Shown here: piece after piece, positions 1 to 64,000 of the stretch | Layout of the letters: the number at the start of each line of letters is the position of its first letter | Position numbering within the stretch: position 1 is the stretch's first letter | Origin: a virus | Lineage: Duplodnaviria > Caudoviricetes | DNA length: 64,000 nt | IMG/VR virus record: IMGVR_UViG_3300009155_000035 | Reading direction: 5' to 3' (one strand) | The notes under the pieces: generated by a model | Databases searched by the model: none | Told to the model about the DNA's origin: nothing | Seen by the model: only the letters and a program-made list of their open reading frames with translations | Program-made: the position numbers and the translations under genes

Positions 1-2
1 AA

Positions 3-581
3 TTGATCAACGACGTAAATGAATACACCTTACCACAGGAAGTTACACAAGTTAGACAAATCTTTCGTAGAACAATTGGGTTAGGCACTGGCACCGGCGG
101 CTATAGTTTTGATCCGTTTGGAGCCGCTACCTTGAATGTGTACTTGCTTAACTTTAACCAAGCAAGCGGTGGTATGGCCACATACGACTTTTATCAACAA
201 TATGTTGAACTCGCGGCACGTATGTTTGGCGGCTACATCAACTACACATTCAATCCTGTTACCAAAAAACTACAACTCATTAGAGACCCAAGAGGAACAG
301 GTGAAGTTGTGTTGTTATGGACATACAACCTGCGCCCAGAAATTGTGCTACTGAGTGATTTTCAAATCAGTCAATGGATCCGTGATTACATGGTGGCCGC
401 TTGTAAGATGATTATTGGTGAAGCACGTGAAAAGTTTGGAACCATTGCTGGCCCGCAAGGTGGCGGCACTTTAAACGGAGCACAAATGAAGCAAGAAGCA
501 CAAGCGGCCATGGACAAGTGTATTGAGGATCTTAAATTATATGTTGACGGAAGCCAGCCACTCACGCTGGTGATTGGGTAA
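3..581 (+). CDS. Neck/head-completion protein, T4 gp13-like (5' truncated by window edge)
   Basis: Open from window start; motifs WIRDY..A..K..IG..R.KF and GG.TLNG resemble T4-like neck proteins; lies upstream of sheath and tube genes. Confidence 0.7.
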   Translation: MINDVNEYTLPQEVTQVRQIFRRTIGLGTGTGGYSFDPFGAATLNVYLLNFNQASGGMATYDFYQQYVELAARMFGGYINYTFNPVTKKLQLIRDPRGTGEVVLLWTYNLRPEIVLLSDFQISQWIRDYMVAACKMIIGEAREKFGTIAGPQGGGTLNGAQMKQEAQAAMDKCIEDLKLYVDGSQPLTLVIG

Positions 582-1288
582 TGAGTAAAACTTTAATTGT
601 TGGGTGCAGTTATATTGAAAACTTGGACATCGAACAAGTAAGTTCTCGATTTGTACTTTGTGGATCAAGCGGTGCGGGTAATCAAAGCATTGCAGCCAGG
701 GTGGCATATGAATGCAGTTGTAACAATTACGACCGTGTGATTGTGTTATGGAGCGGCATCTTTAGATTAGATTTTCCAGTTAGTCTTGCATTACATAAAA
801 CTACCCCTGTAAGTTTGGATGGAAAGCGCAAGTACGAGTATTTTACAGAAATAGGGTCCGCAGTATGGTATCACAGTGGCGGATGGGGACTTAGCGGATC
901 CAGCAAAGATAGCCCATGGTTTTTTAGAAATTTTTGTCAGGCCCAATATCAGGGCGCCACTCCGAGATATCTAAGCGAATTAAGTTTGCTAGGTATATTG
1001 CAAACTCAATGCTTTTTGAATCAACAAAACATTCCATATGACATGAGTTTTATATACGATGTCAATCAAAATTATACGGACCCAAATGTTGAACCAGGAT
1101 GCGGCAAACTTGCTCGAGAATCAGCGTACATTAACTTAATAGACTGGACAAAATTTACTCCTACAATTGCGCCATATGAATTTGCCAAAACAATAGATAA
1201 CGGATTTGAGCAAGATGGGTTTCACCCAAATTTTGATACCATGAACGCATGGTTCAAAAAATATCTAAACGAAGATTTAACTAGTTGA
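581..1288 (+). CDS. SGNH/GDSL hydrolase-like hypothetical protein
   Basis: N-terminal IVGCSY (block I), GAGN (block II), C-terminal DGFHP (block V); ATG overlaps upstream TAA. Confidence 0.55.
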   Translation: MSKTLIVGCSYIENLDIEQVSSRFVLCGSSGAGNQSIAARVAYECSCNNYDRVIVLWSGIFRLDFPVSLALHKTTPVSLDGKRKYEYFTEIGSAVWYHSGGWGLSGSSKDSPWFFRNFCQAQYQGATPRYLSELSLLGILQTQCFLNQQNIPYDMSFIYDVNQNYTDPNVEPGCGKLARESAYINLIDWTKFTPTIAPYEFAKTIDNGFEQDGFHPNFDTMNAWFKKYLNEDLTS

Positions 1289-1313
1289 TTTTTTATTGTA
1301 AGTGTGTTATAAT
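1285..1313 (+). promoter_or_regulatory. Sigma70-like (early/middle) promoter
   Basis: TTGATT (1285-1290), 17 bp, TATAAT (1308-1313) with TG extended -10, just upstream of ATG 1320. Confidence 0.6.
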
Positions 1314-1319
1314 CAACAC

Positions 1320-1841
1320 ATGGACTTAATGATTGACATGGAAGGCCTAGCTACTGGCCCAGAAACTTGCATTCTGACAATTGCCGCGCAAGGGTTTGAC
1401 CCGTTTGGCAATGGGTACTATCCTGATCGATGCTACTATGCCCGGGTTGATTTAGAAAGTCAGCCCAATCGTAAAATTGAGCAAGGTACTATTGAGTGGT
1501 GGGCCACTCAAAAAGAAGCTCAAGCAGAAGCCTTTGCTGAGGATAATCGTATTCCTCTTGATCAAGCACTAGATGAACTTGGCAAACTTATTTGGCATTC
1601 CAAACGTATCTGGGCGCAAGGCCCCACGTATGACATGACTATTTTAGAGCATGCATATAAAAGCTACAACAAATTAATACCATGGCAATACTATGCTGTG
1701 CGCGATAGTCGCACAGTGTTTTCGTTGTGGCCGGGACTAGAAAAACCACCCACAAGCCATCATGCGCTAGAAGATTGTCGCAGACAAATTGAACTGTTAC
1801 AGGACACACTCAAATATCTTAATGTAAAGGAATTAGCATGA
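1320..1841 (+). CDS. DEDD-family 3'-5' exonuclease (Rv2179c-like exoribonuclease)
   Basis: LMIDMEGL (ExoI DxE), WAQGPTYD (ExoII), HHALEDC (ExoIII); start moved to ATG 1320. Confidence 0.8.
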   Translation: MDLMIDMEGLATGPETCILTIAAQGFDPFGNGYYPDRCYYARVDLESQPNRKIEQGTIEWWATQKEAQAEAFAEDNRIPLDQALDELGKLIWHSKRIWAQGPTYDMTILEHAYKSYNKLIPWQYYAVRDSRTVFSLWPGLEKPPTSHHALEDCRRQIELLQDTLKYLNVKELA

Positions 1842-2500
1842 TTATTGGCATTTGCGGACTTATTGGTGCTGGCAAAGATACCATTGCAGATTATCTAGTA
1901 AACATACATCAATATCGCAGGGAAAGCTTTGCTAATAGTTTGAAAGATGCTGTAGCTCAGATATTTGGCTGGGATAGAACCATGCTAGAGGGGCGCACAA
2001 AGCACTCAAGGGAGTGGCGTGAACAAGTGGATACCTGGTGGGCAAATCGATTGAATATACCCGAACTTACTCCACGGTGGGTGCTACAACACCTGGGCAC
2101 AGACGTATTGCGTACAAGATTTCACGATGATATTTGGATTGCCAGCTTGGAAAATAAACTACGTAATATCACAGACGATGTTGTTATAACTGATTGCAGA
2201 TTCCCAAACGAAATCAACGCTATCAGGGCTTCGGGCGGAAAAGTAATTCGTGTTATCCGTGGTGTAGAACCAGACTGGATGCCATATGCAATCAATTACA
2301 TGAGTGGCCCTCAAACAATTGGGTGGGCGATTGGGAAAGACATGCTAACAAAATTTAATGTGCATGCCAGCGAGTACAGCTGGGCTGACACTAAATTTGA
2401 TCAAGTAATTGACAATAACAGTACCATGGATCACTTGTACAAGCAGATCAATGATCTGGTTCAAGATCTCCAGGCTTCCAAGGAAGGTCAGCTCGGGTGA
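1838..2500 (+). CDS. Deoxynucleoside monophosphate kinase (T4 gp1-like)
   Basis: IIGICGLIGAGKDT P-loop, FANSLKD, R.VLQHLGTD, ITDCRFPNE, HASE motifs. Confidence 0.9.
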   Translation: MIIGICGLIGAGKDTIADYLVNIHQYRRESFANSLKDAVAQIFGWDRTMLEGRTKHSREWREQVDTWWANRLNIPELTPRWVLQHLGTDVLRTRFHDDIWIASLENKLRNITDDVVITDCRFPNEINAIRASGGKVIRVIRGVEPDWMPYAINYMSGPQTIGWAIGKDMLTKFNVHASEYSWADTKFDQVIDNNSTMDHLYKQINDLVQDLQASKEGQLG

Positions 2501-2792
2501 CCTCAGCGGCACAATTGAGACAGATAGTTTTTAAGTTTCTTAATTCACTGTTGTTTAAATCACCATCAACATGATATACCAGTAACTGACTTGAATGTCT
2601 TGCCTTGAACCCGCATCGATCACATGCGGTTTTCTTTTTGTAGCCACTGGTTTGCCACCGTGGTTTTTGTGGTTTGAGCTTCTTGCCTTTGCGTATACAA
2701 GCATTGCATTTAGACCGATAATACAGTTTGTTGTTGTGCCAGCCGTTAACAGCGGCTAGGTTCTTGTTGCATACTTTACACAGTGGTCTCAT
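2448..2792 (-). CDS. Small Zn-binding HNH-like protein
   Basis: CxxC pairs (CKVC, CNAC, CDRC, CLNC) and YHVDGDLNNSELRN HNH-like core; start at ATG 2792 preceded by minus-strand TAAATA (2798-2803). Confidence 0.7.
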   Translation of the reverse strand: MRPLCKVCNKNLAAVNGWHNNKLYYRSKCNACIRKGKKLKPQKPRWQTSGYKKKTACDRCGFKARHSSQLLVYHVDGDLNNSELRNLKTICLNCAAEVTRADLPWKPGDLEPDH

Positions 2793-2857
2793 ACCATTAT
2801 TTATGTTGCGAACCTTAATTAAGGCACCGCAACCATGCCCGTTTTTACGTTCTTCAA

Positions 2858-2863
2858 TAAATA
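2858..2863 (+). promoter_or_regulatory. Late promoter (TAAATA) for tail sheath
   Basis: TAAATA shortly upstream of sheath ATG 2891; the motif recurs before many structural genes and resembles the T4 late promoter TATAAATA. Confidence 0.65.
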
Positions 2864-2890
2864 TTACTAACATTTTTGAAGGATGCGATT

Positions 2891-5800
2891 ATGGCACTAG
2901 TATCTCCCGGCGTAGAAGTTACAGTTGTTGATGAGTCAAATTATATACCAGCGGCAACTAACTCTGTTCCATATGTTTTGATTGCGACAGCACAAAACAA
3001 AATCTCTGGCACTGGAACTGGCGTAGCAGCCGGTACTTTGGCAGTCAACGCAGGCAAGGTTTATTTAGTAACCAGCCAGCGTGATTTGGCAGCAACATTT
3101 GGTAACCCGTTCTTTTACAAGACATCGGCTGGTACACCAATTAACGGTTATGAGCTTAACGAATATGGCTTGTTGGCTGCGTTCTCTGTTTTAGGTATTA
3201 GTAATCGCGCTTATATCCAACGTGCAGATATTGACTTATCAGAGTTAACAGCAAGTTTAGTTCGCCCAACAGGCGCACCAACTGATGGTACTTACTGGTT
3301 AGATACATCATCAACATCATGGGGCGTGTTCCAGTGGAATCAAACAACTGGTGCATTCACTAGCAAAACTCCCACAGTTATTACTAGCACAACACAGTTA
3401 ACCGGTGGCGTGCCAAGTGCAAACATTGGTAGTATTGGTGACTATGCAGTTGTTGCAACAAATGCAAACAATCCTGTATACTACAAAAACTCAGAAAACA
3501 TGTGGGTACTTGTTGGTAGCGACGCTTGGAAAATGAGCTGGCCTACAATACAGGCATCAAATTCTCTTGACGGGGTGAGCCTAACAGCAGGTAACACAAT
3601 TGTTATTAACGGAACAACGGTTACAGTGCCAGTAGCACCAAACAACAACCTTAATGGTTTGGTAACTGCAATTAACAATGCAAGTATTGCTGGTGTGACT
3701 GCCGAAGCTGACTCAAGTAGCCGTTTGGTAATTTATGCAGACAGTGACGCAGAAAGTGACGGCTCATCTGCTAATGGTGGCATTGTACACATTGATGTAT
3801 TGAGTACTGCTGGACTATTAACAGCATTGGGTGTTAGTGTAGGAAATTACTATGCACCAACATTGCAACAAAGTCCAAACTACACAGTTCCGCGTTGGAG
3901 AACCAGTGACGTTGAACCTCGCCCAACTGGTTCTGTTTGGAACATGTTGACAGCAGTTAACCAAGGCGCAAGCATTATTATCAAGCGTTATGATTCAGTG
4001 CTTGGAGCATTCGTTACACAAAGCGCACCAATTTATGCAAATGGTTGGAGTGCCGACAAAGGACTAGACCCTGCAGGTGGTGGTAAGAATATTCCAGCTG
4101 ACACATTATATGTTCAGTACAATACTGATCCAGAATTGTCTGGTACTGGATTGTACAACAACACACTGACTCTCAAGGCATATACTCGCCTTGCAGCCGG
4201 TGCAACGGTCATCACCGGCGATGACACTGCTCCAACATTTACCGCATCAAATACATTTACAATTCAGGCCAGCACAGCAAATAGCACAAGTTTAACATCT
4301 CCAGTAACTGCCACTGTTAATGGTGTTACTCCAGCTGACTTTGTAACAGCAGTTAGTGCAGCCGGCGTACCAAATGTTTCCGCCAGCGTTACTAGCGATG
4401 GCTCAATTGCATTTACACATGCTCTTGGTGGCGACATTGTTTTGATTGATTTAACCGGAAATCCAGTAGCAGACGCAGGTTTTAATACTACAGTTACCGG
4501 TGTGTCTGATGCAACAGGCGAATTAACTGGTGGGTTAATTTTATCTAACTGGATCCCATTAACTTACATTGCATCCGCAAGTGCTCCAAGCCTTGATCCT
4601 GCTGATGGACGCCTATGGTACTACAGTGCAACTAATCAAGTCGATATCATGATTCAAAGTGGTACAGAATGGCAAGGTTATCGCAATGTTAGCTTGGACG
4701 TTCGTGGATATAATTTAACACAAACAGATCCAAACGGACCTATTGTTTCTGCATCTGAACCCCTATTGCAAAGCGATGGCACAGATTTGGTTTATGGTGA
4801 TTTGTGGATCGACACCAGCAACTTAGAGTTGTATCCAGTGGTTAAGCGTTGGGAACTGGTCAATGACGTTGCAACCTGGGTGTCTATTGACAATACCGAT
4901 CAAACAACAAGCAATGGTATCTTGTTTGCTGACGCACGTTGGGCAACAAACGGCACAACTGATCCAATTACTGATAACTTCCCAACAATCAAGAGTTTGT
5001 TAACTAGTGATTATTTAGACTTGGATGCACCAGATCCAACACTGTATCCAGCTGGGACATTGTTGTGGAACACACGCCGAAGTGGTTTTAACGTAAAATC
5101 ATTCCAGGTTGATTATTTTAACCCAACAACATTCAGTGTTGACAGCTACAGCGCCGCAACAAGTTATGCAGTTAATGATTTGGTATTGTATGAAGGTATC
5201 ATTTATATTGCTACTGCCCCTGGCAATGGTAACGTACCAACCGACACCAACTTCTGGAGCCCACTGGAAACCAATGCTTGGGTAACTGCTACTGGAAACA
5301 AAGCAGATGGCAGTCCATACATGGGTCGTTTGGCACAGCGTCAATTGGTAGTGGCTGCAATGAAGAGTGTAATTGACACACAAGACACTTTGCGTGAAGA
5401 ACAAAATGTGTTCAACTTGATTGCCTGCCCAAATTATCCAGAGCTGATTCCTAACATGGTTGCATTGAACAACGAACGTAGTAACACAGCGTTCGTTGTT
5501 GGTGATACACCATTGCGCTTACCACCAAATGGGGCAGACATCGTGGCCTGGGCAACCAACAACACTGGCACTGGATATGTCACTGGCGATGGATTAACAA
5601 TTGGTGATCCTTATGTTGGCGTGTTCTACCCAAGTTGCCGTACAACAGATCTAGGCGGAAGCCAAGTTGTACAACCACCAAGTCACATGATGTTGCGTAC
5701 TATTGTACGCAGTGACGAAGTTGCTTATCCATGGTTGGCACCAGCTGGTGTACGTCGTGGTGTAATTGACAATGCTGAACAAATTGGTTATGTTAATGCG

Positions 5801-6289
5801 GCAACAGGTGAGTTTGTGACAATTGCCACAGGCCAAGGTCTACGTGACGTATTGTATGTTAACAAGATTAACCCAATTACGTTCATTCCTGGTGTTGGTA
5901 TTACTAACTATGGTAACAAGACTGAAAGTCCAATTACAAGTGCTATGGATCGTATCAACGTTGCACGTTTGGTTGCATACATACGTGGACGCCTGAATGA
6001 AATTGGTAAACAGTTTGTATTTGAACCTAACGATCAAATCACTCGTAATGAAATCACAAATGCTATCGACGGTCTCATGGTAGATCTAGTGGCAAAACGT
6101 GGTATCTATGACTACTTGATTGTGTGTGATTTGAGTAACAACACACCAGCACGTATTGATCGTAACGAACTATATGTTGATATTGCTATCGAGCCTGTTA
6201 AGGCAGTTGAATTTATCTACATTCCAGTACGTATTAAGAATACTGGCGAATTGGCTGCAGGCCAAACAGCTAGCTCTGCTACGGTTTAA
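2891..6289 (+). CDS. Contractile tail sheath protein (T4 gp18-like) with large inserted domains
   Basis: MALVSPGV N-terminus; C-terminal PWLAPAG..RG, INPIT, RINVARL, FEPND, NELYVDIAIEPVKAVEFIYI; about 1132 aa. Confidence 0.95.
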   Translation: MALVSPGVEVTVVDESNYIPAATNSVPYVLIATAQNKISGTGTGVAAGTLAVNAGKVYLVTSQRDLAATFGNPFFYKTSAGTPINGYELNEYGLLAAFSVLGISNRAYIQRADIDLSELTASLVRPTGAPTDGTYWLDTSSTSWGVFQWNQTTGAFTSKTPTVITSTTQLTGGVPSANIGSIGDYAVVATNANNPVYYKNSENMWVLVGSDAWKMSWPTIQASNSLDGVSLTAGNTIVINGTTVTVPVAPNNNLNGLVTAINNASIAGVTAEADSSSRLVIYADSDAESDGSSANGGIVHIDVLSTAGLLTALGVSVGNYYAPTLQQSPNYTVPRWRTSDVEPRPTGSVWNMLTAVNQGASIIIKRYDSVLGAFVTQSAPIYANGWSADKGLDPAGGGKNIPADTLYVQYNTDPELSGTGLYNNTLTLKAYTRLAAGATVITGDDTAPTFTASNTFTIQASTANSTSLTSPVTATVNGVTPADFVTAVSAAGVPNVSASVTSDGSIAFTHALGGDIVLIDLTGNPVADAGFNTTVTGVSDATGELTGGLILSNWIPLTYIASASAPSLDPADGRLWYYSATNQVDIMIQSGTEWQGYRNVSLDVRGYNLTQTDPNGPIVSASEPLLQSDGTDLVYGDLWIDTSNLELYPVVKRWELVNDVATWVSIDNTDQTTSNGILFADARWATNGTTDPITDNFPTIKSLLTSDYLDLDAPDPTLYPAGTLLWNTRRSGFNVKSFQVDYFNPTTFSVDSYSAATSYAVNDLVLYEGIIYIATAPGNGNVPTDTNFWSPLETNAWVTATGNKADGSPYMGRLAQRQLVVAAMKSVIDTQDTLREEQNVFNLIACPNYPELIPNMVALNNERSNTAFVVGDTPLRLPPNGADIVAWATNNTGTGYVTGDGLTIGDPYVGVFYPSCRTTDLGGSQVVQPPSHMMLRTIVRSDEVAYPWLAPAGVRRGVIDNAEQIGYVNAATGEFVTIATGQGLRDVLYVNKINPITFIPGVGITNYGNKTESPITSAMDRINVARLVAYIRGRLNEIGKQFVFEPNDQITRNEITNAIDGLMVDLVAKRGIYDYLIVCDLSNNTPARIDRNELYVDIAIEPVKAVEFIYIPVRIKNTGELAAGQTASSATV

Positions 6290-6296
6290 TAGCAGG

Positions 6297-6302
6297 TAAA
6301 TA
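6297..6302 (+). promoter_or_regulatory. Late promoter (TAAATA) for tail tube
   Basis: TAAATA followed by AGGAG RBS and ATG 6326. Confidence 0.65.
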
Positions 6303-6325
6303 AACATATACAGGAGATAAAACAT

Positions 6326-6958
6326 ATGGCCGTTGCATCACTAACTAGAATGACAGTGCCTCTGTCTAGCGATCAAAGTAATCCTAATCAGGGCTTGTTG
6401 ATGCCAAAACTCAAATATCGCTTTCGAGTGATATTTGAAAACTTTGGAGTCTCTACTCCAAGAACAGAACTTACAAAACAAGTGATGGACTTTACTCGTC
6501 CATCAGTTACATTTGACGAAATTCCTATTGAAATTTACAACAGTCGTATGTACCTTGCTGGTAAGCATACTTGGGATATGTTAACTGTTACCTTGCGTGA
6601 TGATGCTTCTGGCGAAGTAGCACGCCTGGTTGGTGAACAATTACAAAAGCAGTTGGACTTTAATGAGATGGCATCTGCGGCAGCTGGTATTGACTACAAG
6701 TTCCTAACACGTTGCGAAATTCTTGACGGTGGTAATGGAGCCGCTCAACCAGTTGTGTTGGAAAACTGGGAAATTTATGGTTGCTACTTGAACCAAGTTA
6801 ACTATCAAGATCTTAACTATGGCGAAAGTGCTCCAGTAACAATTCAAATGCAAATTCGTTTCGATAATGCTGTTCAGACACCTAACGGTACTGGCCTTGG
6901 CACTAGCGTTGCACGTTTGGCAGGTAGTGTTGTAACTGGTGTAGGCACAGCTGGCTAA
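6326..6958 (+). CDS. Tail tube protein (T4 gp19-like)
   Basis: Follows sheath; PKLKYRFRV, Y.AGKHTW..LTVTLRD, W..YGCY, tube-fold pattern; strong RBS. Confidence 0.9.
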   Translation: MAVASLTRMTVPLSSDQSNPNQGLLMPKLKYRFRVIFENFGVSTPRTELTKQVMDFTRPSVTFDEIPIEIYNSRMYLAGKHTWDMLTVTLRDDASGEVARLVGEQLQKQLDFNEMASAAAGIDYKFLTRCEILDGGNGAAQPVVLENWEIYGCYLNQVNYQDLNYGESAPVTIQMQIRFDNAVQTPNGTGLGTSVARLAGSVVTGVGTAG

Positions 6959-6967
6959 TTAAATTAG

Positions 6968-8128
6968 ATGGCATTCGGGCAGGATTTTCTAAAGGCATTC
7001 TTCGGGAATGACTATGTCAAGGACTACACACATGCAAGCAAGGTGTTTAGATCCAATGGCTACGAAAATTCTCCCCGATTAAAGTTTTTATTTCACGTTT
7101 ATTTTAATCTTAATACAACTGCAATTCCCCCGTTGAGAAACATTTTCTCAACGCCCGACACATCAACAATTGGCTTACTAGTTAAAAACATTGAACTACC
7201 TAAGTTCAAGATGGACACTGAAGTATTAAATCAATACAATCGCAAACGTGTAGTACAAAAAAGAATCGACTACGATCCAATCAACATCAAGTTCCATGAT
7301 GATTCTGGCGATTTAATTCGTACAATGTGGTACAATTACTATTCGTACTACTATAAAGATCCCACACAACCATATCGTGGACAAAAAAACACAAATGGCA
7401 GTATTGGCCAAAGTGCAACATTGCCTAACGGTTTTGACTACAATAATCGAGACATTTATTCTAACGATCGTTTTGTTAATGATTGGGGTTATGTAGGCGA
7501 AAGTTATTTTGATGGCACAAACAGCACAAGTGGAAAGCCACCGTTCTTCAAAGACATCAGCATCTATGGCATGAATCAACACAAGTTTGTTGAATATGTA
7601 TTAGTGAATCCAATGATTAGCCAATGGAATCATGACTCATATGACTACAGCCAAGACAATGGTGTAATGGAAAACAACGTAACAATAACTTACGAAACAG
7701 TAAAATATTACAGTGGTGCAATTGGCGGCGTTAGACCAGATACAAACATTCAAGGTTTTGCAAGTCCAACCTATTATGATCAACAACAAAGTCCATTAAC
7801 ACGCCCGGGTGGTACTAGAAGTATTATTGGCCAAGGCGGGTTGCTTGATGCTGGCCTTGGCATATATTCTGACTTACAATCTGGCAGCGTGGCAGGTGTT
7901 ATTGGTGCTGTGCAAAAAGCCGGCACAGCTTACAACACATTCAAAGGTGTAAATTTAAAGTCTGTAGCAAAAGAAGAAGCAGTAGGAGCAGTCCAAGGTG
8001 TGTTAAGAGGTACAAGCCAAGGAAATCCATCTAGCACAGCATTGCAATCAATCATTCCTCCAAGCTTTGCACAAAACGTAGCAACAACATTACAAAAACC
8101 AATTTTTCCGACACCACCTAAGAGGTAA
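6968..8128 (+). CDS. Tail tube initiator/baseplate protein (gp54/gp48-like, tube fold)
   Basis: LVKNIELPKF, NQYNRKR, YDPINIKFHDD, ITYE tube-like motifs; directly after the tube gene. Confidence 0.65.
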   Translation: MAFGQDFLKAFFGNDYVKDYTHASKVFRSNGYENSPRLKFLFHVYFNLNTTAIPPLRNIFSTPDTSTIGLLVKNIELPKFKMDTEVLNQYNRKRVVQKRIDYDPINIKFHDDSGDLIRTMWYNYYSYYYKDPTQPYRGQKNTNGSIGQSATLPNGFDYNNRDIYSNDRFVNDWGYVGESYFDGTNSTSGKPPFFKDISIYGMNQHKFVEYVLVNPMISQWNHDSYDYSQDNGVMENNVTITYETVKYYSGAIGGVRPDTNIQGFASPTYYDQQQSPLTRPGGTRSIIGQGGLLDAGLGIYSDLQSGSVAGVIGAVQKAGTAYNTFKGVNLKSVAKEEAVGAVQGVLRGTSQGNPSSTALQSIIPPSFAQNVATTLQKPIFPTPPKR

Positions 8129-8131
8129 TCA

Positions 8132-8497
8132 ATGGCAACAGTAAACGAACCAAATCCTAAATTAGGTAGCACAGTTAGGCTTTTTGATCAATTCTATGCA
8201 TACGAAGTAGATGTGCCAGTTAACGAGTACGATGCAGTTAACAGTTACTTTTTAAGTGTTTTTAAAACTAGAGAAGCCGCACAGAATTTTACAGTTACTT
8301 TATTTAGAGTTTCGCAACAAACAAATGTGCCAGCACTGACTTTGTTGGGACAACTACAAGACGTTGGCACAGACCAAATAAAACTCACAGCCATTTTGAG
8401 TTATTTCTTAAATGGTTTGAGAAGCCCAAGTACTTTACTAGGTGTTAACTCCACGCTAACTCCAAATTTTTTTACTGCACGTAACGTTTTACCATGA
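8132..8497 (+). CDS. Hypothetical virion-module protein
   Basis: 121-aa ORF tightly packed between structural genes. Confidence 0.5.
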   Translation: MATVNEPNPKLGSTVRLFDQFYAYEVDVPVNEYDAVNSYFLSVFKTREAAQNFTVTLFRVSQQTNVPALTLLGQLQDVGTDQIKLTAILSYFLNGLRSPSTLLGVNSTLTPNFFTARNVLP

Positions 8498-8931
8498 CAA
8501 ATTTTGCACAAGGTGCCTACGTGCCTAAACACCCAAAAAAGTATGTAGGCAAGGGTACTCCTCGTTATCGTAGCGGATGGGAGTGGGCTTTCTTTCAATT
8601 TTGCGACAACAACGATGCAGTGCTTGAGTGGGCGAGTGAAGCAATTGCAATCAAGTACATCAACCCTCTAACTGGCAAGATGACAAATTACATACCAGAT
8701 GTGTTTATTCGTTATCGCACACGCAACAACAAAGTCTGCACGGAATTAATTGAAATTAAACCCAAAAAGCAAAGTGCTATCACAGAAGGCATGAAAGATC
8801 GAGATCGTGCTATCGTAGCAGTAAATCATGCAAAATGGGCGGCAGCACAGGCCTGGTGCAAACGTGCAAATATTGTGTTTCGAGTTATAACCGAAGATCA
8901 AATGTTCCATCGAGGTGGAAAAAAGCGGTAA
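8494..8931 (+). CDS. Head completion nuclease (T4 gp4/TnsA-like)
   Basis: PKHPKKYVG, YRSGWE, WASE, YIPD, IEIKP, N.AKW.AA..WC motifs typical of gp4. Confidence 0.9.
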   Translation: MTNFAQGAYVPKHPKKYVGKGTPRYRSGWEWAFFQFCDNNDAVLEWASEAIAIKYINPLTGKMTNYIPDVFIRYRTRNNKVCTELIEIKPKKQSAITEGMKDRDRAIVAVNHAKWAAAQAWCKRANIVFRVITEDQMFHRGGKKR

Positions 8932-8938
8932 ATACCGC

Positions 8939-9442
8939 ATGACAAGAAAACTCGAAGAACTTTTCAACATCGAATCTCCCAGTCCCGATGGCATACTTGA
9001 TAGCCCAGACAGCGAACCTGGAAATGATATCGAGAAGAATTTGCCAGTACTCCCGGAAACTTTGGTGGCCCTTGACAAGATAGAGTCAGCATTGCCTGCG
9101 GTCCGGGGTCTTGAAGCCAGTGACGCTGAAATGGATGATTTGGCAACCAAGGCAACTGAAAGCTTTGACAATCTCATGGACCTTGGCATGCAAGTTGACA
9201 GTAGATATGCCAGTGAAATTTTTGCTGTGGCCGGCGCTATGCTAGGACATGCTATCACTGCCAAGACAGCCAAGATGAATAAGAAACTCAAAATGATTCA
9301 GTTGCAATTACAAAAAGCAAAACTGGATCAAACCAATGAAACAGATCCTACTCCAACTGCTCAAGGTCGTGTATTAGATCGTAATGAATTACTAAAGCAC
9401 TTGGTACAGCGGAGTACTGAAAACCCCAACAGCGGTAAATAA
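8939..9442 (+). CDS. Probable terminase small subunit (gp16-like)
   Basis: Helical core DSRYASEIFAVAGAMLGH resembles T4 gp16; TAAATA at 8929-8934; start moved to ATG 8939. Confidence 0.5.
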   Translation: MTRKLEELFNIESPSPDGILDSPDSEPGNDIEKNLPVLPETLVALDKIESALPAVRGLEASDAEMDDLATKATESFDNLMDLGMQVDSRYASEIFAVAGAMLGHAITAKTAKMNKKLKMIQLQLQKAKLDQTNETDPTPTAQGRVLDRNELLKHLVQRSTENPNSGK

Positions 9443-9459
9443 CATATAGGATTAGTCAC

Positions 9460-10059
9460 ATGAAAACATTTGCACAATATCTCACAGAAAGTGAAAAAAC
9501 CTTTGATTATCGCATTAAAATATGCGGTGATGTGCCCTCAGACTTTGTTAACTCTCTGAAAGAAAAACTTAAAAAGTTTGATCCAGTAAAGATCTCTGAA
9601 CCAAAGAAAACTCCAATTCAGTCTAAGCCAATTGACTTTCCGTCTTTCACAAACGAACCTGTAACTATCATCGATGGCACATTTCGTTATCCAGCCACTC
9701 CTCCACAAATTCAACAAATGGTTCGTTTGTTAGGTATGGATGAGAATCGTGTGTGCATTAACGAGTTGCAGTGGAGTGAAGGCATGGACAAAGAGTTGTT
9801 GGGTATTGCCGACCAAAAGGATTTGTTAGTTAGTGACTATCCAGCTGACAATGCTGAACAGAAAGCACTCTCAAAAGATTATGCCGCTCCTGCCGCTGAC
9901 AAAGAAGTAGTTAAAAACTCGGCTGCCGATGCCAAGTTCACTATTGCTGGTGGCAAGACACCCCCAGCAGAAACCACAAACAATTTACCGCAGGGCGTTA
10001 AGAGTCCAATGACAACGGTCAAACGTCCGCCTAAGCCAGCAACCGGCCTCCAGAAATAA
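9460..10059 (+). CDS. Putative internal head protein with capsid-targeting-like N-terminus
   Basis: Starts MKTFAQYLTE|S, similar to the T4 IP capsid targeting sequence MKTYQEFIAE; TAAATA at 9436-9441. Confidence 0.5.
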   Translation: MKTFAQYLTESEKTFDYRIKICGDVPSDFVNSLKEKLKKFDPVKISEPKKTPIQSKPIDFPSFTNEPVTIIDGTFRYPATPPQIQQMVRLLGMDENRVCINELQWSEGMDKELLGIADQKDLLVSDYPADNAEQKALSKDYAAPAADKEVVKNSAADAKFTIAGGKTPPAETTNNLPQGVKSPMTTVKRPPKPATGLQK

Positions 10060-10069
10060 GGAAACAACA

Positions 10070-12268
10070 ATGACATTTTTTTACGACTTAAACAAAAAGC
10101 TTAGTGATTTGGCCGCTAAACAAACACTCACCGAAGCCGCTAGCCATCAAGCTAAAACTACAATGAAGCATGTTAATGCTAGTGATGCTTCTCCTAAAGT
10201 AAAAGCCGCAATTGGCAAGGCAGCCAAAGACATCAAGCCAGGCATCCAAGGTTACAGAGACAGAGCGGCTGCATTGACTGCTGCCGGAGTCAAAGAAGAT
10301 GACATGGGCGAAGGCAATGAATTTTCAGGTCAACTAGCCCGGGCCAAAGCTTCTGGTGCTAAATCATTTAATGTTGATGGCAAAGAGTATCCAGTCAAAG
10401 AAGGCTCCACTGGTGATTACTCGGCCAAAAAAGCCCGGGCTGGTAAAGACATTGGAAAGCCCGGCAAAGCATTTGCTAAGATTGCTAAATCAGCAGGCGA
10501 AAAATATGGTAGCAAAGCACGTGGTGAAAAAGTTGCCGGCGCTGTGTTGGCAAAGTTACGTGCCAAAGAAAGCATTGAAGAAACACAAAACCCCAATGTT
10601 GGTCAGGTGTTAAAAAACTTTTCGCGTGATGTTAAAGACTTTCAATCCAGTGGCGAGTTGAGTGATAACTTGTACAGTGCATTGTTTGACGTGTGGTCAT
10701 CTGAAATGCCATATGGTACTGCAAAAGCACGCACTGGTGATCCATATCAGTGGATCTCTCAGAAACTGAATCAAGAATTAGGCATGAGTGAAGGTGTTGA
10801 CAAACAAGCATTTGCCGCGCTGGCACCTCCGCGAGACAAGATTACATTTGCTGACAAAATTGCTGGGGCCAAAAAAGAAGTTGACGAAATGCTTGGAGAT
10901 GTTGCTGCCGAAGCAATGAAGGCAGCATTAGGCAAAGGTAAAAAGATTGTTGCTGACGAAAGCAGAGATGATGACGATGACGTCTATACCTATCAAGATC
11001 CTGCAAAGAAGAAAACATATAAAACTGCATCCGGTGGTACAGTAACACACCATGGCAATGTTACACGCCATCAAGCGGCGCCCGGGCGTTACGGTGGCTA
11101 TGATCCAGAATCTCATCCAGACAAGGATGACGATAAGCCCGGAACACCTGACGGTGAAAAGCGTGGCAAAGGGCGTCCAAAAGGAACAGGTAAGAGTCTT
11201 GGCGCCAAAGGGCCAAGCGGTAAGTCTAAATTAATGACTCGAGAAGGCGAAGTAAGTACAGGTAATTTGCAAAAAATGCATCAGTTAGTTACTGGCTTAA
11301 AATTGTATATTCAAGACGAAGACGGCAAGGCAGCTCTTAAAGAGCTAACTGCGTTAATCAAGCATTATGTGAACCAAGGTGGCGAACAAGAACTAGACGA
11401 AGAGCAACTTGATGAGCTATCAAAGGATACATTAAAGAGTTATATTGATAAAGCTGCTACTCGTTTAGTTAGCGGCGACAAGTATAAGGGCATGGATAGA
11501 TATAATAGAGTTGATGGTATTAAAAAAGCAACTTCTAAGCTTGTTAAACAAGAAGAAACAGAACAAACTGATGAAGTCATGTCAAGAAAACAAAAAGATG
11601 CCGCAGTTCGTAATTTTATGTCGCATGATCCAGAAGCTGGTGAAAAAATTCTTGCTATGGGCAAGAAAGATGCAGAAGACTTTGCATCAACCAAGCACAA
11701 AGGCCTACCAGAAAAGAAAGCCAAGAAAAAAGAAGATGTAGAAGAAACTACAACTTCGGGCAGTGTAGCTGTTGCACCTGCTGGCGGCAAAACAAAAGCA
11801 AATGGCATTTTTGGTAAGAGTGTTTATGAAAATAAATTAGCCGAAAGCTTCAACAACAAGTTAAACGCTGTGCTGTCTGAAGGCATGAGTATTAACATGA
11901 GCGTTGGTGAAGATGGAACCAAATCCTTGACAGTCAACGCCACAAACGAAGATGCTGAACAACTAGCACAATTGCTTAAAATGGCCGGACTAGGTGGTGA
12001 AGGTGGTGCACAAGCTTGCTCTACATGCGGTGAATCTGCATGTGGTTGCGAACAAATGTCCGAAGGTGAATTAGCCAACAGCCCTGAGCCAGGATACAGT
12101 GATACTGACACCATGGTCAACACATTAAGCGGCGGATTAAATGGTCGTAAAGATACTGGACAAACAGTAGGAGCTCCGTTTAACCGTCAGTCTGCTCGCC
12201 AAGGCCCAGGCATTGCCGAAAACAAAGAAGCAGAACTTTGGAAAATTTACTCACGATATTCAAAATGA
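10070..12268 (+). CDS. Large Lys/Glu-rich putative internal-head polyprotein
   Basis: 732 aa, low complexity, many (hydrophobic)-X-E motifs separating short modules. Confidence 0.5.
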   Translation: MTFFYDLNKKLSDLAAKQTLTEAASHQAKTTMKHVNASDASPKVKAAIGKAAKDIKPGIQGYRDRAAALTAAGVKEDDMGEGNEFSGQLARAKASGAKSFNVDGKEYPVKEGSTGDYSAKKARAGKDIGKPGKAFAKIAKSAGEKYGSKARGEKVAGAVLAKLRAKESIEETQNPNVGQVLKNFSRDVKDFQSSGELSDNLYSALFDVWSSEMPYGTAKARTGDPYQWISQKLNQELGMSEGVDKQAFAALAPPRDKITFADKIAGAKKEVDEMLGDVAAEAMKAALGKGKKIVADESRDDDDDVYTYQDPAKKKTYKTASGGTVTHHGNVTRHQAAPGRYGGYDPESHPDKDDDKPGTPDGEKRGKGRPKGTGKSLGAKGPSGKSKLMTREGEVSTGNLQKMHQLVTGLKLYIQDEDGKAALKELTALIKHYVNQGGEQELDEEQLDELSKDTLKSYIDKAATRLVSGDKYKGMDRYNRVDGIKKATSKLVKQEETEQTDEVMSRKQKDAAVRNFMSHDPEAGEKILAMGKKDAEDFASTKHKGLPEKKAKKKEDVEETTTSGSVAVAPAGGKTKANGIFGKSVYENKLAESFNNKLNAVLSEGMSINMSVGEDGTKSLTVNATNEDAEQLAQLLKMAGLGGEGGAQACSTCGESACGCEQMSEGELANSPEPGYSDTDTMVNTLSGGLNGRKDTGQTVGAPFNRQSARQGPGIAENKEAELWKIYSRYSK

Positions 12269-13083
12269 GAACATTTAAAGACTACTTGACAGACGCTGAA
12301 CAGCAGAATCCCTGTGTAGGTGATTCTGTTGGCATTGAAATAGGGTTTGAGGACATTATCGAAACTTACGTAGTTGATGTGTTTGAAGATGCTGTGGTAA
12401 TTGAAAGCGACAGCACAACTTTACAACTACTTGAGAGTGCAGGATGTAAATTTGAAACAATAAGACGCTACGGTCCTGCAGGCAACAACAATGCCATGGG
12501 CTGGAGTGTAGCCGAAGATCAAGATGCGACTGTGCTAGCCCAAAAAGAAATAGCAACAGACATCACAAATCCTATGCCCGGGGTACATGAATCAGAGCAC
12601 GAATCTGGCGAGTACGACTACGAAGGCGACATGGCCAAGGATGACTTGCATACTATAATCCGTGCCGCACGAAAACTAACTGGCATGTTGGATGACAATG
12701 AAAACATGCCAGAGTGGGTACAGTCAAAAATCAACAAGGCAGCTGACTATGTTGACACTGCGGCTGACTACATAGAGTCAAACAAAGAACAAGACGAAAT
12801 TGACTTAGACGAAGCTGAATATCAAGGTCGTAAAGTTCCTTTAGGCAAGCCAATGCGTGGTGATGTAAAGAAATTCAAAGTTTATGTCAAAGATCCCAGT
12901 ACTGGTAATATTAAAAAAGTAAGCTTTGGTCATGGTGGTTCCAGTGCAAAACGTGCTGGCCAAAAAACTATGAAAATTAAAAAGTCAGATCCGGCACGTC
13001 GACGTAGTTTTAGAGCTCGGCACAATTGCGATAACCCAGGACCAAGAACAAAAGCACGATACTGGTCATGCCGTGCCTGGTAA
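12265..13083 (+). CDS. Putative internal head protein with basic C-terminal module
   Basis: Starts MRTFKDYLTD (ATGA overlap); C-terminal EAEYQGRKV...KFKVYVKDP...RRSFRARHNC...ARYWSCRAW module of a type I recall from T4-like phages. Confidence 0.6.
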   Translation: MRTFKDYLTDAEQQNPCVGDSVGIEIGFEDIIETYVVDVFEDAVVIESDSTTLQLLESAGCKFETIRRYGPAGNNNAMGWSVAEDQDATVLAQKEIATDITNPMPGVHESEHESGEYDYEGDMAKDDLHTIIRAARKLTGMLDDNENMPEWVQSKINKAADYVDTAADYIESNKEQDEIDLDEAEYQGRKVPLGKPMRGDVKKFKVYVKDPSTGNIKKVSFGHGGSSAKRAGQKTMKIKKSDPARRRSFRARHNCDNPGPRTKARYWSCRAW

Positions 13084-13098
13084 AAGGAAAACAACAAC

Positions 13099-13380
13099 AT
13101 GAGTCAAGCAAACGTTTATACATCGGCTAGTAGCCAAGCCTGGTACACTGACAAGGCAAGAATATCCACAGGCACAAACACTGTAACTTACAATGTAAAT
13201 TTGTTGTACGGGCCTGCAACAGGAAATTTGTATTCAAATCCAATACAAATTCCAGCAAACAATCGCGTCACAGTATGGGTAGGAGTTGGCAACCAACTAA
13301 CAGTCACAGGTGGAAATGTTACTATACAAGAAGTAGGAACAGCAAGTTCGGGACAAGTTGGCGTTTGGCAGCCGGAGTAA
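13099..13380 (+). CDS. Small beta-rich hypothetical virion protein
   Basis: 93 aa, T/V/G/N rich, preceded by AAAGGA RBS. Confidence 0.5.
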   Translation: MSQANVYTSASSQAWYTDKARISTGTNTVTYNVNLLYGPATGNLYSNPIQIPANNRVTVWVGVGNQLTVTGGNVTIQEVGTASSGQVGVWQPE

Positions 13381-13383
13381 TTG

Positions 13384-13755
13384 ATGCGAGCTAATGAGTT
13401 TGTAACCGAGGACAAAGTTGGCAAGATTGGCAAGCGTCGACAGGTGGCCACACGTGGATTAAACAAATTCCGTGATAACCAATTTGCTGACAGGGTGTAT
13501 GAACTCAATCGTATCATGATGGCAGTAGCTTCTACTGACGGTACTACTGTGCCTGATATGGACAGTGAGTCATGGAGTGGGCGCAACAACGTGGCTGCTC
13601 CTTATACTGAAGTTGAGCAACGCATGCTTGAAAAAGCTTTCAAGGCCATAGGGTCAAAACATTGGGATCTAAATCACGGTGACATGGACAGTGAAGAAGT
13701 TAATTCAACTAATAAACAAAGTCCCGTGATGAGTTTCAAAGGCTATCCCCGATGA
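13384..13755 (+). CDS. Hypothetical protein, paralog A (MRANEFVTE...FKGYPR)
   Basis: Shares both termini with the next ORF. Confidence 0.55.
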   Translation: MRANEFVTEDKVGKIGKRRQVATRGLNKFRDNQFADRVYELNRIMMAVASTDGTTVPDMDSESWSGRNNVAAPYTEVEQRMLEKAFKAIGSKHWDLNHGDMDSEEVNSTNKQSPVMSFKGYPR

Positions 13756-14141
13756 GAGCACGTGAATTCGTCACAGAACAAGCCGCCCAATTGCCGGCCG
13801 AGCAAGCCGATCCCATGCGTTACACTTACGTAGTTCCTGGTCTCAGTGCCGCTGACCCATACCGCAATTATAGATTTGGTGTTGCTCTAGCTCGAGCAAG
13901 AAGCGAAGCTGTAAAAGATGATGTAAACCCCGACATTCCTGCATGGCATGATGAAACTGCGTTTGGCGAGCATGGCATTGTTGCTGGCATGACGCCAGGT
14001 ATTGATAAACTTATTGATGCCGCATTGACAATGACAAAAACACCAGGTGGTAAAAAAATGGTGTCAAGTGGCCCCAGTGAAGAACCCAAATCAGTAGATA
14101 CAAAAAGTCCTGTAAAGGCATTCAAAGGATACCCAAGGTAA
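13752..14141 (+). CDS. Hypothetical protein, paralog B (MRAREFVTE...FKGYPR)
   Basis: ATGA overlap; shares both termini with the previous ORF. Confidence 0.55.
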   Translation: MRAREFVTEQAAQLPAEQADPMRYTYVVPGLSAADPYRNYRFGVALARARSEAVKDDVNPDIPAWHDETAFGEHGIVAGMTPGIDKLIDAALTMTKTPGGKKMVSSGPSEEPKSVDTKSPVKAFKGYPR

Positions 14142-14147
14142 AATATT

Positions 14148-15146
14148 ATGGCAAACACACCACCACCATATGAAAACATCACCGGCATAAGCCGTACAGT
14201 GATGAAAGACAATGCTCAAGAGACTTTGGCAAATTATGATGGCAATGCTAGACCAGGCGAACTTGTAGTAAATCTTGAAACAGATCCGCCGTTGTTATAT
14301 GTAGGTAACAACGTTGGTCAATTGACCCTGGTGGCATCAGCTGTTGCAACAACCTGGGCTACATTGGGCGATAAAAACAATGCCAGTGGTCCTAGTAAGA
14401 TAGCCCTGGGAACCAATGCTGGCATTGTTCAAGGTAACTTCTCAGTGGCCATTGGCTACGCGGCCGGCAACGCACAAGGCATAGATACAGTGGCCATTGG
14501 TACGCAGGCTGGAGCCGCGTCACAAGGCAATAATGCAGTGGCTGTTGGTGTGCGTTCTGCTGTAACCTCACAAGGTGTTGGCGCGGTAGCAGTTGGAAAT
14601 AATGCCGGATATAGCACCCAAGGTATAAATTCAGTAGCCGTTGGCAGTCGGGCTGGTGAAACCCTTCAGGGTGAAAATGCAGTGGCTATTGGTGCAATTG
14701 CTGGATTAACCAATCAAGGTATCAATGCAGTGGCCGTAGGCTATGGTGCCGGGGGACAAGGAAACAACACAATAGCCATTGGTACGCAGGCCGGATCCTC
14801 GTCACAAGGTACTCAATCAGTGGCTATTGGTCAAAATGCCGGCTTAACTTCACAAGGTACTCAAGCAGTGGCCATTGGAACAGGTGCAGCCGAAACAGGA
14901 CAAGGTAACTATTCAGTAGCTGTTGGCTACCTTGCTGGTCGCACCTCACAAGCCAACAATTCAATCATTATAAACGCTACAAACGCCAACTTGAATCAAA
15001 CCACTGCCAACACATTCACAGTGAAACCTGTGCGAGCAGTGACCAGTGTGACTTTTGCCGCACCCACTGCAGGCTCAATACCTGCAGGTTTTTCACCAGT
15101 ATACTACAATCCCACTACTGGTGAACTCATTGTGATCACACCTTAG
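14148..15146 (+). CDS. Fibre/adhesin-like protein with YadA-head-like 14-aa repeats
   Basis: About 13 repeats of (Q)G.(N/Q)(A/S)VA(I/V)G..AG; N-terminal GELVVN...LYVG motif seen in phage fibre anchors. Confidence 0.7.
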   Translation: MANTPPPYENITGISRTVMKDNAQETLANYDGNARPGELVVNLETDPPLLYVGNNVGQLTLVASAVATTWATLGDKNNASGPSKIALGTNAGIVQGNFSVAIGYAAGNAQGIDTVAIGTQAGAASQGNNAVAVGVRSAVTSQGVGAVAVGNNAGYSTQGINSVAVGSRAGETLQGENAVAIGAIAGLTNQGINAVAVGYGAGGQGNNTIAIGTQAGSSSQGTQSVAIGQNAGLTSQGTQAVAIGTGAAETGQGNYSVAVGYLAGRTSQANNSIIINATNANLNQTTANTFTVKPVRAVTSVTFAAPTAGSIPAGFSPVYYNPTTGELIVITP

Positions 15147-15156
15147 AAATACCCAT

Positions 15157-15594
15157 ATGAAAAAAATACTCTTACTCTTACTCATTGTACCATGCCTAGT
15201 TATGGCACAACCCAAACAAAAACCTGGTGTGACATATGATGCTGTGATTACCCGTGTAATTGACGGAGACACAGTGGGAATTCAAGCAACTTGGTTACCC
15301 GCACCACTCAAACCTGAACTCAGCATTAGAGTTTTTGGTGTCGATACTCCTGAAAAAGGATTCCGCGCTCAGTGCCCCAGTGAAGCTCAACGTGGGGAAG
15401 CAGCCACAGCATTTACCAAACAAGCAATTGCCAATGCACAACAGCGACAAATTGTGCTCATGGACTGGGACAAGTATGGCGGCCGTGTGTTAGGCGATGT
15501 GTTACTGAACGGCCAGAGCCTACGTGGCATGCTGATTGCCAACGGTTTTGCCCGTGAATACTACGGCGAAGCCAAAACTAGTTGGTGTAATTGA
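15157..15594 (+). CDS. Thermonuclease (SNase-like) with N-terminal signal peptide
   Basis: MKKILLLLLIVPCLVMA signal; VIDGDT, RVFGVDTPE, DKYGGR catalytic motifs. Confidence 0.9.
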   Translation: MKKILLLLLIVPCLVMAQPKQKPGVTYDAVITRVIDGDTVGIQATWLPAPLKPELSIRVFGVDTPEKGFRAQCPSEAQRGEAATAFTKQAIANAQQRQIVLMDWDKYGGRVLGDVLLNGQSLRGMLIANGFAREYYGEAKTSWCN

Positions 15595-15627
15595 TAGACC
15601 CTGCCTGCGGGCACGAGTAAATATGGC

Positions 15628-17193
15628 ATGCCCGCAGTTACCGAAACAGCTTTAATTAAAAGTCCATACTCTTCAACAGTTTACACTTATGAACAAATTG
15701 AAGAGTTTGCCAAGTGCGCTGACCCCCTTGCTGGTCCAGAGTACTTCATGGACAACTTCTTCTATATTCAACACCCCACACGTGGTAGAATGTTATACCA
15801 CCCATTTGAATACCAAAAACGGCTGATATATACCTATCACAACTATCGTTTCAGCATCTCAATGATGCCTCGACAAACAGGTAAGTCAACATCGGCAGCC
15901 GGTTACTTACTATGGTACGCAATGTTTGTTCCAGACTCAACAATTTTAGTTGCCGCACACAAGTACACTGGATCCCAGGAAATTATGCAACGTATTCGGT
16001 ATGCCTACGAAAGCGTTCCAGATCACATCAGAGCTGGTGTAACCAGTTACAACAAAGGTAACTTGGACTTTGATAATGGCAGTCGTATTGTATCGGCCAC
16101 AACAACAGAAAATACCGGTCGTGGTATGTCTATCTCACTGTTATACGCTGACGAATTTGCGTTTGTGCGACCTACAATTGCATCCGAATTTTGGACTTCT
16201 ATTAGTCCTACTCTGGCAACTGGTGGTAAAGCTATTATTACATCAACTCCTAACAGTGACGAAGATCAATTTGCGCTGTTATGGAAAGGCGCTAACCGCT
16301 GTGAAGATGAATTTGGTAATCCCACCCAAGTTGGAGTAAACGGATTTAAAGCGTATAGAAGTTACTGGAACGAACATCCTGATCGTGATGACACCTGGGC
16401 CGCACAGCAAAGAGCCGCACTTGGTGTAGATCGATTCCGTCGAGAAATGGACTGTGAGTTCATTATTGCTGACGAAACACTTATTGCTCCAGCCAAGTTA
16501 TTTGACCTGCAAGGACAAGATCCTTTGTACAAAACTGGTGAAGTTCGTTGGTACAAGAAGCCCCAGCGAGATAGAATCTATGTTGTTGCATTGGATCCCA
16601 GTTTAGGTACTGGCGGTGATCCAGCAGCCATACAGGTATTTGAAGCAGATTCAACTGAACAAGTTGCCGAGTGGAGACACAACCGCAGTGACATCCCCAC
16701 ACAAGTTAGAACCCTGGCAGACATTGTTCGACACATCAACGACATAGTAAAAGACCCCAAAAGCATTTATTACAGTGTGGAAAACAACACCATTGGCGAA
16801 GCAGCCTTGATATCCATTGCTGAGTACGGGGAAAAGAACATACAGGGTTACTTTTTAAGCGAGCCAGGCAACAACGGCGGTCGTAGATACCGCAAAGGAT
16901 TTAATACAACAAACAAGCCCAAGCTAGCAGCCTGTGCAAAAATCAAGCATTTGATAGAATCTAACAAGATGAAAATCAACAGTGCTCCGCTGGTTGGTGA
17001 ATTAAAAAATTTTGTGGCAACTGGTGCAGGTTATGCCGCAAAACCAGGGGAAACAGACGACTTGGTGATGTCAACATTACTAATTGTGCGTATGATGCAA
17101 TTATTGCAAAGTTATCACCCAGATCTTGATGAACACATGCGTGATCACCAGGATAGTTTGATTGAACCTTTGCCATTTGTTATGACCATGTAA
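15628..17193 (+). CDS. Terminase large subunit (T4 gp17-like)
   Basis: PRQTGKST Walker A, LYADEFAF Walker B, ITSTP, ALDPS nuclease Asp, ENN, DDLVM; TAAATA at 15618-15623. Confidence 0.95.
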   Translation: MPAVTETALIKSPYSSTVYTYEQIEEFAKCADPLAGPEYFMDNFFYIQHPTRGRMLYHPFEYQKRLIYTYHNYRFSISMMPRQTGKSTSAAGYLLWYAMFVPDSTILVAAHKYTGSQEIMQRIRYAYESVPDHIRAGVTSYNKGNLDFDNGSRIVSATTTENTGRGMSISLLYADEFAFVRPTIASEFWTSISPTLATGGKAIITSTPNSDEDQFALLWKGANRCEDEFGNPTQVGVNGFKAYRSYWNEHPDRDDTWAAQQRAALGVDRFRREMDCEFIIADETLIAPAKLFDLQGQDPLYKTGEVRWYKKPQRDRIYVVALDPSLGTGGDPAAIQVFEADSTEQVAEWRHNRSDIPTQVRTLADIVRHINDIVKDPKSIYYSVENNTIGEAALISIAEYGEKNIQGYFLSEPGNNGGRRYRKGFNTTNKPKLAACAKIKHLIESNKMKINSAPLVGELKNFVATGAGYAAKPGETDDLVMSTLLIVRMMQLLQSYHPDLDEHMRDHQDSLIEPLPFVMTM

Positions 17194-17205
17194 TAAATAA
17201 GATAT

Positions 17206-18891
17206 ATGGAAAATAATCAATCACAAGCATTGTACGAGTTGTTGGTAACAAAGGATCTTGAGCCACAGCTACTTGACAAGTTCGGGAAGTCTGTAACTGA
17301 TCCCACTCAAGCTGAAATGTTTAGCTTTGACTGGAAAACTGAAAATAAAAACTATGGCACTGTCGTAATCCTAATTGGTGTTGACAACGACATACAAGTG
17401 TTCTATGGAGACAATGTGGGTCGAGCCATGGAAGGCGATGACAAACAAGATTGGTACAGTTTTTTACAACAACTAAAAAGCTTTGCAACACGCAACTTGT
17501 TGGGATTTGAACTAAACAACATCAGCAGACTCAAGTACACCATGCAAGGCATGGCAGCAATCAAAGAAGGTTTGTTTGAAGGCTACTATGGTAAAAAACG
17601 TACAAGCTACAGCACTGGCCCAAAAAATGCTAGATTAATGATCAAGCACAATCGTGATCTTGGCGAAGGCGAAGCTCGATTTAGAGCAGTTGAAAGCCTG
17701 TTTGTTGAAACTGAAGACGGCGAAAGATTCAAATTACCTTTTAAAAACTTAGTTGGTGGCCATGCCATGGTACGACATGTTTGCGAAGGTGGAACACCAT
17801 ATGATGCATTTGGACAACACATTTGTGAAATTATCAGTGAGATGAATACCTTGGCACGTTTTATACGTGCATCCAAAGGCAAAGAGTTTGTTGGTGAAAC
17901 ATCAAGTTTAGTTACAAACGCAGTTAGACATTATCACGATCTAAAAGCCAAGGCCAAACGAATGATCAGTCACCGAGGGTACCATGCCGAACTTGAAAGT
18001 TGGGACCCGGCTGCATTCAGCGACAGCGAATTTACCACAGAAGAAGTTCGAGACTTATTCATTGAGCGAAGCATTGATCATAGAATTGAAGAAGCTTTGC
18101 CAATTTTGGCCCGCTTGGCCGCAGACTACAAGGAAGAAAAAATGAAAGAAGCAAATGAATTTGAATCCTGGGCTAATCAGGTCATGGAAGGCACATGGGC
18201 ACTGCCAGACACCCCCGAAGCCGATGCCAAACTCAAAGAATTAATGAGCAAACCACTGATAGTAGGTGCTGATGCAACCAACGCCACAGAACAACTGTAC
18301 GACTTGGTTGGTGATGATGTATTGTTTGATCGACTAAACGATTTGGCAGATCAAGATCCTAATGCCAACTGCTGGGACGACCCAGCAGTTGTTGATCGAC
18401 TAGGCGAGCTTGGTGTTGACATTACCTCCATGACAGGTGCAGAATCAGACGATGAAGAAAATATTGACATTGATATAAACAAACATGGCATTGATCCCGA
18501 AGGCGACTACGGACAAGATGACGAAGAAGTTGATGAAAGCGCATTACAAGCATATTTGGGCAATAAGAAGTACGGTAAAGAAGGTATGGATGCACTACGC
18601 AAAGCAGGTCGTGAACACGTTGGCAAAGAGAAAATGGCACAACTGCGTGACAAATATGACAAGTCAGATGAAGTTGATGAAGGCATTTTGGATACTGCCA
18701 AGAAAGTTGGCAGCCGAGTATTTGACAAGCTAGGTGGCGGCAGTGACCAAAAACTGCTAGACAAACTACGCAAGGATGCAGGTCTACCACCAAGAATGGC
18801 TATACCAAACAAAAAGGACGCCAAAGATGTTGAGGAAGACCTTGATACCGATGGTGTTATGATGACTAAAGCTTCAAATATGAGCAGTTGA
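17206..18891 (+). CDS. Conserved-looking hypothetical protein with acidic, multi-site C-terminal tail
   Basis: 561 aa, TAAATA at 17194-17199; C-terminal modules separated by VDE/VEE motifs. Confidence 0.5.
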   Translation: MENNQSQALYELLVTKDLEPQLLDKFGKSVTDPTQAEMFSFDWKTENKNYGTVVILIGVDNDIQVFYGDNVGRAMEGDDKQDWYSFLQQLKSFATRNLLGFELNNISRLKYTMQGMAAIKEGLFEGYYGKKRTSYSTGPKNARLMIKHNRDLGEGEARFRAVESLFVETEDGERFKLPFKNLVGGHAMVRHVCEGGTPYDAFGQHICEIISEMNTLARFIRASKGKEFVGETSSLVTNAVRHYHDLKAKAKRMISHRGYHAELESWDPAAFSDSEFTTEEVRDLFIERSIDHRIEEALPILARLAADYKEEKMKEANEFESWANQVMEGTWALPDTPEADAKLKELMSKPLIVGADATNATEQLYDLVGDDVLFDRLNDLADQDPNANCWDDPAVVDRLGELGVDITSMTGAESDDEENIDIDINKHGIDPEGDYGQDDEEVDESALQAYLGNKKYGKEGMDALRKAGREHVGKEKMAQLRDKYDKSDEVDEGILDTAKKVGSRVFDKLGGGSDQKLLDKLRKDAGLPPRMAIPNKKDAKDVEEDLDTDGVMMTKASNMSS

Positions 18892-18917
18892 CCATACCAA
18901 CAACTTCTGATAAAACC

Positions 18918-18940
18918 AGGCAGATTTGTTCTGCCTTTTT
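18918..18940 (+). terminator. Rho-independent terminator
   Basis: AGGCAGA-tttgt-TCTGCCT followed by T tract. Confidence 0.65.
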
Positions 18941-18942
18941 CT

Positions 18943-18971
18943 TTGACATACTAAATAAAAGCACGTATACT
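18943..18971 (+). promoter_or_regulatory. Composite promoter for SSB: sigma70 promoter with embedded late TAAATA
   Basis: TTGACA (18943-48), 17 bp, TATACT (18966-71); TAAATA at 18952-57 within the spacer. Confidence 0.75.
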
Positions 18972-19041
18972 CAGTAGTGTGTACGTTAGTAAATTACACA
19001 TAGGCTTACATAGGCATTTAATTCTGAAAGGTAAAAACACT

Positions 19042-20046
19042 ATGGCATCATTAGCAGAAATCCGCGCAAGACTCGCAGCCGCAGAGTCAAACAAAGGCGG
19101 TCAGACAACAGGCGGCGACAACGCAATTTACCCCCACTGGAACATTGAAGAAGGCGCAAGCGCCACAGTACGCTTCTTACCGGATGGTAACAGCAAAAAC
19201 ACTTTTTTCTGGGTTGAACGAGCAATGATCAAGTTGCCGTTTGCTGGAATCAAAGGTGAAATGGAAAGTAAACAAGTACAAGTACAAGTTCCTTGTGTTG
19301 AGATGTGGGGCGAAGCTTGTCCAATTCTTGCAGAAGTGCGTACATGGTTCAAAGATAAGTCTTTGGAAGACATGGGCCGTAAGTACTGGAAGAAACGCAG
19401 TTACGTATTCCAGGGTTTTGTTCGAGAGAACCCACTTGGCGACGACAAAACACCAGAAAATCCAATTCGTCGATTCATTATCGGCCCACAAATTTTCCAA
19501 ACTATCAAGGGTGCTTTGATGGATCCTGAGTTGGAAGAATTGCCAACAGATTTGTTGCGTGGTTTGGACTTCCGCATCACTAAAACCAGCAAAGGTGGTT
19601 ATGCTGATTACAGTACCTCTAAATGGGCTCGTAAAGAGTCAGCACTAACACAAGAAGAACAAGCCGCAATTGAAAAGCATGGTTTGTTTAACTTGGCTGA
19701 ATTCTTGCCCAAGAAGCCAACTGACGTCGAGCTTCGAGTCATCAAAGAGATGTTTGAAGCAAGTGTAGACGGACAGCCATATGACACTGAACGTTGGGGA
19801 CAGTACTATCGTCCAGCAGGCGTACAGGCCCCAGGCGGCAGCAAGGCATCTGCAGATGAATCTGCATCTGCACCAAAAGCTACTCCAGTTGCCGCCAAGG
19901 CGGCAGAAGTTGACGACGAACCCCCTTTTGATGTAGACGAAGCTACTCCTACTCAACCAGTGCAGGTGCCCAAGACAACGTCTGCTTCAAGCGACAAGGC
20001 GCAAGATATCTTGGCAATGATTCGTTCTCGTCAGAACAAGTCGTGA
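19042..20046 (+). CDS. Single-stranded DNA-binding protein (T4 gp32-like)
   Basis: MASLAEIRARL, VRFLPD, CPIL, YWKKRSY, G.DF.I.KT.KGGYADYSTS, acidic/flexible C-terminus; start moved to 19042. Confidence 0.9.
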   Translation: MASLAEIRARLAAAESNKGGQTTGGDNAIYPHWNIEEGASATVRFLPDGNSKNTFFWVERAMIKLPFAGIKGEMESKQVQVQVPCVEMWGEACPILAEVRTWFKDKSLEDMGRKYWKKRSYVFQGFVRENPLGDDKTPENPIRRFIIGPQIFQTIKGALMDPELEELPTDLLRGLDFRITKTSKGGYADYSTSKWARKESALTQEEQAAIEKHGLFNLAEFLPKKPTDVELRVIKEMFEASVDGQPYDTERWGQYYRPAGVQAPGGSKASADESASAPKATPVAAKAAEVDDEPPFDVDEATPTQPVQVPKTTSASSDKAQDILAMIRSRQNKS

Positions 20047-20079
20047 CATTATTCCCCTCAAGGGAATAGCTCTGTAGTT

Positions 20080-20110
20080 GGGCCGGCTAGAATATGGTCG
20101 GCCCTTTTTT
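20080..20110 (+). terminator. Rho-independent terminator after SSB
   Basis: GGGCCGGCT-agaatat-GGTCGGCCC then TTTTTT; a second hairpin TATTCCC/GGGAATA at about 20050-20068. Confidence 0.7.
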
Positions 20111-20127
20111 ATGATTTAAATACACAC

Positions 20128-20940
20128 ATGAGAACGATCATCATATCTGGATCAAGTATAACCGAGGATAGTCCTTGGCCAACTTGGGCCACCTGGTCTA
20201 CTAAAATTTTTGATTGGCGCGATGTCGTCAATGTAAGTGTGCGTGGACTAGGAAACGAGGTAATAATATTGAAAGCATTACAGGCCGCCGAACAATCTCC
20301 AGGTAAAAAGTTTATTGTTGTACAACTCACATCGGTGGATAAGTGGGATTGGTATGTACAAAATTCTGATCGTGTGGCAGAGTTAGACAAAGAAAAACAT
20401 CCAATTGTTAGATTGAATTCTGGCGATGCGGCTGGATACTGGTCAACAGGGTCACACTTTCCAAAGTGGAAAGAGCATTACCGCAGCGAATATTTGAGCA
20501 TTGACCACCAATGTTTCCATACCCTACAGTTGATTAGTTGGTTCCAGTTAGTGTGTAAACAACGTGGATGGGATTACCATATTTTGTTTGACAGCCCAAT
20601 ATTTGCAGTCACTGAATCACAGTTAAACACTGGCATGCTTGATAAAAGCCAATGCGAGAGCTTGGCCTTGCTTGATAGTTCATTGAGTAAGCTTGCTCAA
20701 AGCACTGTTGATACTACAGATATGTACTTGCCCGGGCTTATTGGCTACTGCTGTTTGAATAACTTGCCTTGGTTCCACACCAAATACAAAGGACATCCGG
20801 GTAGTCTAGCACATTTAGAATTTACAATTAATCAAGTAGTACCAGTGATAGAAAAATACTTCAAAGTAATAGTGCCACCGGAACAGTTACGTACCGAAGC
20901 TGTCAAAATGCAATTGTTAGTCAATGAGCTACCTTACTAA
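20128..20940 (+). CDS. SGNH hydrolase-like hypothetical protein
   Basis: ISGSSITE, NVSVRGLGN, VVQLT..D, C-terminal KGHP. Confidence 0.55.
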   Translation: MRTIIISGSSITEDSPWPTWATWSTKIFDWRDVVNVSVRGLGNEVIILKALQAAEQSPGKKFIVVQLTSVDKWDWYVQNSDRVAELDKEKHPIVRLNSGDAAGYWSTGSHFPKWKEHYRSEYLSIDHQCFHTLQLISWFQLVCKQRGWDYHILFDSPIFAVTESQLNTGMLDKSQCESLALLDSSLSKLAQSTVDTTDMYLPGLIGYCCLNNLPWFHTKYKGHPGSLAHLEFTINQVVPVIEKYFKVIVPPEQLRTEAVKMQLLVNELPY

Positions 20941-21823
20941 AATCAACGACACACAGTACTGCCTATCAGATCATGCAGATGGATTTGATTCAAGCCTACG
21001 AAACGTATATCTGGATTCAATTACAGCACCGGCAACTGTTCAGACAGAATATATTCTAGATCAACGTGTCAAGGACAACTATCCTCATTTGACTTTTTCA
21101 ATCGACTACAAGATGAAAAAACAAATACTTGGAACACTCGGTGATTACAACATTCATCCAGATCTAGCATTTACTAATTTTTTGTGTAGCTTTAACAACA
21201 GCTATCATGTCAGCAGAGCACTATTAACAGGATTACTAAATTGTTACGGATGGTACAAGACAGATTATGTTAGTAAAAATTTTACAACCAGTGCCGCTAG
21301 TATAGATGGGCATGTGGCTGACTATGTTGGCAACAAATCAGGCTTTTACTGTAAGTTTTTTACAACTAGCGAGGAATTTCATAATACAACAAATCAGTTT
21401 GGTGAAGTTATTAAGTTTGCGCATGGAAAAAATATTCACAACATAGAACACAAATTAACCAACAGCTTTGTTCATCTAGTTAGTGAAACAAATAGCACAA
21501 GTTACTATCCTTTTGTGACTGAAAAATTTTTGTACAGTGTGGTGACCCGAGGATTGTTTGTGGCATACGCACAACCAAATTGGCATAAACATATTGAACA
21601 ATACTTTGGATTTAAACTTTACACAAAATTGTTTGATTACCAATTTGACAGTGTTACAAATCCAATAGATAGACTGTTGGAACTAGTTGCAATGTTATCA
21701 AAATTCAGTCACTTGTCTACTAGTGATTGGCATGACCTATACCAACTTGAATCTAATACCATAGAGTACAACATAGATAACTATCGCAGTAGAAGATATT
21801 TCAAAGGATTAGAAAATGTATAA
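20924..21823 (+). CDS. GT-B-like protein (resembles GT10 fucosyltransferase motif)
   Basis: HLVSET...PFVTEKF..V...LFVAY, FDY.FD pattern resembles the FENS..Y(I/V)TEK motif. Confidence 0.45.
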   Translation: MSYLTKINDTQYCLSDHADGFDSSLRNVYLDSITAPATVQTEYILDQRVKDNYPHLTFSIDYKMKKQILGTLGDYNIHPDLAFTNFLCSFNNSYHVSRALLTGLLNCYGWYKTDYVSKNFTTSAASIDGHVADYVGNKSGFYCKFFTTSEEFHNTTNQFGEVIKFAHGKNIHNIEHKLTNSFVHLVSETNSTSYYPFVTEKFLYSVVTRGLFVAYAQPNWHKHIEQYFGFKLYTKLFDYQFDSVTNPIDRLLELVAMLSKFSHLSTSDWHDLYQLESNTIEYNIDNYRSRRYFKGLENV

Positions 21824-22940
21824 CGTATATCAGCACTGGGATCCACTCAAAGTTTGTGCAGTTGGTCGTAGCTACCCACCAGAATTTTATTCTTGGATCA
21901 CAGTACCCCATGTGCGAGAATTGTTTGAACGTATTGCAACTGAAACTGAAGAAGATTATCAAGCAATTATTAACAAGCTACAAGAATTTGGAGTTGAGAT
22001 TGTTAGACCCAATCTACCTAAAAATACTATCATAGACGGCAAACATGTTGTACCACCCATGTGCCCGCGTGATTTTATGATTATGATTGATAATCAATTT
22101 TGCTCCACTGTTCTGACTTGGGATGACTTTTATCAACAGGTAAGAGACCCAAGTTGGCCAGAACACGTGAACGATATAAGTGAATTGGAGATCTGGCAGC
22201 AACAAGAATGTAACAATCTACATAATTGGCAAAATGTCTATGATTCATGGATATATACCTGGAAACCAATAGTTGACAAAGTGCAGAGTCAAGGTAACGC
22301 TATTAAACATTTGTCAAAGTACAAGCACGTAAATGGTGCATGTGTAAGTCGTATAGGTCGAGACTTATACTTTGGTACTGAAAATTACAGTGACGACCCT
22401 AGTTATTATCAAAACATTGCTGACCAGGAATTCCCACATAAGCGAAACCACATTGTGAACACAGGTGGGCATTCTGATGGTACTTACTGTCCAGTCTGTC
22501 CAGGACTAATTATAAGTTTAGAAGATGTTCCTACTTATGCAAAAACATTCCCAGGATGGGAAGTGGTGTACTTGCCAGGGCAGAGTTGGGACAAAGTTCA
22601 ATCATTTTTAGCATTGAAATATAAAAATCGAGGCAAGTGGTGGATTCCTGGGTTTGAGACTGATCAATCAGTAATTGATGTTGTTGAAAATTGGCTGGGT
22701 CATTGGACTGGGTATGTTGAAGAAACAGTGTTTGATGTAAACATGTTAATCATAGACCCCAAAAATGTCATGGTATTTAACTACAACGAACAAGTGTTTA
22801 CAGCACTGGAACGATATGGAATCACTCCGCATATTGTACCTTTTAGGCACAGATATTTTTGGGATGGTGGTATTCACTGTGTTACCCTTGACCTGCATCG
22901 AGAAGGTGTTGAAAACAATTATTTTCCAGAACGTAAATGA
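21816..22940 (+). CDS. Amidinotransferase (glycine/inosamine-phosphate amidinotransferase family) with inserted module
   Basis: WDPLKVCAVG, PRD, GGHSDG, FDVN, HRYFWDGGIHCVT (catalytic Cys). Confidence 0.85.
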   Translation: MYNVYQHWDPLKVCAVGRSYPPEFYSWITVPHVRELFERIATETEEDYQAIINKLQEFGVEIVRPNLPKNTIIDGKHVVPPMCPRDFMIMIDNQFCSTVLTWDDFYQQVRDPSWPEHVNDISELEIWQQQECNNLHNWQNVYDSWIYTWKPIVDKVQSQGNAIKHLSKYKHVNGACVSRIGRDLYFGTENYSDDPSYYQNIADQEFPHKRNHIVNTGGHSDGTYCPVCPGLIISLEDVPTYAKTFPGWEVVYLPGQSWDKVQSFLALKYKNRGKWWIPGFETDQSVIDVVENWLGHWTGYVEETVFDVNMLIIDPKNVMVFNYNEQVFTALERYGITPHIVPFRHRYFWDGGIHCVTLDLHREGVENNYFPERK

Positions 22941-23728
22941 TTGACTTTAGTTCTACTAATCCAGTAGTAGTTTCTTACCCTGCATTTTCGGGCGGCAAAT
23001 TTATAGTAAATTGTTTGTCCTTGAGTCGACATTCTTGCCTTATGGATAATCGATCTGCTGTGCATGTGTTGAAAAATCCCGGTGATTATGAATTTAGACT
23101 ACAACAAGTGATGGCTACTTTACCTCTAAAAGAGGATTTACTAAACTGGCAACGATATGAGTTTGATGAAGTAAAGTTATACGGGAAACATTTTGAAACA
23201 CTACCAGTTCCAGAACAGCTAGCACCAATTGTAGAACAACTAAGCAAATCAAATCTAAAGTTTTATACAATTGATCATAACGGTCCTCCAAACATCAATA
23301 ATACTCTATCAATTTGGCCTAATGCCACAGTAGTTCGGCTCATAAATTGTAGACATTTTCAAAATATTTCTATACAATTAAAGTCAACCCGACACGATGC
23401 AACACAACTTTGTGGTAACTATTGTGAGGAAAAATATAATCAATTGTGCGGACCGAGTTGGCCTAGTTGGGAAGAGTTTGACCAAGTGGGACACGATGTT
23501 CGAAGAATACCTAATGTTGATGATACTGTGATAAGTGAGATAAATCAATACTATCCCTGGAACACAGTTTCAAACAACGTTGTACAATTTGATATGGACG
23601 CTTGTATTTTTGATGAAACAAAATTTCTTGAATCAATGCAACAACTGTATCAAACACTGGGACTCGATGACTTCAATCGAGAACTAGTTTTAAAATTTTA
23701 TCAGGCATACATAAACCTACATTATTAA
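22937..23728 (+). CDS. Sulfotransferase-fold-like hypothetical protein with GPSWP module
   Basis: YPAFSGGKF N-terminal loop; C-terminal F.....FD...F...M..LY..LGL resembles the sulfotransferase tail. Confidence 0.4.
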   Translation: MIDFSSTNPVVVSYPAFSGGKFIVNCLSLSRHSCLMDNRSAVHVLKNPGDYEFRLQQVMATLPLKEDLLNWQRYEFDEVKLYGKHFETLPVPEQLAPIVEQLSKSNLKFYTIDHNGPPNINNTLSIWPNATVVRLINCRHFQNISIQLKSTRHDATQLCGNYCEEKYNQLCGPSWPSWEEFDQVGHDVRRIPNVDDTVISEINQYYPWNTVSNNVVQFDMDACIFDETKFLESMQQLYQTLGLDDFNRELVLKFYQAYINLHY

Positions 23729-23737
23729 GGACCTAAC

Positions 23738-24793
23738 ATGGCAAAACCATTTGACATTAGCAAATTTCGCAAGGAAATTACCAAGAGCATTGACGGGCTC
23801 AGTATTGGTTTTAACGATCCCACAGACTGGATCTCAACAGGCAACTATGCCTTGAATTATTTGATCTCGGGCGATTTTAACAAGGGCATCCCTTTAGGTA
23901 AAGTCACTGTGTTTGCTGGCGACTCTGGCGCAGGCAAGTCGTACATCTGCTCAGGTAACATTGTCAAACACGCACAAGAGCAAGGCATCTTTGTGGTGTT
24001 GATCGACAGTGAAAACGCACTTGACGAAGACTGGCTCAAAGCACTTGGCGTTGACACAGGCCCGGACAAACTACTTAAATTGAGCATGGCCATGATTGAT
24101 GATGTAGCTAAAACTATTTCAACATTCATGAGTGACTACAAATCTTTGCCCGACGGAGAACGCCCCAAAGTTCTTTTTGTTATTGACTCACTCGGCATGC
24201 TGTTGACACCTACTGATATAAACCAGTTTGACAGCGGTGATCTAAAAGGCGACTTGGGTCGCAAGCCCAAAGCTCTAACTGCCTTGGTTCGTAATTGCGT
24301 CAACATGTTTGGCAGCTACAACGTTGGTCTGGTGTGTACCAATCACACCTACGCAAGCCAAGACATGTTTGACCCAGACGACAAGATCTCGGGCGGCCAA
24401 GGTTTTATCTATGCCAGCAGTATTGTGGTTGCTATGAAGAAGATGAAGCTCAAAGAGGACGAAGATGGCAACAAGGTATCTGAAGTAAATGGTATTCGTG
24501 CAGGCTGTAAAGTTATGAAAACACGATATGCCAAGCCGTTTGAAGGCGTTCAAGTCAAGATTCCTTACACAACAGGTATGAGTCCTTATTCGGGTCTTGT
24601 GGACTTGATTGAAAAGAAAAACTTGCTCAAGCGTGAAGGTAACAGTTTGGTGTTTACCACAAGCGATGGCGAAGTCATCAAGAAGTTCCGCAAAGCGTGG
24701 GAAAAAAATGATGAAGGTTGTCTTGACAAGGTCATGATAGACTTTAAAAATCAAAAGGAAGAGGTAAGTATCTCTGAGGAGGATGCTGAATAA
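23738..24793 (+). CDS. uvsX: RecA-like recombinase UvsX
   Basis: STGNYALNY, AGDSGAGKS Walker A, DSENALD, VIDSLG, NHTY, SGG.GF.YASS. Confidence 0.95.
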   Translation: MAKPFDISKFRKEITKSIDGLSIGFNDPTDWISTGNYALNYLISGDFNKGIPLGKVTVFAGDSGAGKSYICSGNIVKHAQEQGIFVVLIDSENALDEDWLKALGVDTGPDKLLKLSMAMIDDVAKTISTFMSDYKSLPDGERPKVLFVIDSLGMLLTPTDINQFDSGDLKGDLGRKPKALTALVRNCVNMFGSYNVGLVCTNHTYASQDMFDPDDKISGGQGFIYASSIVVAMKKMKLKEDEDGNKVSEVNGIRAGCKVMKTRYAKPFEGVQVKIPYTTGMSPYSGLVDLIEKKNLLKREGNSLVFTTSDGEVIKKFRKAWEKNDEGCLDKVMIDFKNQKEEVSISEEDAE

Positions 24794-25059
24794 TGAGTGA
24801 AGAATTAGCAAGTGTAATTTGGAGCGAACTTAAACGCTACATCAACACAGTCGATCGTGTAGAAGCCGCCGAAAATTTAATTAGTATATTGATTGACAAT
24901 GACTGCAACCCTGACGACATCAAGGATGCCTTCAAGGGAGATGCCGAGTTTAAACGTGCCATGGCAAGTTACCTTGACACTGGCCAGGATGGGCAGGAAG
25001 AGGAAGAAGAGGAAGAAGAGGACTTTACTGACTTTGAAACCGATGATTGGGAAGAGTAA
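24793..25059 (+). CDS. Small acidic hypothetical protein
   Basis: 88 aa with poly-Glu tail, between uvsX and uvsY with overlapping junctions. Confidence 0.6.
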   Translation: MSEELASVIWSELKRYINTVDRVEAAENLISILIDNDCNPDDIKDAFKGDAEFKRAMASYLDTGQDGQEEEEEEEEDFTDFETDDWEE

Positions 25060-25511
25060 TGTGGTATAGTCGTGTAGTTGCTGACCTTGGGGCTATCCCA
25101 GACTTTATCGCATACTACGAAAAAGAACTTGACGAAGCCAAAAAAGAATGTCGCATTGGTGGCTTAGTTGAGCGTAACATCAAAGACCTTCCGGGTATAA
25201 CCGAGCATCGTTTCAATCAACTGCAAGAGATTGAAGCAGTTCTTAATTTTCTTAATATCCAGTTACGCAAAATCCGCAAACGCCATTTCCAAAAATATCT
25301 TGAAGCGTATGCACGAGCCTTGACAAGTCGTGACGCTGAAAAGTACGTTGATGGTGAGGATGAGGTTATCGATTTTGAAACTATTATCAATGAAGTGGCT
25401 CTATTGCGTAACAAATGGCTAGGCATCATGAAAGGTCTTGACACTAAGCAATGGCAAATGGGACACATTGTTAGACTGCGCACAGCAGGCATGGAAGATA
25501 TCACTGTATGA
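25059..25511 (+). CDS. uvsY: Recombination mediator UvsY-like
   Basis: HFQKYLE.Y.RAL.SRDAEKYVDGEDEV, K.LD.KQWQMGHIVRLR.AGMED; downstream of uvsX. Confidence 0.75.
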   Translation: MWYSRVVADLGAIPDFIAYYEKELDEAKKECRIGGLVERNIKDLPGITEHRFNQLQEIEAVLNFLNIQLRKIRKRHFQKYLEAYARALTSRDAEKYVDGEDEVIDFETIINEVALLRNKWLGIMKGLDTKQWQMGHIVRLRTAGMEDITV

Positions 25512-26266
25512 TGCCAAGATTTTTAACTCCTGCTGATAGTCACAAGCACAGTTTAGAAACATTAAATCAATTGCTTGAGTACGATGATTTTATGTTGACT
25601 ATTGAAAGCATGCTTGATTTGGGATGCGGCCCCGGCCTTGACTTAGAATGGTGGGCGAATCTCACCACTAGAGACGAAGTTCCGCAACCGTTGAATATTA
25701 AATGCCTGGGTGTGGACATGCGCCCAGCATTGAGTCTTGCGCAAAAATATCGAAATGTGCAATACATGGTACAAGATTTTGAAGATGAACTCAAAGTTAA
25801 CCAGCAATACGATTTAATTTGGTGCCACGATGCATTCCAATACTCGATTAATCCATTAAAAACATTAAGCAATTGGAACAAAGTGCTAACCAATGACGGA
25901 ATGTTGATGCTGGTGCTACCACAAACAACCAACATAGAGTACAACAAGTTAGCATACGATCAAGCTGACGGATGTTATTTCAACTGGACCTTGGTTAGTT
26001 TAATACATGCATTGGCGGTAAATGGATTTGATTGTCGTGGCGGATACTTTCATAAAGATGCAACAGATCCCTGGATCAAAGCAATTGTGTATAAAAGTGA
26101 GCATGGCCCTATGGATCCTAAAACCACACGCTGGTATGATTTAGTTGATAAAAATTTATTGCCAGAATCAGCTGTGGACAGCGTCAACAAATACGGCTAC
26201 CTGCGCCAACAAGACTTGGTTCTACGTTGGATAGACAAATCCATACACACCTACGCTAATCATTAA
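25508..26266 (+). CDS. Class I SAM-dependent methyltransferase
   Basis: MLDLGCGPG motif I, GVD, YDLIWCHDAFQY, VLTNDGML. Confidence 0.85.
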   Translation: MMPRFLTPADSHKHSLETLNQLLEYDDFMLTIESMLDLGCGPGLDLEWWANLTTRDEVPQPLNIKCLGVDMRPALSLAQKYRNVQYMVQDFEDELKVNQQYDLIWCHDAFQYSINPLKTLSNWNKVLTNDGMLMLVLPQTTNIEYNKLAYDQADGCYFNWTLVSLIHALAVNGFDCRGGYFHKDATDPWIKAIVYKSEHGPMDPKTTRWYDLVDKNLLPESAVDSVNKYGYLRQQDLVLRWIDKSIHTYANH

Positions 26267-27083
26267 GCAGTCTCTTTAGTGGATATCCACTAGCAATTTC
26301 ATCAACGGTCCACTCGGTGTGTGCAATTTGATTTAACCAGGATTCTCGATCAGGACGCAACGGAGATTCAATTTGACTGAAATCTAAATTTGCAACAGGT
26401 GCCGCAAGGCTTGACGCCCCAACAAACGCTGGCACGCCATTAATAATTGCTTGCACACCCGGACCACTATTCCAATTAACAACGGCCCAAGTTGATTTAA
26501 GACTTTGCGCAAAGTCAAACTGATCATAAGTGTTGGGGACCTTGATTGGGATTTCAATGTCTGCTGGCACCTTGATTTTGTATCTGGGATGTAGACGAAC
26601 CACAATAGGACGTTGACTATGTTGTCTTATAGTGTGCATAGTAGTTGATATCCACTGCTCAAGTTCTGGCTGCCCGGCCCACTGCCCACTGTCAGCTCGT
26701 TGTGTAGCAATCACAATCTTATCTCCGGTGTGCTGCCAAGGCTGAAGATTTAATCCAAGCGTTTTTGCTCGATCAGGTATATCATACTTGCCATAATAAG
26801 CATTTGATCCTGTTCCATTAACGCCAAGTTTCCAGGTGCGACCGCGATCAAACAAACCAACTTCGACAACAACAACAGGTCTTCCTGTGGATCTAAATTT
26901 TTGCCAAACAATTTGGTTTGATGACATTCTTCCAGCCCATACCATACTCCATACTACTGCAACATCTGCATCCATGTCATGGCTGTTGAATTTTACACCA
27001 ATGGCATCTAGTCCAGATCGTATGGCCGCAAATACAGGTTGACTATTAAGAGCTCCATAGTGATCAAAAAGAGTTACTAGCAT
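26256..27083 (-). CDS. KpsS/KpsC-like (capsule biosynthesis-type GT-B) protein, paralog 1
   Basis: IVVRLHP, AVVNWNSGPGVQAIINGVPAF, WL..IA..EW motifs. Confidence 0.55.
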   Translation of the reverse strand: MLVTLFDHYGALNSQPVFAAIRSGLDAIGVKFNSHDMDADVAVVWSMVWAGRMSSNQIVWQKFRSTGRPVVVVEVGLFDRGRTWKLGVNGTGSNAYYGKYDIPDRAKTLGLNLQPWQHTGDKIVIATQRADSGQWAGQPELEQWISTTMHTIRQHSQRPIVVRLHPRYKIKVPADIEIPIKVPNTYDQFDFAQSLKSTWAVVNWNSGPGVQAIINGVPAFVGASSLAAPVANLDFSQIESPLRPDRESWLNQIAHTEWTVDEIASGYPLKRLLND

Positions 27084-27104
27084 AGTGTTATGTTTAAATA
27101 TGTG

Positions 27105-27911
27105 ATGAGCAGAAAATTTTCAGTAGTTACCACTTTCAATCAAGATGGGTATTTAAAGTACGGTAGTCGAATGATTGACACATTTTTAACAAATTGGCCA
27201 TCAGATGTCGTACTGTATGTATACGCAGAGGATTGCGTAATAACACAAACAGCCCCAAATCTAATTGTCATGGCAATGCCACAAGAGTTAGTGCAATTTA
27301 AACAACAATGGGCCGGTGTTCCAAAAGCCAATGGGGATGTTTCATTGGATCCTATTAGGTCAACACGCCGAGACGCTGGCAAGGGATTTAAATGGGATGC
27401 TGTTCGTTTTGCTCACAAAGTCTACGTTATTTTTGATTGTGCTCGCAACTGTGATGCAGATGTATTGCTTTGGATGGATGGTGACATGGTGTGTCACAGC
27501 CCTATCTCTATTGCGGAAATATCAATACTGTGCCCAGAAACAAAAGATCTTTGCTTTCTCGGACGAAAAAACAAATATACTGAGTGCGGACTGTATGCAA
27601 TGAATCTACACAGTGAATCTCTTAAACAGTTTTTGCAAGAGTTTCAACGCTGTTATGACCAAGCAGAGCAAGGCATCTTTCAACTTGACGAGTGGCATGA
27701 CAGTTATGTATTTGATGCTGTGCGAAAACGTTTTCGACTTGTTGAATTAGATTGGTCCAGTCATTTGATTACCGGGGAAGGGCATCCTCTAATCAATAGC
27801 ACTTGGGGTAGATATCTTGATCATCTTAAAGGTGACCGAAAATCTCTAGGACGTAGCAAACAGAAAGATTTAAAGACGCCTAGGATTGAGGAGTATTGGC
27901 AGACTTTTTAG
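27105..27911 (+). CDS. GT-A fold glycosyltransferase-like protein
   Basis: VVTTF, WDAVRFAHKV, LLWMDGD (DxD), EWHDSYVFD, HLKG; TAAATA at 27095-27100. Confidence 0.7.
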   Translation: MSRKFSVVTTFNQDGYLKYGSRMIDTFLTNWPSDVVLYVYAEDCVITQTAPNLIVMAMPQELVQFKQQWAGVPKANGDVSLDPIRSTRRDAGKGFKWDAVRFAHKVYVIFDCARNCDADVLLWMDGDMVCHSPISIAEISILCPETKDLCFLGRKNKYTECGLYAMNLHSESLKQFLQEFQRCYDQAEQGIFQLDEWHDSYVFDAVRKRFRLVELDWSSHLITGEGHPLINSTWGRYLDHLKGDRKSLGRSKQKDLKTPRIEEYWQTF

Positions 27912-28578
27912 GCATCTTGGCCCACATGCCAGTTTTTGTTAAGCTCTTTTTACCATCAGTATCTACAGCGGCCCTCCCCATCAAGTGTGAATGACATTGT
28001 AAGTTTACCACACTCATGTTAAGTGCATTGTCGGCTGGCAAGTAATAGTGCTGGTAATGTTTGCACAGTTTAGATGCTGCCTTGGGAGTAATTGCGTATC
28101 CCACTGCTCCGGGCATTACTTTCCCTTTGAATTTACAAGCCATGGGCTCGCCTTGGGGAGAGTAAAGTTTCTCTTTATAAAAATCGTTTTCGTACGCTGC
28201 TTTTCCAGTAGCAAGCAATAGGATATCATCCCACTCAATGGGCACAAACCCCCGCTCAAAGATTACGTCATCTTCAAAAATCATAATTGATTCATTGAGT
28301 TCAGCGCACAGTTGCCACAGTCGGTAGTGGCTGTGAAAACATCCCATTACTCCCGGTCTCTCACACGAACGCCTATAATTGTCGTCGATAGCATTGCCCT
28401 TGAAGCTGATTGGTTGTAGTTCTCGACCTTCTTTTTTAAAAATATCCACGGCATCATTGCCATATGTACCTTCAAATAGACTGGCATTAATCCCAAACTT
28501 AATAAGATCATTGACAACTTTTTTCCCGCTGTTTGCGGAACTGTAAATTTTGCTTAGACTGATTACAAAGGCTCTCAT
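27880..28578 (-). CDS. Glycosyltransferase family 25
   Basis: FVISL, GCFHSHY.LW, IFEDD, GAVGYAITP.AA.KL, PAD; minus-strand TAAATA at 28584-28589. Confidence 0.85.
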   Translation of the reverse strand: MRAFVISLSKIYSSANSGKKVVNDLIKFGINASLFEGTYGNDAVDIFKKEGRELQPISFKGNAIDDNYRRSCERPGVMGCFHSHYRLWQLCAELNESIMIFEDDVIFERGFVPIEWDDILLLATGKAAYENDFYKEKLYSPQGEPMACKFKGKVMPGAVGYAITPKAASKLCKHYQHYYLPADNALNMSVVNLQCHSHLMGRAAVDTDGKKSLTKTGMWAKMPKKSANTPQS

Positions 28579-28601
28579 GTTAATATTTACTAAGTATTGC
28601 T

Positions 28602-29285
28602 ATGAGCAATATATTAGTTTCGATAATTTTACCAACTCGTAAACGTAGCAAACTTGTTGAGAGAAGTGTGCGTAGTTTGTTAGAGACTGCTGATCGCCCA
28701 GATCAAGTTGAAATTTTAATTGCGTATGACAATGATGACCAAGAAAGCAAACAGTACTTTAATTCTCAGGATTGGAAAGATTTAATCAGCAAATTCAATG
28801 CCAAAACACAAGTAATTGAATCTCACCCTTGGGGTTATTCTGAGCTACACCAGTATTGTAATGCACTGACCAAATTATCAACCGGACAGTGGCTAATGCT
28901 ATGGAACGACGATGCTGTGATGCGTACCCAAGCCTGGGACAAACACATTGCAGAAAATCAAGGATACCTCGGAATGCTACACATGTCCACAGAGAATTTT
29001 AGAGAAGCATTGACATTGTTTCCGGTTGTCCCGCGACAATGGATTGATATTTTTGGAACATACAGCCAAACAAATTTATGCGATTCTTGGATACAAGATG
29101 TGTGTGAGCAGGCCGACGCTGTGCGAGCAATACCTGTTAGAGTTTTTCATGACAGATTTGACGCCACTGGAAACAACGGAGACGAAACCTATCAAAATAG
29201 GTATTACAGAAAGAAGAGACATAACTCGGAAGAAATGAAACAAACAAGAACTGCTTGGGCACACAAGTTAATGCAGTTTAAATAA
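28602..29285 (+). CDS. Glycosyltransferase family 2-like
   Basis: VSIILPTR, EILIAYDNDD, G.WLMLWNDD, FP.V, CDSW. Confidence 0.8.
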   Translation: MSNILVSIILPTRKRSKLVERSVRSLLETADRPDQVEILIAYDNDDQESKQYFNSQDWKDLISKFNAKTQVIESHPWGYSELHQYCNALTKLSTGQWLMLWNDDAVMRTQAWDKHIAENQGYLGMLHMSTENFREALTLFPVVPRQWIDIFGTYSQTNLCDSWIQDVCEQADAVRAIPVRVFHDRFDATGNNGDETYQNRYYRKKRHNSEEMKQTRTAWAHKLMQFK

Positions 29286-30222
29286 ACTTGCGCATGTGCG
29301 ACCAGCACTGACCGCTTTCTAATTCGTCAAAGTTCCAATGACTCATGGCCAACCGATTGATCCAGGCTTGCCGATCGGGCATGTTGGGATTTTCAATAGT
29401 TGCCAGATCTGTGTTGGCAATGTCCCGACACTGACTGTTATCGGGGTCAGTGACAAAAATAGGATATCCTTCAATGGCAGCGCCCACCGTGGGACTAGAG
29501 TTATGATTCACCACAGCCCAGCAATTTTGTAAGTCATCCATCAATGTGGATTTGGCAACAGAAATAAAAACATCTTTTAACGTTATATTTGATCTTATTT
29601 GTTCAATATACTTTGCTGATTCTCGATCTCCGGGATGTGGGCGCACCATAATGGGTCTTGAAGAATATTTGCGTATAGTAGCAATAGTATTGGTAGCCCA
29701 CTCAATGACATCGGTTCCTTGCATGCTCCATCCACCATTGCGTTGTAAACACAGCAAGATATGATTGCCGTTTTCCCTATATGGTTTTAATTCTAAGCCA
29801 AGGTCAGTGGATATTTTGATCCATCTAGATGGGTCCACAACAGTGTCACAATAGTTTCCACTAGTGGGGAACACACCATCAAAACTGTAACGCAGGTAGT
29901 GCATGGGATTGTCTGTGTTTTTATACAGGAACAAACTACTGTCAATTACCACAACATGTTTGCCCTTGGCAAGTTGTCTAGCAATTATGTTTTTTCTGTT
30001 TTGCAAATGTGGAGAGCTTTTAGACTCTTGATGCACCCAACCCAGTATAACTGCCACATCACAATCAACATCTGCTCCTGGACCATCATACACAACAGAC
30101 CTGTCAATTTTGTTATGTACTACACCACGGTGGAATTTTTCTAATGCATCAGTTTTTTCTTTCTTTTTGTTTTTCTTGGGCAAACAATTTTTAAACGATA
30201 TAACAATGTATTGATTAGCCAT
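29278..30222 (-). CDS. KpsS/KpsC-like protein, paralog 2
   Basis: IMVRPHP, AVVNHNSSPTVGAAIEGYPIF, WINRLAMSHW. Confidence 0.55.
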   Translation of the reverse strand: MANQYIVISFKNCLPKKNKKKEKTDALEKFHRGVVHNKIDRSVVYDGPGADVDCDVAVILGWVHQESKSSPHLQNRKNIIARQLAKGKHVVVIDSSLFLYKNTDNPMHYLRYSFDGVFPTSGNYCDTVVDPSRWIKISTDLGLELKPYRENGNHILLCLQRNGGWSMQGTDVIEWATNTIATIRKYSSRPIMVRPHPGDRESAKYIEQIRSNITLKDVFISVAKSTLMDDLQNCWAVVNHNSSPTVGAAIEGYPIFVTDPDNSQCRDIANTDLATIENPNMPDRQAWINRLAMSHWNFDELESGQCWSHMRKFI

Positions 30223-31021
30223 TTATAATACTCCAAACCGAACCACGTGCTAGCTCTCTAACATGGAACTGACAGTATGCCAAGTGACACATCCAACTAT
30301 ATACCAAGTCAGAATCGGGCCAAAAAGGATTTTCAACAAGACTTAGATCTTTTGATGTTACTGAGTCGGCGGCATGAGTCGGCGACAGCGCAAATGCTGG
30401 AACCCCACTTAGCACTGCTTCAGTTGCTGAATTACTATTATAAGTTACCAAGGCATGAGCATCTTGTAATGCATGCGCTAAACTGTCTTGTATCATGCGC
30501 TGATTTTTATTTTTCACTCTACGACGAACAACAATTTCTCGATCAGTGTGCTGTTTTAATTCAGCAACAGTGCTATCAATCCAATCTTCAAGGTCAATTC
30601 CGTAATACTTGCATGGCTTCCCATCGGGCGCTGCCACAATTATTTTACTGCCATGATTTCTAGATGCAGGCTTATATCCCGGCAGCAACTGATTTAATCT
30701 ATCAGCTGGCCTTGTGCGCATTTCTGTGTGTTGCAAGCCATTTTTAACCACACGGTGCCAAAATTTGCGACCAAGTTGATTTTTTGGAGAAACAGTATTG
30801 CCTAGGTAACCAGAATCAACATAGTAAAAATCTCTACCAGCTGCTTGGCATTGATTCATTATTTTATATTTAAGGATACTGCGTAATACCACAGGATTGT
30901 TGTTGGCATCAAAATTAAATGTATTGGTGTTGGTTACAACACCACCAGCGGCAACGGCCAACATATTAATGTACTCATCCTCGCCATGGTCGCTTAGGTA
31001 CACAAAATTTTTTGGATCCAT
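30215..31021 (-). CDS. KpsS/KpsC-like protein, paralog 3
   Basis: IVVRRR, ALVTYNSNSATEAVLSGVPAF, WMCHLAYCQF; start moved to ATG 31021 (TAATG overlap). Confidence 0.55.
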   Translation of the reverse strand: MDPKNFVYLSDHGEDEYINMLAVAAGGVVTNTNTFNFDANNNPVVLRSILKYKIMNQCQAAGRDFYYVDSGYLGNTVSPKNQLGRKFWHRVVKNGLQHTEMRTRPADRLNQLLPGYKPASRNHGSKIIVAAPDGKPCKYYGIDLEDWIDSTVAELKQHTDREIVVRRRVKNKNQRMIQDSLAHALQDAHALVTYNSNSATEAVLSGVPAFALSPTHAADSVTSKDLSLVENPFWPDSDLVYSWMCHLAYCQFHVRELARGSVWSIING

Positions 31022-31701
31022 TATTTGTGTTGCAAACAGTAGTCTGCCAGCATGTGTTCGCGGTGCCACTCATCGCTTTGTGGTGTAGTAGCAAACTCAT
31101 GAAAGCATGGAGTGCCCAAGGTATAATGCAAGAGCTTGGCCGAGGGGTTTGGCCCGTATTCATCGGGCAACCAATTCCATTCTCGAGGCAGTTCACCAAT
31201 ACGCTCGTCATCTATCCACGAGAAGCGGTGGAGCTCACTGCCTGTGGATTTTTGGATGAACTCAGGAGTAAGTCGTCTGTTAGGCAAGCTATCACAATTC
31301 CACAGAATAACACTACTCCAATTTTTTCGAGGATAGTCTTCATTTTTTGCTCCAAGGTATTTTACAGGCATCTTTGTTTTGTAGTCATGTTTGACTACCA
31401 TGACATCCATGTAGGTATTTTGCAATCCCCACAGTTTACCAATGTCATCACGCACAATCATGTCACCGTCAATGAATATAGCCCAGCCGGTGTAGTCCAT
31501 CAGATGGGGCACTAAAAATCGACTGTAGATAAACTGATTGCTACCATCAGTGTGCGTTTCTGTGTAATCTTCAAATAAATTTAATGCTAAAGGAATTATA
31601 GCAACTGGCCTACTTGCATGACGAATGATACTGTTTGCACAGGTATGATATGCCACCGCTTCCCTGGGATCATAACCGATAAAGACTGGAATTGGTTTCA
31701 T
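31021..31701 (-). CDS. GT-A (GT8-like) glycosyltransferase
   Basis: VFIGYDPRE, STxF-like FIYSRFLVP, AIFIDGD, RKNWSS, LPREWN, LLHYTLGTP. Confidence 0.8.
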   Translation of the reverse strand: MKPIPVFIGYDPREAVAYHTCANSIIRHASRPVAIIPLALNLFEDYTETHTDGSNQFIYSRFLVPHLMDYTGWAIFIDGDMIVRDDIGKLWGLQNTYMDVMVVKHDYKTKMPVKYLGAKNEDYPRKNWSSVILWNCDSLPNRRLTPEFIQKSTGSELHRFSWIDDERIGELPREWNWLPDEYGPNPSAKLLHYTLGTPCFHEFATTPQSDEWHREHMLADYCLQHK

Positions 31702-32459
31702 TTTCTTTCAATATCTTCTTCAACACAGTTCTCGCCATATTGTATTTCAATTAGTCGAAGTGGCTGATCAGTTTCATTGCACAACATATGCCATTGGCCT
31801 TGCTTGATCCAAATATATTCATGCACTTTAAAATGTCCAATTAAGTCATGATCACTGGAATTGTTTAGAGTGTAAACGGCAGCTTCGCCTTCGGCAACAA
31901 ACCAAAACTCAGCACGTTGTTCATGACGTTGCATACTTAAACACGTCTTTGGCGCCACAGTTAGTTCTTTGAGCTTGGTGTTGGCCCCCACTTCATGTAA
32001 CACACGATAGTATCCCCAGGCACGAGTTGTACGGGGCTTCTTCCAATCTTCTAGTATCCAGCTGGAACTGTTCTTTTTGTCTTCACCACCAACACCAAAC
32101 ACAAACTCAATGTTAGAATCCTCTACGTCCATTTCTGGAATATTTTTTGCAGTGCGATCGCCACCGTTGGCAAACACCAGTTCAGCATCGGGATAGTGTG
32201 CGCGAACTTGATGTATAAAGGCCTTGGCTGAACCGTCACTGTCATCAAAAGTATAGACTTCGTCTACCATGGAAAGATTGTTTATCACACACAAACGCTC
32301 ATTCCATGGCATGAATGGCCGACCTTTTTTACGAGTCAGCCACTCATCGCTGTTGAGCCCTACAATTAACATGTCACCCAGAGTACGGGCAGTTTTGAAG
32401 TAGGCAATATGCCCAGAATGTACGGGATCAAACCCGCCGGTTACAAGTACGATTTTCAT
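31698..32459 (-). CDS. Cytidylyltransferase (HxGH) fused to cupin/MPI-type-2-like domain
   Basis: TGGFDPVHSGHI, GLNSD.WL.RKKG, FANGGDR, KKNSSS; C-terminal RAWG.Y..L, SMQRH..RAEFW, H.L.N, IEIQYG, EEDIER. Confidence 0.85.
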   Translation of the reverse strand: MKIVLVTGGFDPVHSGHIAYFKTARTLGDMLIVGLNSDEWLTRKKGRPFMPWNERLCVINNLSMVDEVYTFDDSDGSAKAFIHQVRAHYPDAELVFANGGDRTAKNIPEMDVEDSNIEFVFGVGGEDKKNSSSWILEDWKKPRTTRAWGYYRVLHEVGANTKLKELTVAPKTCLSMQRHEQRAEFWFVAEGEAAVYTLNNSSDHDLIGHFKVHEYIWIKQGQWHMLCNETDQPLRLIEIQYGENCVEEDIERK

Positions 32460-32500
32460 AATGATATTTATATGCTAATTTAACGGTAAATATCAAAGTC

Positions 32501-33226
32501 ATGTCTACTACCCCTATGTCAATTGATTGTGCTTGTCTCATACACGGCGATGTTTATGACTGGAGCTATGTTGAAAAGTTGTATTCAATGTTGCAACGAA
32601 ATTTTTCAGTGCCAGTTAACTTACATGTTTTTACCGAGGAGTCAAGATCAGTTCCGCCTCACATGATCAAACATGTATTGAAAGAATGGTCAGGCGTGGC
32701 TGGACCAAAAAAGGCCTGGTGGTACAAAATGCAGATGTTTGATAGAAACAACTTTGCCGGGCAATTATTGTATTTTGATCTGGATGTTGTTATAGTCAAT
32801 AGCCTAGATTGGATACTGCACCTGTCTCGCGATTATTTCTGGACCATACGCGATTTTCGATATTTGTGGAGACCAAATTGGGCTGGTATTAATTCCAGCG
32901 CAATGTACTGGGACACCAACAAGTTTCATCACATATGGAGAAGTTTTTGCAAGCAAGATCTTGCTGAAATAATGCGCACACATCCGGGAGATCAGGATTT
33001 TTTAAGTAATACCATTGGGGGAGATCAGCGTAGATTCTTCAAGGAAAAAACAGTATCTAGCTGGCGCTGGCAAATATTTGATGGGGGAATGGATATGCAG
33101 TCTAGATCTTATCGTAAACCTGGAGCAGGAGCTATCGTACCTCCCGAAACAAGTATCATAGTATTTCACGGAAGACCCAAACCGCTGGATATTAAAGATC
33201 AGTACATAATTAACAATTGGGCATAG
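32501..33226 (+). CDS. GT-A (GT8-like) glycosyltransferase
   Basis: Y...YVEKLYSML.RN, WWYKMQMF, LLYFDLDVVI, INSS, GDQDF, VFHGRPKP; TAAATA at 32487-32492. Confidence 0.8.
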   Translation: MSTTPMSIDCACLIHGDVYDWSYVEKLYSMLQRNFSVPVNLHVFTEESRSVPPHMIKHVLKEWSGVAGPKKAWWYKMQMFDRNNFAGQLLYFDLDVVIVNSLDWILHLSRDYFWTIRDFRYLWRPNWAGINSSAMYWDTNKFHHIWRSFCKQDLAEIMRTHPGDQDFLSNTIGGDQRRFFKEKTVSSWRWQIFDGGMDMQSRSYRKPGAGAIVPPETSIIVFHGRPKPLDIKDQYIINNWA

Positions 33227-33271
33227 ATAATTGTTCTGTTGGATAAATAACAATATGAAAAGGACCCAATC

Positions 33272-33934
33272 ATGGCCACACGTACATATCAATTAAATTG
33301 TAAAATTTGGGGAAATTCCAGCAACCCCGCCACCGTCACAGTTAACTACAATGGAAATCAAGTGTTTTCAAACACAGTTAGTACCATAGATGGCCCGTTG
33401 AACCCAGAAACACCCGAGGGTTTAAGTCCGTTGATTTACTGGACCACAGATACTGCAACTGACGTCGGCGGAGTGTTCCCAGTCAGCGTTACTATCCAAA
33501 ACGGCAACATGCTATTGCGTGACATCGTAGTTAATCAAATGTGGGCTGTTGACATATTTGATTTAGTTGCTGGTACATTGTGGCCAGCGCATGTACCTCA
33601 GACAGCAATGGAAGTTATTTCCGATTGGATCCAACTAACAGACGCAGATTTTGAAACCAAATATGGATTAACTAAAGCTGTGGCATACTCAGTGCAACGT
33701 CCGGAAGATCCGCCAGATCCAACCAAGCGTCTGAGATATGTTACAACCCAAAAATCAATTGAAGACAACTACCAGGTGCCTATGTTAGGCGATCATCTTG
33801 GCCAGGATCCAAGAAGCAACATTGAAATTGACGGAGTTCCGCAAGTTGTTGCCGCGCCGGGCGGGTATATCGTTTTACAAAACGGCGATACAGTGACCAT
33901 GACTTACACGGTTGATCTTCCACCTAATAGATAA
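33272..33934 (+). CDS. Hypothetical beta-rich, late-expressed protein
   Basis: 220 aa; TAAATA at 33244-33249 and AAGGA RBS. Confidence 0.5.
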   Translation: MATRTYQLNCKIWGNSSNPATVTVNYNGNQVFSNTVSTIDGPLNPETPEGLSPLIYWTTDTATDVGGVFPVSVTIQNGNMLLRDIVVNQMWAVDIFDLVAGTLWPAHVPQTAMEVISDWIQLTDADFETKYGLTKAVAYSVQRPEDPPDPTKRLRYVTTQKSIEDNYQVPMLGDHLGQDPRSNIEIDGVPQVVAAPGGYIVLQNGDTVTMTYTVDLPPNR

Positions 33935-33947
33935 TACCGAAATCTTC

Positions 33948-33977
33948 AAAAAACCCTACAAATCGTAGGGTTTTTTT
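33948..33977. terminator. Bidirectional rho-independent terminator
   Basis: AAAAAACCCTAC-aaatc-GTAGGGTTTTTTT. Confidence 0.8.
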
Positions 33978-34003
33978 GTGGCAAAAAAGCCACATTTTTA
34001 TGG

Positions 34004-34032
34004 TTGACCAGAAAATCCCAATTTGCTAAAAT
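34004..34032 (+). promoter_or_regulatory. Sigma70 early promoter P1
   Basis: TTGACC (34004-09), 17 bp, TAAAAT (34027-32) with TG extension. Confidence 0.75.
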
Positions 34033-34053
34033 TACAACATATTAGGAGTTAGC

Positions 34054-34188
34054 ATGTACAGATTAGATAATTCGTTGCTTTTTCGCAACATCCAAGCACT
34101 TGACAAATACCTGCAACAAAACCCTGGTAAAACTTTTGTAGTAGAGTACGTCACCAGTTACACACTAGGCGACCCCATGGAACAATAA
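34054..34188 (+). CDS. Small early protein, 44 aa (not in ORF track)
   Basis: MYRLDNSLLFRNIQALDKYLQQNPGKTFVVEYVTSYTLGDPMEQ; TAGGAG RBS; fills the space between two promoters. Confidence 0.65.
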   Translation: MYRLDNSLLFRNIQALDKYLQQNPGKTFVVEYVTSYTLGDPMEQ

Positions 34189-34190
34189 GG

Positions 34191-34219
34191 TTGACCAATA
34201 ATTCAACCCCTGCTATAAT
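34191..34219 (+). promoter_or_regulatory. Sigma70 early promoter P2
   Basis: TTGACC (34191-96), 17 bp, TATAAT (34214-19) with TG extension. Confidence 0.85.
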
Positions 34220-34248
34220 ACTTGTATAAACTAAAAAAGGAGCTAGCA

Positions 34249-35277
34249 ATGACTCAAGTTGTAATTCACAAAGGCACTTATCGCAATCAAAACGTGCGTG
34301 GTGTTGCATTTACTCTTGTTAAAGACTTTACAAAAGGCGCCCGTGGCGGCTTTGTAACTGTTAAAAGCGAGGGACATTTTGGTCCCGAATTTGACGTGGT
34401 GCGTGTCCGTGTTGACAGCATCGAGGATATTGAAATTGTTGGAGGAAACACTGTGACAGCCCAGACCAAGACTGTAGAGTTCAAGCACCCAGTACACATA
34501 GAGACTGAAGAAGAAGCCATGGATCGTATCCGTACTCGATTTGAAATACTAACAGAGATGACCAAGGCATGTACTGCCGGTGACATCCGTGCTATGATTG
34601 TGAGTGGCCCCCCTGGTGTGGGCAAGAGCTTTGGTGTAGAACAAGAAGTTGACAAGGCTTGCATGTTTGACAAAATTTCTGGCAAGCGTCTCCGCGCCGA
34701 AGTTGTTAAAGGTAGTGCCACCCCAATTGGCCTGTATCAAACTCTGTACAAGTATTCGGACCCTAACTGTGTCGTGGTATTTGACGACTGTGACAGCATC
34801 TTGCTGGATGACGTTGCACTAAACCTGCTCAAGGGTGCCTTGGATTCCGGCAAGAAGCGCAAGATTTCCTGGTTATCAGAGTCTAGTACTCTGCGCCGTG
34901 AAGGCATCCCGGATCAATTTGAGTTTAAAGGCAGTGTTATCTTTATTACAAACTTGAAGTTTGACACAATGAAGTCACAAAAATTGCGTGACCATTTGGA
35001 CGCTTTGCAAAGTCGTTGTCACTATCTGGATCTCACACTGGACACCATGCGTGACAAACTGTTGCGCATCAAACAAATTGCCCGGGATGGTGTGTTGTTC
35101 CAGGATTACGATTTTGAGCAGTATCAGCAAGATGCCATCTTGGAGTTTATGAACACCAACCAAGCTCGCTTGCGTGAGATGAGCCTGCGTATGGCTCTCA
35201 AGATTGCAGACCTAGTCAAGAGCTTCCCTGCAAAGTGGAGATTGATGGCTGAGACAACTTGCATGAAGAGTGCCTAA
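34249..35277 (+). CDS. AAA+/P-loop ATPase with N-terminal extension
   Basis: SGPPGVGKS Walker A, VVVFDDCD Walker B, FITN sensor, ALQSR arginine finger; RBS AAGGAG; start moved to 34249. Confidence 0.8.
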   Translation: MTQVVIHKGTYRNQNVRGVAFTLVKDFTKGARGGFVTVKSEGHFGPEFDVVRVRVDSIEDIEIVGGNTVTAQTKTVEFKHPVHIETEEEAMDRIRTRFEILTEMTKACTAGDIRAMIVSGPPGVGKSFGVEQEVDKACMFDKISGKRLRAEVVKGSATPIGLYQTLYKYSDPNCVVVFDDCDSILLDDVALNLLKGALDSGKKRKISWLSESSTLRREGIPDQFEFKGSVIFITNLKFDTMKSQKLRDHLDALQSRCHYLDLTLDTMRDKLLRIKQIARDGVLFQDYDFEQYQQDAILEFMNTNQARLREMSLRMALKIADLVKSFPAKWRLMAETTCMKSA

Positions 35278-35280
35278 TCT

Positions 35281-35478
35281 ATGCTAAAAGATAGACGAGT
35301 GCTCTTAGAGCAAGAACTTACACAGGCCCACGCAGAGGCCGCCATGTTGTACCTGGACATTGTCACACACGATGGTGACGTGGCCGATGTCAAATATCAG
35401 GCTCTTAAAGAAAAGATTTTGAATTTGCAGTTTGATCTCAATGTAGTAAATCAATTAATACACAAAGGACACAAATGA
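35281..35478 (+). CDS. Small hypothetical protein
   Basis: 65 aa, coiled-coil-like, operonic with the ATPase. Confidence 0.55.
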   Translation: MLKDRRVLLEQELTQAHAEAAMLYLDIVTHDGDVADVKYQALKEKILNLQFDLNVVNQLIHKGHK

Positions 35479-35600
35479 TAAAATATATTGCAAATAGAGA
35501 TAACACAATTCTTTATCCATGGGAGCCGGGTCTTCTAGAATGGTTGCAGGAGAATTATCCTTATTCTGGGTACTGTATCCGGGAGTTGGAACATGTTTGA
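35475..35600 (+). CDS. Small hypothetical protein, 41 aa (not in ORF track)
   Basis: MIKYIANRDNTILYPWEPGLLEWLQENYPYSGYCIRELEHV; ATGA overlap with the upstream ORF. Confidence 0.55.
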   Translation: MIKYIANRDNTILYPWEPGLLEWLQENYPYSGYCIRELEHV

Positions 35601-35700
35601 AATTTGGGATGGTCATGTTTATTTGTTTACAGTGACTACACAACATGAAGCTGACGAACAGGCAGCGGCAGGGTTTTTGGTCAAGCAAGTTGACATCTAG
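35593..35700 (+). CDS. Small hypothetical protein, 35 aa (not in ORF track)
   Basis: MFEIWDGHVYLFTVTTQHEADEQAAAGFLVKQVDI; 8-bp overlap with the upstream ORF, GGAG upstream. Confidence 0.5.
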   Translation: MFEIWDGHVYLFTVTTQHEADEQAAAGFLVKQVDI

Positions 35701-35719
35701 TAAGTAGTGTTATAGTTTC

Positions 35720-35791
35720 CGGATCATCGTTCTAAGTCTAGCTCCTAGATGATCCGTTTTAGAGGTACCTTTAAAAGGTACCTCTTTTTTT
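35720..35791 (+). ncRNA. Candidate small RNA with anti-SD seed
   Basis: Upstream TTGACA (35690-95) and TG-n-TATAGT (35711-16); stem CGGATCATC/GATGATCCG enclosing CTAGCTCCTA; then terminator; no + strand ORF. Confidence 0.55.
35761..35791 (+). terminator. Rho-independent terminator
   Basis: AGAGGTACCTT-taa-AAGGTACCTCT followed by T tract. Confidence 0.85.
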
Positions 35792-35810
35792 CTTGATTAA
35801 ATACAACATC

Positions 35811-36611
35811 ATGCACATCGTTTTTGCTGACGGCACTGACGTTGAAATTCATTTAACGTCCTCGCCAATACAGGTACCCATACAACGGATCTACAAGCAT
35901 CTACAGCACGTATCGTTGCCGTTTAGAGCTTGGGACGACCCTGCGTACCCGCACTCAATGCAGTACTCAGAATTAGTTGATTGCCTGTGCATCTATGCCA
36001 GCAAGGTTGGAATTCACGTTGACCGCCAACGTTGTTTGAAAAATGAGCAAGCGTATTTTAACCAACTACACCGGCTATATGAAATTGGTTATAATGGCAA
36101 CTCGGACTGGCTGGATTTTCATGAACACATACACATGTGTGAGCAGTACACGAAGGACAAAAAGCCCATGATGAGTTTGGACTACAGAGAAAAGTCTGGA
36201 CCATTAGAGCAAAAGTTCAAGTCAGACTGGACAGAGTTCATGGTCAATGTACTGCATCCTGGGGATGTATATGTGCCCTGGGCCGAGCTTGGCAAGAGCC
36301 CATATGACTACTGGGCTGATGGTGAACCCAACAACCTGTCTAGACTATGCGAGTTGGCCAAGCCTTGGCTTAAATTAAAACCCAAAATATGTGTTGCATT
36401 TGAACACATAGACAAAATGGAAAACGTTCGTGCAAATGAATTTGATTCATGGTGGAGTCATTATGAAAAACTCTGGTGCCAGCACTGGAATATCTCTGCC
36501 TGGACGGTGCAAAACATGCATGCATCAACCTTGATTGGGCGTACCGATCATGTAGCAATAAAGAACAAACTTTCACAAAAAATCTATCCAGTCAAAGTTG
36601 TACTAAAATGA
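35811..36611 (+). CDS. Hypothetical protein (accessory)
   Basis: About 266 aa from ATG 35811; TAAATA at 35798-35803. Confidence 0.5.
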   Translation: MHIVFADGTDVEIHLTSSPIQVPIQRIYKHLQHVSLPFRAWDDPAYPHSMQYSELVDCLCIYASKVGIHVDRQRCLKNEQAYFNQLHRLYEIGYNGNSDWLDFHEHIHMCEQYTKDKKPMMSLDYREKSGPLEQKFKSDWTEFMVNVLHPGDVYVPWAELGKSPYDYWADGEPNNLSRLCELAKPWLKLKPKICVAFEHIDKMENVRANEFDSWWSHYEKLWCQHWNISAWTVQNMHASTLIGRTDHVAIKNKLSQKIYPVKVVLK

Positions 36612-37744
36612 AATGGACTGTGATTATCAAAAATGGTCAGCAGGTAAATCTAACATTGGCCACCGTACTTTACGATAAATTTGGCACTCTTACAAAACAA
36701 TCTTACGTTGTATGTGATACCTGGGCTGATGGATTCACACAGGCTCAACAACAAGGATATGAATATGCATTGTTTGTTGACAGCGGTACTACCTTTAGAG
36801 ATTGGACTGAATGGTGTGCGTTAATTGATCATTATCCACAGCAAGGCCTTGTTGCGCACATAATTTGGCACCCCAATGGCGAACCGTATTTGCATGACCA
36901 ATGTTGGTTTATGTGCTTACAGGACTTTGCGTTAGATGACCTTGACAACAGCATAGTTGAATATGTACAGCCAGTTAGAAGTAGCACAAACATACATGAT
37001 GATTATACGCCCACTTGGATCAAACCCGGTGTTGGCACAACAGCGACTACTGGATTATTTGGACAGCGTATGATAGCAAAACAAATCAACAGAGGTTGTG
37101 CTGTGGTAAACTGGAACAATCATGCTAGAGACCTAAAGAAGTTTACGTATTCCAAGTCGCCGGATCTAACACAGTTTGCAGACTACATTGCCTTGGCTGA
37201 AAATCAGTTATGGATATTAAACAATGAGCCAGTACAATCTGCTAGCGTAGCCAATTTGGTAACACCGGGTTCAGGAATGTTTTGGGTGCTTAATGCCATT
37301 GATCCAACAACTGTCACAATACAAATTGTGGACATTAGCAAGGTGCAAGTGGAGTTTTGCCGGGCTCTTTGGCACTCCTGGACCGGTGAAGATTATGGCA
37401 GTTTTGCATGGCAATATATCAAACAAAACAATCTAGCGCATTACGAGCTTGATATTGCAAACATGTCTGACATTGAACGTTTAAAACTACGCAGTCCTGC
37501 AAGATTTGTTGAGTATGTAAATACACGGTTTTATTCTGCTGTGCCGGCCAACTTTGTAGAGCTTTGGCAAGCAGCCAAACAACAAGTGCATGTTGAGTTT
37601 AAGTGTGGCAACCTGGTTGAGTGGATCTTGGCCGGAAACAAATACGACAATGTTTGGTCATCGAACATATTAAATTACAAGTGGACCATGTTACATTGTT
37701 CTCAAGAACAAACCAACAGATACAAGGAACTAGTCAAATGTTAA
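36608..37744 (+). CDS. Hypothetical protein, possible GT-A-like N-terminus
   Basis: ATGA overlap; YEYALFVDSG DxD-like motif; start moved to 36608. Confidence 0.4.
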   Translation: MKWTVIIKNGQQVNLTLATVLYDKFGTLTKQSYVVCDTWADGFTQAQQQGYEYALFVDSGTTFRDWTEWCALIDHYPQQGLVAHIIWHPNGEPYLHDQCWFMCLQDFALDDLDNSIVEYVQPVRSSTNIHDDYTPTWIKPGVGTTATTGLFGQRMIAKQINRGCAVVNWNNHARDLKKFTYSKSPDLTQFADYIALAENQLWILNNEPVQSASVANLVTPGSGMFWVLNAIDPTTVTIQIVDISKVQVEFCRALWHSWTGEDYGSFAWQYIKQNNLAHYELDIANMSDIERLKLRSPARFVEYVNTRFYSAVPANFVELWQAAKQQVHVEFKCGNLVEWILAGNKYDNVWSSNILNYKWTMLHCSQEQTNRYKELVKC

Positions 37745-38445
37745 AGCAAGCCATAAGCGAAGTGATGATCAAACGCAATCGTGATTTGAAATTTCAACCC
37801 CCACCTTATAACAAAAATGCCTCATTTGATTGGATACAATGGCATTCAGGTTTGCCTTGGCTCAGGCTTGATATCCCAGTTCCCGCAGACACAATCTTAA
37901 AAGAAATTGCCAAAATTGAACCGTACTTGACAGTGCACCGTGAAGAGTATTCAGAACACGCAGGCTGGAAAAGCTTTTGTATTCATGGCAAAGCTTATGA
38001 TGCCACTCGCGAAGATACGCATTATAACGATCAACGGCCTTATACTTGGACCACAGAAGCATTGCAACACATGCCAGAAACAGTTGAGTACTTTAAAAAT
38101 CATTGGCCAGGATCTGGATACAGGCGTATTCGAGTTATGTTGCTGGAGCCTGGCGGGTACATTACCATACATGCAGACGCTACTTCACCGGGCATGCGAG
38201 CAGTCAACATATCAATTACTCAACCAGAACAATGCGACTTTATCATGTCTGGGCATGGCACTGTGCCATATCAGACAGGGTCTGCCATGTGGTTAGATAC
38301 ATCTAATTTGCACGTGGTGTATAATCACAGTACCAAACCCAGATGGCATATCATAGTACATCAACAGTTTGACAACATCAAGTTCCAAGACTTGGTTGTA
38401 AACAGTTACAAAATGTTGTATAATAACATTGATGCGCCCAGATAA
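37738..38445 (+). CDS. Asp/Asn beta-hydroxylase-like 2OG-Fe(II) oxygenase
   Basis: RIRVMLLEPGGYITIHAD (HxD), LDTSNLHVVYN.S..PRWHIIV; start moved to 37738. Confidence 0.8.
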   Translation: MLKQAISEVMIKRNRDLKFQPPPYNKNASFDWIQWHSGLPWLRLDIPVPADTILKEIAKIEPYLTVHREEYSEHAGWKSFCIHGKAYDATREDTHYNDQRPYTWTTEALQHMPETVEYFKNHWPGSGYRRIRVMLLEPGGYITIHADATSPGMRAVNISITQPEQCDFIMSGHGTVPYQTGSAMWLDTSNLHVVYNHSTKPRWHIIVHQQFDNIKFQDLVVNSYKMLYNNIDAPR

Positions 38446-39559
38446 TTTTTGTTATGCACCCTGGTCCGGACTTGAGATCATGCAAAGTGGTAAGATATTG
38501 CCATGTTGTAAGTTCATGGACGAATACTATGACCGACGATACAACATAACACAAGACACAGTGGATGATTATCGTAACAGCAAGTACCTGGCCGAGATCA
38601 AACAAGAATTTTTAAATGGGCAATGGCCACGTGGTTGTGAACGTTGCAAGCTTGAAGAAGAATCACATATAAAAAGCAAACGTCAACTTGACTATGATCG
38701 TTGGCAAGACAAGTATGCAACCTATGACATCAACAGCAACGAATGTTTGTCACTGGGTATTGCATTTGGTAACACTTGCAATTTAAAATGCATCATCTGT
38801 CATCCATCTGCATCCAGCAAGTGGCAGAAAGAATATAGTGATTTATATGGTGTGACTTTTCCCATAATAGAAAGTTTCCGTAAGCCTGTTATTAATTCAA
38901 TTACAAGCCTAGCCCCCAATCTCATGCACATAGATATCTATGGTGGAGAACCATTTTTGTCCGGCATTGCAGAACATGAACAACTGCTTGACTACTACAT
39001 TGCATCAGGTCAAGCAAAAGAAATCACAATCCATTATACCACAAACGGCACACTATGGCCTGGCGAATCTTGGTTCAGTCGCTGGCAGCATTTCAAAGAG
39101 ATTGATTTGCAAATAAGCATAGATGGCATTGAAGAACGATTTGGCTATCTAAGATTCCCGGCCAAATGGAGCGACCTAGAACACAATGTACAACAATACA
39201 TAAGTCGCCAAAGTAGCAATTTTAGGCTAAGTGTGGCTCACACCGTGAGTGCATTTAATGTATACTACTTGGACGAATTTATTTCTTGGTGCCATGCCGT
39301 GGGCTTGCCAAAGCCCTGGTTAAGTCGATTACACAAACCCGAAGCCATGCGGGCCAACGTTTGGCCACGTGAAGTACGTGAAGTAATATCTCAGCACCTG
39401 CGCAAAAGCCGTTGGCCCGAAGTAAAGAACTGGGCTAGACTAATATTAGAAGATGGTCCTGACAGATTTGAGGAGTTTTGTGACCTTGTCAGCAAACATG
39501 ATCGGTATAGAAAGTTAGATTACAGGATAATTTTTCCCGAGATGGCACAGTACATATGA
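38432..39559 (+). CDS. Radical SAM protein with N-terminal SPASM/twitch-like Cys cluster
   Basis: CYAPW, PCC, CERC; NTCNLKCIIC (CxxxCxxC), GGEP, TTNG, SIDG, YLRFP..W. Confidence 0.85.
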   Translation: MRPDNFCYAPWSGLEIMQSGKILPCCKFMDEYYDRRYNITQDTVDDYRNSKYLAEIKQEFLNGQWPRGCERCKLEEESHIKSKRQLDYDRWQDKYATYDINSNECLSLGIAFGNTCNLKCIICHPSASSKWQKEYSDLYGVTFPIIESFRKPVINSITSLAPNLMHIDIYGGEPFLSGIAEHEQLLDYYIASGQAKEITIHYTTNGTLWPGESWFSRWQHFKEIDLQISIDGIEERFGYLRFPAKWSDLEHNVQQYISRQSSNFRLSVAHTVSAFNVYYLDEFISWCHAVGLPKPWLSRLHKPEAMRANVWPREVREVISQHLRKSRWPEVKNWARLILEDGPDRFEEFCDLVSKHDRYRKLDYRIIFPEMAQYI

Positions 39560-41025
39560 AGCGAGCAACATTAATTATACGTGACGAAGTCAACTTGAAG
39601 ATTGAAGGACTGGATCTTGACGCTCGCCGCACACTGGTCAATAAGTTCAAGTACGATGTTCCTTATGCACGTTATCTACCGGCAGTGAGATTGGGCAGAT
39701 GGGACGGCAAGGTCAGTTACTTCCAACTTGGCGGCAGTACCTACGTTAATTTGTTGCCAGAAATAATTCCTTTGCTTGAACAAATGAATTATGACATAGA
39801 GCTAGAGGACCAGCGAGAGTATTCAGTTACATTTGATTTCAAAGAAGTTGAAGAAAATTCTTGGTCACATAAAGTTTGGCCAAAAGGACATCCTGCAGAA
39901 GGTGCTCCTGTAATGTTACGTGATTACCAAGTATCAATTGTCAATAACTTTTTGCAAAATCCGCAATGCATCCAAGAAGTTGCCACCGGCGCCGGTAAAA
40001 CCATTATGACAGCCACGTTGAGTTCACGCATAGAACCTTACGGACGAAGCATTGTTATTGTACCCAACAAAAGCCTTGTTACACAAACAGAAAAAGATTA
40101 TGTGAATCTAGGTCTAGATGTTGGCGTGTACTATGGCGAGAGAAAAGAACACGGGCATCAGCACACTATTTGCACCTGGCAGAGTTTAAATGTATTGCTT
40201 AAAAATACCAAGTCAGGTGTGGGCAATGTTACTATACAAGACTTTATCGAAGGTGTGGTATGTATAATTGTTGACGAAGTACACATGGCCAAAGCTGATG
40301 CGCTCAAAACTTTGTTGACAGGTGTAATGAGTACCATACCTATTCGTTGGGGACTCACTGGAACAATCCCAAAAGAAAAATTTGAAAGCCAAGCACTAAT
40401 GGTAAGTCTTGGTCCAGTAATTGACCGCTTGACTGCCAACGAACTACAACAACAGGGCGTGTTGGCCAATTGCCATGTGAACATTGTTCAACTGGTTGAT
40501 CATGTAGAGTACAAAGACTATCAAAGCGAACTAAAGTATTTGTTAGAAGAGTCTGGTAGGTTGGACACAATCTCCAAGCTTGTACAGCAAGTTAATGAAA
40601 CCGGCAACACATTAGTGCTGGTAGATCGAGTAGCAGCCGGGCATGAGTTAGTTAGCCGTTTAGGTGATCGTGCAGTGTTTGTATCGGGTGCAACCAAAGC
40701 AAAGGCAAGACAAGATGAATATGATGAAGTGGCCGAGAGTACTGGAAAGATTATTGTGGCGACTTACGGTGTGGCCGCTGTGGGTATTAATATTCCAAGG
40801 ATTTTTAATCTGGTTCTTCTTGAACCCGGAAAGAGCTTTGTCCGCGTTATACAATCAATTGGACGCGGCATTAGAAAAGCAGAAGATAAAAACTTCGTAC
40901 AAATCTGGGACGTCACGTCAACGTGCAAATTCGCTAAACGTCACCTTACAAAACGCAAGCAGTTCTACAAAGAAGCCAACTATCCCTTTACGCAGGAACA
41001 GCTAGAATGGATGACACATGGGTAA
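39556..41025 (+). CDS. uvsW: SF2 DNA helicase (UvsW-like)
   Basis: LRDYQ, ATGAGKT, IVDEVH, WGLTGT, ATYGVAAVGINIP, QSIGRGIR. Confidence 0.9.
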   Translation: MKRATLIIRDEVNLKIEGLDLDARRTLVNKFKYDVPYARYLPAVRLGRWDGKVSYFQLGGSTYVNLLPEIIPLLEQMNYDIELEDQREYSVTFDFKEVEENSWSHKVWPKGHPAEGAPVMLRDYQVSIVNNFLQNPQCIQEVATGAGKTIMTATLSSRIEPYGRSIVIVPNKSLVTQTEKDYVNLGLDVGVYYGERKEHGHQHTICTWQSLNVLLKNTKSGVGNVTIQDFIEGVVCIIVDEVHMAKADALKTLLTGVMSTIPIRWGLTGTIPKEKFESQALMVSLGPVIDRLTANELQQQGVLANCHVNIVQLVDHVEYKDYQSELKYLLEESGRLDTISKLVQQVNETGNTLVLVDRVAAGHELVSRLGDRAVFVSGATKAKARQDEYDEVAESTGKIIVATYGVAAVGINIPRIFNLVLLEPGKSFVRVIQSIGRGIRKAEDKNFVQIWDVTSTCKFAKRHLTKRKQFYKEANYPFTQEQLEWMTHG

Positions 41026-41605
41026 AATTTTTCAACAAGTAAAAGAGTTCTTGCCGCCAGTTAGTGGCGATGAAGTATTTGTCGAGATCGGCAGTGATCG
41101 CTACGAAGGATCAACTGCTTACTTTGCAGAACTTGCCTTGGAACGAGGCACAGTATTACACACAGTTGACGTTATTAACGATGCTCAACAGCGACTACGT
41201 AAACTAGATGGGGTCGAGTGGCACCTTGGCACTGGCAGCGAATGGGCCAAGACAATGTATCCAACAATTAACCGACCAATCACTTGCTTGTATCTTGACA
41301 ACTTTGACTACATTTGGGAAGCATCGCCAAATCGTAAACTACGATACATCGAAGAACAAATCAAATTTTACAAAGACACATTCAATGTTGACATGAACAA
41401 TCAAAATTGTCAAATTGAACACTTCAAACAAATACAAGCATTGTATCCTTACCTAGCTGACCATTGTGTTGTGGTATGTGACGATACATACCCTGTTAAT
41501 GATTGTTGGATTGGCAAATGCGGTGCAGTGGTTATATTTTTGTTGGCCAATAGATTTTCCATTGTCAGTAGAACCGATGATTGCGGCATAATTTTAGTTA
41601 GATAA
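41018..41605 (+). CDS. Class I SAM-dependent methyltransferase-like protein
   Basis: FVEIGS motif I, TVD, CLYLD, VVVCDDT, GK. Confidence 0.65.
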   Translation: MGKIFQQVKEFLPPVSGDEVFVEIGSDRYEGSTAYFAELALERGTVLHTVDVINDAQQRLRKLDGVEWHLGTGSEWAKTMYPTINRPITCLYLDNFDYIWEASPNRKLRYIEEQIKFYKDTFNVDMNNQNCQIEHFKQIQALYPYLADHCVVVCDDTYPVNDCWIGKCGAVVIFLLANRFSIVSRTDDCGIILVR

Positions 41606-41614
41606 ACAAATAGG

Positions 41615-41643
41615 TTGACTACACTTGCACAACCATTTATAAT
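41615..41643 (+). promoter_or_regulatory. Sigma70-like promoter
   Basis: TTGACT (41615-20), 17 bp, TATAAT (41638-43), ATG at 41651. Confidence 0.7.
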
Positions 41644-41650
41644 GTAATAT

Positions 41651-42151
41651 ATGAGAATACTAACACTTGACGATACGGCATATGATTTAAACACGTTGCC
41701 AGAAGAAGTAGATGACATGCGTTTTGCTATTTTAGATAATAGCGATCCCAACGCACCAGATTACTTTTACATACCTTTGATTTTTCTTGAAAGCTTTAAT
41801 AGCCCAGCTTTGGTATTGAAAATTGGAGAGCATACAATTCGAATGCCCATGGACTGGCAAGTACTAATTGGGGAACCAGACATAGGTGACTTAGAAGTAC
41901 TGCCACTCACAGCTATCAACGATCGTGGCTTCAGAGTATTTCAGTTCAATCCGCTAAGTAGTTTTAGGCCCAGCTTTCCAGACATTGAAATCGTGGATGT
42001 GTATCACGAAGTAACATGGTATGCCCCAAAGTTAAAAAATGGACAAATGCTAGCTGTGCCACTCACTGATGGGGACACCCCAGAATGTGTCTACTTTGTC
42101 AAAGATGTAAGCCGTAATTGCGAAGTAGTCAATTATAATTTGGCCTGGTAA
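41651..42151 (+). CDS. Hypothetical protein, possible degenerate Hint-like beta fold
   Basis: 166 aa, beta-strand pattern; see finding. Confidence 0.45.
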   Translation: MRILTLDDTAYDLNTLPEEVDDMRFAILDNSDPNAPDYFYIPLIFLESFNSPALVLKIGEHTIRMPMDWQVLIGEPDIGDLEVLPLTAINDRGFRVFQFNPLSSFRPSFPDIEIVDVYHEVTWYAPKLKNGQMLAVPLTDGDTPECVYFVKDVSRNCEVVNYNLAW

Positions 42152-42153
42152 TT

Positions 42154-42363
42154 ATGGATCAATACAAAGACGACGGAACTGACCGCAAGGTAGTTGCACT
42201 TCATAAAGATAAAACAGAACAAGAATTGCATACCAAGATTAGCGAACTAGCTCGCAAAGTTGAAGAACAAGATGCTAAAATACAGCGCATGCATCGCGAC
42301 ATTGTGCGTTTGCGAGAAGCCATTAACCAAGTAGCAATTAGATCAAACCCAAATGCTCGATAA
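42154..42363 (+). CDS. Small coiled-coil hypothetical protein
   Basis: 69 aa heptad pattern; operonic. Confidence 0.5.
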   Translation: MDQYKDDGTDRKVVALHKDKTEQELHTKISELARKVEEQDAKIQRMHRDIVRLREAINQVAIRSNPNAR

Positions 42364-42793
42364 ACTACACATTCGAAATGAGATGGCAAATCTTGATCGA
42401 AAGAATCGCGAGTTCTACGACAGCTTGACTGATGAGGAACGCAAGAAGTTCAGTCCTTATCTCATGATTCGCTGGAGCAGTGCAATTGATGGAGACAGAG
42501 AACTTCAAGAGTATTATGTAAGAAGTTGCAATCACTATCTTAATCGAGACTTCTTTGCAGTCAATCGTCATCCCAAACTGCAATGGCTCATGGCAACCGC
42601 AGTAAGCCCGGATCTGGGTACGCCTTCGCACTCTTGGATAAAGCCCAAACCAAAAGAAAAAGGTGACAATGAAGTTAAGAAAAAGTTGATGTCGTTATAC
42701 CCAAACATGAAGATGGACGAGATCGAATTGCTCAGTAAGCTAGTATCTAAAAAAGATATAGCTGCCTATATGCGTGAGATGGGTGATGATTGA
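42353..42793 (+). CDS. Possible clamp-loader small subunit (gp62-like)
   Basis: FSPYLMIRW and W(I)KPK resemble the phage clamp-loader A subunit; replication context. Confidence 0.4.
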   Translation: MLDKLHIRNEMANLDRKNREFYDSLTDEERKKFSPYLMIRWSSAIDGDRELQEYYVRSCNHYLNRDFFAVNRHPKLQWLMATAVSPDLGTPSHSWIKPKPKEKGDNEVKKKLMSLYPNMKMDEIELLSKLVSKKDIAAYMREMGDD

Positions 42794-42795
42794 AC

Positions 42796-43470
42796 ATGTC
42801 TTATATTTGCCGATATTGTGACCGAGAGTTTGTTAAAGAAACCAGTTTACAAGTACATGTTTGCGAACACAAGAAGAGATATCTTGAACGTGAAGAAACA
42901 GGTGTACAAATTGGATTGCAAGCATACTTGACTTTCTATGAGATTACTCAAGGATCAGCTAAACTAAAATCCTGGGACGACTTTGTCAAGAGTCCGTACT
43001 ACAGGGCATTTGTTAAATTTGGTAGATACTGTCAAAGTATTCGCGCAATCAACATTTCACGTTTTATCGATTGGCTGCTCAAGAACAACAAAAAAATTGA
43101 CTACTGGTGTCGCGATACTGTGTATACAGAATATTTGGAAAGTTATCTCAAAGTAGAAGCAGTTACCGACGCACTGGCTAGAGCAATAGAATACAGCATT
43201 GCTTGGGCTGAGATCACAGACAGTCCGTCGCATGATTGTTTGAGATTTGGCAACGACAATGTTATTTGCCACAACATCATATCAGGTCGTATAAGCCCCT
43301 GGGTGGTGTACAATTGTGACTCGGGCATTGAGTTTTTGGGTCGTATCAATCAAGAACAACTTGCTATGATTTGGAACTTGGTAGACACAGATTTTTGGAG
43401 TAAAAAATTCCAGGATTATGTGGCCGATCAAGAATATGTCAAAGATATCTTAAAACAAGCAGGATGGTAA
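42796..43470 (+). CDS. Hypothetical protein with N-terminal C2HC/C2H2 Zn finger
   Basis: YICRYCDREFVKETSLQVHVC. Confidence 0.55.
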   Translation: MSYICRYCDREFVKETSLQVHVCEHKKRYLEREETGVQIGLQAYLTFYEITQGSAKLKSWDDFVKSPYYRAFVKFGRYCQSIRAINISRFIDWLLKNNKKIDYWCRDTVYTEYLESYLKVEAVTDALARAIEYSIAWAEITDSPSHDCLRFGNDNVICHNIISGRISPWVVYNCDSGIEFLGRINQEQLAMIWNLVDTDFWSKKFQDYVADQEYVKDILKQAGW

Positions 43471-43737
43471 ATGCCAGCTGGTGTAATAGTGTTGAGCAAA
43501 GACACCTGGGAAGACTTGGAAGATCGCCTGCGAGATGAATATGCACATACACCAAGTGTGATGCTTATTAGAAGCCGCATGAGAGAAGTACTGGGATTTA
43601 CTCCGCGGGTTCACAGTCAATGGATTGAATTCACACCAGCCAACAGCACTGTTCCTAGAATCCGTCTGATTGAAGAAGTGCATTTAGATTTTTTCAATCC
43701 AGCACAAGAAACATTTTTTAGACTAAAATATCTATGA
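43471..43737 (+). CDS. Small hypothetical protein
   Basis: 88 aa ending F.LKYL, abuts neighbours. Confidence 0.5.
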   Translation: MPAGVIVLSKDTWEDLEDRLRDEYAHTPSVMLIRSRMREVLGFTPRVHSQWIEFTPANSTVPRIRLIEEVHLDFFNPAQETFFRLKYL

Positions 43738-44723
43738 CACCAATTGATTTCATGGGCGGGTCTCATGGAAACTTCCTTGAATTTGTTTGCAACAAGTTTC
43801 TTGCCAAGGTACCTGTTGCCGCTGATATTCCGTTTAACTTATACGGCGCCAGTCATGGCAAACAATACTTGGGCAAGAAAGAATTTGTATGCGCTCACTA
43901 CTCGGTGTTTGGCGAACCAGTTCCAGCAGGCAAAGTGATATCAATACAAATTACGCAGGATGATTTACTTGCGTTACAATGTATCAGTCTACTTCGAGCC
44001 GGGGACTACGATATTAATCCAAATCAACTTGAAGTCAACACTTACAACAAGTTAAACAATCGAGACTATCGTTGGGTACTTGATAATTTGTGCAACAAAT
44101 ATTTTGATAACCAAGTAGCAGAAAGTTACCAAGCAATCGCCGACCCAAATTGGCCATGTGTTACCAGTGTTGATGAATACAATCAACTACCAGAACCAAT
44201 ACGTGTTGAATGTGAGCAGGTACACAGCCTACAATTATATCAGTTTAATTCTGAACATCCAGATTGTCCTAGATATATTTTACGAGAGTTTTTTAAATTT
44301 GGATTTGCTAATCCAGACAAGCATGGATTCATTGCTCATCAACAGTTAATGCAGTATACTAGTGAACATAGTGTTTACATATTTCCCTATTCAAGTTTTT
44401 ATGACACTGATGTTTTTGTAACCGAGGTAGTCAAGTTGTCAAACTGGATGGGATTGTCGTTTACGCCTGATGAGGAATTTGTAACTTTGCACCAAGAATT
44501 TTTAAAACGGCAAGTGTATAAAAATGTCAAACAGGATTGTGAGTCAATTGTTGAAAAAATCATGCTTGGTGAACAGTTTAGATTGCCAAGCTTGGATGTT
44601 ATTCAAGAAGCATATATTGAAGCCAGGATTGAACAGTTGACAGGAATACAGATGCCACTGAATCAACACAAGTGGTTTTTTAATTCAATAGAAATACAAA
44701 ATTTATATGAGCGCCGACGTTGA
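43734..44723 (+). CDS. Sulfotransferase-fold-like hypothetical protein with DPNWP module
   Basis: DFMGGSHGNFL N-terminal loop; FPYSSFYDTD.F...V..L...MGL tail; internal YQAIADPNWPC module. Confidence 0.4.
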   Translation: MTPIDFMGGSHGNFLEFVCNKFLAKVPVAADIPFNLYGASHGKQYLGKKEFVCAHYSVFGEPVPAGKVISIQITQDDLLALQCISLLRAGDYDINPNQLEVNTYNKLNNRDYRWVLDNLCNKYFDNQVAESYQAIADPNWPCVTSVDEYNQLPEPIRVECEQVHSLQLYQFNSEHPDCPRYILREFFKFGFANPDKHGFIAHQQLMQYTSEHSVYIFPYSSFYDTDVFVTEVVKLSNWMGLSFTPDEEFVTLHQEFLKRQVYKNVKQDCESIVEKIMLGEQFRLPSLDVIQEAYIEARIEQLTGIQMPLNQHKWFFNSIEIQNLYERRR

Positions 44724-45285
44724 CATTGATTTGCCTGACAGGGATGTTTTATTACGTTTAATAAAGCATATACCAGCAAGGTTGGAACTTGGAACATCAG
44801 TACGCAAGCATAACTCGGGTGTGTACATCACTGATATCCCACAAGACCCAGTCAATGGGTGTGCGGCATTGGATTATGAATCTGCCGAACAACGTGGTTA
44901 TTTTAAAATTGACTTGCTGAACATGAGTGTGTACAGCTTGGTCAAAGATCCAGAACACTACAGGACAATGCTTGATGCAGAGCCACCTTGGTCTCGATCA
45001 TGGACTGATAAGGCCTGGGCTTCTCAACTGGTACATGTGGGCAATTATACTGACTTGTTAGCAGAAATGAAACCTGATTCTATACCACGCATGGCAGCTT
45101 TTATTTCTATAATTAGACCAGGCAAGGCCCACTTACAGCATAAGTCTTGGCAAGAAGTTTTTGCTACAGTATGGGATGGTGACAGCAGTAAGGGTTTTAC
45201 ATTTAAAAAATCACATGCTTTGAGTTATGCTCACTTGGTTGCATTGCACATGAATTTAATCAACTCTACGGACCAAAGTAATTGA
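44707..45285 (+). CDS. Minimal DnaE (Pol III alpha, family C) catalytic fragment
   Basis: ADVDID (two catalytic Asp), KHNSGVY, GYFKIDLL (third Asp), IIRPG, FKKSHALSYA; only 192 aa. Confidence 0.8.
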   Translation: MSADVDIDLPDRDVLLRLIKHIPARLELGTSVRKHNSGVYITDIPQDPVNGCAALDYESAEQRGYFKIDLLNMSVYSLVKDPEHYRTMLDAEPPWSRSWTDKAWASQLVHVGNYTDLLAEMKPDSIPRMAAFISIIRPGKAHLQHKSWQEVFATVWDGDSSKGFTFKKSHALSYAHLVALHMNLINSTDQSN

Positions 45286-45633
45286 TCTTCTCTTGCTTTT
45301 GCGTTTGGTGATATCATTTAAGCTACAAACAGGACCATGAATAATTTCCAAGTCCTTGTTGCTAAATGTACGTAGATAAACCTTGAAATCGTCCCACTCG
45401 CCTTTAAGGAAGATGTTGATTGGGATACTACGGTTGCTCTCCCACCACCAAACATTTGCAAGTTCTAAGAACTTTTGCTTGTGTTCATTGTTTGCTATAC
45501 TACCAAAATCGTAGATAGTTGTGACTGTATTGTCTTGATTTTGTATAATACCAACGTACTCTATCCCTGCATACACGCACAGCGTTATGAACGGATAGTG
45601 TTCGCTAAGAGTACTAAACATATTTTTACCCAT
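45256..45633 (-). CDS. Hypothetical protein
   Basis: 125 aa with WWWESNRSIPINIFL; convergent overlap with the DnaE fragment. Confidence 0.6.
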   Translation of the reverse strand: MGKNMFSTLSEHYPFITLCVYAGIEYVGIIQNQDNTVTTIYDFGSIANNEHKQKFLELANVWWWESNRSIPINIFLKGEWDDFKVYLRTFSNKDLEIIHGPVCSLNDITKRKSKRRSITLVRRVD

Positions 45634-45653
45634 AAATACTCCAGAGATTCCCT

Positions 45654-46439
45654 ATGTATTCGACCACAGCCTATTTATATCAGCAAATCCAACCGGTGAT
45701 TTTGGTAGACATCACGGGAGCCTATTTTGATCGGAGATGGCAACCAGTGTACGCAAAAAACTTAACACTTAATCTGGGTGTAGACAATGTAATATTGTTC
45801 CAGTTTCAGAATCAGGATCAGAAACCTGTAAATATTACAGGTGCAACCTTCACGTTTCGCATTATCAGCCAAAATGGTCAAGACCTGCTATTCTCCAAGG
45901 AACTAGTAAGTTTAAGCAATCAACTGGGTCGAGCCAAGGTAACTATCACTGCCGAAGAATCAATGCATTTCCAGGAGCAGCCAGCAAACTGGAGTATTGA
46001 AATAAGCTCGGGTGTACTGAACCAAGCAGTATACACTGATGATAAATGCAGTGCTCGCGGCGTAATTGACATTGTCAACTCGGTGTTCCCGGCGTTTGTT
46101 GCAAGCCGGATTTTGACGATTCCAAGTCAAGCACCTGACAGTTCAATTTACTATTCCAGCACAGTGACCACTGACGGGTCTCCTTTGACAACCTTCCAGT
46201 TAGATACTGCTAACTACACAGGTACTATTGCAGTACAAGGCGCAACTGATGCAACAGCAAATACCGTCGAGTGGTACAACATTGATTTTCAGGATCTAGC
46301 AACTGGTAACACAGTTAGTGAGTTAACAGTCACTAGTTCAACCTCAAGACGTGGTATTAATGTTCAAGGATATCATCCTTATCTAAGATTAGAATTTGGC
46401 ATCAGTAATGGAAATGTAGATCTAATTAGTTACAGATGA
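45654..46439 (+). CDS. Late structural protein, BppU-N-like Ig domain
   Basis: GVDN.ILFQF.NQDQKPVNITG.TFTFRI...G.A.VTI; TAAATA at 45633-45638. Confidence 0.5.
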   Translation: MYSTTAYLYQQIQPVILVDITGAYFDRRWQPVYAKNLTLNLGVDNVILFQFQNQDQKPVNITGATFTFRIISQNGQDLLFSKELVSLSNQLGRAKVTITAEESMHFQEQPANWSIEISSGVLNQAVYTDDKCSARGVIDIVNSVFPAFVASRILTIPSQAPDSSIYYSSTVTTDGSPLTTFQLDTANYTGTIAVQGATDATANTVEWYNIDFQDLATGNTVSELTVTSSTSRRGINVQGYHPYLRLEFGISNGNVDLISYR

Positions 46440-47173
46440 AGTTTAAAAAAATTGTAGGTTTTGGGGATAGCTGGGTTTGGGGCGACGAGTTACTGGACCC
46501 AGTTTTGCTTTCTAAAGACAAAAATGCACATCCAAGTTGGATGCAAAATACTCCTTACAGAGAAAGCAATTGCTTTTTGGGATTGCTAGGCAAACATTAC
46601 AACGTCCCAGCTGAAAACTTTGGAATCCCCGGTGGAAGTTTACAAAGTACCATTTGGACTTTTCTTTGGTGGCTGCATCACGAACCCAATCCATCAGAGT
46701 GCCTGGTACTAACCGGCTTAACTGAAGGTAGTAGAATGAGTTTTTTCAATCCCAACCATCAACGCATGAACAACGACCCACCGTGGAACAAATTTGTACA
46801 CAGTGCCTGGGTACATGCCGGGGTTGAAGACGGGCCTGTTACTCGAGACTGGTCCGATATGATCAAACGTTACATGGTATTAAGTGAAAGCGATCCACTG
46901 AGCTTGTTAAATTACCAACAAGCATTGTATACATTTGATGGCATTGCTGCCAGACGAAATATACCCATGCTAATTTGGGATATAAGTCCCCCACAAGAAG
47001 AATTATCAGTACCAACAAAAATTTGGACAGGCTTTAACTTTGTACATTGGCTAAGACGCCATCCAAATGAACTAGAGTTAACATTTCCGGGCGGCCACCC
47101 GAATGAAAAAGGGCACTTAATACTCCGAGATATGTTGCAAGATGAGATTGATCGTGTTATACTATCACAGTGA
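46436..47173 (+). CDS. SGNH hydrolase-like protein
   Basis: VGFGDSWVWG, NFGIPGGS, C-terminal GGHPNEKGH. Confidence 0.7.
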   Translation: MKFKKIVGFGDSWVWGDELLDPVLLSKDKNAHPSWMQNTPYRESNCFLGLLGKHYNVPAENFGIPGGSLQSTIWTFLWWLHHEPNPSECLVLTGLTEGSRMSFFNPNHQRMNNDPPWNKFVHSAWVHAGVEDGPVTRDWSDMIKRYMVLSESDPLSLLNYQQALYTFDGIAARRNIPMLIWDISPPQEELSVPTKIWTGFNFVHWLRRHPNELELTFPGGHPNEKGHLILRDMLQDEIDRVILSQ

Positions 47174-48150
47174 TCAACGTATTCGATTATCTGCCAGGCA
47201 AACGCAAACAAACACCATCAGGATGGGTCAGCTTCAATGCGGTTTGTTGCACTCATAATGGCAACAGCTTAGACCGACGCCAGCGAGGTGGATTCAAAGC
47301 AACCGAACAAGGCTGGAGCTACCACTGCTTTAATTGTGGGTATACTGCTAGTTTTATTCTTGGAAGGCAGCTAACATTCAAAGCCCGTAAGCTATTGACC
47401 TGGCTAAACGTGCCAGATGCAGAGATTGAACATGTTAACTTAGAAAGTCTAAAGCATCGCAACATACACGGCATCATAGACGACAGGCAACAAATGTTTA
47501 ATACTCTTCAAGCCATTGAGTTTGAAGAACGAGATCTACCGCCCTTTGCAGAGTTGTTGACCGATGAAAATGCGGGGTACACAGAATATGTGAGATCCAG
47601 GTGCGTGCCAGAAGACTTTCCTGTGATGATACAAGAGCGCAACGACGGTGTTCATTGGGTGCGTCCGCACGTGGTAATTCCGTTTACACACAATGACAAA
47701 ATTGTGGGATGGACTTGTAGATTTTTAGACAACAAGCAACCCAAGTTTATCAGTGACAGCCAGCCAGGTTATGTATTTGGCACAGACTTGCAACACAGCG
47801 ATTGGCAGTATGTGATTGTTACTGAAGGAATTTTTGATGCACTCTCTATAGGCGGTCTAGCGTTAATGCACAATACTATAAGCGATGCTCAGGCAAGATT
47901 AATACGCAGTCTAGGAAAAGAAATTGTTGTAGTACCAGATCAAGACAAACCGGGTATGAAGTTGGTTGACCGCGCAGTAGAGCTTAACTGGGCAGTGAGT
48001 ATACCCAATTGGCCCGAGGACGTCAAAGATGTCAACGATGCAGTGATTAGATATGGCAAGTTGGCCACTTTGATGATGATTATGCAGGCAAAAGAAACAT
48101 CCAAGATCAAAATAGAGATGCAAAAGAAAAAGGTACTAAAGCGTGTCTAA
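47170..48150 (+). CDS. DNA primase (gp61/DnaG-like)
   Basis: Zn finger CC..HCFNC; TOPRIM VTEGIFDA, VVPDQD, KDVND. Confidence 0.9.
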   Translation: MINVFDYLPGKRKQTPSGWVSFNAVCCTHNGNSLDRRQRGGFKATEQGWSYHCFNCGYTASFILGRQLTFKARKLLTWLNVPDAEIEHVNLESLKHRNIHGIIDDRQQMFNTLQAIEFEERDLPPFAELLTDENAGYTEYVRSRCVPEDFPVMIQERNDGVHWVRPHVVIPFTHNDKIVGWTCRFLDNKQPKFISDSQPGYVFGTDLQHSDWQYVIVTEGIFDALSIGGLALMHNTISDAQARLIRSLGKEIVVVPDQDKPGMKLVDRAVELNWAVSIPNWPEDVKDVNDAVIRYGKLATLMMIMQAKETSKIKIEMQKKKVLKRV

Positions 48151-49243
48151 TTCATGGTGCCCAGAAATATTTCGCAGTATCTATGTTGATAGATTTAATG
48201 ATGATCAAATACGATTTGCACCCTGCTGTCAAGCACTGCCAACAATAGAACCTTTGTCTACATTTGATTTTGCCACCAATCAATATCTAACTGGTCTAAG
48301 AGAACAAATAGCACAAGGCAAAAAACCCACTGAGTGTGATTCATGTTGGAAAGTAGAACGTGTAGGGCAAAAAAGTCGTAGACAAAGTGCTATTGAATTC
48401 TTTTCAATTGAGCCTAATATAGACGTGGTGTTAGAAAGTATTGATCACAGCGCCACATGGGCTTGCAATTCTGCTTGTGTAATGTGCAAACCACAGCATA
48501 GCAGTATGTGGGCCAGTGAGTTAAACTACAGTGCAGACGAATTGTACAAAGCTGGACGACGTTTTCAAAAAGCCAATAATTTTTTAGAGTACCTTGATAT
48601 TACAAACATTAAGAAAATACATTTCAATGGCGGAGAGCCGTTGTTAAACAACGATCAAGTTGAGTTGTTGGAAAAACTAAAGACCAACAACAAGTTGTCA
48701 TCTACATTTGTGAGCTATAATACAAACGGCACAGTTTATCCCTCACAAAAGATTTTGAATTTATGGGCAGAGACTCGTTTGGTAAAGTTGTTTTTTAGTT
48801 TAGATGCAATTGGCCCTGCATTTAACTACATACGTTGGCCAGGAGATTGGAACCAAGTGCGTGACAATATTTTGAGACTGCGTGATACTGCACCATCAAA
48901 TGTTATGTTTGGGATCAACGCCACAGTAGGTGCTCATAATTTATTAGAGATTGGTGCAATGTATCAGTGGTTTGACGCAAATTTAAAAACCAACCGAGAA
49001 GGTGACCCATCGGATTTTTGTTGGCAATTTGCCGATAACTTTCCAGTGTCTGCGGTGCCCGAGCAAGTTAAAAATAAAGCCATCGAACAATTGTCCAATG
49101 TTGATGTATTGACTCCATTGGCAGACCATGTTAAATATAACCCACCCAGCAGTTATCCGTGGACACAAACGTTAGATACAATTGATCAACGACGCGGAAC
49201 CGACTGGCGTACTGTGTTAGAAATTGGAAAATATGACTGTTAA
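48143..49243 (+). CDS. Radical SAM protein with N-terminal SPASM/twitch-like cluster
   Basis: CPE, PCC, CDSCW; ACNSACVMC, FNGGEP, YNTNG, SLDA, YIRWP..W. Confidence 0.85.
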   Translation: MSNSWCPEIFRSIYVDRFNDDQIRFAPCCQALPTIEPLSTFDFATNQYLTGLREQIAQGKKPTECDSCWKVERVGQKSRRQSAIEFFSIEPNIDVVLESIDHSATWACNSACVMCKPQHSSMWASELNYSADELYKAGRRFQKANNFLEYLDITNIKKIHFNGGEPLLNNDQVELLEKLKTNNKLSSTFVSYNTNGTVYPSQKILNLWAETRLVKLFFSLDAIGPAFNYIRWPGDWNQVRDNILRLRDTAPSNVMFGINATVGAHNLLEIGAMYQWFDANLKTNREGDPSDFCWQFADNFPVSAVPEQVKNKAIEQLSNVDVLTPLADHVKYNPPSSYPWTQTLDTIDQRRGTDWRTVLEIGKYDC

Positions 49244-49958
49244 CTATCAATTTTACGAAACCACAACATGCAAGGCCGCCTGGGACAACTACATGGGCCT
49301 AGATACTAGTATGCGTCCATTGAATGGCTTGTGTTTGATTTACTACGTGATCAAACATTTTCAACCACAGAGCATTTTAGAAATTGGATTTAGAGAAGGC
49401 ATGACATTTGCCGCAATGCTAGAAGCATCCACGCCCGGTTGTCACTTAACTGGTATTGATATCAAACTCACAAGAGAACACTTTGACAAATACTTTAACA
49501 AGATACAACTTACACACGATAGGCGTATTGATTTGTTTGAAATACCCAGTCAAAACTTTATTCCAGATCGCAAATATGATTTTGTCAATGTTGATGGATG
49601 TCACGAGTACCCACAGGTATTGACTGACCTAGCGACAGTGAGTCGTGTTGTGGAAAACAATGCAATCATCATGCTTGATGATTATGCCACACCCGGAGTG
49701 GACCAAGCCATTGATGATTTTATGAAGCTAGACACAGGATTTGTGCCGTTTTTAAAAGATCGTCAAGCAGTGTTTTTTCATCACGAGAGTCACGATGCTT
49801 CGGAGTTTCTTGACAATGTATTAGACAAAACATTCTTTGACTTAGCATCACTTTATAATGTACAATACAAAGGACACAACACTAAAGAAGTAAACTTTTG
49901 GCCAGCCATAAAAGATAACAAAATATTTTGGCTCATGTGTAACCGACTAAAAATATAA
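49233..49958 (+). CDS. Class I SAM-dependent methyltransferase (Methyltransf_24-like)
   Basis: ILEIGF, GID, DFVNVDGCHEY, IIMLDDY; start moved to 49233. Confidence 0.8.
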   Translation: MTVNYQFYETTTCKAAWDNYMGLDTSMRPLNGLCLIYYVIKHFQPQSILEIGFREGMTFAAMLEASTPGCHLTGIDIKLTREHFDKYFNKIQLTHDRRIDLFEIPSQNFIPDRKYDFVNVDGCHEYPQVLTDLATVSRVVENNAIIMLDDYATPGVDQAIDDFMKLDTGFVPFLKDRQAVFFHHESHDASEFLDNVLDKTFFDLASLYNVQYKGHNTKEVNFWPAIKDNKIFWLMCNRLKI

Positions 49959-49959
49959 T

Positions 49960-51396
49960 ATGCTTAAAGAATACACAGTTGATATACAAAGATTGTTTTT
50001 GGAGATGATGTTAGAGGACGCACAAAGTTATGTGCGTGTACAGAACATCTACAACCCACAGAACTTTGACAGGAGTTTACGTGCTGCCGCCGAGTTTATC
50101 AAAGAGCATACTGACAAGTTCAAGACCATGCCCGAGCGTACACAGATTGCAGCCGCAACCAGTGTAAAGCTTCAGCCGGTGCCAGATCTCAACGAAGGTC
50201 ACTTTGAATGGTTTATGCAAGAGTTTGAAAGTTTTACCAAGCGCCAAGAACTTGAAAGGGCTATTCTTAAAGCGGCAGACTTGCTGGAAAAAGGTGAGTT
50301 TGACCCCGTTGAGAAACTGATCAAAGATGCTGTTCAAATATCCCTGACCAAGGACCTGGGCACAGATTTTTGGCTAGATCCGGAATCCATGTTCAGTCGA
50401 TACTTTGATGCAGGTGGACAAGTAAGCACAGGATGGCCACAGCTGGACAAGTTGCTGTATGGTGGATTCAGTCGAGGTGAACTCAACATCTTTGCAGGTG
50501 GATCGGGATCAGGCAAGTCCTTGGTCATGATGAACATTGCGTTGAATTGGGTACAACTGGGACTGCATGGTGTTTATATCACGCTTGAACTTAGTGAAGA
50601 GCTCACAGGTCTGCGCACAGCGGCCATGTTGACTAACATGAGCACCAAGGACATTCGCAAAGACAAAGAAACTGCATCGTTAAAAATCAAATTGGTTGGT
50701 AAAAAAGCAGGTAGTTATCAAGTCAAGGCATTGCCAGCACAAAGCAATATCAATGATATTCGCGCATTCTTGAAAGAGTATCAAATCAAAACAGGACGCA
50801 AAGTAGACTTCATGATGATTGACTACTTGGACTTGTTGATGCCGGTTAGTGCCAAAGTCAGTCCCAACGACTTGTTTGTTAAAGACAAGTACGTGAGTGA
50901 GGAACTGCGTAACTTGGCCAAAGAGCTGGGTATCTTGATGGTAACAGCTTCGCAGTTGAACCGAAGTGCTGTGGAAGAAATTGAATTTGATCACTCGCAC
51001 ATTTCGGGCGGTATCTCCAAGATCAACACAGCAGACAACGTGTTCGGCATCTTTACCAGTCGTGCCATGAAAGAGCGTGGCAAGTATCAGATCCAGTGTA
51101 TGAAGAGTCGTAGTTCTACAGGTGTGGGACAAAAGATTGATTTAGACTACAACATGGAAACCATGCGTATTACAGACAGTGGTGACGCAGAAGGCGAGGG
51201 TTTCAGTAAAAAGCCTTCAATGAATATCATGGAAAGTATCAAGGCAAAGGCCAGTGTTAGTGCGAGTACCAGTGAAACAAGTTCAACATCCTGGGAAAGA
51301 GCCACAGGAACGCCAGCGTGGGAACAACCTCCCAAGGTAGAAGCTGAAGTTCAAAGTGCAAAACTAAAACAGTTGCTTGGACAAATTAAAAAATAA
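49960..51396 (+). CDS. Replicative helicase (T4 gp41/DnaB-like)
   Basis: STGW..LD, GGSGSGKS, TLELSE, IDYLDL, TASQLNR, ISKINTAD, KSR. Confidence 0.95.
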   Translation: MLKEYTVDIQRLFLEMMLEDAQSYVRVQNIYNPQNFDRSLRAAAEFIKEHTDKFKTMPERTQIAAATSVKLQPVPDLNEGHFEWFMQEFESFTKRQELERAILKAADLLEKGEFDPVEKLIKDAVQISLTKDLGTDFWLDPESMFSRYFDAGGQVSTGWPQLDKLLYGGFSRGELNIFAGGSGSGKSLVMMNIALNWVQLGLHGVYITLELSEELTGLRTAAMLTNMSTKDIRKDKETASLKIKLVGKKAGSYQVKALPAQSNINDIRAFLKEYQIKTGRKVDFMMIDYLDLLMPVSAKVSPNDLFVKDKYVSEELRNLAKELGILMVTASQLNRSAVEEIEFDHSHISGGISKINTADNVFGIFTSRAMKERGKYQIQCMKSRSSTGVGQKIDLDYNMETMRITDSGDAEGEGFSKKPSMNIMESIKAKASVSASTSETSSTSWERATGTPAWEQPPKVEAEVQSAKLKQLLGQIKK

Positions 51397-52406
51397 TGTA
51401 CGCATATCAAGATATACGTCATGTGCATTTAGAAATTTCTAGTCGGTGCAATGCAGAGTGCCCGCTGTGTCCTAGAAATTTTTATGGATATCCCTACAAT
51501 GATGGGTACATTGAGCATGATATGACATTGGGTGAAGCACAACGTATATTCTCGGTTGATTTTATCAAACAGTTGGGCGCAGTACAAATCAATGGTAACT
51601 TTGGCGACATCGTCATGAATCATGATGCTATCTCCATTGTTGAATATTTGCGTAGTCATAACAATGTCATGGACATCACTGTTACCACAAACGCTGGCGC
51701 CAGAGATAAAAAATTCTGGCGAGAACTGGCAAGATTACGATGCCGTGTTATTTTTTGTATTGAGGGGTTTGAAGACACTCATCATCTCTACAGACAAAAT
51801 ACACGCTATGAAGTCGTTATAAAAAACGCCAAGACATTTATTGACGCGGGCGGTACAGCTACCTGGAAAATGATAGACTTTGCGCATAACAAGCATCAGC
51901 AAGAACCAGCTCGCCAACTATCTAAAGACATGGGGTTTAAGAACTTTCTTTTGGTAGATTACGGACGAGATACTGCCCCAGTATTTGACCACAGTGGCAA
52001 TTTAAAACACGTCATTGGCAACCCCACAGAGACAAATTTTAAAAAAATGTTTTTTACGCGAACTGTCAACAGAGTATTTCTTAAAGATATCATTGATGAT
52101 AGAACCCCTGCTCCAATCAGTTGTGCAGTCAAGGGATCAAGTTCAGTGTACGTGTCCAGTACCGGTGATGCGTACCCATGTTGTTTCTTGGGATTTAATC
52201 CCAAAACATATGGGCATGGTAATTATCATGCCGCTGCCAACAAACAAATATCTGAATTAATTTACGAAAACAATGCTATTGAACATGGGCTAGAACATGC
52301 TATTAAATGGTTTGATAATATTGTAAAGGCCTGGGAAATACCCGACTTCCTCAGTGGCCGCCCAATCATTTGTCATGACTATTGTTCCAAAAACGGTAAA
52401 TATTGA
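51396..52406 (+). CDS. Radical SAM protein with C-terminal SPASM/twitch-like Cys
   Basis: SRCNAECPLC, NGNFGD, TTN, C-terminal C...YPCC...C...C. Confidence 0.85.
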   Translation: MYAYQDIRHVHLEISSRCNAECPLCPRNFYGYPYNDGYIEHDMTLGEAQRIFSVDFIKQLGAVQINGNFGDIVMNHDAISIVEYLRSHNNVMDITVTTNAGARDKKFWRELARLRCRVIFCIEGFEDTHHLYRQNTRYEVVIKNAKTFIDAGGTATWKMIDFAHNKHQQEPARQLSKDMGFKNFLLVDYGRDTAPVFDHSGNLKHVIGNPTETNFKKMFFTRTVNRVFLKDIIDDRTPAPISCAVKGSSSVYVSSTGDAYPCCFLGFNPKTYGHGNYHAAANKQISELIYENNAIEHGLEHAIKWFDNIVKAWEIPDFLSGRPIICHDYCSKNGKY

Positions 52407-52422
52407 ACAAAGAGACGGTATC

Positions 52423-52680
52423 ATGCAAAAGAAAACTCGCAGTATTCTCGAAGAGCTAGACTCAATATATCAAGAACGTCAGCAGACCCGCGATCGACAA
52501 TACATTATTGAAAGTCGTGCTAGCAATGTCATTGCCAGTGCTATTCGTTTAATTGAACAAATTGAATCTACATTTACACCCGAGCAAGCAGATAATTTAA
52601 ATCGAAAATTGCTAAACGCAATTAGAGACCGAGATCCTGGTAAATTTATTAGAACCGTGAGACGTACCAATGCTGGCTGA
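52423..52680 (+). CDS. Small late hypothetical protein
   Basis: TAAATA at 52397-52402; start moved to 52423. Confidence 0.55.
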   Translation: MQKKTRSILEELDSIYQERQQTRDRQYIIESRASNVIASAIRLIEQIESTFTPEQADNLNRKLLNAIRDRDPGKFIRTVRRTNAG

Positions 52681-54595
52681 AGGCGGTAATGTTTTTAAAG
52701 ATCCTGCCGGTAATCCAGCAACTCAGCGTATAAATCAAGCTGATGTTCCTGCGACTATCGCATTTGTAGAAAAAGTACTGGGGATGAAATTCCCACAAGA
52801 GCGTTGGCTAGGATCAACTGGCCGTAAGCCCACATCTGGTGACCTTGACCTTGGGGTAGATACTAGCGAAGTAACCAAAGATCAAATTGCTGACAAGTTA
52901 ACACAATGGGCACAGTCACAAAAACAAGATCCACGTGAATGGGTTAAAAAAGCAGGCGAAGTACATTTTAAAACACCCATTGCTGGTGATGCTAAAAAAG
53001 GTTTTGTGCAAACAGATTTTATGTTCTTTCCCAATCTTGATTGGGGAACATTTTTTTATGGCGGCGCCGAAGGATCTAACTACAAGGGCATGAACCGCAA
53101 TGTTCTAATGAGCAGTATTGCTAAATCCCTAGGACTCAAAGTGGGCGCCAATGGTATGTTCAGTCGTACTACAAATCAACTGGTCAAGGGCGGCATGGAC
53201 CCCGACTATGTGGCTCGAGTATTGCTAGGATCAAATGCAACTAAAGAAAATCTCAAGAATGTTGAAAGCATTTATGCCGCACTAGAAAATGATCCAGAGC
53301 GTGATGCCAAGCTGAAAGATTTTAGAGAATATCTTGCACGAGAAGGACTCACTGAACCTGGTGCACCTGTGCAAGAAAATGAAGTCAGCTTTATGTCTCG
53401 CTTACGTGATAGAATTGTAAATCAAGGCTATCACATTATCATTGAATCCGAAGCTCCGGCCAAGAAGAAAGATCCAAGGATCCCACATCCTGAAGACGCT
53501 TTCTTCTTAGGTGGTAGTGCAGCCGCATCAAAAGCCATACAAGGCATGGAAAATGCTATTGCCAATGCTGGTAAAACCACTATCAAGTGGGATGGTAAAC
53601 CTGCATTGATCTGGGGCAGATTGCCCAACGGCAAACTAGCAGTCATGGACAAATATATGTTTGACGCCAAGTATCCGGCACAAAGTCCCGAAGACTGGGT
53701 CAAGTATGATCAACAAAAAAAATCTGGTAATTTAAGAAGCGACTTGTATCCCAAGCTCAAAGCCATATGGCCAGGATTAGATGCTGCCACAATAGGCCCT
53801 GGCTTTTATTGGGGTGACTTGATGTGGGCCGGAGAACTACAACCACAAGGCGGTAAGTACACATTCAAACCTAATTTTGTACAGTATTCAATCCCAACCA
53901 ATAGCGAACTAGGTCAAACTATTCCCGGCAAAACTGGTGGCATTGTTGTTCATCAGCAGTTTGCTAATTTAGGCGATCAAGTAGCCCAGCCTTGGGATGG
54001 TCAGGGCTTGCAGAATGTTCGTGGAGGGGTTGATATTATCAAGCCCAATATTGGCATTACATTTAAACTAAAGCCACCTGCAAAATTAATTGCTGCCGCA
54101 AAACAAGCGGTTGGCACATACGGCGCAGCCGTGGATCAACTGTTGAATTCTCTACCGGCTAGCACACGAGCACAAATGCAGACCTATTTCAATCAACGCA
54201 TTATTGGCGCTACAAAATTCAGTATGCCCAACTGGTTGAAAACCAAGTCTAGTGCTCGTCAGTACAGTGAACTAGTAACTGGTAATCCAGACGTCAATGG
54301 ACAATACAATGCCAAAACTGGCAATATCCCCGGCAAACTCTACACACTTGACGCCAACAACAAACCAGTGCCCAGTCCGGCTCACCTGGGACTGCTGGCA
54401 ATTTGGAACTCAATATACAATTTAAAATTAAACCTGGCACAACAGCTTGAACAACAAGTACAAGGGCTAGAGCAAAGCACTGGTGGTCAAGCCGAGGGCG
54501 AAGGATTTGTTGTTCCTACACCAACTGGGCTAGTCAAGTTGGTGAATCGTGGGGTATTTTCAGCAGGAAATGCCGCACAAAATAATCCCAAGTAA
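52670..54595 (+). CDS. Pol-beta-type nucleotidyltransferase fused to ATP-dependent ligase-like domain
   Basis: LGSTG...SGDLDL (GS..DxD) and VQTDF; C-domain KWDG (motif I), WGD (III), EGFVV (IV), LVKLV (V). Confidence 0.6.
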   Translation: MLAEGGNVFKDPAGNPATQRINQADVPATIAFVEKVLGMKFPQERWLGSTGRKPTSGDLDLGVDTSEVTKDQIADKLTQWAQSQKQDPREWVKKAGEVHFKTPIAGDAKKGFVQTDFMFFPNLDWGTFFYGGAEGSNYKGMNRNVLMSSIAKSLGLKVGANGMFSRTTNQLVKGGMDPDYVARVLLGSNATKENLKNVESIYAALENDPERDAKLKDFREYLAREGLTEPGAPVQENEVSFMSRLRDRIVNQGYHIIIESEAPAKKKDPRIPHPEDAFFLGGSAAASKAIQGMENAIANAGKTTIKWDGKPALIWGRLPNGKLAVMDKYMFDAKYPAQSPEDWVKYDQQKKSGNLRSDLYPKLKAIWPGLDAATIGPGFYWGDLMWAGELQPQGGKYTFKPNFVQYSIPTNSELGQTIPGKTGGIVVHQQFANLGDQVAQPWDGQGLQNVRGGVDIIKPNIGITFKLKPPAKLIAAAKQAVGTYGAAVDQLLNSLPASTRAQMQTYFNQRIIGATKFSMPNWLKTKSSARQYSELVTGNPDVNGQYNAKTGNIPGKLYTLDANNKPVPSPAHLGLLAIWNSIYNLKLNLAQQLEQQVQGLEQSTGGQAEGEGFVVPTPTGLVKLVNRGVFSAGNAAQNNPK

Positions 54596-54615
54596 CTGTT
54601 TTTTTAGAGATCGAC

Positions 54616-54621
54616 TAAATA
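54616..54621 (+). promoter_or_regulatory. Late promoter (TAAATA)
   Basis: TAAATA, short leader hairpin GACC/GGTC, TAAGGAG RBS, ATG 54663. Confidence 0.65.
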
Positions 54622-54662
54622 AAAGCAGACCCCAAGTGGTCATATATTAAGGAGATTTAAAA

Positions 54663-55133
54663 ATGGCATATTTTCCACCTTTCAATGGTGACGCACAACC
54701 AGTATTTGCGTTAGACGTTAACAACGGTCCTCAGACCGGTAACATTGGTTCTACTGATGCGTTAGTTCAGCCTCAAGGCCCCAAGCTAGACTTCTTCAAA
54801 GTTCTAGTTAAAAACGGTTCTGCAACAGCAATTGATCTTCGCGATCAGTTGGGTAACTACAGCGGCGGCGGTACAGTGTTTAACCCAGGTGTTGTTGTTC
54901 AGATCAACCAACGTGTTCAACAAACTGCTACCATCGCTATCTACCAAGTAGAAGGCGCAAGCACTGGCCAGATCAGCTACGCTATCTACCCACAAGATGC
55001 TTACACTGCTTCCACATTGCAGACAGCTATTCAAGCTCTTGGCAACATTCAGATCACAGCATCTGATGGTACTGTGACTGGTGTTGACGTTAGCGGCACA
55101 ATTGTTACTGAGCCTGGCTTCCAACTAGCTTAA
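54663..55133 (+). CDS. Probable abundant virion protein (monocistronic late gene)
   Basis: Own late promoter, strong RBS, terminator; G/T/V/Q-rich 156 aa. Confidence 0.5.
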   Translation: MAYFPPFNGDAQPVFALDVNNGPQTGNIGSTDALVQPQGPKLDFFKVLVKNGSATAIDLRDQLGNYSGGGTVFNPGVVVQINQRVQQTATIAIYQVEGASTGQISYAIYPQDAYTASTLQTAIQALGNIQITASDGTVTGVDVSGTIVTEPGFQLA

Positions 55134-55154
55134 TCGATTATACGTCGACCACAC

Positions 55155-55181
55155 AACCCTGGATTTATTCCAGGGTTTTTT
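55155..55181 (+). terminator. Rho-independent terminator
   Basis: AACCCTGGA-tttat-TCCAGGGTT plus T tract. Confidence 0.8.
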
Positions 55182-55202
55182 CTTGTCCGTTAAATAACAG
55201 AC

Positions 55203-55634
55203 ATGACTTATCGTATCTTTTGCAAAACTAAATTTGACATCACAGCCACTGGAGTGCGCAGTCATTATAGATCTGCACGTATGCCTTTTAAGGACGAACA
55301 GGGACGGGATATTATTGACCAATCTACATGGAATCGCTCACGGAACAAACAACGTAATTGGGAAACTGTTAATCAAGTCATAAGCCTGCGCACATTGCCA
55401 GAGAATATCAATGCACCTAAGCAGGTGATTGTGGATGATGTATCGTTTTGGGAGTTTAGTTTTGATATTGACAATATTGAAACAACCACATTAGATGACA
55501 ACCCAGTTGGTGCGCTAGTACGAGACTGTCAGGGAGTACCAATGATACTAGGGCTTGACGAAACACCTGGACTAGCACCAATGCTTGATGCAAGCATTGA
55601 TTCTAATATATGGTTCTGGACCAACTTAGAATAA
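55203..55634 (+). CDS. Late hypothetical protein
   Basis: TAAATA at 55191-96; 143 aa. Confidence 0.55.
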   Translation: MTYRIFCKTKFDITATGVRSHYRSARMPFKDEQGRDIIDQSTWNRSRNKQRNWETVNQVISLRTLPENINAPKQVIVDDVSFWEFSFDIDNIETTTLDDNPVGALVRDCQGVPMILGLDETPGLAPMLDASIDSNIWFWTNLE

Positions 55635-55642
55635 ATAATTCT

Positions 55643-55906
55643 ATGTCCGACACCACTGAAATTGAAAAAAAGAGCCTTGAAGCGCACGTTGAATTGTGTG
55701 CTGAAAGATACCGCCAATTAGAATTCACTATTTCTGATATCAAAGCAGATGTGGCCGAACTAAAAAACATACTAAATGTGGTGCGTGATAAATTGTCTGA
55801 GATGAGTGACAAGAGAAACAATCAACTTATTACCTGGGCCATTAGTATAATGAGTATTATGCTTGGTACCATTGGTTACTTGACTGTTAATTACGTTTTA
55901 AAATAA
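55643..55906 (+). CDS. Coiled-coil protein with C-terminal TM helix (XhlA/holin-like)
   Basis: EAHVELCAERY coiled coil; LITWAISIMSIMLGTIGYL hydrophobic tail; TAAATA at 55632-37. Confidence 0.5.
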   Translation: MSDTTEIEKKSLEAHVELCAERYRQLEFTISDIKADVAELKNILNVVRDKLSEMSDKRNNQLITWAISIMSIMLGTIGYLTVNYVLK

Positions 55907-55907
55907 C

Positions 55908-56438
55908 ATGAATATAACAGACAACACACTTCGACAATTAGAACAAGTGCTGTCGGCTGACTTTGAATCAGCCAAACAAAATTTAATTTTTAGTACTGAA
56001 AACGGTTATCAAGTTTTTGATCGTTATACCATATTAAAAAAACAAAATAATGTAACTGTTACAGAATACACTGGTGATCCTCTGCCTTTTACCAGCGTGA
56101 GAACAGCACTGAGCTGGTGCATAGCAGACAAATACAATCAGATTAAACTAGCCAACGAAATCAAACGATTAGATGAAAAGCGTTGGCGATTACGAAACGA
56201 CGTGAGCTTTTCTCAAAAGCTCACTAGTAGATTTAAGGACCCCGGCACTCGGGAAACCGCACTACTTAAATTAGAAACCAAACAAGCTTTGCTTAACAAT
56301 GTAGAAATTGGTTTAGAAAAATGTGCAAACTTAGCTAAATATTGGCAACTACGGGGATTCAACGATGAAATTGAACGAACTAAGCGCAGTGCGCAAAACA
56401 GAGACAATCGCTCGAGTATTCGAGTCTTACCTAGGTAA
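55908..56438 (+). CDS. Hypothetical protein
   Basis: 176 aa, operonic. Confidence 0.5.
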   Translation: MNITDNTLRQLEQVLSADFESAKQNLIFSTENGYQVFDRYTILKKQNNVTVTEYTGDPLPFTSVRTALSWCIADKYNQIKLANEIKRLDEKRWRLRNDVSFSQKLTSRFKDPGTRETALLKLETKQALLNNVEIGLEKCANLAKYWQLRGFNDEIERTKRSAQNRDNRSSIRVLPR

Positions 56439-57219
56439 GAAGGTAGACTTTCAGGCATTGTCAAACACACAGGCTCAACACATGTTACGCCGTGTTAGAT
56501 CTTTGATCAGTGAGCAGAGAAGTTCATCGGGCATTTACAAGAGCGAGAAAAATCCTGCTTACTTGAAATTAATGATGATGGAACAAGCTTTGGCCAGTCA
56601 TATCAATGAAGTTGGCACCACGCCAATGGCAATTGATGTCAACGATCCAAAGACCAAACAGATCATGCAAAAAGCCGGTAATGGTCAAACACTGAACCCT
56701 GAAGAACAAAAAACCATGAACGCTATTGCTCTCATGAAAAAAGAGGGCAAGAAAGCAGGCATGAAGCGCATGGTCAAAGAAAGCGAAATTCAACAAGCTC
56801 AAGTTGTTCTAGCAAGCCAAGACATGCTGGATCGTATTCAGAAAATGACCGAAGATATCAGCGAAATGCAATTCAAAGATCTACCAGCATTGACTGACAG
56901 TATCAAGAATGACATGGGAACCGAACAAGCCACTGCATATCAAGCACAAGCCAGTGCCGCATTGAGCACATTACTAAGTGCATTGCAACAAGGCAAAACT
57001 CAACTAGAAGCGGCTCAGGGTGCTATTACTGGCACTGGTACTGACCTTGCAGTGCCAGGCGCTGATGATGACCTGGGTGCTGATCTAGACGCTGACGTAG
57101 ATGCAGCCGCCTTGGCAGCACCAGACATGGGCGGAGATGAAGAAGATATATCAGTGGATGCTGATATTGACGCAGAAATTGAGCCAGCATCATCCCTGGG
57201 TAGAGAACGCAGAAAATGA
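56365..57219 (+). CDS. Putative prohead core/scaffold-like protein
   Basis: Helical, very acidic C-terminus ending GRERRK; MKLNEL start; internal INE and VKE sites. Confidence 0.4.
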   Translation: MKLNELSAVRKTETIARVFESYLGKKVDFQALSNTQAQHMLRRVRSLISEQRSSSGIYKSEKNPAYLKLMMMEQALASHINEVGTTPMAIDVNDPKTKQIMQKAGNGQTLNPEEQKTMNAIALMKKEGKKAGMKRMVKESEIQQAQVVLASQDMLDRIQKMTEDISEMQFKDLPALTDSIKNDMGTEQATAYQAQASAALSTLLSALQQGKTQLEAAQGAITGTGTDLAVPGADDDLGADLDADVDAAALAAPDMGGDEEDISVDADIDAEIEPASSLGRERRK

Positions 57220-57554
57220 GAATTGACGAAGTAGCTAGCCAGCCAGATACGGCCAGGCTGGCCGCTTTGGCAGAGTTCCTTCTAGGACGCAGTAATGATA
57301 CAAATGCGTCTAAAACAATTTCTACCGAAGCATTTATAAATTTAGCTGGCGACATGGGTATACCTTTGACTCATCAGCAATTGGTTAAATTTAGTCAAAT
57401 GCCTCCACTGAATGGCATCATTGCCAATGTTGAACCAAATCAGATAACTTTCAAAGGTGCCGAGCCCGATGTTGACGATTCAGACATGAGCATCGACCAA
57501 GCTCGCGCCACTGTTGATAAAATGGCCAAAAGAGCCGCCAGCAAAGGAATATAA
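57216..57554 (+). CDS. Hypothetical protein (MRIDEV start)
   Basis: ATGA overlap, 112 aa. Confidence 0.5.
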   Translation: MRIDEVASQPDTARLAALAEFLLGRSNDTNASKTISTEAFINLAGDMGIPLTHQQLVKFSQMPPLNGIIANVEPNQITFKGAEPDVDDSDMSIDQARATVDKMAKRAASKGI

Positions 57555-57555
57555 C

Positions 57556-57672
57556 ATGCTAGAAACTATTTTTTTAATAGCCATTGGTGCCTTCATTGGG
57601 TGGAATTTTCCTCAACCCGAGTTTGCTCGTAATATTCAGAAAAAAGCAGTTGACTTTTTTTCAAAAAAGTAG
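57556..57672 (+). CDS. Small membrane protein, 38 aa (not in ORF track)
   Basis: MLETIFLIAIGAFIGWNFPQPEFARNIQKKAVDFFSKK; AAAGGA RBS. Confidence 0.6.
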   Translation: MLETIFLIAIGAFIGWNFPQPEFARNIQKKAVDFFSKK

Positions 57673-57678
57673 TATACT
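57650..57678 (+). promoter_or_regulatory. Sigma70-like promoter for the secreted-protein/iscU/iscA operon
   Basis: TTGACT (57650-55), 17 bp, TATACT (57673-78). Confidence 0.7.
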
Positions 57679-57735
57679 AAACTGCTAGGCAAGGCGTTAT
57701 ATAATAGTAACACCTACCTTAAAGGAGAGAGTACT

Positions 57736-58059
57736 ATGAAAAAAATATTTGTAAGCATGTTGTTAGCTGGGGTAATGATGCCAGCATTTGCACAGCATCA
57801 CCAACACCAACATGGACATGGACATGGACATGGATACTGGCACCACCGTGGGCATGGCAGTGGATGGAATTGGGTTGTCCCAGCTGTTATTGGCGGTGCA
57901 GTGGTTTATGGTGTAACACGCCCTGATCCAGTTATTGTACAGCAACCAGTTATTGTGCAACCTCCTGTACAGGTAATACAACGACAAAATTGCAGTCCCT
58001 GGACAGAAACAGAAAATTCTGATGGTACAATTACCCGAACAAGAACATGCGCACAATAA
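57736..58059 (+). CDS. Signal-peptide-bearing His/Gly-rich small protein
   Basis: MKKIFVSMLLAGVMMPAFA signal; HHQHQHGHGHGHG tract; PVIVQQPVIVQPP; two Cys; AAGGAG RBS. Confidence 0.65.
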   Translation: MKKIFVSMLLAGVMMPAFAQHHQHQHGHGHGHGYWHHRGHGSGWNWVVPAVIGGAVVYGVTRPDPVIVQQPVIVQPPVQVIQRQNCSPWTETENSDGTITRTRTCAQ

Positions 58060-58163
58060 CATTAAACAAAATAACCATTGTACCTATCACAGTGATCTGC
58101 ACTTATCTATTGTATAAGATAGGTCTTGAGCTATGGTGTATATCCTACGGACTGTTAAATTAA
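58047..58163 (+). CDS. Small hydrophobic protein, 38 aa (not in ORF track)
   Basis: MRTITLNKITIVPITVICTYLLYKIGLELWCISYGLLN; stop abuts the iscU ATG. Confidence 0.4.
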   Translation: MRTITLNKITIVPITVICTYLLYKIGLELWCISYGLLN

Positions 58164-58556
58164 ATGGCTTACAGCGAAAAAGTTGTTGATCATTACGAAA
58201 ACCCCCGCAACGTGGGCTCCTTTGAAAAGGGCGACGAAGATGTGGGCACTGGCATGGTGGGTGCACCTGCCTGCGGCGATGTAATGAAACTACAAATAAA
58301 GGTGGATCATGATACAGGTATTATTACAGATGCAAAATTTAAAACGTATGGCTGCGGCTCAGCGATCGCGAGCTCGAGTTTGGTTACTGAATGGGTCAAA
58401 GGAAAAACTCTTGACGAAGCCGGGTCAATTAAAAACTCCGAAATCGCTCAAGAGCTAGCTCTTCCACCGGTCAAAATACATTGCAGTATCCTTGCCGAAG
58501 ATGCCATCAAGGCCGCAGTAGAGGACTACAGAAAGAAGCATGCTAACAGTCACTGA
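58164..58556 (+). CDS. iscU: Fe-S cluster scaffold IscU
   Basis: MAYSEKVVDHYENPRNVG, GAPACGDVMKLQI, KTYGCGSAIAS, LPPVKIHCS. Confidence 0.97.
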   Translation: MAYSEKVVDHYENPRNVGSFEKGDEDVGTGMVGAPACGDVMKLQIKVDHDTGIITDAKFKTYGCGSAIASSSLVTEWVKGKTLDEAGSIKNSEIAQELALPPVKIHCSILAEDAIKAAVEDYRKKHANSH

Positions 58557-58860
58557 CAGTGCGGCAAAGAAGATTCAGCAAGTAATTGCCAAACGTGGCC
58601 GGGGTCTGGGCATTCGGCTAGGTGTTAGAACCACAGGTTGCTCGGGGCTAGCTTATGTGTTAGAATATGTAGATAGTCCACAAGAAACTGATCAAACTGT
58701 CGAATGCAATGGATGCAAGATATTCATTGATCCGAAAAGCTGTCCATATTTGCAAGGTGTAACTGTTGATTATGTACGCCAAGGTCTCAATGAAGGCTTT
58801 GAATTTAAAAATCCCAATGAACGTGACCGTTGCGGTTGCGGAGAAAGCTTTAGAATTTAA
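58540..58860 (+). CDS. iscA: A-type Fe-S carrier IscA
   Basis: GIRLGVRTTGCSGLAY, GFEFKNPN, CGCGESF. Confidence 0.95.
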   Translation: MLTVTDSAAKKIQQVIAKRGRGLGIRLGVRTTGCSGLAYVLEYVDSPQETDQTVECNGCKIFIDPKSCPYLQGVTVDYVRQGLNEGFEFKNPNERDRCGCGESFRI

Positions 58861-59570
58861 TGATAACTCAACGCTACAATTATGCACCCCTTGATAGAAC
58901 AACCATTCAAGGCAAGCGACATTATTGTTTGCCCGACGGCAGTAAAGTACCTAGTGTCACTACTATCCTTGATAAAACTAAACCGGCTGAAGCTCGACAG
59001 GCATTGGCTAATTGGAAAAAGCGTGTAGGTGAAACCAAGGCACAGGAAATTACTACAGAAGCCGCAAATCGAGGCACACGCATGCATTCCTACTTGGAAC
59101 ATTATGTATTGCAGGAAGACATGAAGCCCTTGCCAAATAATCCCTTTGCACAACCATCATGGTTCATGGCCGCAGAGGTTATTCTTAAAGGTCTATGTAA
59201 TGTGGATGAATTTTGGGGAGTAGAAGTTCCTGTTTACTACAGTGGCCTTTATGCTGGCACCAGTGACTGCGTTGGCGTCTGGAAGGGCCGTCCAGCCATC
59301 ATGGACTTTAAACAAACTAACAAACCCAAAAAGCGCGAATGGATCGAAGATTATTTCTTACAACTTGCGGCCTATGCTCAAGCACATGATAACATGCATG
59401 GCACAAGTATTGATCAGGGCGTAATTTTAATGGCCGCTCAGCCCAAACTCTTGGAAGATGGCACATATACCACGCCAGAATATCAAGAGTTTGTGGTAGA
59501 AAAAGAAGAATTTGCTCACTGGAAAGATCAGTGGAATCGGCGAGTTGAGTTCTACTATTTGTCTAGCTAA
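58860..59570 (+). CDS. PD-(D/E)XK exonuclease (Cas4/MGME1-like phage exonuclease)
   Basis: PSVTTIL, RGTRMH, E..VY, YAGTSDC, IMDFKQT, YFLQLAAYA. Confidence 0.85.
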   Translation: MITQRYNYAPLDRTTIQGKRHYCLPDGSKVPSVTTILDKTKPAEARQALANWKKRVGETKAQEITTEAANRGTRMHSYLEHYVLQEDMKPLPNNPFAQPSWFMAAEVILKGLCNVDEFWGVEVPVYYSGLYAGTSDCVGVWKGRPAIMDFKQTNKPKKREWIEDYFLQLAAYAQAHDNMHGTSIDQGVILMAAQPKLLEDGTYTTPEYQEFVVEKEEFAHWKDQWNRRVEFYYLSS

Positions 59571-59594
59571 ATACTGGCAAACGAGGATTTCAAC

Positions 59595-61169
59595 GTGGCC
59601 ATAGTACAGATTTCAAGAATAACCAATCGTAAGGGTGCAACCGATAATTTGCCACAGCTGGCAGGTGCTGAGCTTGGGTGGTGTATTGACAGTCGTCGAC
59701 TGTTCATTGGCAATGGTACTTTGCAAGAAGGTGCCCCGGTTATTGGGAACACAGAAATCCTTACAGAATTTTCTGATATTACAGTTTTAAGTAACTACAC
59801 ATATCAAGATGTAGCTGTTGGATATATTGCGGAAACTGGCCCAAGCGCCAGCGACCCCACAATACGAACAGTACAAGCCAAACTTGATGATCAAGCTTGT
59901 GTGCGCGATTTTGGTGCAGTAGGTGATGGCATAACCGATGACACCGCAGCCATTAATCGAGCACTGTACCAACTGTATTGCCGAGAGTCAAATCCACAAA
60001 TTAGAAGAAGTTTGTTTTTCCCAGCTGGTGTTTACTTGGTCACAGAATCTATTGTGATCCCAACTTATGCCAAGTTGATTGGCGAAGGTGCCGATTGCAG
60101 CGTTATTCTATTGTCTACTGATGACAGCTCAATACCGGACTATGTTGCACAATATGGAGATAGTAGACTACAAACAGGCGTTAACATTGGTACCAATGGA
60201 GCCACACCACCTAGAAACATTGAAATTAGCTCAATGTCATTTCAATCAACTAATGTCACTGATATATTCTTGGTCAACTCTGCCACACAATGTTGGTTTG
60301 ACAGTGTGAATTTTATTGGCCCAGTTACACAAACTGAAATTGAAGACAACGGATCAACCCCACTACCAGAAATTACTGGTGTGTCATTTGCTAGTAACGG
60401 AAGTCTTGTAACCAACGACATTACATTTGATAAATGCGGATTTAGCAACATCACCACCGGTATTGGTACCGGCAATGTTATTCGAGCAGTCACTGTAAGC
60501 AACAGCAAATTCAATATACTGTTTCAAGGCATTGTGCTAACCAATGACGGTGACGGCGGAGCAACTGGATTTAGATCAGTGCATAACATGTTTGACAATA
60601 TCTATGCTGAAGGTATTGTATATGATGACGTTAGTTTAAATGCATCGGCATATAACGTTTTTTACAATGTTGGTAATAGTATTGGTAGTGAAACACCCAC
60701 AGGCCCTGTGATTACTTTTACAAATGACATTTGTGTATCTATCAATGACTTATTTGAACGCAGTGATGCAGATGCGTTCACCTACCCTAGAATATCTATA
60801 AGTAACACTAGTTCTTCAACTGGTGGAACTCAATTAACGTTGGGTCGTTATACTCAAGAAAATGGTAAAACGTTTACACTTCAAAATGGTGTGTCCGGAC
60901 AACCAATTTTTAATGTGAACCTAACATACACGAAAGCATTTCAAATGGAATATACAATTACTCGAGACACTGATGTTCGTCATGGTGTATTTGTAGTGGT
61001 ACCATCTACAACAGGTACAGATCCCGCATACACAGATGACTTTACAGAATTTGGTAGCGTAGGGATTGAACTCTCAGCAATACAATCCGGAACACAAGTG
61101 TCCGTTGAATATGATTCAACAGTTAGCTTGCCCGGTACCTTAACTTATACCTTATCATATTTGGCCTGA
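59595..61169 (+). CDS. Tail/baseplate protein with pectate-lyase-3-like beta-helix
   Basis: GTG start; N-terminal AELGW..D.RRLFIGNG; VRDFGAVGDGITDDTAAINRA, LFFPAGVY; TAAATA at 59568-73. Confidence 0.7.
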   Translation: MAIVQISRITNRKGATDNLPQLAGAELGWCIDSRRLFIGNGTLQEGAPVIGNTEILTEFSDITVLSNYTYQDVAVGYIAETGPSASDPTIRTVQAKLDDQACVRDFGAVGDGITDDTAAINRALYQLYCRESNPQIRRSLFFPAGVYLVTESIVIPTYAKLIGEGADCSVILLSTDDSSIPDYVAQYGDSRLQTGVNIGTNGATPPRNIEISSMSFQSTNVTDIFLVNSATQCWFDSVNFIGPVTQTEIEDNGSTPLPEITGVSFASNGSLVTNDITFDKCGFSNITTGIGTGNVIRAVTVSNSKFNILFQGIVLTNDGDGGATGFRSVHNMFDNIYAEGIVYDDVSLNASAYNVFYNVGNSIGSETPTGPVITFTNDICVSINDLFERSDADAFTYPRISISNTSSSTGGTQLTLGRYTQENGKTFTLQNGVSGQPIFNVNLTYTKAFQMEYTITRDTDVRHGVFVVVPSTTGTDPAYTDDFTEFGSVGIELSAIQSGTQVSVEYDSTVSLPGTLTYTLSYLA

Positions 61170-61594
61170 TGTGGCCCGTTACTTTCGAAGAGCGCCTGCA
61201 AGAGTGGAATGACTTACGCAAGGAGCTCGGGTCCCTTACCTTAGAACAACAATTGCCAATTGTTAACGATTGGTGGTTTCGCGCACCCATGATCAATCAA
61301 CATCTTCAATGGGATTCTCATCGCAACTGGCCTGGCCCCTGGGATCTTTTGGCCGAAGACTGCTGGTGCGATGTTGCAAGAGCACTAGGAATAGTGTATA
61401 CTATTATGATGGTTCCTGCTAACAGCAATTGCAGTATTACTATGGCCTGTTGCGATATTGGCAATTTAGTCCTTGTGGAGCAAGGAAAATATATACTGAA
61501 TTGGGCGCCACAAACGATCTTAAATATCGATTCAACAAACATTCAGATACTGCGACAAGTTGACAGCAGTGAGCTACAACGACAATTAGGTTAA
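61169..61594 (+). CDS. Hypothetical protein, possible degenerate transglutaminase-like fold
   Basis: WPGPWDLL, WCDVARALG, LVLV..GKYILN. Confidence 0.35.
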   Translation: MWPVTFEERLQEWNDLRKELGSLTLEQQLPIVNDWWFRAPMINQHLQWDSHRNWPGPWDLLAEDCWCDVARALGIVYTIMMVPANSNCSITMACCDIGNLVLVEQGKYILNWAPQTILNIDSTNIQILRQVDSSELQRQLG

Positions 61595-61597
61595 TAA

Positions 61598-63916
61598 ATG
61601 ACACAAATACAAGTACAAAAACGTGGTGGGCGTAAAGAACCACTAGACCTTGAAAAATTACATAAAGTAGTGTTTTGGGCAACACAAGGAATCACAGGAG
61701 TATCAGCAAGCGAAGTAGAAATCAAAAGTCATTTACAGTTTTACAACGGAATTCCAACAGCAAGCATTCAAGAAACATTGATCAAGTCAGCCGCTGATTT
61801 AATCAGCGAAGAAACGCCAAACTATCAGTATGTTGCCGGGCGCTTAATTTGTTACCACATTCGTAAACAAGTCTACGGTGACTTTACCCCATGCCACATT
61901 CGAGAATTAGTTAAACGTAATGTAGCCAGTGGGTTCTACGATCATGAACTGTTAACAGCATACAGCACTGACGAGTGGGACAAGATCAATGCATTTATAC
62001 GCCATGATCGAGACGAGCAGTTGACATATGCTGCCATGGAACAGTTTCGCGGCAAATACCTAGTACAAAATCGCGTAACAAAAGAAATTTTTGAAACACC
62101 ACAAGTGACCTATGCATTGATTGCTGCCACATTGTTTGTTAACTATCCATCTGAAACAAGATTGCAATGGGTCAAAGACTACTATGACGCAATTAGCACA
62201 CATCAAATCAGTCTGCCTACACCTGTAATGTCTGGTGTTCGCACACCACAACGTCAGTTCTCCAGCTGTGTTCTAATCGAGACTGACGATAGCTTAGATT
62301 CAATCAATGCAACAACGTCTAGTATTGTAAAATATGTAAGTCAAAAGGCAGGTATTGGCATCGGCGCCGGTCGCATTCGTGCTCTTGGTTCACCTATTCG
62401 CAATGGTGATGCTTATCACACTGGTGTAATTCCCTTTTATAAAATGTTCCAGGCGGCTACACGCAGTTGCAGCCAAGGTGGAGTGCGCAATGGCGCGGCT
62501 ACGTTGTATTATCCGATCTGGCATCTTGAAGTTGAGGATCTGTTGGTCCTAAAAAATAACAAAGGCACCGACGACAACCGTGTACGTCATATGGACTACG
62601 GCGTACAGTTTAACAAAGTCATGTATGAACGTTTGCTGACCAATGGAAACATATCATTGTTCTCTCCCAATGATGTTCCCGAAATGTTTGATGCATTCTA
62701 CAAAGATGTTGACCGTTTCCGTGATCTATACGAAGCGGCTGAACGCAATACAAAAATACGCAAGAAAAAGATCAAGGCAATTGATTTGTTTACAATGTTC
62801 ATGCAAGAACGTAAAGACACTGGTCGTGTGTACTTGATGAATGTAGACCACGCCAACAATCATGGCGCATTTATTCCTGAACTAGCACCGATACGTCAAA
62901 GCAATCTGTGCTGTGAAATTAATTTGCCTACAAAACCACTAAACGATATTAATGACCCCAATGGAGAAATTGCATTATGCACACTCAGCGCATTGAACTG
63001 GGGAGTGTTTAAAGAGCCGCAAGACATGGAAAGTGCTTGCACATTGGCAGTGCGTGGACTTGATGCATTGTTGACTTATCAAGACTATCCAGTTCTCGCG
63101 GCAAAAATGGCCACAGACAATCGTCGACCCTTGGGGGTTGGCATCATTAACTTGGCCTACTGGTTGGCCAAGAATGATCTAAGCTACAGCGATCCAGCCG
63201 CATTGGCCAAGGTCGACGAGTGGGCTCAACACTGGAGCTATTACTTGATCAAAGCCAGTGCTGATCTTGCCCAAGAGTTTGGAGCATGCCCCAAGAGCAA
63301 CGAAACAAAATACCATAATGGCGTTCTCCCAGTAGACACATACAAGCAAGAAGTTGATGAGCTTGTACCACACCGTGATGTAGTTGACTGGGCCGGATTA
63401 CGTGAGCAACTTAAACGTACCGGAATTCGAAACAGTACACTGATGGCGTTAATGCCAGCAGAAACAAGTGCTCAAATTAGTAATGCCACCAATGGTATTG
63501 AACCACCACGTAGCTATGTTTCGATCAAACAAAGTAAAGATGGTGTGCTAAAACAAGTGGTGCCAGAGTATCGTAGATTAAAAAACAAATATGAACTTTT
63601 ATGGGATCAAAAATCTCCTGAAGGCTATTTGAAAATTTGTGCAGTTTTGCAAAAATATATTGATCAAGGTATCAGTGTCAATACCAGCTACAATCCACAA
63701 TTTTACGATGAAGAAAAAATTACCATGAGTGACATGCTCAAGCATTTGGTAATGTTCTACAAGTACGGCGGAAAGCAACTTTACTACTTCAATACCTATG
63801 ATGGATCCGGCGAAATTGATATCGACCGACTAGCACAATCCAAATCTATCTTAATTGAAAGCGTTGACACATCGTTAATAGCAGACGATGCAGATTGCGA
63901 CAGTTGTAAAATTTAA
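61598..63916 (+). CDS. nrdA: Class Ia ribonucleotide reductase alpha subunit with ATP cone
   Basis: N-terminal VQKRGG ATP cone, PTPVM, QFSSC, SNLCCEI, CTL, MPAETS, LYY, C-terminal CDSC. Confidence 0.97.
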   Translation: MTQIQVQKRGGRKEPLDLEKLHKVVFWATQGITGVSASEVEIKSHLQFYNGIPTASIQETLIKSAADLISEETPNYQYVAGRLICYHIRKQVYGDFTPCHIRELVKRNVASGFYDHELLTAYSTDEWDKINAFIRHDRDEQLTYAAMEQFRGKYLVQNRVTKEIFETPQVTYALIAATLFVNYPSETRLQWVKDYYDAISTHQISLPTPVMSGVRTPQRQFSSCVLIETDDSLDSINATTSSIVKYVSQKAGIGIGAGRIRALGSPIRNGDAYHTGVIPFYKMFQAATRSCSQGGVRNGAATLYYPIWHLEVEDLLVLKNNKGTDDNRVRHMDYGVQFNKVMYERLLTNGNISLFSPNDVPEMFDAFYKDVDRFRDLYEAAERNTKIRKKKIKAIDLFTMFMQERKDTGRVYLMNVDHANNHGAFIPELAPIRQSNLCCEINLPTKPLNDINDPNGEIALCTLSALNWGVFKEPQDMESACTLAVRGLDALLTYQDYPVLAAKMATDNRRPLGVGIINLAYWLAKNDLSYSDPAALAKVDEWAQHWSYYLIKASADLAQEFGACPKSNETKYHNGVLPVDTYKQEVDELVPHRDVVDWAGLREQLKRTGIRNSTLMALMPAETSAQISNATNGIEPPRSYVSIKQSKDGVLKQVVPEYRRLKNKYELLWDQKSPEGYLKICAVLQKYIDQGISVNTSYNPQFYDEEKITMSDMLKHLVMFYKYGGKQLYYFNTYDGSGEIDIDRLAQSKSILIESVDTSLIADDADCDSCKI

Positions 63917-63933
63917 AAAAAAAGGATAACAAC

Positions 63934-64000
63934 ATGACAGTATTCAACCCTTCCAAAAATCGCGACCACACCACTTCCTTGGCGTTTTTAGATCCACAAG
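63934..64000 (+). CDS. nrdB: Probable ribonucleotide reductase beta subunit (3' truncated)
   Basis: AAGGA RBS, MTVFN...FLDP start directly after nrdA; only 22 codons visible. Confidence 0.6.
   Translation, partial: MTVFNPSKNRDHTTSLAFLDPQ

What the first reader, a model, noticed from the sequence alone, without database searches (positions are those of the whole stretch)
44707..45285. A 192-aa DnaE core retaining all three catalytic aspartates in a T4-like replisome
Seen: DVDID, KHNSGVY, KIDLL, IRPG and FKKSHA..YA in normal DnaE order but with the intervening regions deleted; no PHP, OB or clamp-binding domain and no intein ends. Established: E. coli DnaE is 1160 aa with catalytic D401/D403/D555, and T4 uses a family B polymerase. 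Inference: an extremely reduced or split family C polymerase (other parts elsewhere or supplied by neighbouring unknown ORFs), or a repurposed nucleotidyltransferase such as a primer-extension or repair enzyme.
Basis: partly seen in the sequence, partly recalled or inferred. Interest (0 to 1): 0.7.

Follow-up and report, generated by a model that had tools for sequence, protein, structure and literature searches.

The report
Half of a split mini-DnaE polymerase
This 192-residue jumbo-phage gene is the metal-binding half of a two-piece, stripped-down relative of the bacterial replicative DNA polymerase (Pol III alpha/DnaE); the kind was predicted from genome comparison in 2021, I found no bench test of it, and the partner half lies outside this window.

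Summary
The ORF at 44707-45285 (+) is intact and encodes 192 aa. All five DnaE motifs are present in DnaE order. D4, D6 and D69 match E. coli D401, D403 and D555, and they are invariant in 78 diverse homologues.

A family profile hits only Pol III alpha among solved structures (E 2.7e-6). An AlphaFold model (pLDDT 95.5) aligns over 186-189 of 192 residues to E. coli alpha 399-784 or Taq alpha 460-841 (Z up to 9.5; the next unrelated hit is Z 3.9). The gene is not decaying: median dN/dS is 0.08 and length is conserved.

It is not a complete core. The NTP-binding GRGS helix sits on a separate protein of about 170-177 aa that ends where this ORF begins. That partner is absent from the window. It lies 30-224 kb away in all 10 complete or nearly complete relatives checked, beside a family B polymerase in the seven of them searched for one. 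One 375-aa natural fusion of both halves exists.

This is the split minimal Pol III alpha of group 2.2 jumbo phages (Iyer et al. 2021), so it is a new member of a known, biochemically untested kind. Earlier agents in this scan reached the same reading on other genomes.

The parts
44707..45285 (+). C-terminal (metal-binding and reduced-fingers) half of the split minimal Pol III alpha. Carries DxDxD (D4, D6, D8), H35-x2-G38, K67-x-D69, R137-P138-G, and K167-K-S-H170.
   Evidence: phrog_11778 E 4.6e-51. Profile hits only DnaE structures. AF2 pLDDT 95.5. VIA-align Z 9.5 onto Taq alpha 460-841 and Z 7.0-7.8 onto E. coli alpha 399-784.
39556..41025 (+). UvsW-like SF2 DNA helicase. It marks the upstream edge of the conserved replication/recombination block.
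   Evidence: phrog_16 E 2e-75; ResIII, Helicase_C, weak UvsW_N. Same position in Phosso, Paride and EJP2.
41651..42151 (+). Conserved syntenic neighbour, phrog_11279 (166 aa), function unknown.
   Evidence: Present at the same place in Paride, EJP2, Atu_ph07 and Phosso. No PDB or Pfam match.
42353..42793 (+). Conserved syntenic neighbour, phrog_11758 (146 aa), function unknown.
42790..43470 (+). Conserved syntenic neighbour, phrog_11058 (226 aa), with an N-terminal C2HC/C2H2-type zinc finger (C7, C10, H23, C25 invariant). Function unknown.
45256..45633 (-). Conserved convergent neighbour, phrog_11637 (125 aa). Its 3' end overlaps the 3' end of the C-half gene by 30 nt. Function unknown.
   Evidence: Same convergent arrangement in Phosso, Paride, EJP2, Atu_ph07 and the Vibrio phage.
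47170..48150 (+). DnaG-type primase, part of the T4-type replisome context.
   Evidence: phrog_47 E 2.4e-34.
49960..51396 (+). DnaB-like replicative helicase, part of the T4-type replisome context.
   Evidence: phrog_19 E 1.7e-65.

Best explanation
The ORF encodes one of two subunits of a minimal C-family (Pol III alpha/DnaE-like) nucleotidyltransferase found in group 2.2 (Rak2-, PA5oct- and Atu_ph07-like) jumbo phages.

This subunit supplies the beta-sheet of the Pol-beta-like palm. It carries the three metal-binding aspartates (D4, D6, D69), the lysine next to the third aspartate (K67, matching E. coli K553), and a cut-down fingers subdomain with the RPG and KSH motifs.

A second protein of about 170-177 aa is encoded tens to hundreds of kb away and lies outside this window. 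It supplies the helix-GRGS-helix element that binds the nucleotide triphosphate. The break falls between E. coli residues about 393 and 399. Neither end carries intein sequence, so the two proteins must assemble non-covalently to form one active site.

Inferred and not shown: the assembled enzyme of about 365 aa has no PHP, thumb, clamp-binding or OB domain. It most likely acts as a short-patch, low-processivity DNA polymerase for gap filling, primer extension or recombination-associated synthesis, working beside the phage's family B replicase. It probably does not act as the main replicase.
For: Shown:
- Homology to DnaE by profile (only Pol III alpha chains, E 2.7e-6) and by PHROG.
- Structural match. 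C-half residues 1-192 align to E. coli alpha 399-784 or Taq alpha 460-841, Z up to 9.5, with 186-189 residues aligned. Residues 76-176 of a relative's N-half align to E. coli 277-393, Z 10-12, rmsd 2.1-2.8. The two halves therefore abut.
- Catalytic residues are invariant in 78 diverse members and map to D401, D403, K553 and D555.
- N-halves end ...EFL[RNK] directly after GVGRGSSVASY, and the C-half starts 3 residues before DxD.
- A natural fused 375-aa protein joins the two with a linker of about 10 residues.
- Both halves occur as separate genes in 5 of 5 IMG/VR jumbo genomes that are at least 95% complete, each also with one family B polymerase. They also occur in Phosso, Paride, EJP2, Atu_ph07 and Vibrio phage 2.275.O. 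Family B polymerase was found in Phosso and Paride.
- Strong purifying selection: median dN/dS 0.083 over 1060 pairs, no internal stops, lengths 184-201 aa.
- Both families are very large: 6720 and at least 8000 90%-identity clusters.
- Constant position inside a replication/recombination block of UvsW-like helicase, this gene, primase and DnaB.
- The same architecture and a similar suggested role were proposed by Iyer et al. 2021 (PMC7824862, section 3.4.1).

From my own knowledge, not tested here: polymerases of the Pol-beta fold of similar or smaller size are active gap-filling enzymes (Pol beta, 335 aa; ASFV Pol X, 174 aa).
Against: - No biochemical or genetic test of any member was found in the searched literature.
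- The partner half could not be shown in this phage's own genome.
- The heterodimer was not modelled. The aligner would not place the two halves correctly on the fused sequence.
- The enzyme lacks the thumb, the HhH duplex-binding part of the fingers, and about 97 residues of fingers (E. coli 642-738). How it holds primer-template DNA is therefore unexplained.
- Templated DNA synthesis, as opposed to some other nucleotidyl transfer, is inferred only from retention of finger motifs and from genomic context.
Confidence: 0.85

Rival explanations
1. It is a repurposed nucleotidyltransferase rather than a DNA polymerase. The two-piece Pol-beta-fold active site would catalyse non-templated chemistry, for example terminal nucleotide addition, nucleotide-signal synthesis or degradation for counter-defence, or protein or nucleic-acid nucleotidylation.
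For: - The thumb, the duplex-binding HhH region and a large part of the fingers are missing, so canonical primer-template grip is lost.
- The Pol-beta-like fold is widely reused for non-polymerase nucleotidyl transfer (general knowledge; reviewed in PMC11646218).
- The phage already has a complete family B replicase in relatives.
- No activity has been measured.
Against: - The finger motifs conserved with DnaE (RPG, FxKSHAxxYA) are retained and nearly invariant, beyond what a bare nucleotidyltransferase needs.
- All closest structural and sequence relatives are C-family replicases, with no CD-NTase, CCA-adding or MenT-type hit above noise.
- The gene sits constantly between a UvsW-like helicase and primase/DnaB.
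Confidence: 0.1
2. It is a decaying pseudogene or remnant of a full-length phage or host dnaE, with no function of its own.
For: It is very short relative to DnaE. It has no Pfam match and lacks the GS motif.
Against: - Median dN/dS is 0.083. No homologue among 79 has an internal stop. Length is tightly conserved.
- There are thousands of clusters of the same length.
- Catalytic residues are invariant.
- The fold is confidently predicted and compact, pLDDT 95.5.
- Synteny is conserved from Pseudomonas to Vibrio to Agrobacterium phages.
Confidence: 0.01
3. The C-half acts alone or with its conserved neighbours (phrog_11279, phrog_11758, phrog_11058, phrog_11637) rather than with the distant N-half. 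The neighbours would replace the missing DnaE domains.
For: - The five-gene block is conserved in the window, Paride, EJP2 and the Vibrio phage.
- phrog_11058 carries a zinc finger that could bind nucleic acid.
- The enzyme needs some DNA-binding surface.
Against: - No neighbour shows similarity to DnaE, Pfam or the PDB beyond the zinc finger.
- The natural fusion joins the C-half to the N-half, not to a neighbour.
- The N-half supplies the missing GS element, with ends that fit.
- Neighbours as extra subunits in addition to the N-half are not excluded.
Confidence: 0.04

Closest known systems
Split minimal DNA polymerase III alpha of group 2.2 jumbo phages (Iyer, Anantharaman, Krishnan, Burroughs, Aravind 2021, Viruses 13:63; PHROG phrog_11778 for the C-terminal unit)
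   Same: - Same protein family (phrog_11778 E 4.6e-51; 35-44% identity to the PA5oct-like, Phosso, Atu_ph07 and Asteriusvirus proteins).
- Same size.
- Same split into an NTP-binding half and a Mg/DNA-binding half on distant genes.
- Same co-occurrence with a family B polymerase and a T4-type replisome.
   Different: - Nothing in kind. This copy is an environmental lineage at most 77% identical to IMG/VR relatives, with no near DNA match among isolate phages.
- Two extra ORFs (43471-43737 and 43734-44723) are inserted between phrog_11058 and the C-half.
Bacterial DnaE / Pol III alpha (E. coli 1160 aa; Taq 1220 aa) and PolC
   Same: Pol-beta-like palm with DxD plus a third Asp, K553 equivalent, HxxG hairpin, RPG and F(N/K)KSH finger motifs. 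The structural alignment covers E. coli 277-393 (N-half) and 399-784 (C-half).
   Different: - No PHP domain, thumb (about 433-510), fingers segment about 642-738, HhH/beta-binding domain, clamp motif, OB fold or tau-binding tail.
- The polypeptide is broken inside the palm.
- The two halves total about 365 aa against more than 1100 aa.
- Pfam PF07733 does not detect the C-half.
Intein-split cyanobacterial DnaE (Synechocystis/Nostoc DnaE-n and DnaE-c; from my own knowledge)
   Same: A C-family polymerase encoded by two distant genes.
   Different: - There the halves carry split-intein ends and are ligated by trans-splicing into a full-length enzyme, and the break lies in the fingers.
- Here there is no room for intein sequence. 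The N-half ends within about 10 residues after the last palm helix, and the C-half starts 3 residues before DxD.
- The break lies in the palm, and assembly must be non-covalent.
Small Pol-beta-fold repair polymerases (Pol beta, ASFV Pol X; from my own knowledge)
   Same: Comparable or smaller size, the same catalytic fold class, and function without a clamp. They serve as a functional analogy for short-patch synthesis.
   Different: They belong to family X, not family C, and are single polypeptides. No sequence or specific structural hit was seen here.

Membership tests
Split minimal Pol III alpha of group 2.2 jumbo phages, C-terminal unit (phrog_11778) | Significant full-length sequence match to the family profile | tested here: met
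   phrog_11778 E 4.6e-51, residues 3-187 on profile positions 7-193 of 197. tblastn to 96 jumbo phage records, with at least 80% coverage in 95 of them.
Split minimal Pol III alpha of group 2.2 jumbo phages, C-terminal unit (phrog_11778) | Carries the Mg-binding aspartates and template-binding (fingers) part but not the NTP-binding GS part | tested here: met
   D4, D6 and D69 are invariant. RPG and KSH motifs align to E. coli 640 and 758-760. There is no GRGS motif in the ORF.
Split minimal Pol III alpha of group 2.2 jumbo phages, C-terminal unit (phrog_11778) | A separate N-terminal NTP-binding half encoded by a distant gene in the same genome | not testable with these tools
   Absent from the 64-kb window, and the rest of this genome is not held. 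Met in all 10 complete or nearly complete relatives tested, and in the two closest large contigs, where the N-half lies 99-107 kb downstream of the C-half.
Split minimal Pol III alpha of group 2.2 jumbo phages, C-terminal unit (phrog_11778) | Host genome is a group 2 (T4-paradigm) jumbo phage with family B polymerase, DnaB and DnaG primase | tested here: inconclusive
   The window has a UvsW-like helicase, DnaG-type primase, DnaB, tail sheath, TerL and NrdA, but no family B polymerase among its large ORFs. PolB is present in 7 of 7 complete relatives searched and was not found in the two incomplete closest contigs.
C-family DNA polymerase (DnaE/PolC) catalytic core | Pol-beta-like palm with three catalytic carboxylates in DnaE register | tested here: met
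C-family DNA polymerase (DnaE/PolC) catalytic core | GS (GRGS) nucleotide-binding motif on the same polypeptide | tested here: not met
   Missing from this ORF. It is carried by the separate N-half in relatives.
C-family DNA polymerase (DnaE/PolC) catalytic core | PHP domain, thumb, beta-clamp-binding domain and motif, OB fold | tested here: not met
   The entire 192 aa aligns within E. coli 399-784, with the thumb and residues 642-738 collapsed. No Pfam domain was detected.
C-family DNA polymerase (DnaE/PolC) catalytic core | Template-directed DNA polymerase activity | not testable with these tools
   This needs biochemistry. No report was found.
Intein-split DnaE | Split-intein sequences at the junction ends | tested here: not met
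   N-halves end ...EFL[RNK] and the C-half begins MSAD-V-D-I-D. The fused form has only a linker of about 10 residues.

The most novel reading that the evidence does not exclude
The two halves do not work alone. Together with the conserved block that always surrounds the C-half gene (phrog_11279, phrog_11758, the zinc-finger protein phrog_11058 and the convergent phrog_11637), they form a multi-subunit auxiliary polymerase. The missing thumb, duplex-binding and processivity functions of DnaE would be supplied in trans by phage-specific proteins. This would be a modular C-family enzyme working beside a B-family replicase, for example on one strand or in recombination-dependent replication.
Probability: 0.12. 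Interest if true: 0.75.

Novelty: new member of a known kind. Interest (0 to 1): 0.33.

Why it matters
If the two-piece enzyme is active, it would be by far the smallest C-family polymerase: about 365 aa in two chains, against more than 1100 aa. It would define the minimal catalytic unit of the bacterial replicase fold. It would also show a phage replisome that combines B-family and C-family polymerases.

It bears on the proposal (Iyer et al. 2021) that such forms resemble ancestral Pol III. The family is abundant in environmental jumbo phages, with thousands of sequence clusters, and is under strong purifying selection. Tractable isolates exist (PA5oct-like and Asteriusvirus phages), so it is a ready target for biochemistry.

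This window adds no new principle. It adds one more member and does not contain the partner half.

Tried and rejected
- Pfam on the ORF: nothing at E up to 10.
- Single-sequence phmmer against the PDB: nothing. The family profile was needed.
- Megablast of 10 kb around the gene against isolate phages: no match.
- Whole-genome search for the window: no genome is held.
- Exact 40-nt scan of metagenome contigs for the window's own contig: no match.
- Search of the window for the N-half by GRGS regex, tblastn with the Phosso and Paride N-halves, and an N-half HMM: nothing.
- phmmer of E. coli DnaE and of a 558-aa compact DnaE-like protein against all window ORFs: only the finding ORF, and only weakly. 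No other DnaE pieces are present.
- Word-index search for longer or fused relatives of the C-half: none (weak evidence). The exhaustive representative search did find one fusion, P0170.
- Attempt to model the fused or heterodimeric enzyme: MAFFT placed the N-halves on the C-half columns of the fused sequence in two tries. I folded the two halves separately instead.
- ESM Atlas and PDB-profile searches of the conserved neighbours: only phage hypothetical proteins and a zinc finger.
- Literature searches for any experimental work on the mini or split enzyme: only the 2021 comparative paper.
Full report
**What is there**

The window is a fragment of a jumbo myophage. It carries the following genes:
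- tail sheath (2876-6289)
- large terminase (15628-17193)
- UvsW-like helicase (39556-41025)
- DnaG-type primase (47170-48150)
- DnaB-like helicase (49960-51396)
- NrdA (61598-63916)

The ORF at 44707-45285 (+) is intact, 192 aa, with an ATG start. It has no Pfam match even at E 10 and no PDB match as a single sequence. It matches phrog_11778 'DNA polymerase' end to end (E 4.6e-51) and weakly matches the full-length DnaE family phrog_405.

**Checking the observation**

I read E. coli dnaE from NC_000913.3.

| Window ORF | E. coli DnaE | E. coli residues |
|---|---|---|
| MSADVDIDLPD | SMPDFDVDFCM | D401, D403, D405 |
| VRKHNSGVYIT | AGKHAGGVVIA | about 508-518 |
| YFKIDLLNM | LVKFDFLGL | K553, D555 |
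| FISIIRPGK | LVALFRPGP | about 634-642 |
| GFTFKKSHALSYA | GYGFNKSHSAAYA | about 754-766 |

An exhaustive HMMER search of 1.84 billion 50%-identity representatives gave 359 relatives. Nearly all full-length ones are 180-215 aa.

In an alignment of 78 of these (28-58% identical to the query), D4, D6, K67, D69 and P138 are invariant. D8, H35, G38, R137, K167 and H170 are at least 90% conserved.

The profile of that alignment hits only Pol III alpha chains in the PDB (E. coli, Taq, M. tuberculosis DnaE1), with E from 2.7e-6 to 7.5e-5. It aligns the D555 strand, the RPG motif and the KSH motif.

An AlphaFold2 model is very confident (pLDDT 95.5, pTM 0.88). The top 14 Foldseek hits are all C-family polymerases. 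VIA-align places 186-189 of the 192 residues on Taq alpha 460-841, PolC 970-1299 and E. coli alpha 399-784. Z is 9.5 for the first two and 7.0-7.8 for E. coli, and the first unrelated hit is Z 3.9.

The thumb (E. coli about 433-510) and about 97 residues of fingers (642-738) are collapsed, and everything beyond about residue 784 is absent.

**It is only half of the active site**

Iyer et al. 2021 (PMC7824862, section 3.4.1) described a phage-specific minimal Pol III alpha in 'group 2.2' jumbo phages. They reported it as split into an N-terminal NTP-binding protein and a C-terminal Mg- and template-binding protein on distant genes, beside a family B polymerase. I tested this directly.

- **N-halves in isolates.** Searching the complete records of Sinorhizobium phage Phosso and Pseudomonas phage Paride with phrog_405 found the C-half. 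It also found a second ORF of 169-177 aa matching profile positions 362-436. These ORFs contain GVGRGSSVASYVLFLIG, which corresponds to E. coli GPGRGSGAGSLVAYAL. They end ...EFL[NK], which corresponds to E. coli ...ERFLN. This is exactly where the window's protein begins.
- **N-half in the closest large relatives.** The same holds for the two closest large IMG/VR relatives, 212-kb and 148-kb contigs with C-halves 74-75% identical. Their N-half lies 99 and 107 kb downstream of the C-half.
- **Structure.** An AF2 model of a relative's N-half (pLDDT 80; residues 80-176 above 90 for the most part) aligns residues 76-176 to E. coli alpha 277-393. Z is 10-12 and rmsd 2.1-2.8. The two proteins therefore abut in the DnaE structure, at about residues 393 and 399. 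The first 75 or so residues of the N-half are phage-specific.
- **Natural fusion.** One 375-aa protein (P0170) joins the N-half and the C-half with a linker of about 10 residues.
- **No intein.** Neither end has room for intein sequence.

**Co-occurrence**

| Genomes | Both halves on separate genes | Family B polymerase |
|---|---|---|
| 5 IMG/VR jumbo genomes, 342-364 kb, at least 95% complete | 5 of 5, one of each | 5 of 5, one each (886-907 aa frame) |
| Phosso, Paride | 2 of 2 | 2 of 2 |
| Escherichia phage EJP2, Agrobacterium phage Atu_ph07, Vibrio phage 2.275.O | 3 of 3 | not searched |

The two genes are 30-224 kb apart.

The N-half family is as large as the C-half family: at least 8000 against 6720 90%-identity clusters. 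Pfam PF07733 recognises the N-half, and JGI names it 'DNA polymerase III alpha subunit'.

**This window's partner**

- No ORF in the window carries a GRGS motif.
- tblastn with the Phosso and Paride N-halves and an N-half HMM find nothing.
- phmmer with E. coli DnaE finds no further DnaE-like piece.
- By analogy with the closest large relatives, the partner should lie about 100 kb downstream, well outside the 64-kb window.
- I could not reach the parent contig.

**Not a pseudogene**

Among 79 homologous genes from viral contigs plus the window, none has an internal stop. Lengths are 184-201 aa and 75 of 78 start with ATG at the aligned position. Median Nei-Gojobori dN/dS over 1060 pairs with dS between 0.05 and 1.5 is 0.083; the 5th to 95th percentile range is 0.056-0.135.

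**Surroundings**

The gene sits in a block conserved in Pseudomonas, Sinorhizobium, Agrobacterium, Escherichia and Vibrio jumbo phages. The gene order is:
1. UvsW-like helicase
2. phrog_11279
3. phrog_11758
4. phrog_11058
5. C-half
6. phrog_11637, convergent and overlapping the 3' end of the C-half gene
7. a structural protein
8. primase
9. DnaB

None of the neighbours resembles DnaE or anything solved. The only feature found is an N-terminal C2HC/C2H2 zinc finger in phrog_11058. A role as accessory subunits is not excluded.

In this window two extra ORFs (43471-43737 and 43734-44723, neither with any family match) are inserted between phrog_11058 and the C-half.

**Mechanism**

Shown: this protein carries the metal-binding strands and reduced fingers of a C-family palm. 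The GS element is on another protein. The two co-occur, are both under purifying selection, and are occasionally fused.

Inferred: they assemble non-covalently into one nucleotidyltransferase active site. The enzyme has no thumb, no clamp-binding domain and no OB fold, and it sits in a recombination/replication block beside a full B-family replicase. It most likely performs short-patch templated DNA synthesis such as gap filling, primer extension or recombination-associated synthesis.

Polymerases of the Pol-beta fold of this size or smaller (Pol beta, ASFV Pol X) are active; this is from my own knowledge. A non-templated nucleotidyltransferase role cannot be excluded, because most duplex-binding elements are gone.

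**Novelty**

The family, its split architecture and its association with family B polymerases were published in 2021. PHROGs and several GenBank records already label it as a DNA polymerase or DnaE-like. I found no bench work. Earlier agents in this scan reached the same reading on other genomes.

- quantitative structural mapping of both halves onto E. coli alpha (277-393 and 399-784)
- the invariant-residue set
- a natural fusion protein
- dN/dS
- 10 of 10 co-occurrence of the two halves
- the conserved five-gene neighbourhood

The finding itself is a new member of a known, untested kind.

Noticed in passing
window 38429-39559, 48143-49243, 51396-52406 (+): Three separate radical-SAM-domain genes (phrog_14086, phrog_1802, phrog_21308; weak PF04055/SPASM) are interspersed among the helicase, primase and DnaB genes of the replication module. 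Their substrate is unknown. Nucleotide or DNA modification is a possibility.
   Followed up: no
window 41651-42151, 42353-42793, 42790-43470 (+), 45256-45633 (-): Four unknown-function families (phrog_11279, phrog_11758, phrog_11058 with a C2HC zinc finger, phrog_11637) flank the mini-DnaE C-half in the same order in Pseudomonas, Escherichia, Vibrio, Agrobacterium and Sinorhizobium jumbo phages. phrog_11637 is always convergent and overlaps the 3' end of the C-half gene.
   Followed up: partly
window 43471-43737 and 43734-44723 (+): Two ORFs (88 aa and 329 aa) with no PHROG or Pfam match are inserted between phrog_11058 and the C-half. The isolate relatives have at most one small ORF there. 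They are probably a lineage-specific accessory insertion.
   Followed up: no
L090:1099-2775 (-) (IMG/VR contig IMGVR_UViG_3300042868_006771, 54 kb): A related viral contig that carries the mini C-half also encodes an unsplit, compact 558-aa DnaE-like protein (phrog_405 E 2.4e-56, profile positions 350-828). It has a GS motif, DxD, the third Asp and finger motifs but no PHP domain. It lies next to a porin-like gene. This is either a second C-family enzyme or a chimeric assembly.
   Followed up: partly
W02 (Pseudomonas phage Paride OR805295.1) 88906-92683: The family B polymerase matches fall in two open frames (825 aa and 379 aa) about 2.5 kb apart. This suggests a PolB gene interrupted by an intron, an intein or a homing-endonuclease insertion.
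   Followed up: no
P0226 (233 aa): A database protein whose first roughly 100 residues are a C-half N-terminus, joined to an unrelated C-terminal part. It is probably an assembly or gene-calling artefact rather than a real fusion.
   Followed up: no
L092:1878-2270 (+): In the closest large relative, the gene just downstream of the N-half appeared by eye to be a GroES/gp31-type co-chaperonin. This was not tested.
   Followed up: no

What the first reader, a model, noticed from the sequence alone, without database searches (positions are those of the whole stretch)
52670..54595. Late, probably virion-packaged Pol-beta nucleotidyltransferase fused to an RNA-ligase-like domain
Seen: an N-domain with GS...DLD and a third Asp (QTDF); a C-domain with covalent nucleotidyltransferase motifs KWDG (53585-96), WGD, EGFVV and VKLV. 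It starts MLAE|GG and has PVQE|N and IIIE|S sites in the linker; TAAATA lies upstream of the operon. Established: KxDG is the adenylated-lysine motif of ATP-dependent ligases, and Pol-beta NTases add nucleotides to RNA ends or proteins or make cyclic signals. Inference: a packaged, protease-separated pair of enzymes injected at infection to repair or re-tail cleaved tRNA/RNA (anti-anticodon-nuclease), or to nucleotidylate host proteins.
Basis: partly seen in the sequence, partly recalled or inferred. Interest (0 to 1): 0.75.

Follow-up and report, generated by a model that had tools for sequence, protein, structure and literature searches.

The report
Phage polymerase-X-like enzyme fused to ligase
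A giant freshwater phage makes one 641-residue protein that joins a miniature polymerase-beta/X-type nucleotide-adding enzyme to an unusual ligase, very probably a late-made nucleic-acid "fill and seal" repair kit that is loaded into the virus head and cut in two; both halves belong to uncharacterised, phage-only families.

Summary
AlphaFold models (pLDDT 90 and 94) show (i) an N-domain whose ten best PDB matches are all family-X DNA polymerases (Pol beta Z 10.6, ASFV Pol X Z 9.6), covering palm plus thumb, with invariant GS/D58/D60/D116; and (ii) a C-domain (Pfam DUF6267) whose 22 best matches are all ATP-dependent RNA/DNA ligases (Z 5-7.2), with invariant KxDG, EG and K motifs, no OB domain and a ~150-aa helical insert. 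The two domains occur alone, fused in both orders, or as neighbouring genes (PA5oct gp256/gp253, Atu_ph07 AUZ94878/AUZ94877). Packaging is supported indirectly: the PA5oct N-domain homologue and the homologue of the upstream small gene are mass-spectrometry virion proteins; a TAAATA late-type box precedes the operon in 66/66 relatives; each domain is always preceded by (L/I)-x-E, the T4 head-protease site, and stand-alone homologues carry T4-capsid-targeting-like leaders. Substrate (RNA versus DNA) is unresolved. It is a new variant of the known Pol-beta-NTase + RNA-ligase repair pairing (RlaP-Rnl), not a member of RlaP, PolX or any named ligase family by sequence. Other first-stage readers of this scan noted the same ORF in overlapping windows.

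The parts
52397..52402 (+). TAAATA box, T4-late-promoter-like -10 element of the operon
   Evidence: 26 nt upstream of ATG 52423; present at -22..-31 in 66/66 related loci, background 3.7%; same box 21-29 nt upstream of tail-tube (6326) and fibre-like (59595) genes in the window
52423..52680 (+). small 85-aa gene, homologue of PA5oct gp259 virion structural protein; translationally coupled to the fusion gene
   Evidence: 41% identity, E 3e-18 to PA5oct gp259; phrog_11854 virion structural protein E 3e-14; stop overlaps ATG of the next gene; present in 70/80 related loci directly upstream
52670..52681 (+). MLAE leader ending in an (L/I)-x-E site before G5-G6-N-V-F
   Evidence: In 209 occurrences of the N-domain P1 is E in 207/208 and P3 is L/I in 205/208 whatever lies upstream (0 to >700 aa); PA5oct gp253 and Atu_ph07 AUZ94877 start directly at M-(S/G)-G
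52682..53344 (+). N-domain (aa 5-225): family-X-polymerase-like palm + thumb nucleotidyltransferase plus small helical bundle; G48-S49, D58, D60, D116 catalytic set
   Evidence: AF2 pLDDT 90; Foldseek PDB top 50 all Pol mu/lambda/beta/TdT/PolX, E 1e-4; VIA Z 10.6-7.4 for ten PolX chains over 150-178 aa, next tier Z<=6.8 over ~85 aa; AFDB clusters agree
53345..53455 (+). inter-domain linker (aa 226-262) with conserved helix RLRDRIVNQG and sites LTE229, VQE236, IIE259
   Evidence: low pLDDT 51-66; R244 L245 R246 R248 G253 E259 invariant; the only four [LIVM]xE motifs of the protein are E4 and these three, none inside the domains, 4.4 expected, p 0.005
53456..54592 (+). C-domain (aa 263-641), Pfam DUF6267: OB-less covalent nucleotidyltransferase (ligase) fold; H273-x-E275-D276, motif I K306-W-D-G, III G382-D383, IIIa F399, IV E611-G612, V K623; ~150-aa helical insert (aa ~470-595) between IIIa and IV
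   Evidence: PF19782 E 4e-27; AF2 pLDDT 94; VIA top 22 all ligases: NgrRnl Z 7.2, REL1 6.7, T4 Rnl1 6.4, Rnl3 6.3, Trl1 6.2, DNA ligases 6.2-5.0; BFVD and AFDB hits include 'RNA ligase' entries; invariant columns
54616..55177 (+). downstream conserved 156-aa gene (54663-55133) with its own TAAATA box (54616) and terminator-like hairpin (55155-55177); end of the transcription unit
   Evidence: conserved in 68/80 loci; a 510-nt lake metatranscriptome contig covers 54643-55152

Best explanation
The gene encodes a late-expressed two-enzyme nucleic-acid end-repair polyprotein. The N-domain is a minimal polymerase-X-like nucleotidyltransferase (palm + thumb, like ASFV Pol X) that extends a 3'-OH by one or a few nucleotides, probably guided by the opposite strand; the C-domain is an ATP-type ligase that becomes adenylylated on K306 and seals the resulting 3'-OH/5'-phosphate break. 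Shown: folds, catalytic motifs, their conservation, recurrent fusion/adjacency of the two families. Inferred: the precursor is made from a T4-late-type promoter together with head proteins, is loaded into the prohead, and is cut by the T4-type (S77) prohead protease after L2-A-E4 and I257-I-E259 (perhaps also E229/E236), so that two separate enzymes travel into the cell with the DNA and can act before any phage protein is made. I take the likeliest substrate to be cleaved host/phage RNA such as tRNA or a nick with a ribonucleotide 3' end (about 50%), with breaks or gaps in the incoming phage DNA second (about 35%).
For: Folds and motifs. Functional linkage: among 150 cluster representatives 39 are N>C fusions, 3 C>N, the rest single domains or larger polyproteins; separate neighbouring genes in PA5oct (gp256 ligase-like, BFVD E 3.6e-5; gp253 NTase, hhalign 99.1%, E 1.8e-18) and overlapping genes in Atu_ph07 (AUZ94878 'RNA ligase', PF09414 E 0.002; AUZ94877). 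Late/virion: TAAATA box 66/66 and before tail genes; PA5oct gp253 and gp259 are ESI-MS/MS virion proteins in the record (method PMC7318152); PA5oct and Atu_ph07 encode Peptidase_S77; (L/I)xE invariably precedes both domains (189/197 versus 19% expected), stand-alone DUF6267 proteins begin with leaders such as MKLFEFVQFLTE that resemble the T4 capsid-targeting sequence (T4 CTS from my own knowledge), and the window itself has MKTFAQYLTE-type leaders; [LIVM]xE is absent inside the domains. RNA leaning: no OB domain, nearest structures are nick-sealing RNA ligases, relatives keep a separate canonical PF01068 DNA ligase, and Pol-beta NTase + RNA ligase is an established repair guild (RlaP; PMC7824862, PMC12776372). 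Identical sequence is present in a lake metatranscriptome.
Against: No direct evidence that this protein is packaged or cleaved; its own leader is only MLAE, and the helicase of the same window also starts MLKE, so a 4-residue leader alone means little. PA5oct gp256 (ligase-like) is not flagged as a virion protein, and the PA5oct particle proteome also contained 'virion-unrelated enzymes'. The gene lies in a replication/nucleotide-metabolism block next to primase, helicase and an exonuclease, and cyanophage DUF6267 genes lie beside gp41/uvsX without a CTS-like leader. The best structural relatives of the N-domain are DNA polymerases, which argues for DNA. Ligase Z-scores (5-7) are modest and RNA and DNA ligases are statistically tied. 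No polynucleotide kinase or 2',3'-cyclic phosphodiesterase was seen in the block. The metatranscriptome contigs may derive from DNA.
Confidence: 0.5

Rival explanations
1. Virion-borne or early-acting DNA repair kit: the PolX-like domain fills short gaps or extends ends in the incoming (sunlight- or nuclease-damaged) phage genome and the ligase seals them, as African swine fever virus does with its Pol X and ligase, or as bacterial LigD does in end joining (possibly with a ribonucleotide patch).
For: Ten best structural matches of the N-domain are family-X DNA polymerases with palm and thumb aligned; position in the primase-helicase-exonuclease block conserved in ~80 loci and, for DUF6267, beside gp41/uvsX in cyanophages and Melnitz; cyanophage P-HM1 has no PF01068 or PF01653 DNA ligase, so DUF6267 is its only ligase-like protein.
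Against: The ligase domain has no OB fold, which every characterised DNA ligase needs; relatives of this phage and PA5oct already carry a canonical 460-aa ATP DNA ligase; no 8-kDa/HhH DNA-binding modules; no glycosylase or AP endonuclease recognised in the block.
Confidence: 0.3
2. Ordinary cytoplasmic RNA-repair enzyme (RlaP-Rnl type), not packaged and not cleaved; the (L/I)xE-GG motif is simply part of the NTase fold and the linker glutamates are structural.
For: Established guild of Pol-beta NTase with RNA ligases in jumbo phages (PMC7824862); a second, unrelated NTase domain in P0140 also begins IVE-GG; cyanophage homologues lack leaders; T4 RNA repair enzymes are not packaged (own knowledge).
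Against: Residues 1-3 are disordered in the model and PA5oct/Atu_ph07 homologues lack L-x-E altogether, so the motif is not needed for the fold; P2 is free while P3 and P1 are fixed, as for a protease site; PA5oct gp253 is in the particle proteome; late-type promoter box.
Confidence: 0.15
3. Polyvalent anti-defence cargo with other chemistry: the NTase nucleotidylates a host protein or makes or caps a nucleotide signal, and the ligase-like domain adenylylates something other than a nucleic-acid end (for example works with the NMNAT-like partner in NAD+ turnover).
For: Larger homologues are 800-1300-aa polyproteins that add NT5C/HAD, NMNAT-like cytidylyltransferase, amidoligase, DUF5661, ParB-like and Tad3 (Thoeris inhibitor) domains; DUF6267 is fused or adjacent to a cytidylyltransferase in S-PM2 and P-HM1; Pol-beta NTases of polyvalent proteins were predicted to modify proteins (PMC5512222).
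Against: The thumb subdomain and PolX-like fold point to a polynucleotide primer; all five nucleotidyltransferase motifs of nucleic-acid ligases are kept; CD-NTases, MenT and ANT score only Z 4.7-5.8 over the palm.
Confidence: 0.05

Closest known systems
RlaP (PF10127) + RNA ligase repair pairs of bacteria and jumbo phages (Burroughs & Aravind 2016 as cited in PMC7824862; PfRlaP/PaRlaP biochemistry, PMC12776372)
   Same: A Pol-beta-superfamily nucleotidyltransferase genetically coupled to an ATP-dependent RNA-ligase-type enzyme; proposed order of action: restore lost 3' nucleotide(s), then seal.
   Different: No sequence relation of the N-domain to RlaP (no PF10127 hit; hhalign 0.1% against the Atu_ph07 RlaP); here the NTase has a PolX-type thumb; the ligase is DUF6267, not Rnl1/Rnl2/RtcB; the two are fused, late-promoter driven and probably head-packaged.
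African swine fever virus Pol X (174 aa) and its ligase
   Same: Minimal palm + thumb family-X enzyme without 8-kDa and fingers domains (Z 9.6, 157 of 176 residues aligned) working with a ligase; ASFV packs both in the virion (own knowledge).
   Different: About 15% identity, no Pfam PolX hit; extra helical bundle (aa 178-225); ASFV ligase has an OB domain, this one does not.
Nick-sealing RNA ligases: Naegleria NgrRnl (Rnl5), T. brucei REL1 and T4 Rnl2 (Rnl2 family), T4 Rnl1
   Same: Adenylyltransferase fold with motifs I, III, IIIa, IV, V; no OB domain; best structural matches (Z 7.2, 6.7, 5.5, 6.4).
   Different: No sequence-level match; conserved H-x-E-D ~30 aa before motif I; motif V has one lysine (K-L-V); ~150-aa helical module inserted between IIIa and IV instead of an N- or C-terminal accessory domain.
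T4 internal proteins and Alt: capsid-targeting sequence cargo cut by gp21 after (L/I)-x-E
   Same: (L/I)-x-E immediately before each mature domain; CTS-like leaders (M-K/R-x-x-E-F...L-x-E) on many homologues; late-type promoter; relatives encode the S77 protease.
   Different: Cargo here would be a pair of nucleic-acid enzymes released from one precursor; this phage's copy has only a 4-residue leader; nothing has been shown experimentally.
Polyvalent proteins of phages (Iyer et al. 2017, PMC5512222)
   Same: Relatives are multi-enzyme polypeptides of up to 1300 aa predicted to be delivered with the DNA.
   Different: The PolX-like and DUF6267 modules are not among the domains I found described there; domains here are separated by T4-protease-type sites rather than carrying their own peptidase.

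Membership tests
Pol-beta nucleotidyltransferase superfamily | hG[GS] loop followed by D-x-D and a third acidic residue on the palm sheet | tested here: met
   G48-S49-x8-D58-L-D60 and D116 invariant in 25-36 homologues; palm aligns with many superfamily members
Family X DNA polymerases | palm plus thumb (N-subdomain) architecture | tested here: met
   Ten PolX chains Z 7.4-10.6 over 149-178 residues, model 1/11-199 on Pol beta 99/140-335; other NTases align over ~85 residues only; Foldseek PDB and AFDB agree
Family X DNA polymerases | sequence membership (Pfam DNA_pol_B_palm/thumb, PROSITE PolX signature) | tested here: not met
   No Pfam hit on aa 1-262 at E<=1; PF14792 finds no homologue in five related phage records; GSTGRKPTSGDLD is one residue shorter than, and departs at two positions from, the PROSITE pattern as I recall it
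Family X DNA polymerases | 8-kDa dRP-lyase and HhH fingers domains; templated DNA synthesis | tested here: not met
   Domains absent (262-aa model), as in ASFV Pol X; activity not testable with these tools
RlaP (PF10127) | match to the family profile | tested here: not met
   No PF10127 hit; hhalign probability 0.1% against the Atu_ph07 RlaP found
Covalent nucleotidyltransferases (ATP/NAD ligases, capping enzymes) | motifs I (KxDG), III, IIIa, IV (EG), V (K) in order on the adenylyltransferase fold | tested here: met
   K306-W-D-G, G382-D383, F399, E611-G612, K623 invariant; top 22 VIA matches are ligases, Z 5.0-7.2, 144-197 aligned
Covalent nucleotidyltransferases (ATP/NAD ligases, capping enzymes) | lysine-AMP intermediate | not testable with these tools
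   needs alpha-32P-ATP/NAD+ labelling with K306A control
ATP-dependent DNA ligases / capping enzymes | OB-fold domain with motif VI after the NTase domain | tested here: not met
   Protein ends 18 residues after motif V; model has no OB barrel; PF01068 not hit
Named RNA ligase families (Rnl1 PF09511, Rnl2/Rnl5 PF09414, Rnl3) | match to a family profile and the family's accessory domain | tested here: not met
   Only DUF6267 is hit; PDB sequence and profile searches empty; accessory helical module is an insertion, not a terminal domain
Pfam DUF6267 (PF19782) | match above gathering score | tested here: met
   95.9 bits versus cut-off 27, aa 272-634 on profile 5-371/376
T4-type CTS cargo processed by the prohead protease | (L/I)-x-E site at the boundary of the mature protein | tested here: met
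T4-type CTS cargo processed by the prohead protease | ~10-residue capsid-targeting leader | tested here: inconclusive
   This copy has MLAE only; many homologues have 9-14-residue CTS-like leaders
T4-type CTS cargo processed by the prohead protease | S77 protease in the same genome; presence of the processed protein in virions | tested here: inconclusive
   Genome not held; protease present in PA5oct and Atu_ph07, not found on three incomplete related contigs; PA5oct gp253 in particle proteome; processing not testable here

The most novel reading that the evidence does not exclude
Giant T4-like freshwater phages (and, for the ligase half, marine cyanomyophages) pre-load their capsids with a polymerase-X-like enzyme and a new OB-less ligase, cut from one precursor, and inject them with the genome so that nucleic-acid breaks made by host defences (tRNA-cutting abortive-infection nucleases or nucleases that hit the entering DNA) are repaired without any new protein synthesis: a translation-independent counter-defence not described for any phage.
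Probability: 0.3. Interest if true: 0.85.

Novelty: new variant of a known kind. Interest (0 to 1): 0.68.

Why it matters
Two abundant phage-only enzyme families get a testable function: DUF6267, present next to gp41 in T4-like cyanophages and with no paper that names it, would be a ligase with a new architecture, and the N-domain would be a new bacteriophage branch of minimal PolX-like enzymes. If the pair is really packaged and injected, repair enzymes join Alt, the internal proteins and virion RNA polymerases as head cargo, and would explain how a phage can escape defences that stop translation or cut the entering genome. Small OB-less ligases and minimal polymerases are also of practical interest as reagents. 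PA5oct, a cultured model phage, has both genes, so the idea can be tested directly.

Tried and rejected
Sequence searches of the whole protein and of both domain profiles against PDB sequences gave nothing. Foldseek against PDB was too weak for the C-domain (best E 0.1); the exhaustive aligner was needed. BLASTP of the protein against PA5oct gp258 and gp257 (the structural proteins right after gp259) found no relation; the window's downstream genes have no BLAST match in the PA5oct or Atu_ph07 loci. No megablast relative in the phage collection. The window's genome is not held, so a prohead protease, gp55 or a second ligase could not be looked for in it; three related contigs (42-75% complete) showed no S77 protease, which proves nothing. 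Strict TATAAATA is not upstream of the operon. PA5oct supplementary proteome tables are not held, so peptide counts for gp253 could not be read. I considered that DUF6267 is the replicative DNA ligase of this phage and rejected it for the jumbo group because relatives carry a canonical PF01068 ligase. CD-NTase/cyclic-signal synthase and toxin-type NTase (MenT) readings were set aside because they match only the palm at Z about 5. I could not obtain a residue-level alignment to a PolX sequence, so the steric-gate (dNTP versus rNTP) position was not assigned. Only one RNA run held part of the stretch (share 0.22), as contigs, which cannot show timing, strand or ends.
Full report
OBSERVATION. The window carries an open reading frame at 52670-54595 on the + strand, 641 residues. 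Its ATG overlaps the stop codon of a small upstream gene (52423-52680) by 11 bases, so the two are translationally coupled.

WHAT THE WINDOW IS. The helicase next door is 45-50% identical to those of Pseudomonas phage PA5oct and Agrobacterium phage Atu_ph07, T4-like 'group 2.2' jumbo phages (PMC7824862). The window also has tail-tube, terminase, primase, radical-SAM, IscU/IscA, exonuclease and ribonucleotide reductase genes. No close relative is in the phage collection, but the protein has more than 3700 metagenomic homologues on contigs of up to 361 kb and a lake-water metatranscriptome holds identical sequence. Earlier notes of this scan call it an uncultured giant freshwater phage; other first-stage readers listed the same ORF in overlapping windows.

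THE N-DOMAIN. Pfam, PHROGs and PDB sequence searches see nothing in residues 1-262. An AlphaFold model built on 36 sequences has mean pLDDT 90; residues 4-230 are confident and 231-262 are a poorly placed linker with one helix. Foldseek against the PDB returns only family-X polymerases in its first 50 rows (Pol mu, lambda, beta, TdT, Thermus PolX; E about 1e-4, TM 0.42-0.47). The exhaustive aligner gives Pol beta Z 10.6 (164 residues, rmsd 3.4), Thermus PolX 10.2, TdT 9.9, Pol lambda 9.8, ASFV Pol X 9.6 (157 of its 176 residues), Pol mu 8.4 and Deinococcus PolX 7.4; all span model residues about 1/20 to 199, that is palm and thumb. The next tier (TUTases, GLD-2, CD-NTases, OAS, MenT, CCA enzymes) scores Z 6.8 or less and aligns only about 85 residues of the palm. 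AlphaFold-DB clusters give the same picture. So the domain is more specific than 'a Pol-beta NTase': it is a minimal palm + thumb enzyme of the ASFV Pol X type, with an extra helical bundle (178-225). By sequence it is not a PolX member (no Pfam hit; PF14792 finds no homologue in related records), and it is not RlaP, the known RNA-ligase-associated NTase (hhalign probability 0.1%).

THE C-DOMAIN. Residues 272-634 match Pfam DUF6267 (95.9 bits), a family that no paper in the library mentions. The model has pLDDT 94. Foldseek is weak (E about 0.1) although ligases lead the list; the exhaustive aligner places 22 ligases at the top: Naegleria NgrRnl Z 7.2 (185 residues), T. brucei REL1 6.7, T4 Rnl1 6.4, archaeal Rnl3 6.3, fungal Trl1 6.2, and DNA ligases from Sulfolobus, T4, human III/IV, ASFV at 6.2-5.0. 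These Z values are modest and RNA and DNA ligases are tied, but the family-wide invariance of K306-x-D-G, D383, F399, E611-G612 and K623 in the right order makes membership of the covalent nucleotidyltransferase superfamily secure. Unusual features: a conserved H273-x-E-D about 30 residues before motif I, a single lysine in motif V, no OB domain (the chain ends 18 residues after motif V), and a helical module of about 150 residues inserted between motifs IIIa and IV. BFVD and AFDB neighbours include entries named RNA ligase.

THE TWO FAMILIES BELONG TOGETHER. Among 150 representatives of 50%-identity clusters there are 39 N>C fusions, 3 C>N fusions, about 50 N-only and 35 C-only proteins. In PA5oct the two are separate genes three genes apart: gp256 (KIDG ... 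EGYVIRTPSMQVKIVDK; BFVD E 3.6e-5 to the C-domain model) and gp253 (hhalign 99.1%, E 1.8e-18 to the N-domain profile). In Atu_ph07 the N-domain homologue AUZ94877 overlaps the end of AUZ94878, a KLDG protein with a weak PF09414 RNA_ligase match that UniProt names RNA ligase. Fusion in both orders plus adjacency with three different ligase-type partners is the classical signature of enzymes that act in one pathway. Larger relatives are polyproteins of 800-1300 residues that add NMNAT-like cytidylyltransferase, HAD/NT5C phosphatase, ParB-like, DUF5661, amidoligase and Tad3 modules; in cyanophages DUF6267 is fused or adjacent to a cytidylyltransferase.

LATE AND PACKAGED? Four lines bear on this. 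(1) Promoter: TAAATA lies 26 nt before the small gene's ATG; the same box is at -22 to -31 in 66 of 66 related loci, where chance predicts 3.7%, and in the window it sits 21-29 nt before the tail-tube gene, a fibre-like gene and others. It resembles the T4 late -10 element TATAAATA (own knowledge); the exact octamer is absent. (2) Virion proteome of a relative: the RefSeq record of PA5oct marks gp253 (N-domain homologue) and its neighbours as 'structural protein, ESI-MS/MS', and gp259, the homologue of the small upstream gene (41% identity), as a virion structural protein; the study found 93 particle-associated products, a few of them judged virion-unrelated (PMC7318152). gp256, the ligase-like gene, is not so marked. 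(3) Protease sites: in 209 occurrences of the N-domain the residue before G-G-N-V/I-F is E in 207 of 208 and the residue three before is L or I in 205 of 208, while the middle residue and everything upstream vary freely, from a single Met to more than 700 residues of other domains. PA5oct gp253 and Atu_ph07 AUZ94877 begin directly M-S-G-N-A-F and M-G-G-R-A-F, and residues 1-3 are disordered in the model, so L-x-E is not part of the enzyme. Likewise 189 of 197 C-domains have (L/I)-x-E within 24 residues before H-x-E-D, against 19% expected. This is the T4 gp21 consensus (own knowledge), and PA5oct and Atu_ph07 encode the S77 protease. In the protein itself the only four [LIVM]-x-E motifs are E4, E229, E236 and E259; none lies inside the two domains, where 4.4 are expected (p 0.005); family-wide the depletion is milder, 2.2 against 3.6. 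(4) Leaders: stand-alone DUF6267 proteins start MKLFEFVQFLTE, MAKFEFIEFLNE, MRVHEFITE and the like, and some fusions start MRLNELQLVLAE, close to the T4 capsid-targeting sequence MKTYQEFIAE (own knowledge); the window has MKTFAQYLTE, MRANEFVTE and MRAREFVTE on other genes. Against: this copy has only MLAE, the helicase also starts MLKE, cyanophage copies lack leaders, and the gene sits in a replication block that is syntenic over about 80 loci: primase, helicase, variable genes, small gene, fusion, six conserved unknowns, IscU, IscA, exonuclease. I put packaging at roughly 60% and cleavage at E4 and E259 at roughly 50%.

MECHANISM AND SUBSTRATE. Shown: two intact catalytic domains of known chemistry. 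Inferred: the NTase adds one or a few nucleotides to a 3'-OH, the thumb suggesting that the opposite strand guides the choice; the ligase, adenylylated on K306, seals the 3'-OH/5'-phosphate junction. RNA is favoured by the OB-less, RNA-ligase-like domain, by the RlaP-Rnl precedent (PMC7824862; PMC12776372 shows RlaP adds one or two NMPs to damaged RNA), by HAD phosphatase partners that recall T4 Pnkp, and by the separate canonical DNA ligase in relatives and in PA5oct. DNA is favoured by the PolX-like fold, the replication-module position and the ASFV and LigD analogies; a ribonucleotide patch on DNA would reconcile both. P-HM1 has no recognisable DNA ligase at all, so in cyanophages DUF6267 might even serve replication. 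I commit to RNA or RNA-terminated breaks at about 50%, DNA at about 35%, other chemistry at about 15%.

NOVELTY. The concept (Pol-beta NTase plus ligase for end repair) and the concept of protease-processed head cargo are both known. New are the two families themselves, their fusion, the ligase architecture, and the prospect that repair enzymes are injected. Hence 'new variant of a known kind', interest 0.68.

Noticed in passing
window 54616-55177: The 156-aa gene after the fusion has its own TAAATA box (54616) and a 9-bp GC-rich hairpin plus T-run (55155-55177); a 510-nt lake metatranscriptome contig (depth 10) covers exactly 54643-55152. Conserved in 68/80 related loci, no family hit: possibly an abundant late or virion protein.
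   Followed up: partly
window 52423-57554: Gene block small-fusion-o156-o143-o98-o176-o284-o112 is kept in order in dozens of IMG/VR contigs between the helicase and IscU/IscA; o284 hits phrog_14154 (virion structural protein); o284 and o112 start MKLNEL and MRIDEV, like PA5oct gp254 MRLDEI.
   Followed up: partly
window 9460, 12265, 13384, 13752: Four genes near the head/tail module begin MKTFAQYLTE, MRTFKDYLTDAE, MRANEFVTE, MRAREFVTE: T4 capsid-targeting-sequence-like leaders.
   Followed up: no
window, + strand, 24 sites: TAAATA lies 10-29 nt upstream of 15 gene starts (tail tube 6326, 9460, ssb-like 18979, 33272, 45654, 52423, 56365, fibre-like 59595): a likely late-promoter -10 element of this phage group with consensus (A/C)TAAATA(A/T).
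   Followed up: partly
L002 (PA5oct NC_071039.1) 150524-151864 and 153120-153833: PA5oct gp256, annotated hypothetical, is a ligase-like protein (KIDG, EGYVI, KIV); gp253, annotated only 'structural protein', is a PolX-like nucleotidyltransferase. Neither is annotated as an enzyme.
   Followed up: yes
L001 (Atu_ph07 MF403008.1) 51340-53137: AUZ94878 (KLDG, weak PF09414) and AUZ94877 (PolX-like NTase) overlap by 11 nt; they are followed by seven similar-sized (~250 aa) hypothetical genes; Atu_ph07 also has a canonical RlaP at 154923-155339.
   Followed up: partly
L005 (P-HM1 NC_015280.1), whole record: No PF01068 or PF01653 DNA ligase is detectable in cyanophage P-HM1; its DUF6267 gene (PHM1_161, T4-GC 71) next to gp41, MazG and two cytidylyltransferase genes is the only ligase-like gene found.
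   Followed up: partly
proteins P0232, P0194, P0143, P0146 (metagenomic relatives): Polyproteins of 1000-1300 aa string together NMNAT-like (GRFQPFGxHH), HAD/NT5C, DUF5661, ParB-like, Tad3 (Thoeris inhibitor), amidoligase, a second ligase-like type (EGGAASHMSHPF...KIDG) and the PolX-like domain, each junction carrying (L/I)-x-E.
   Followed up: partly
L003 5215-5670, L004 2881-5595: Genes flanking DUF6267 in S-CRM01 (g131, MNFSEFLEAIE) and Melnitz (_15 MQGFKTFLSE, _16 MLTLINFSKYITE, _17 MKKFSELTSELIE) also start with CTS-like leaders.
   Followed up: no
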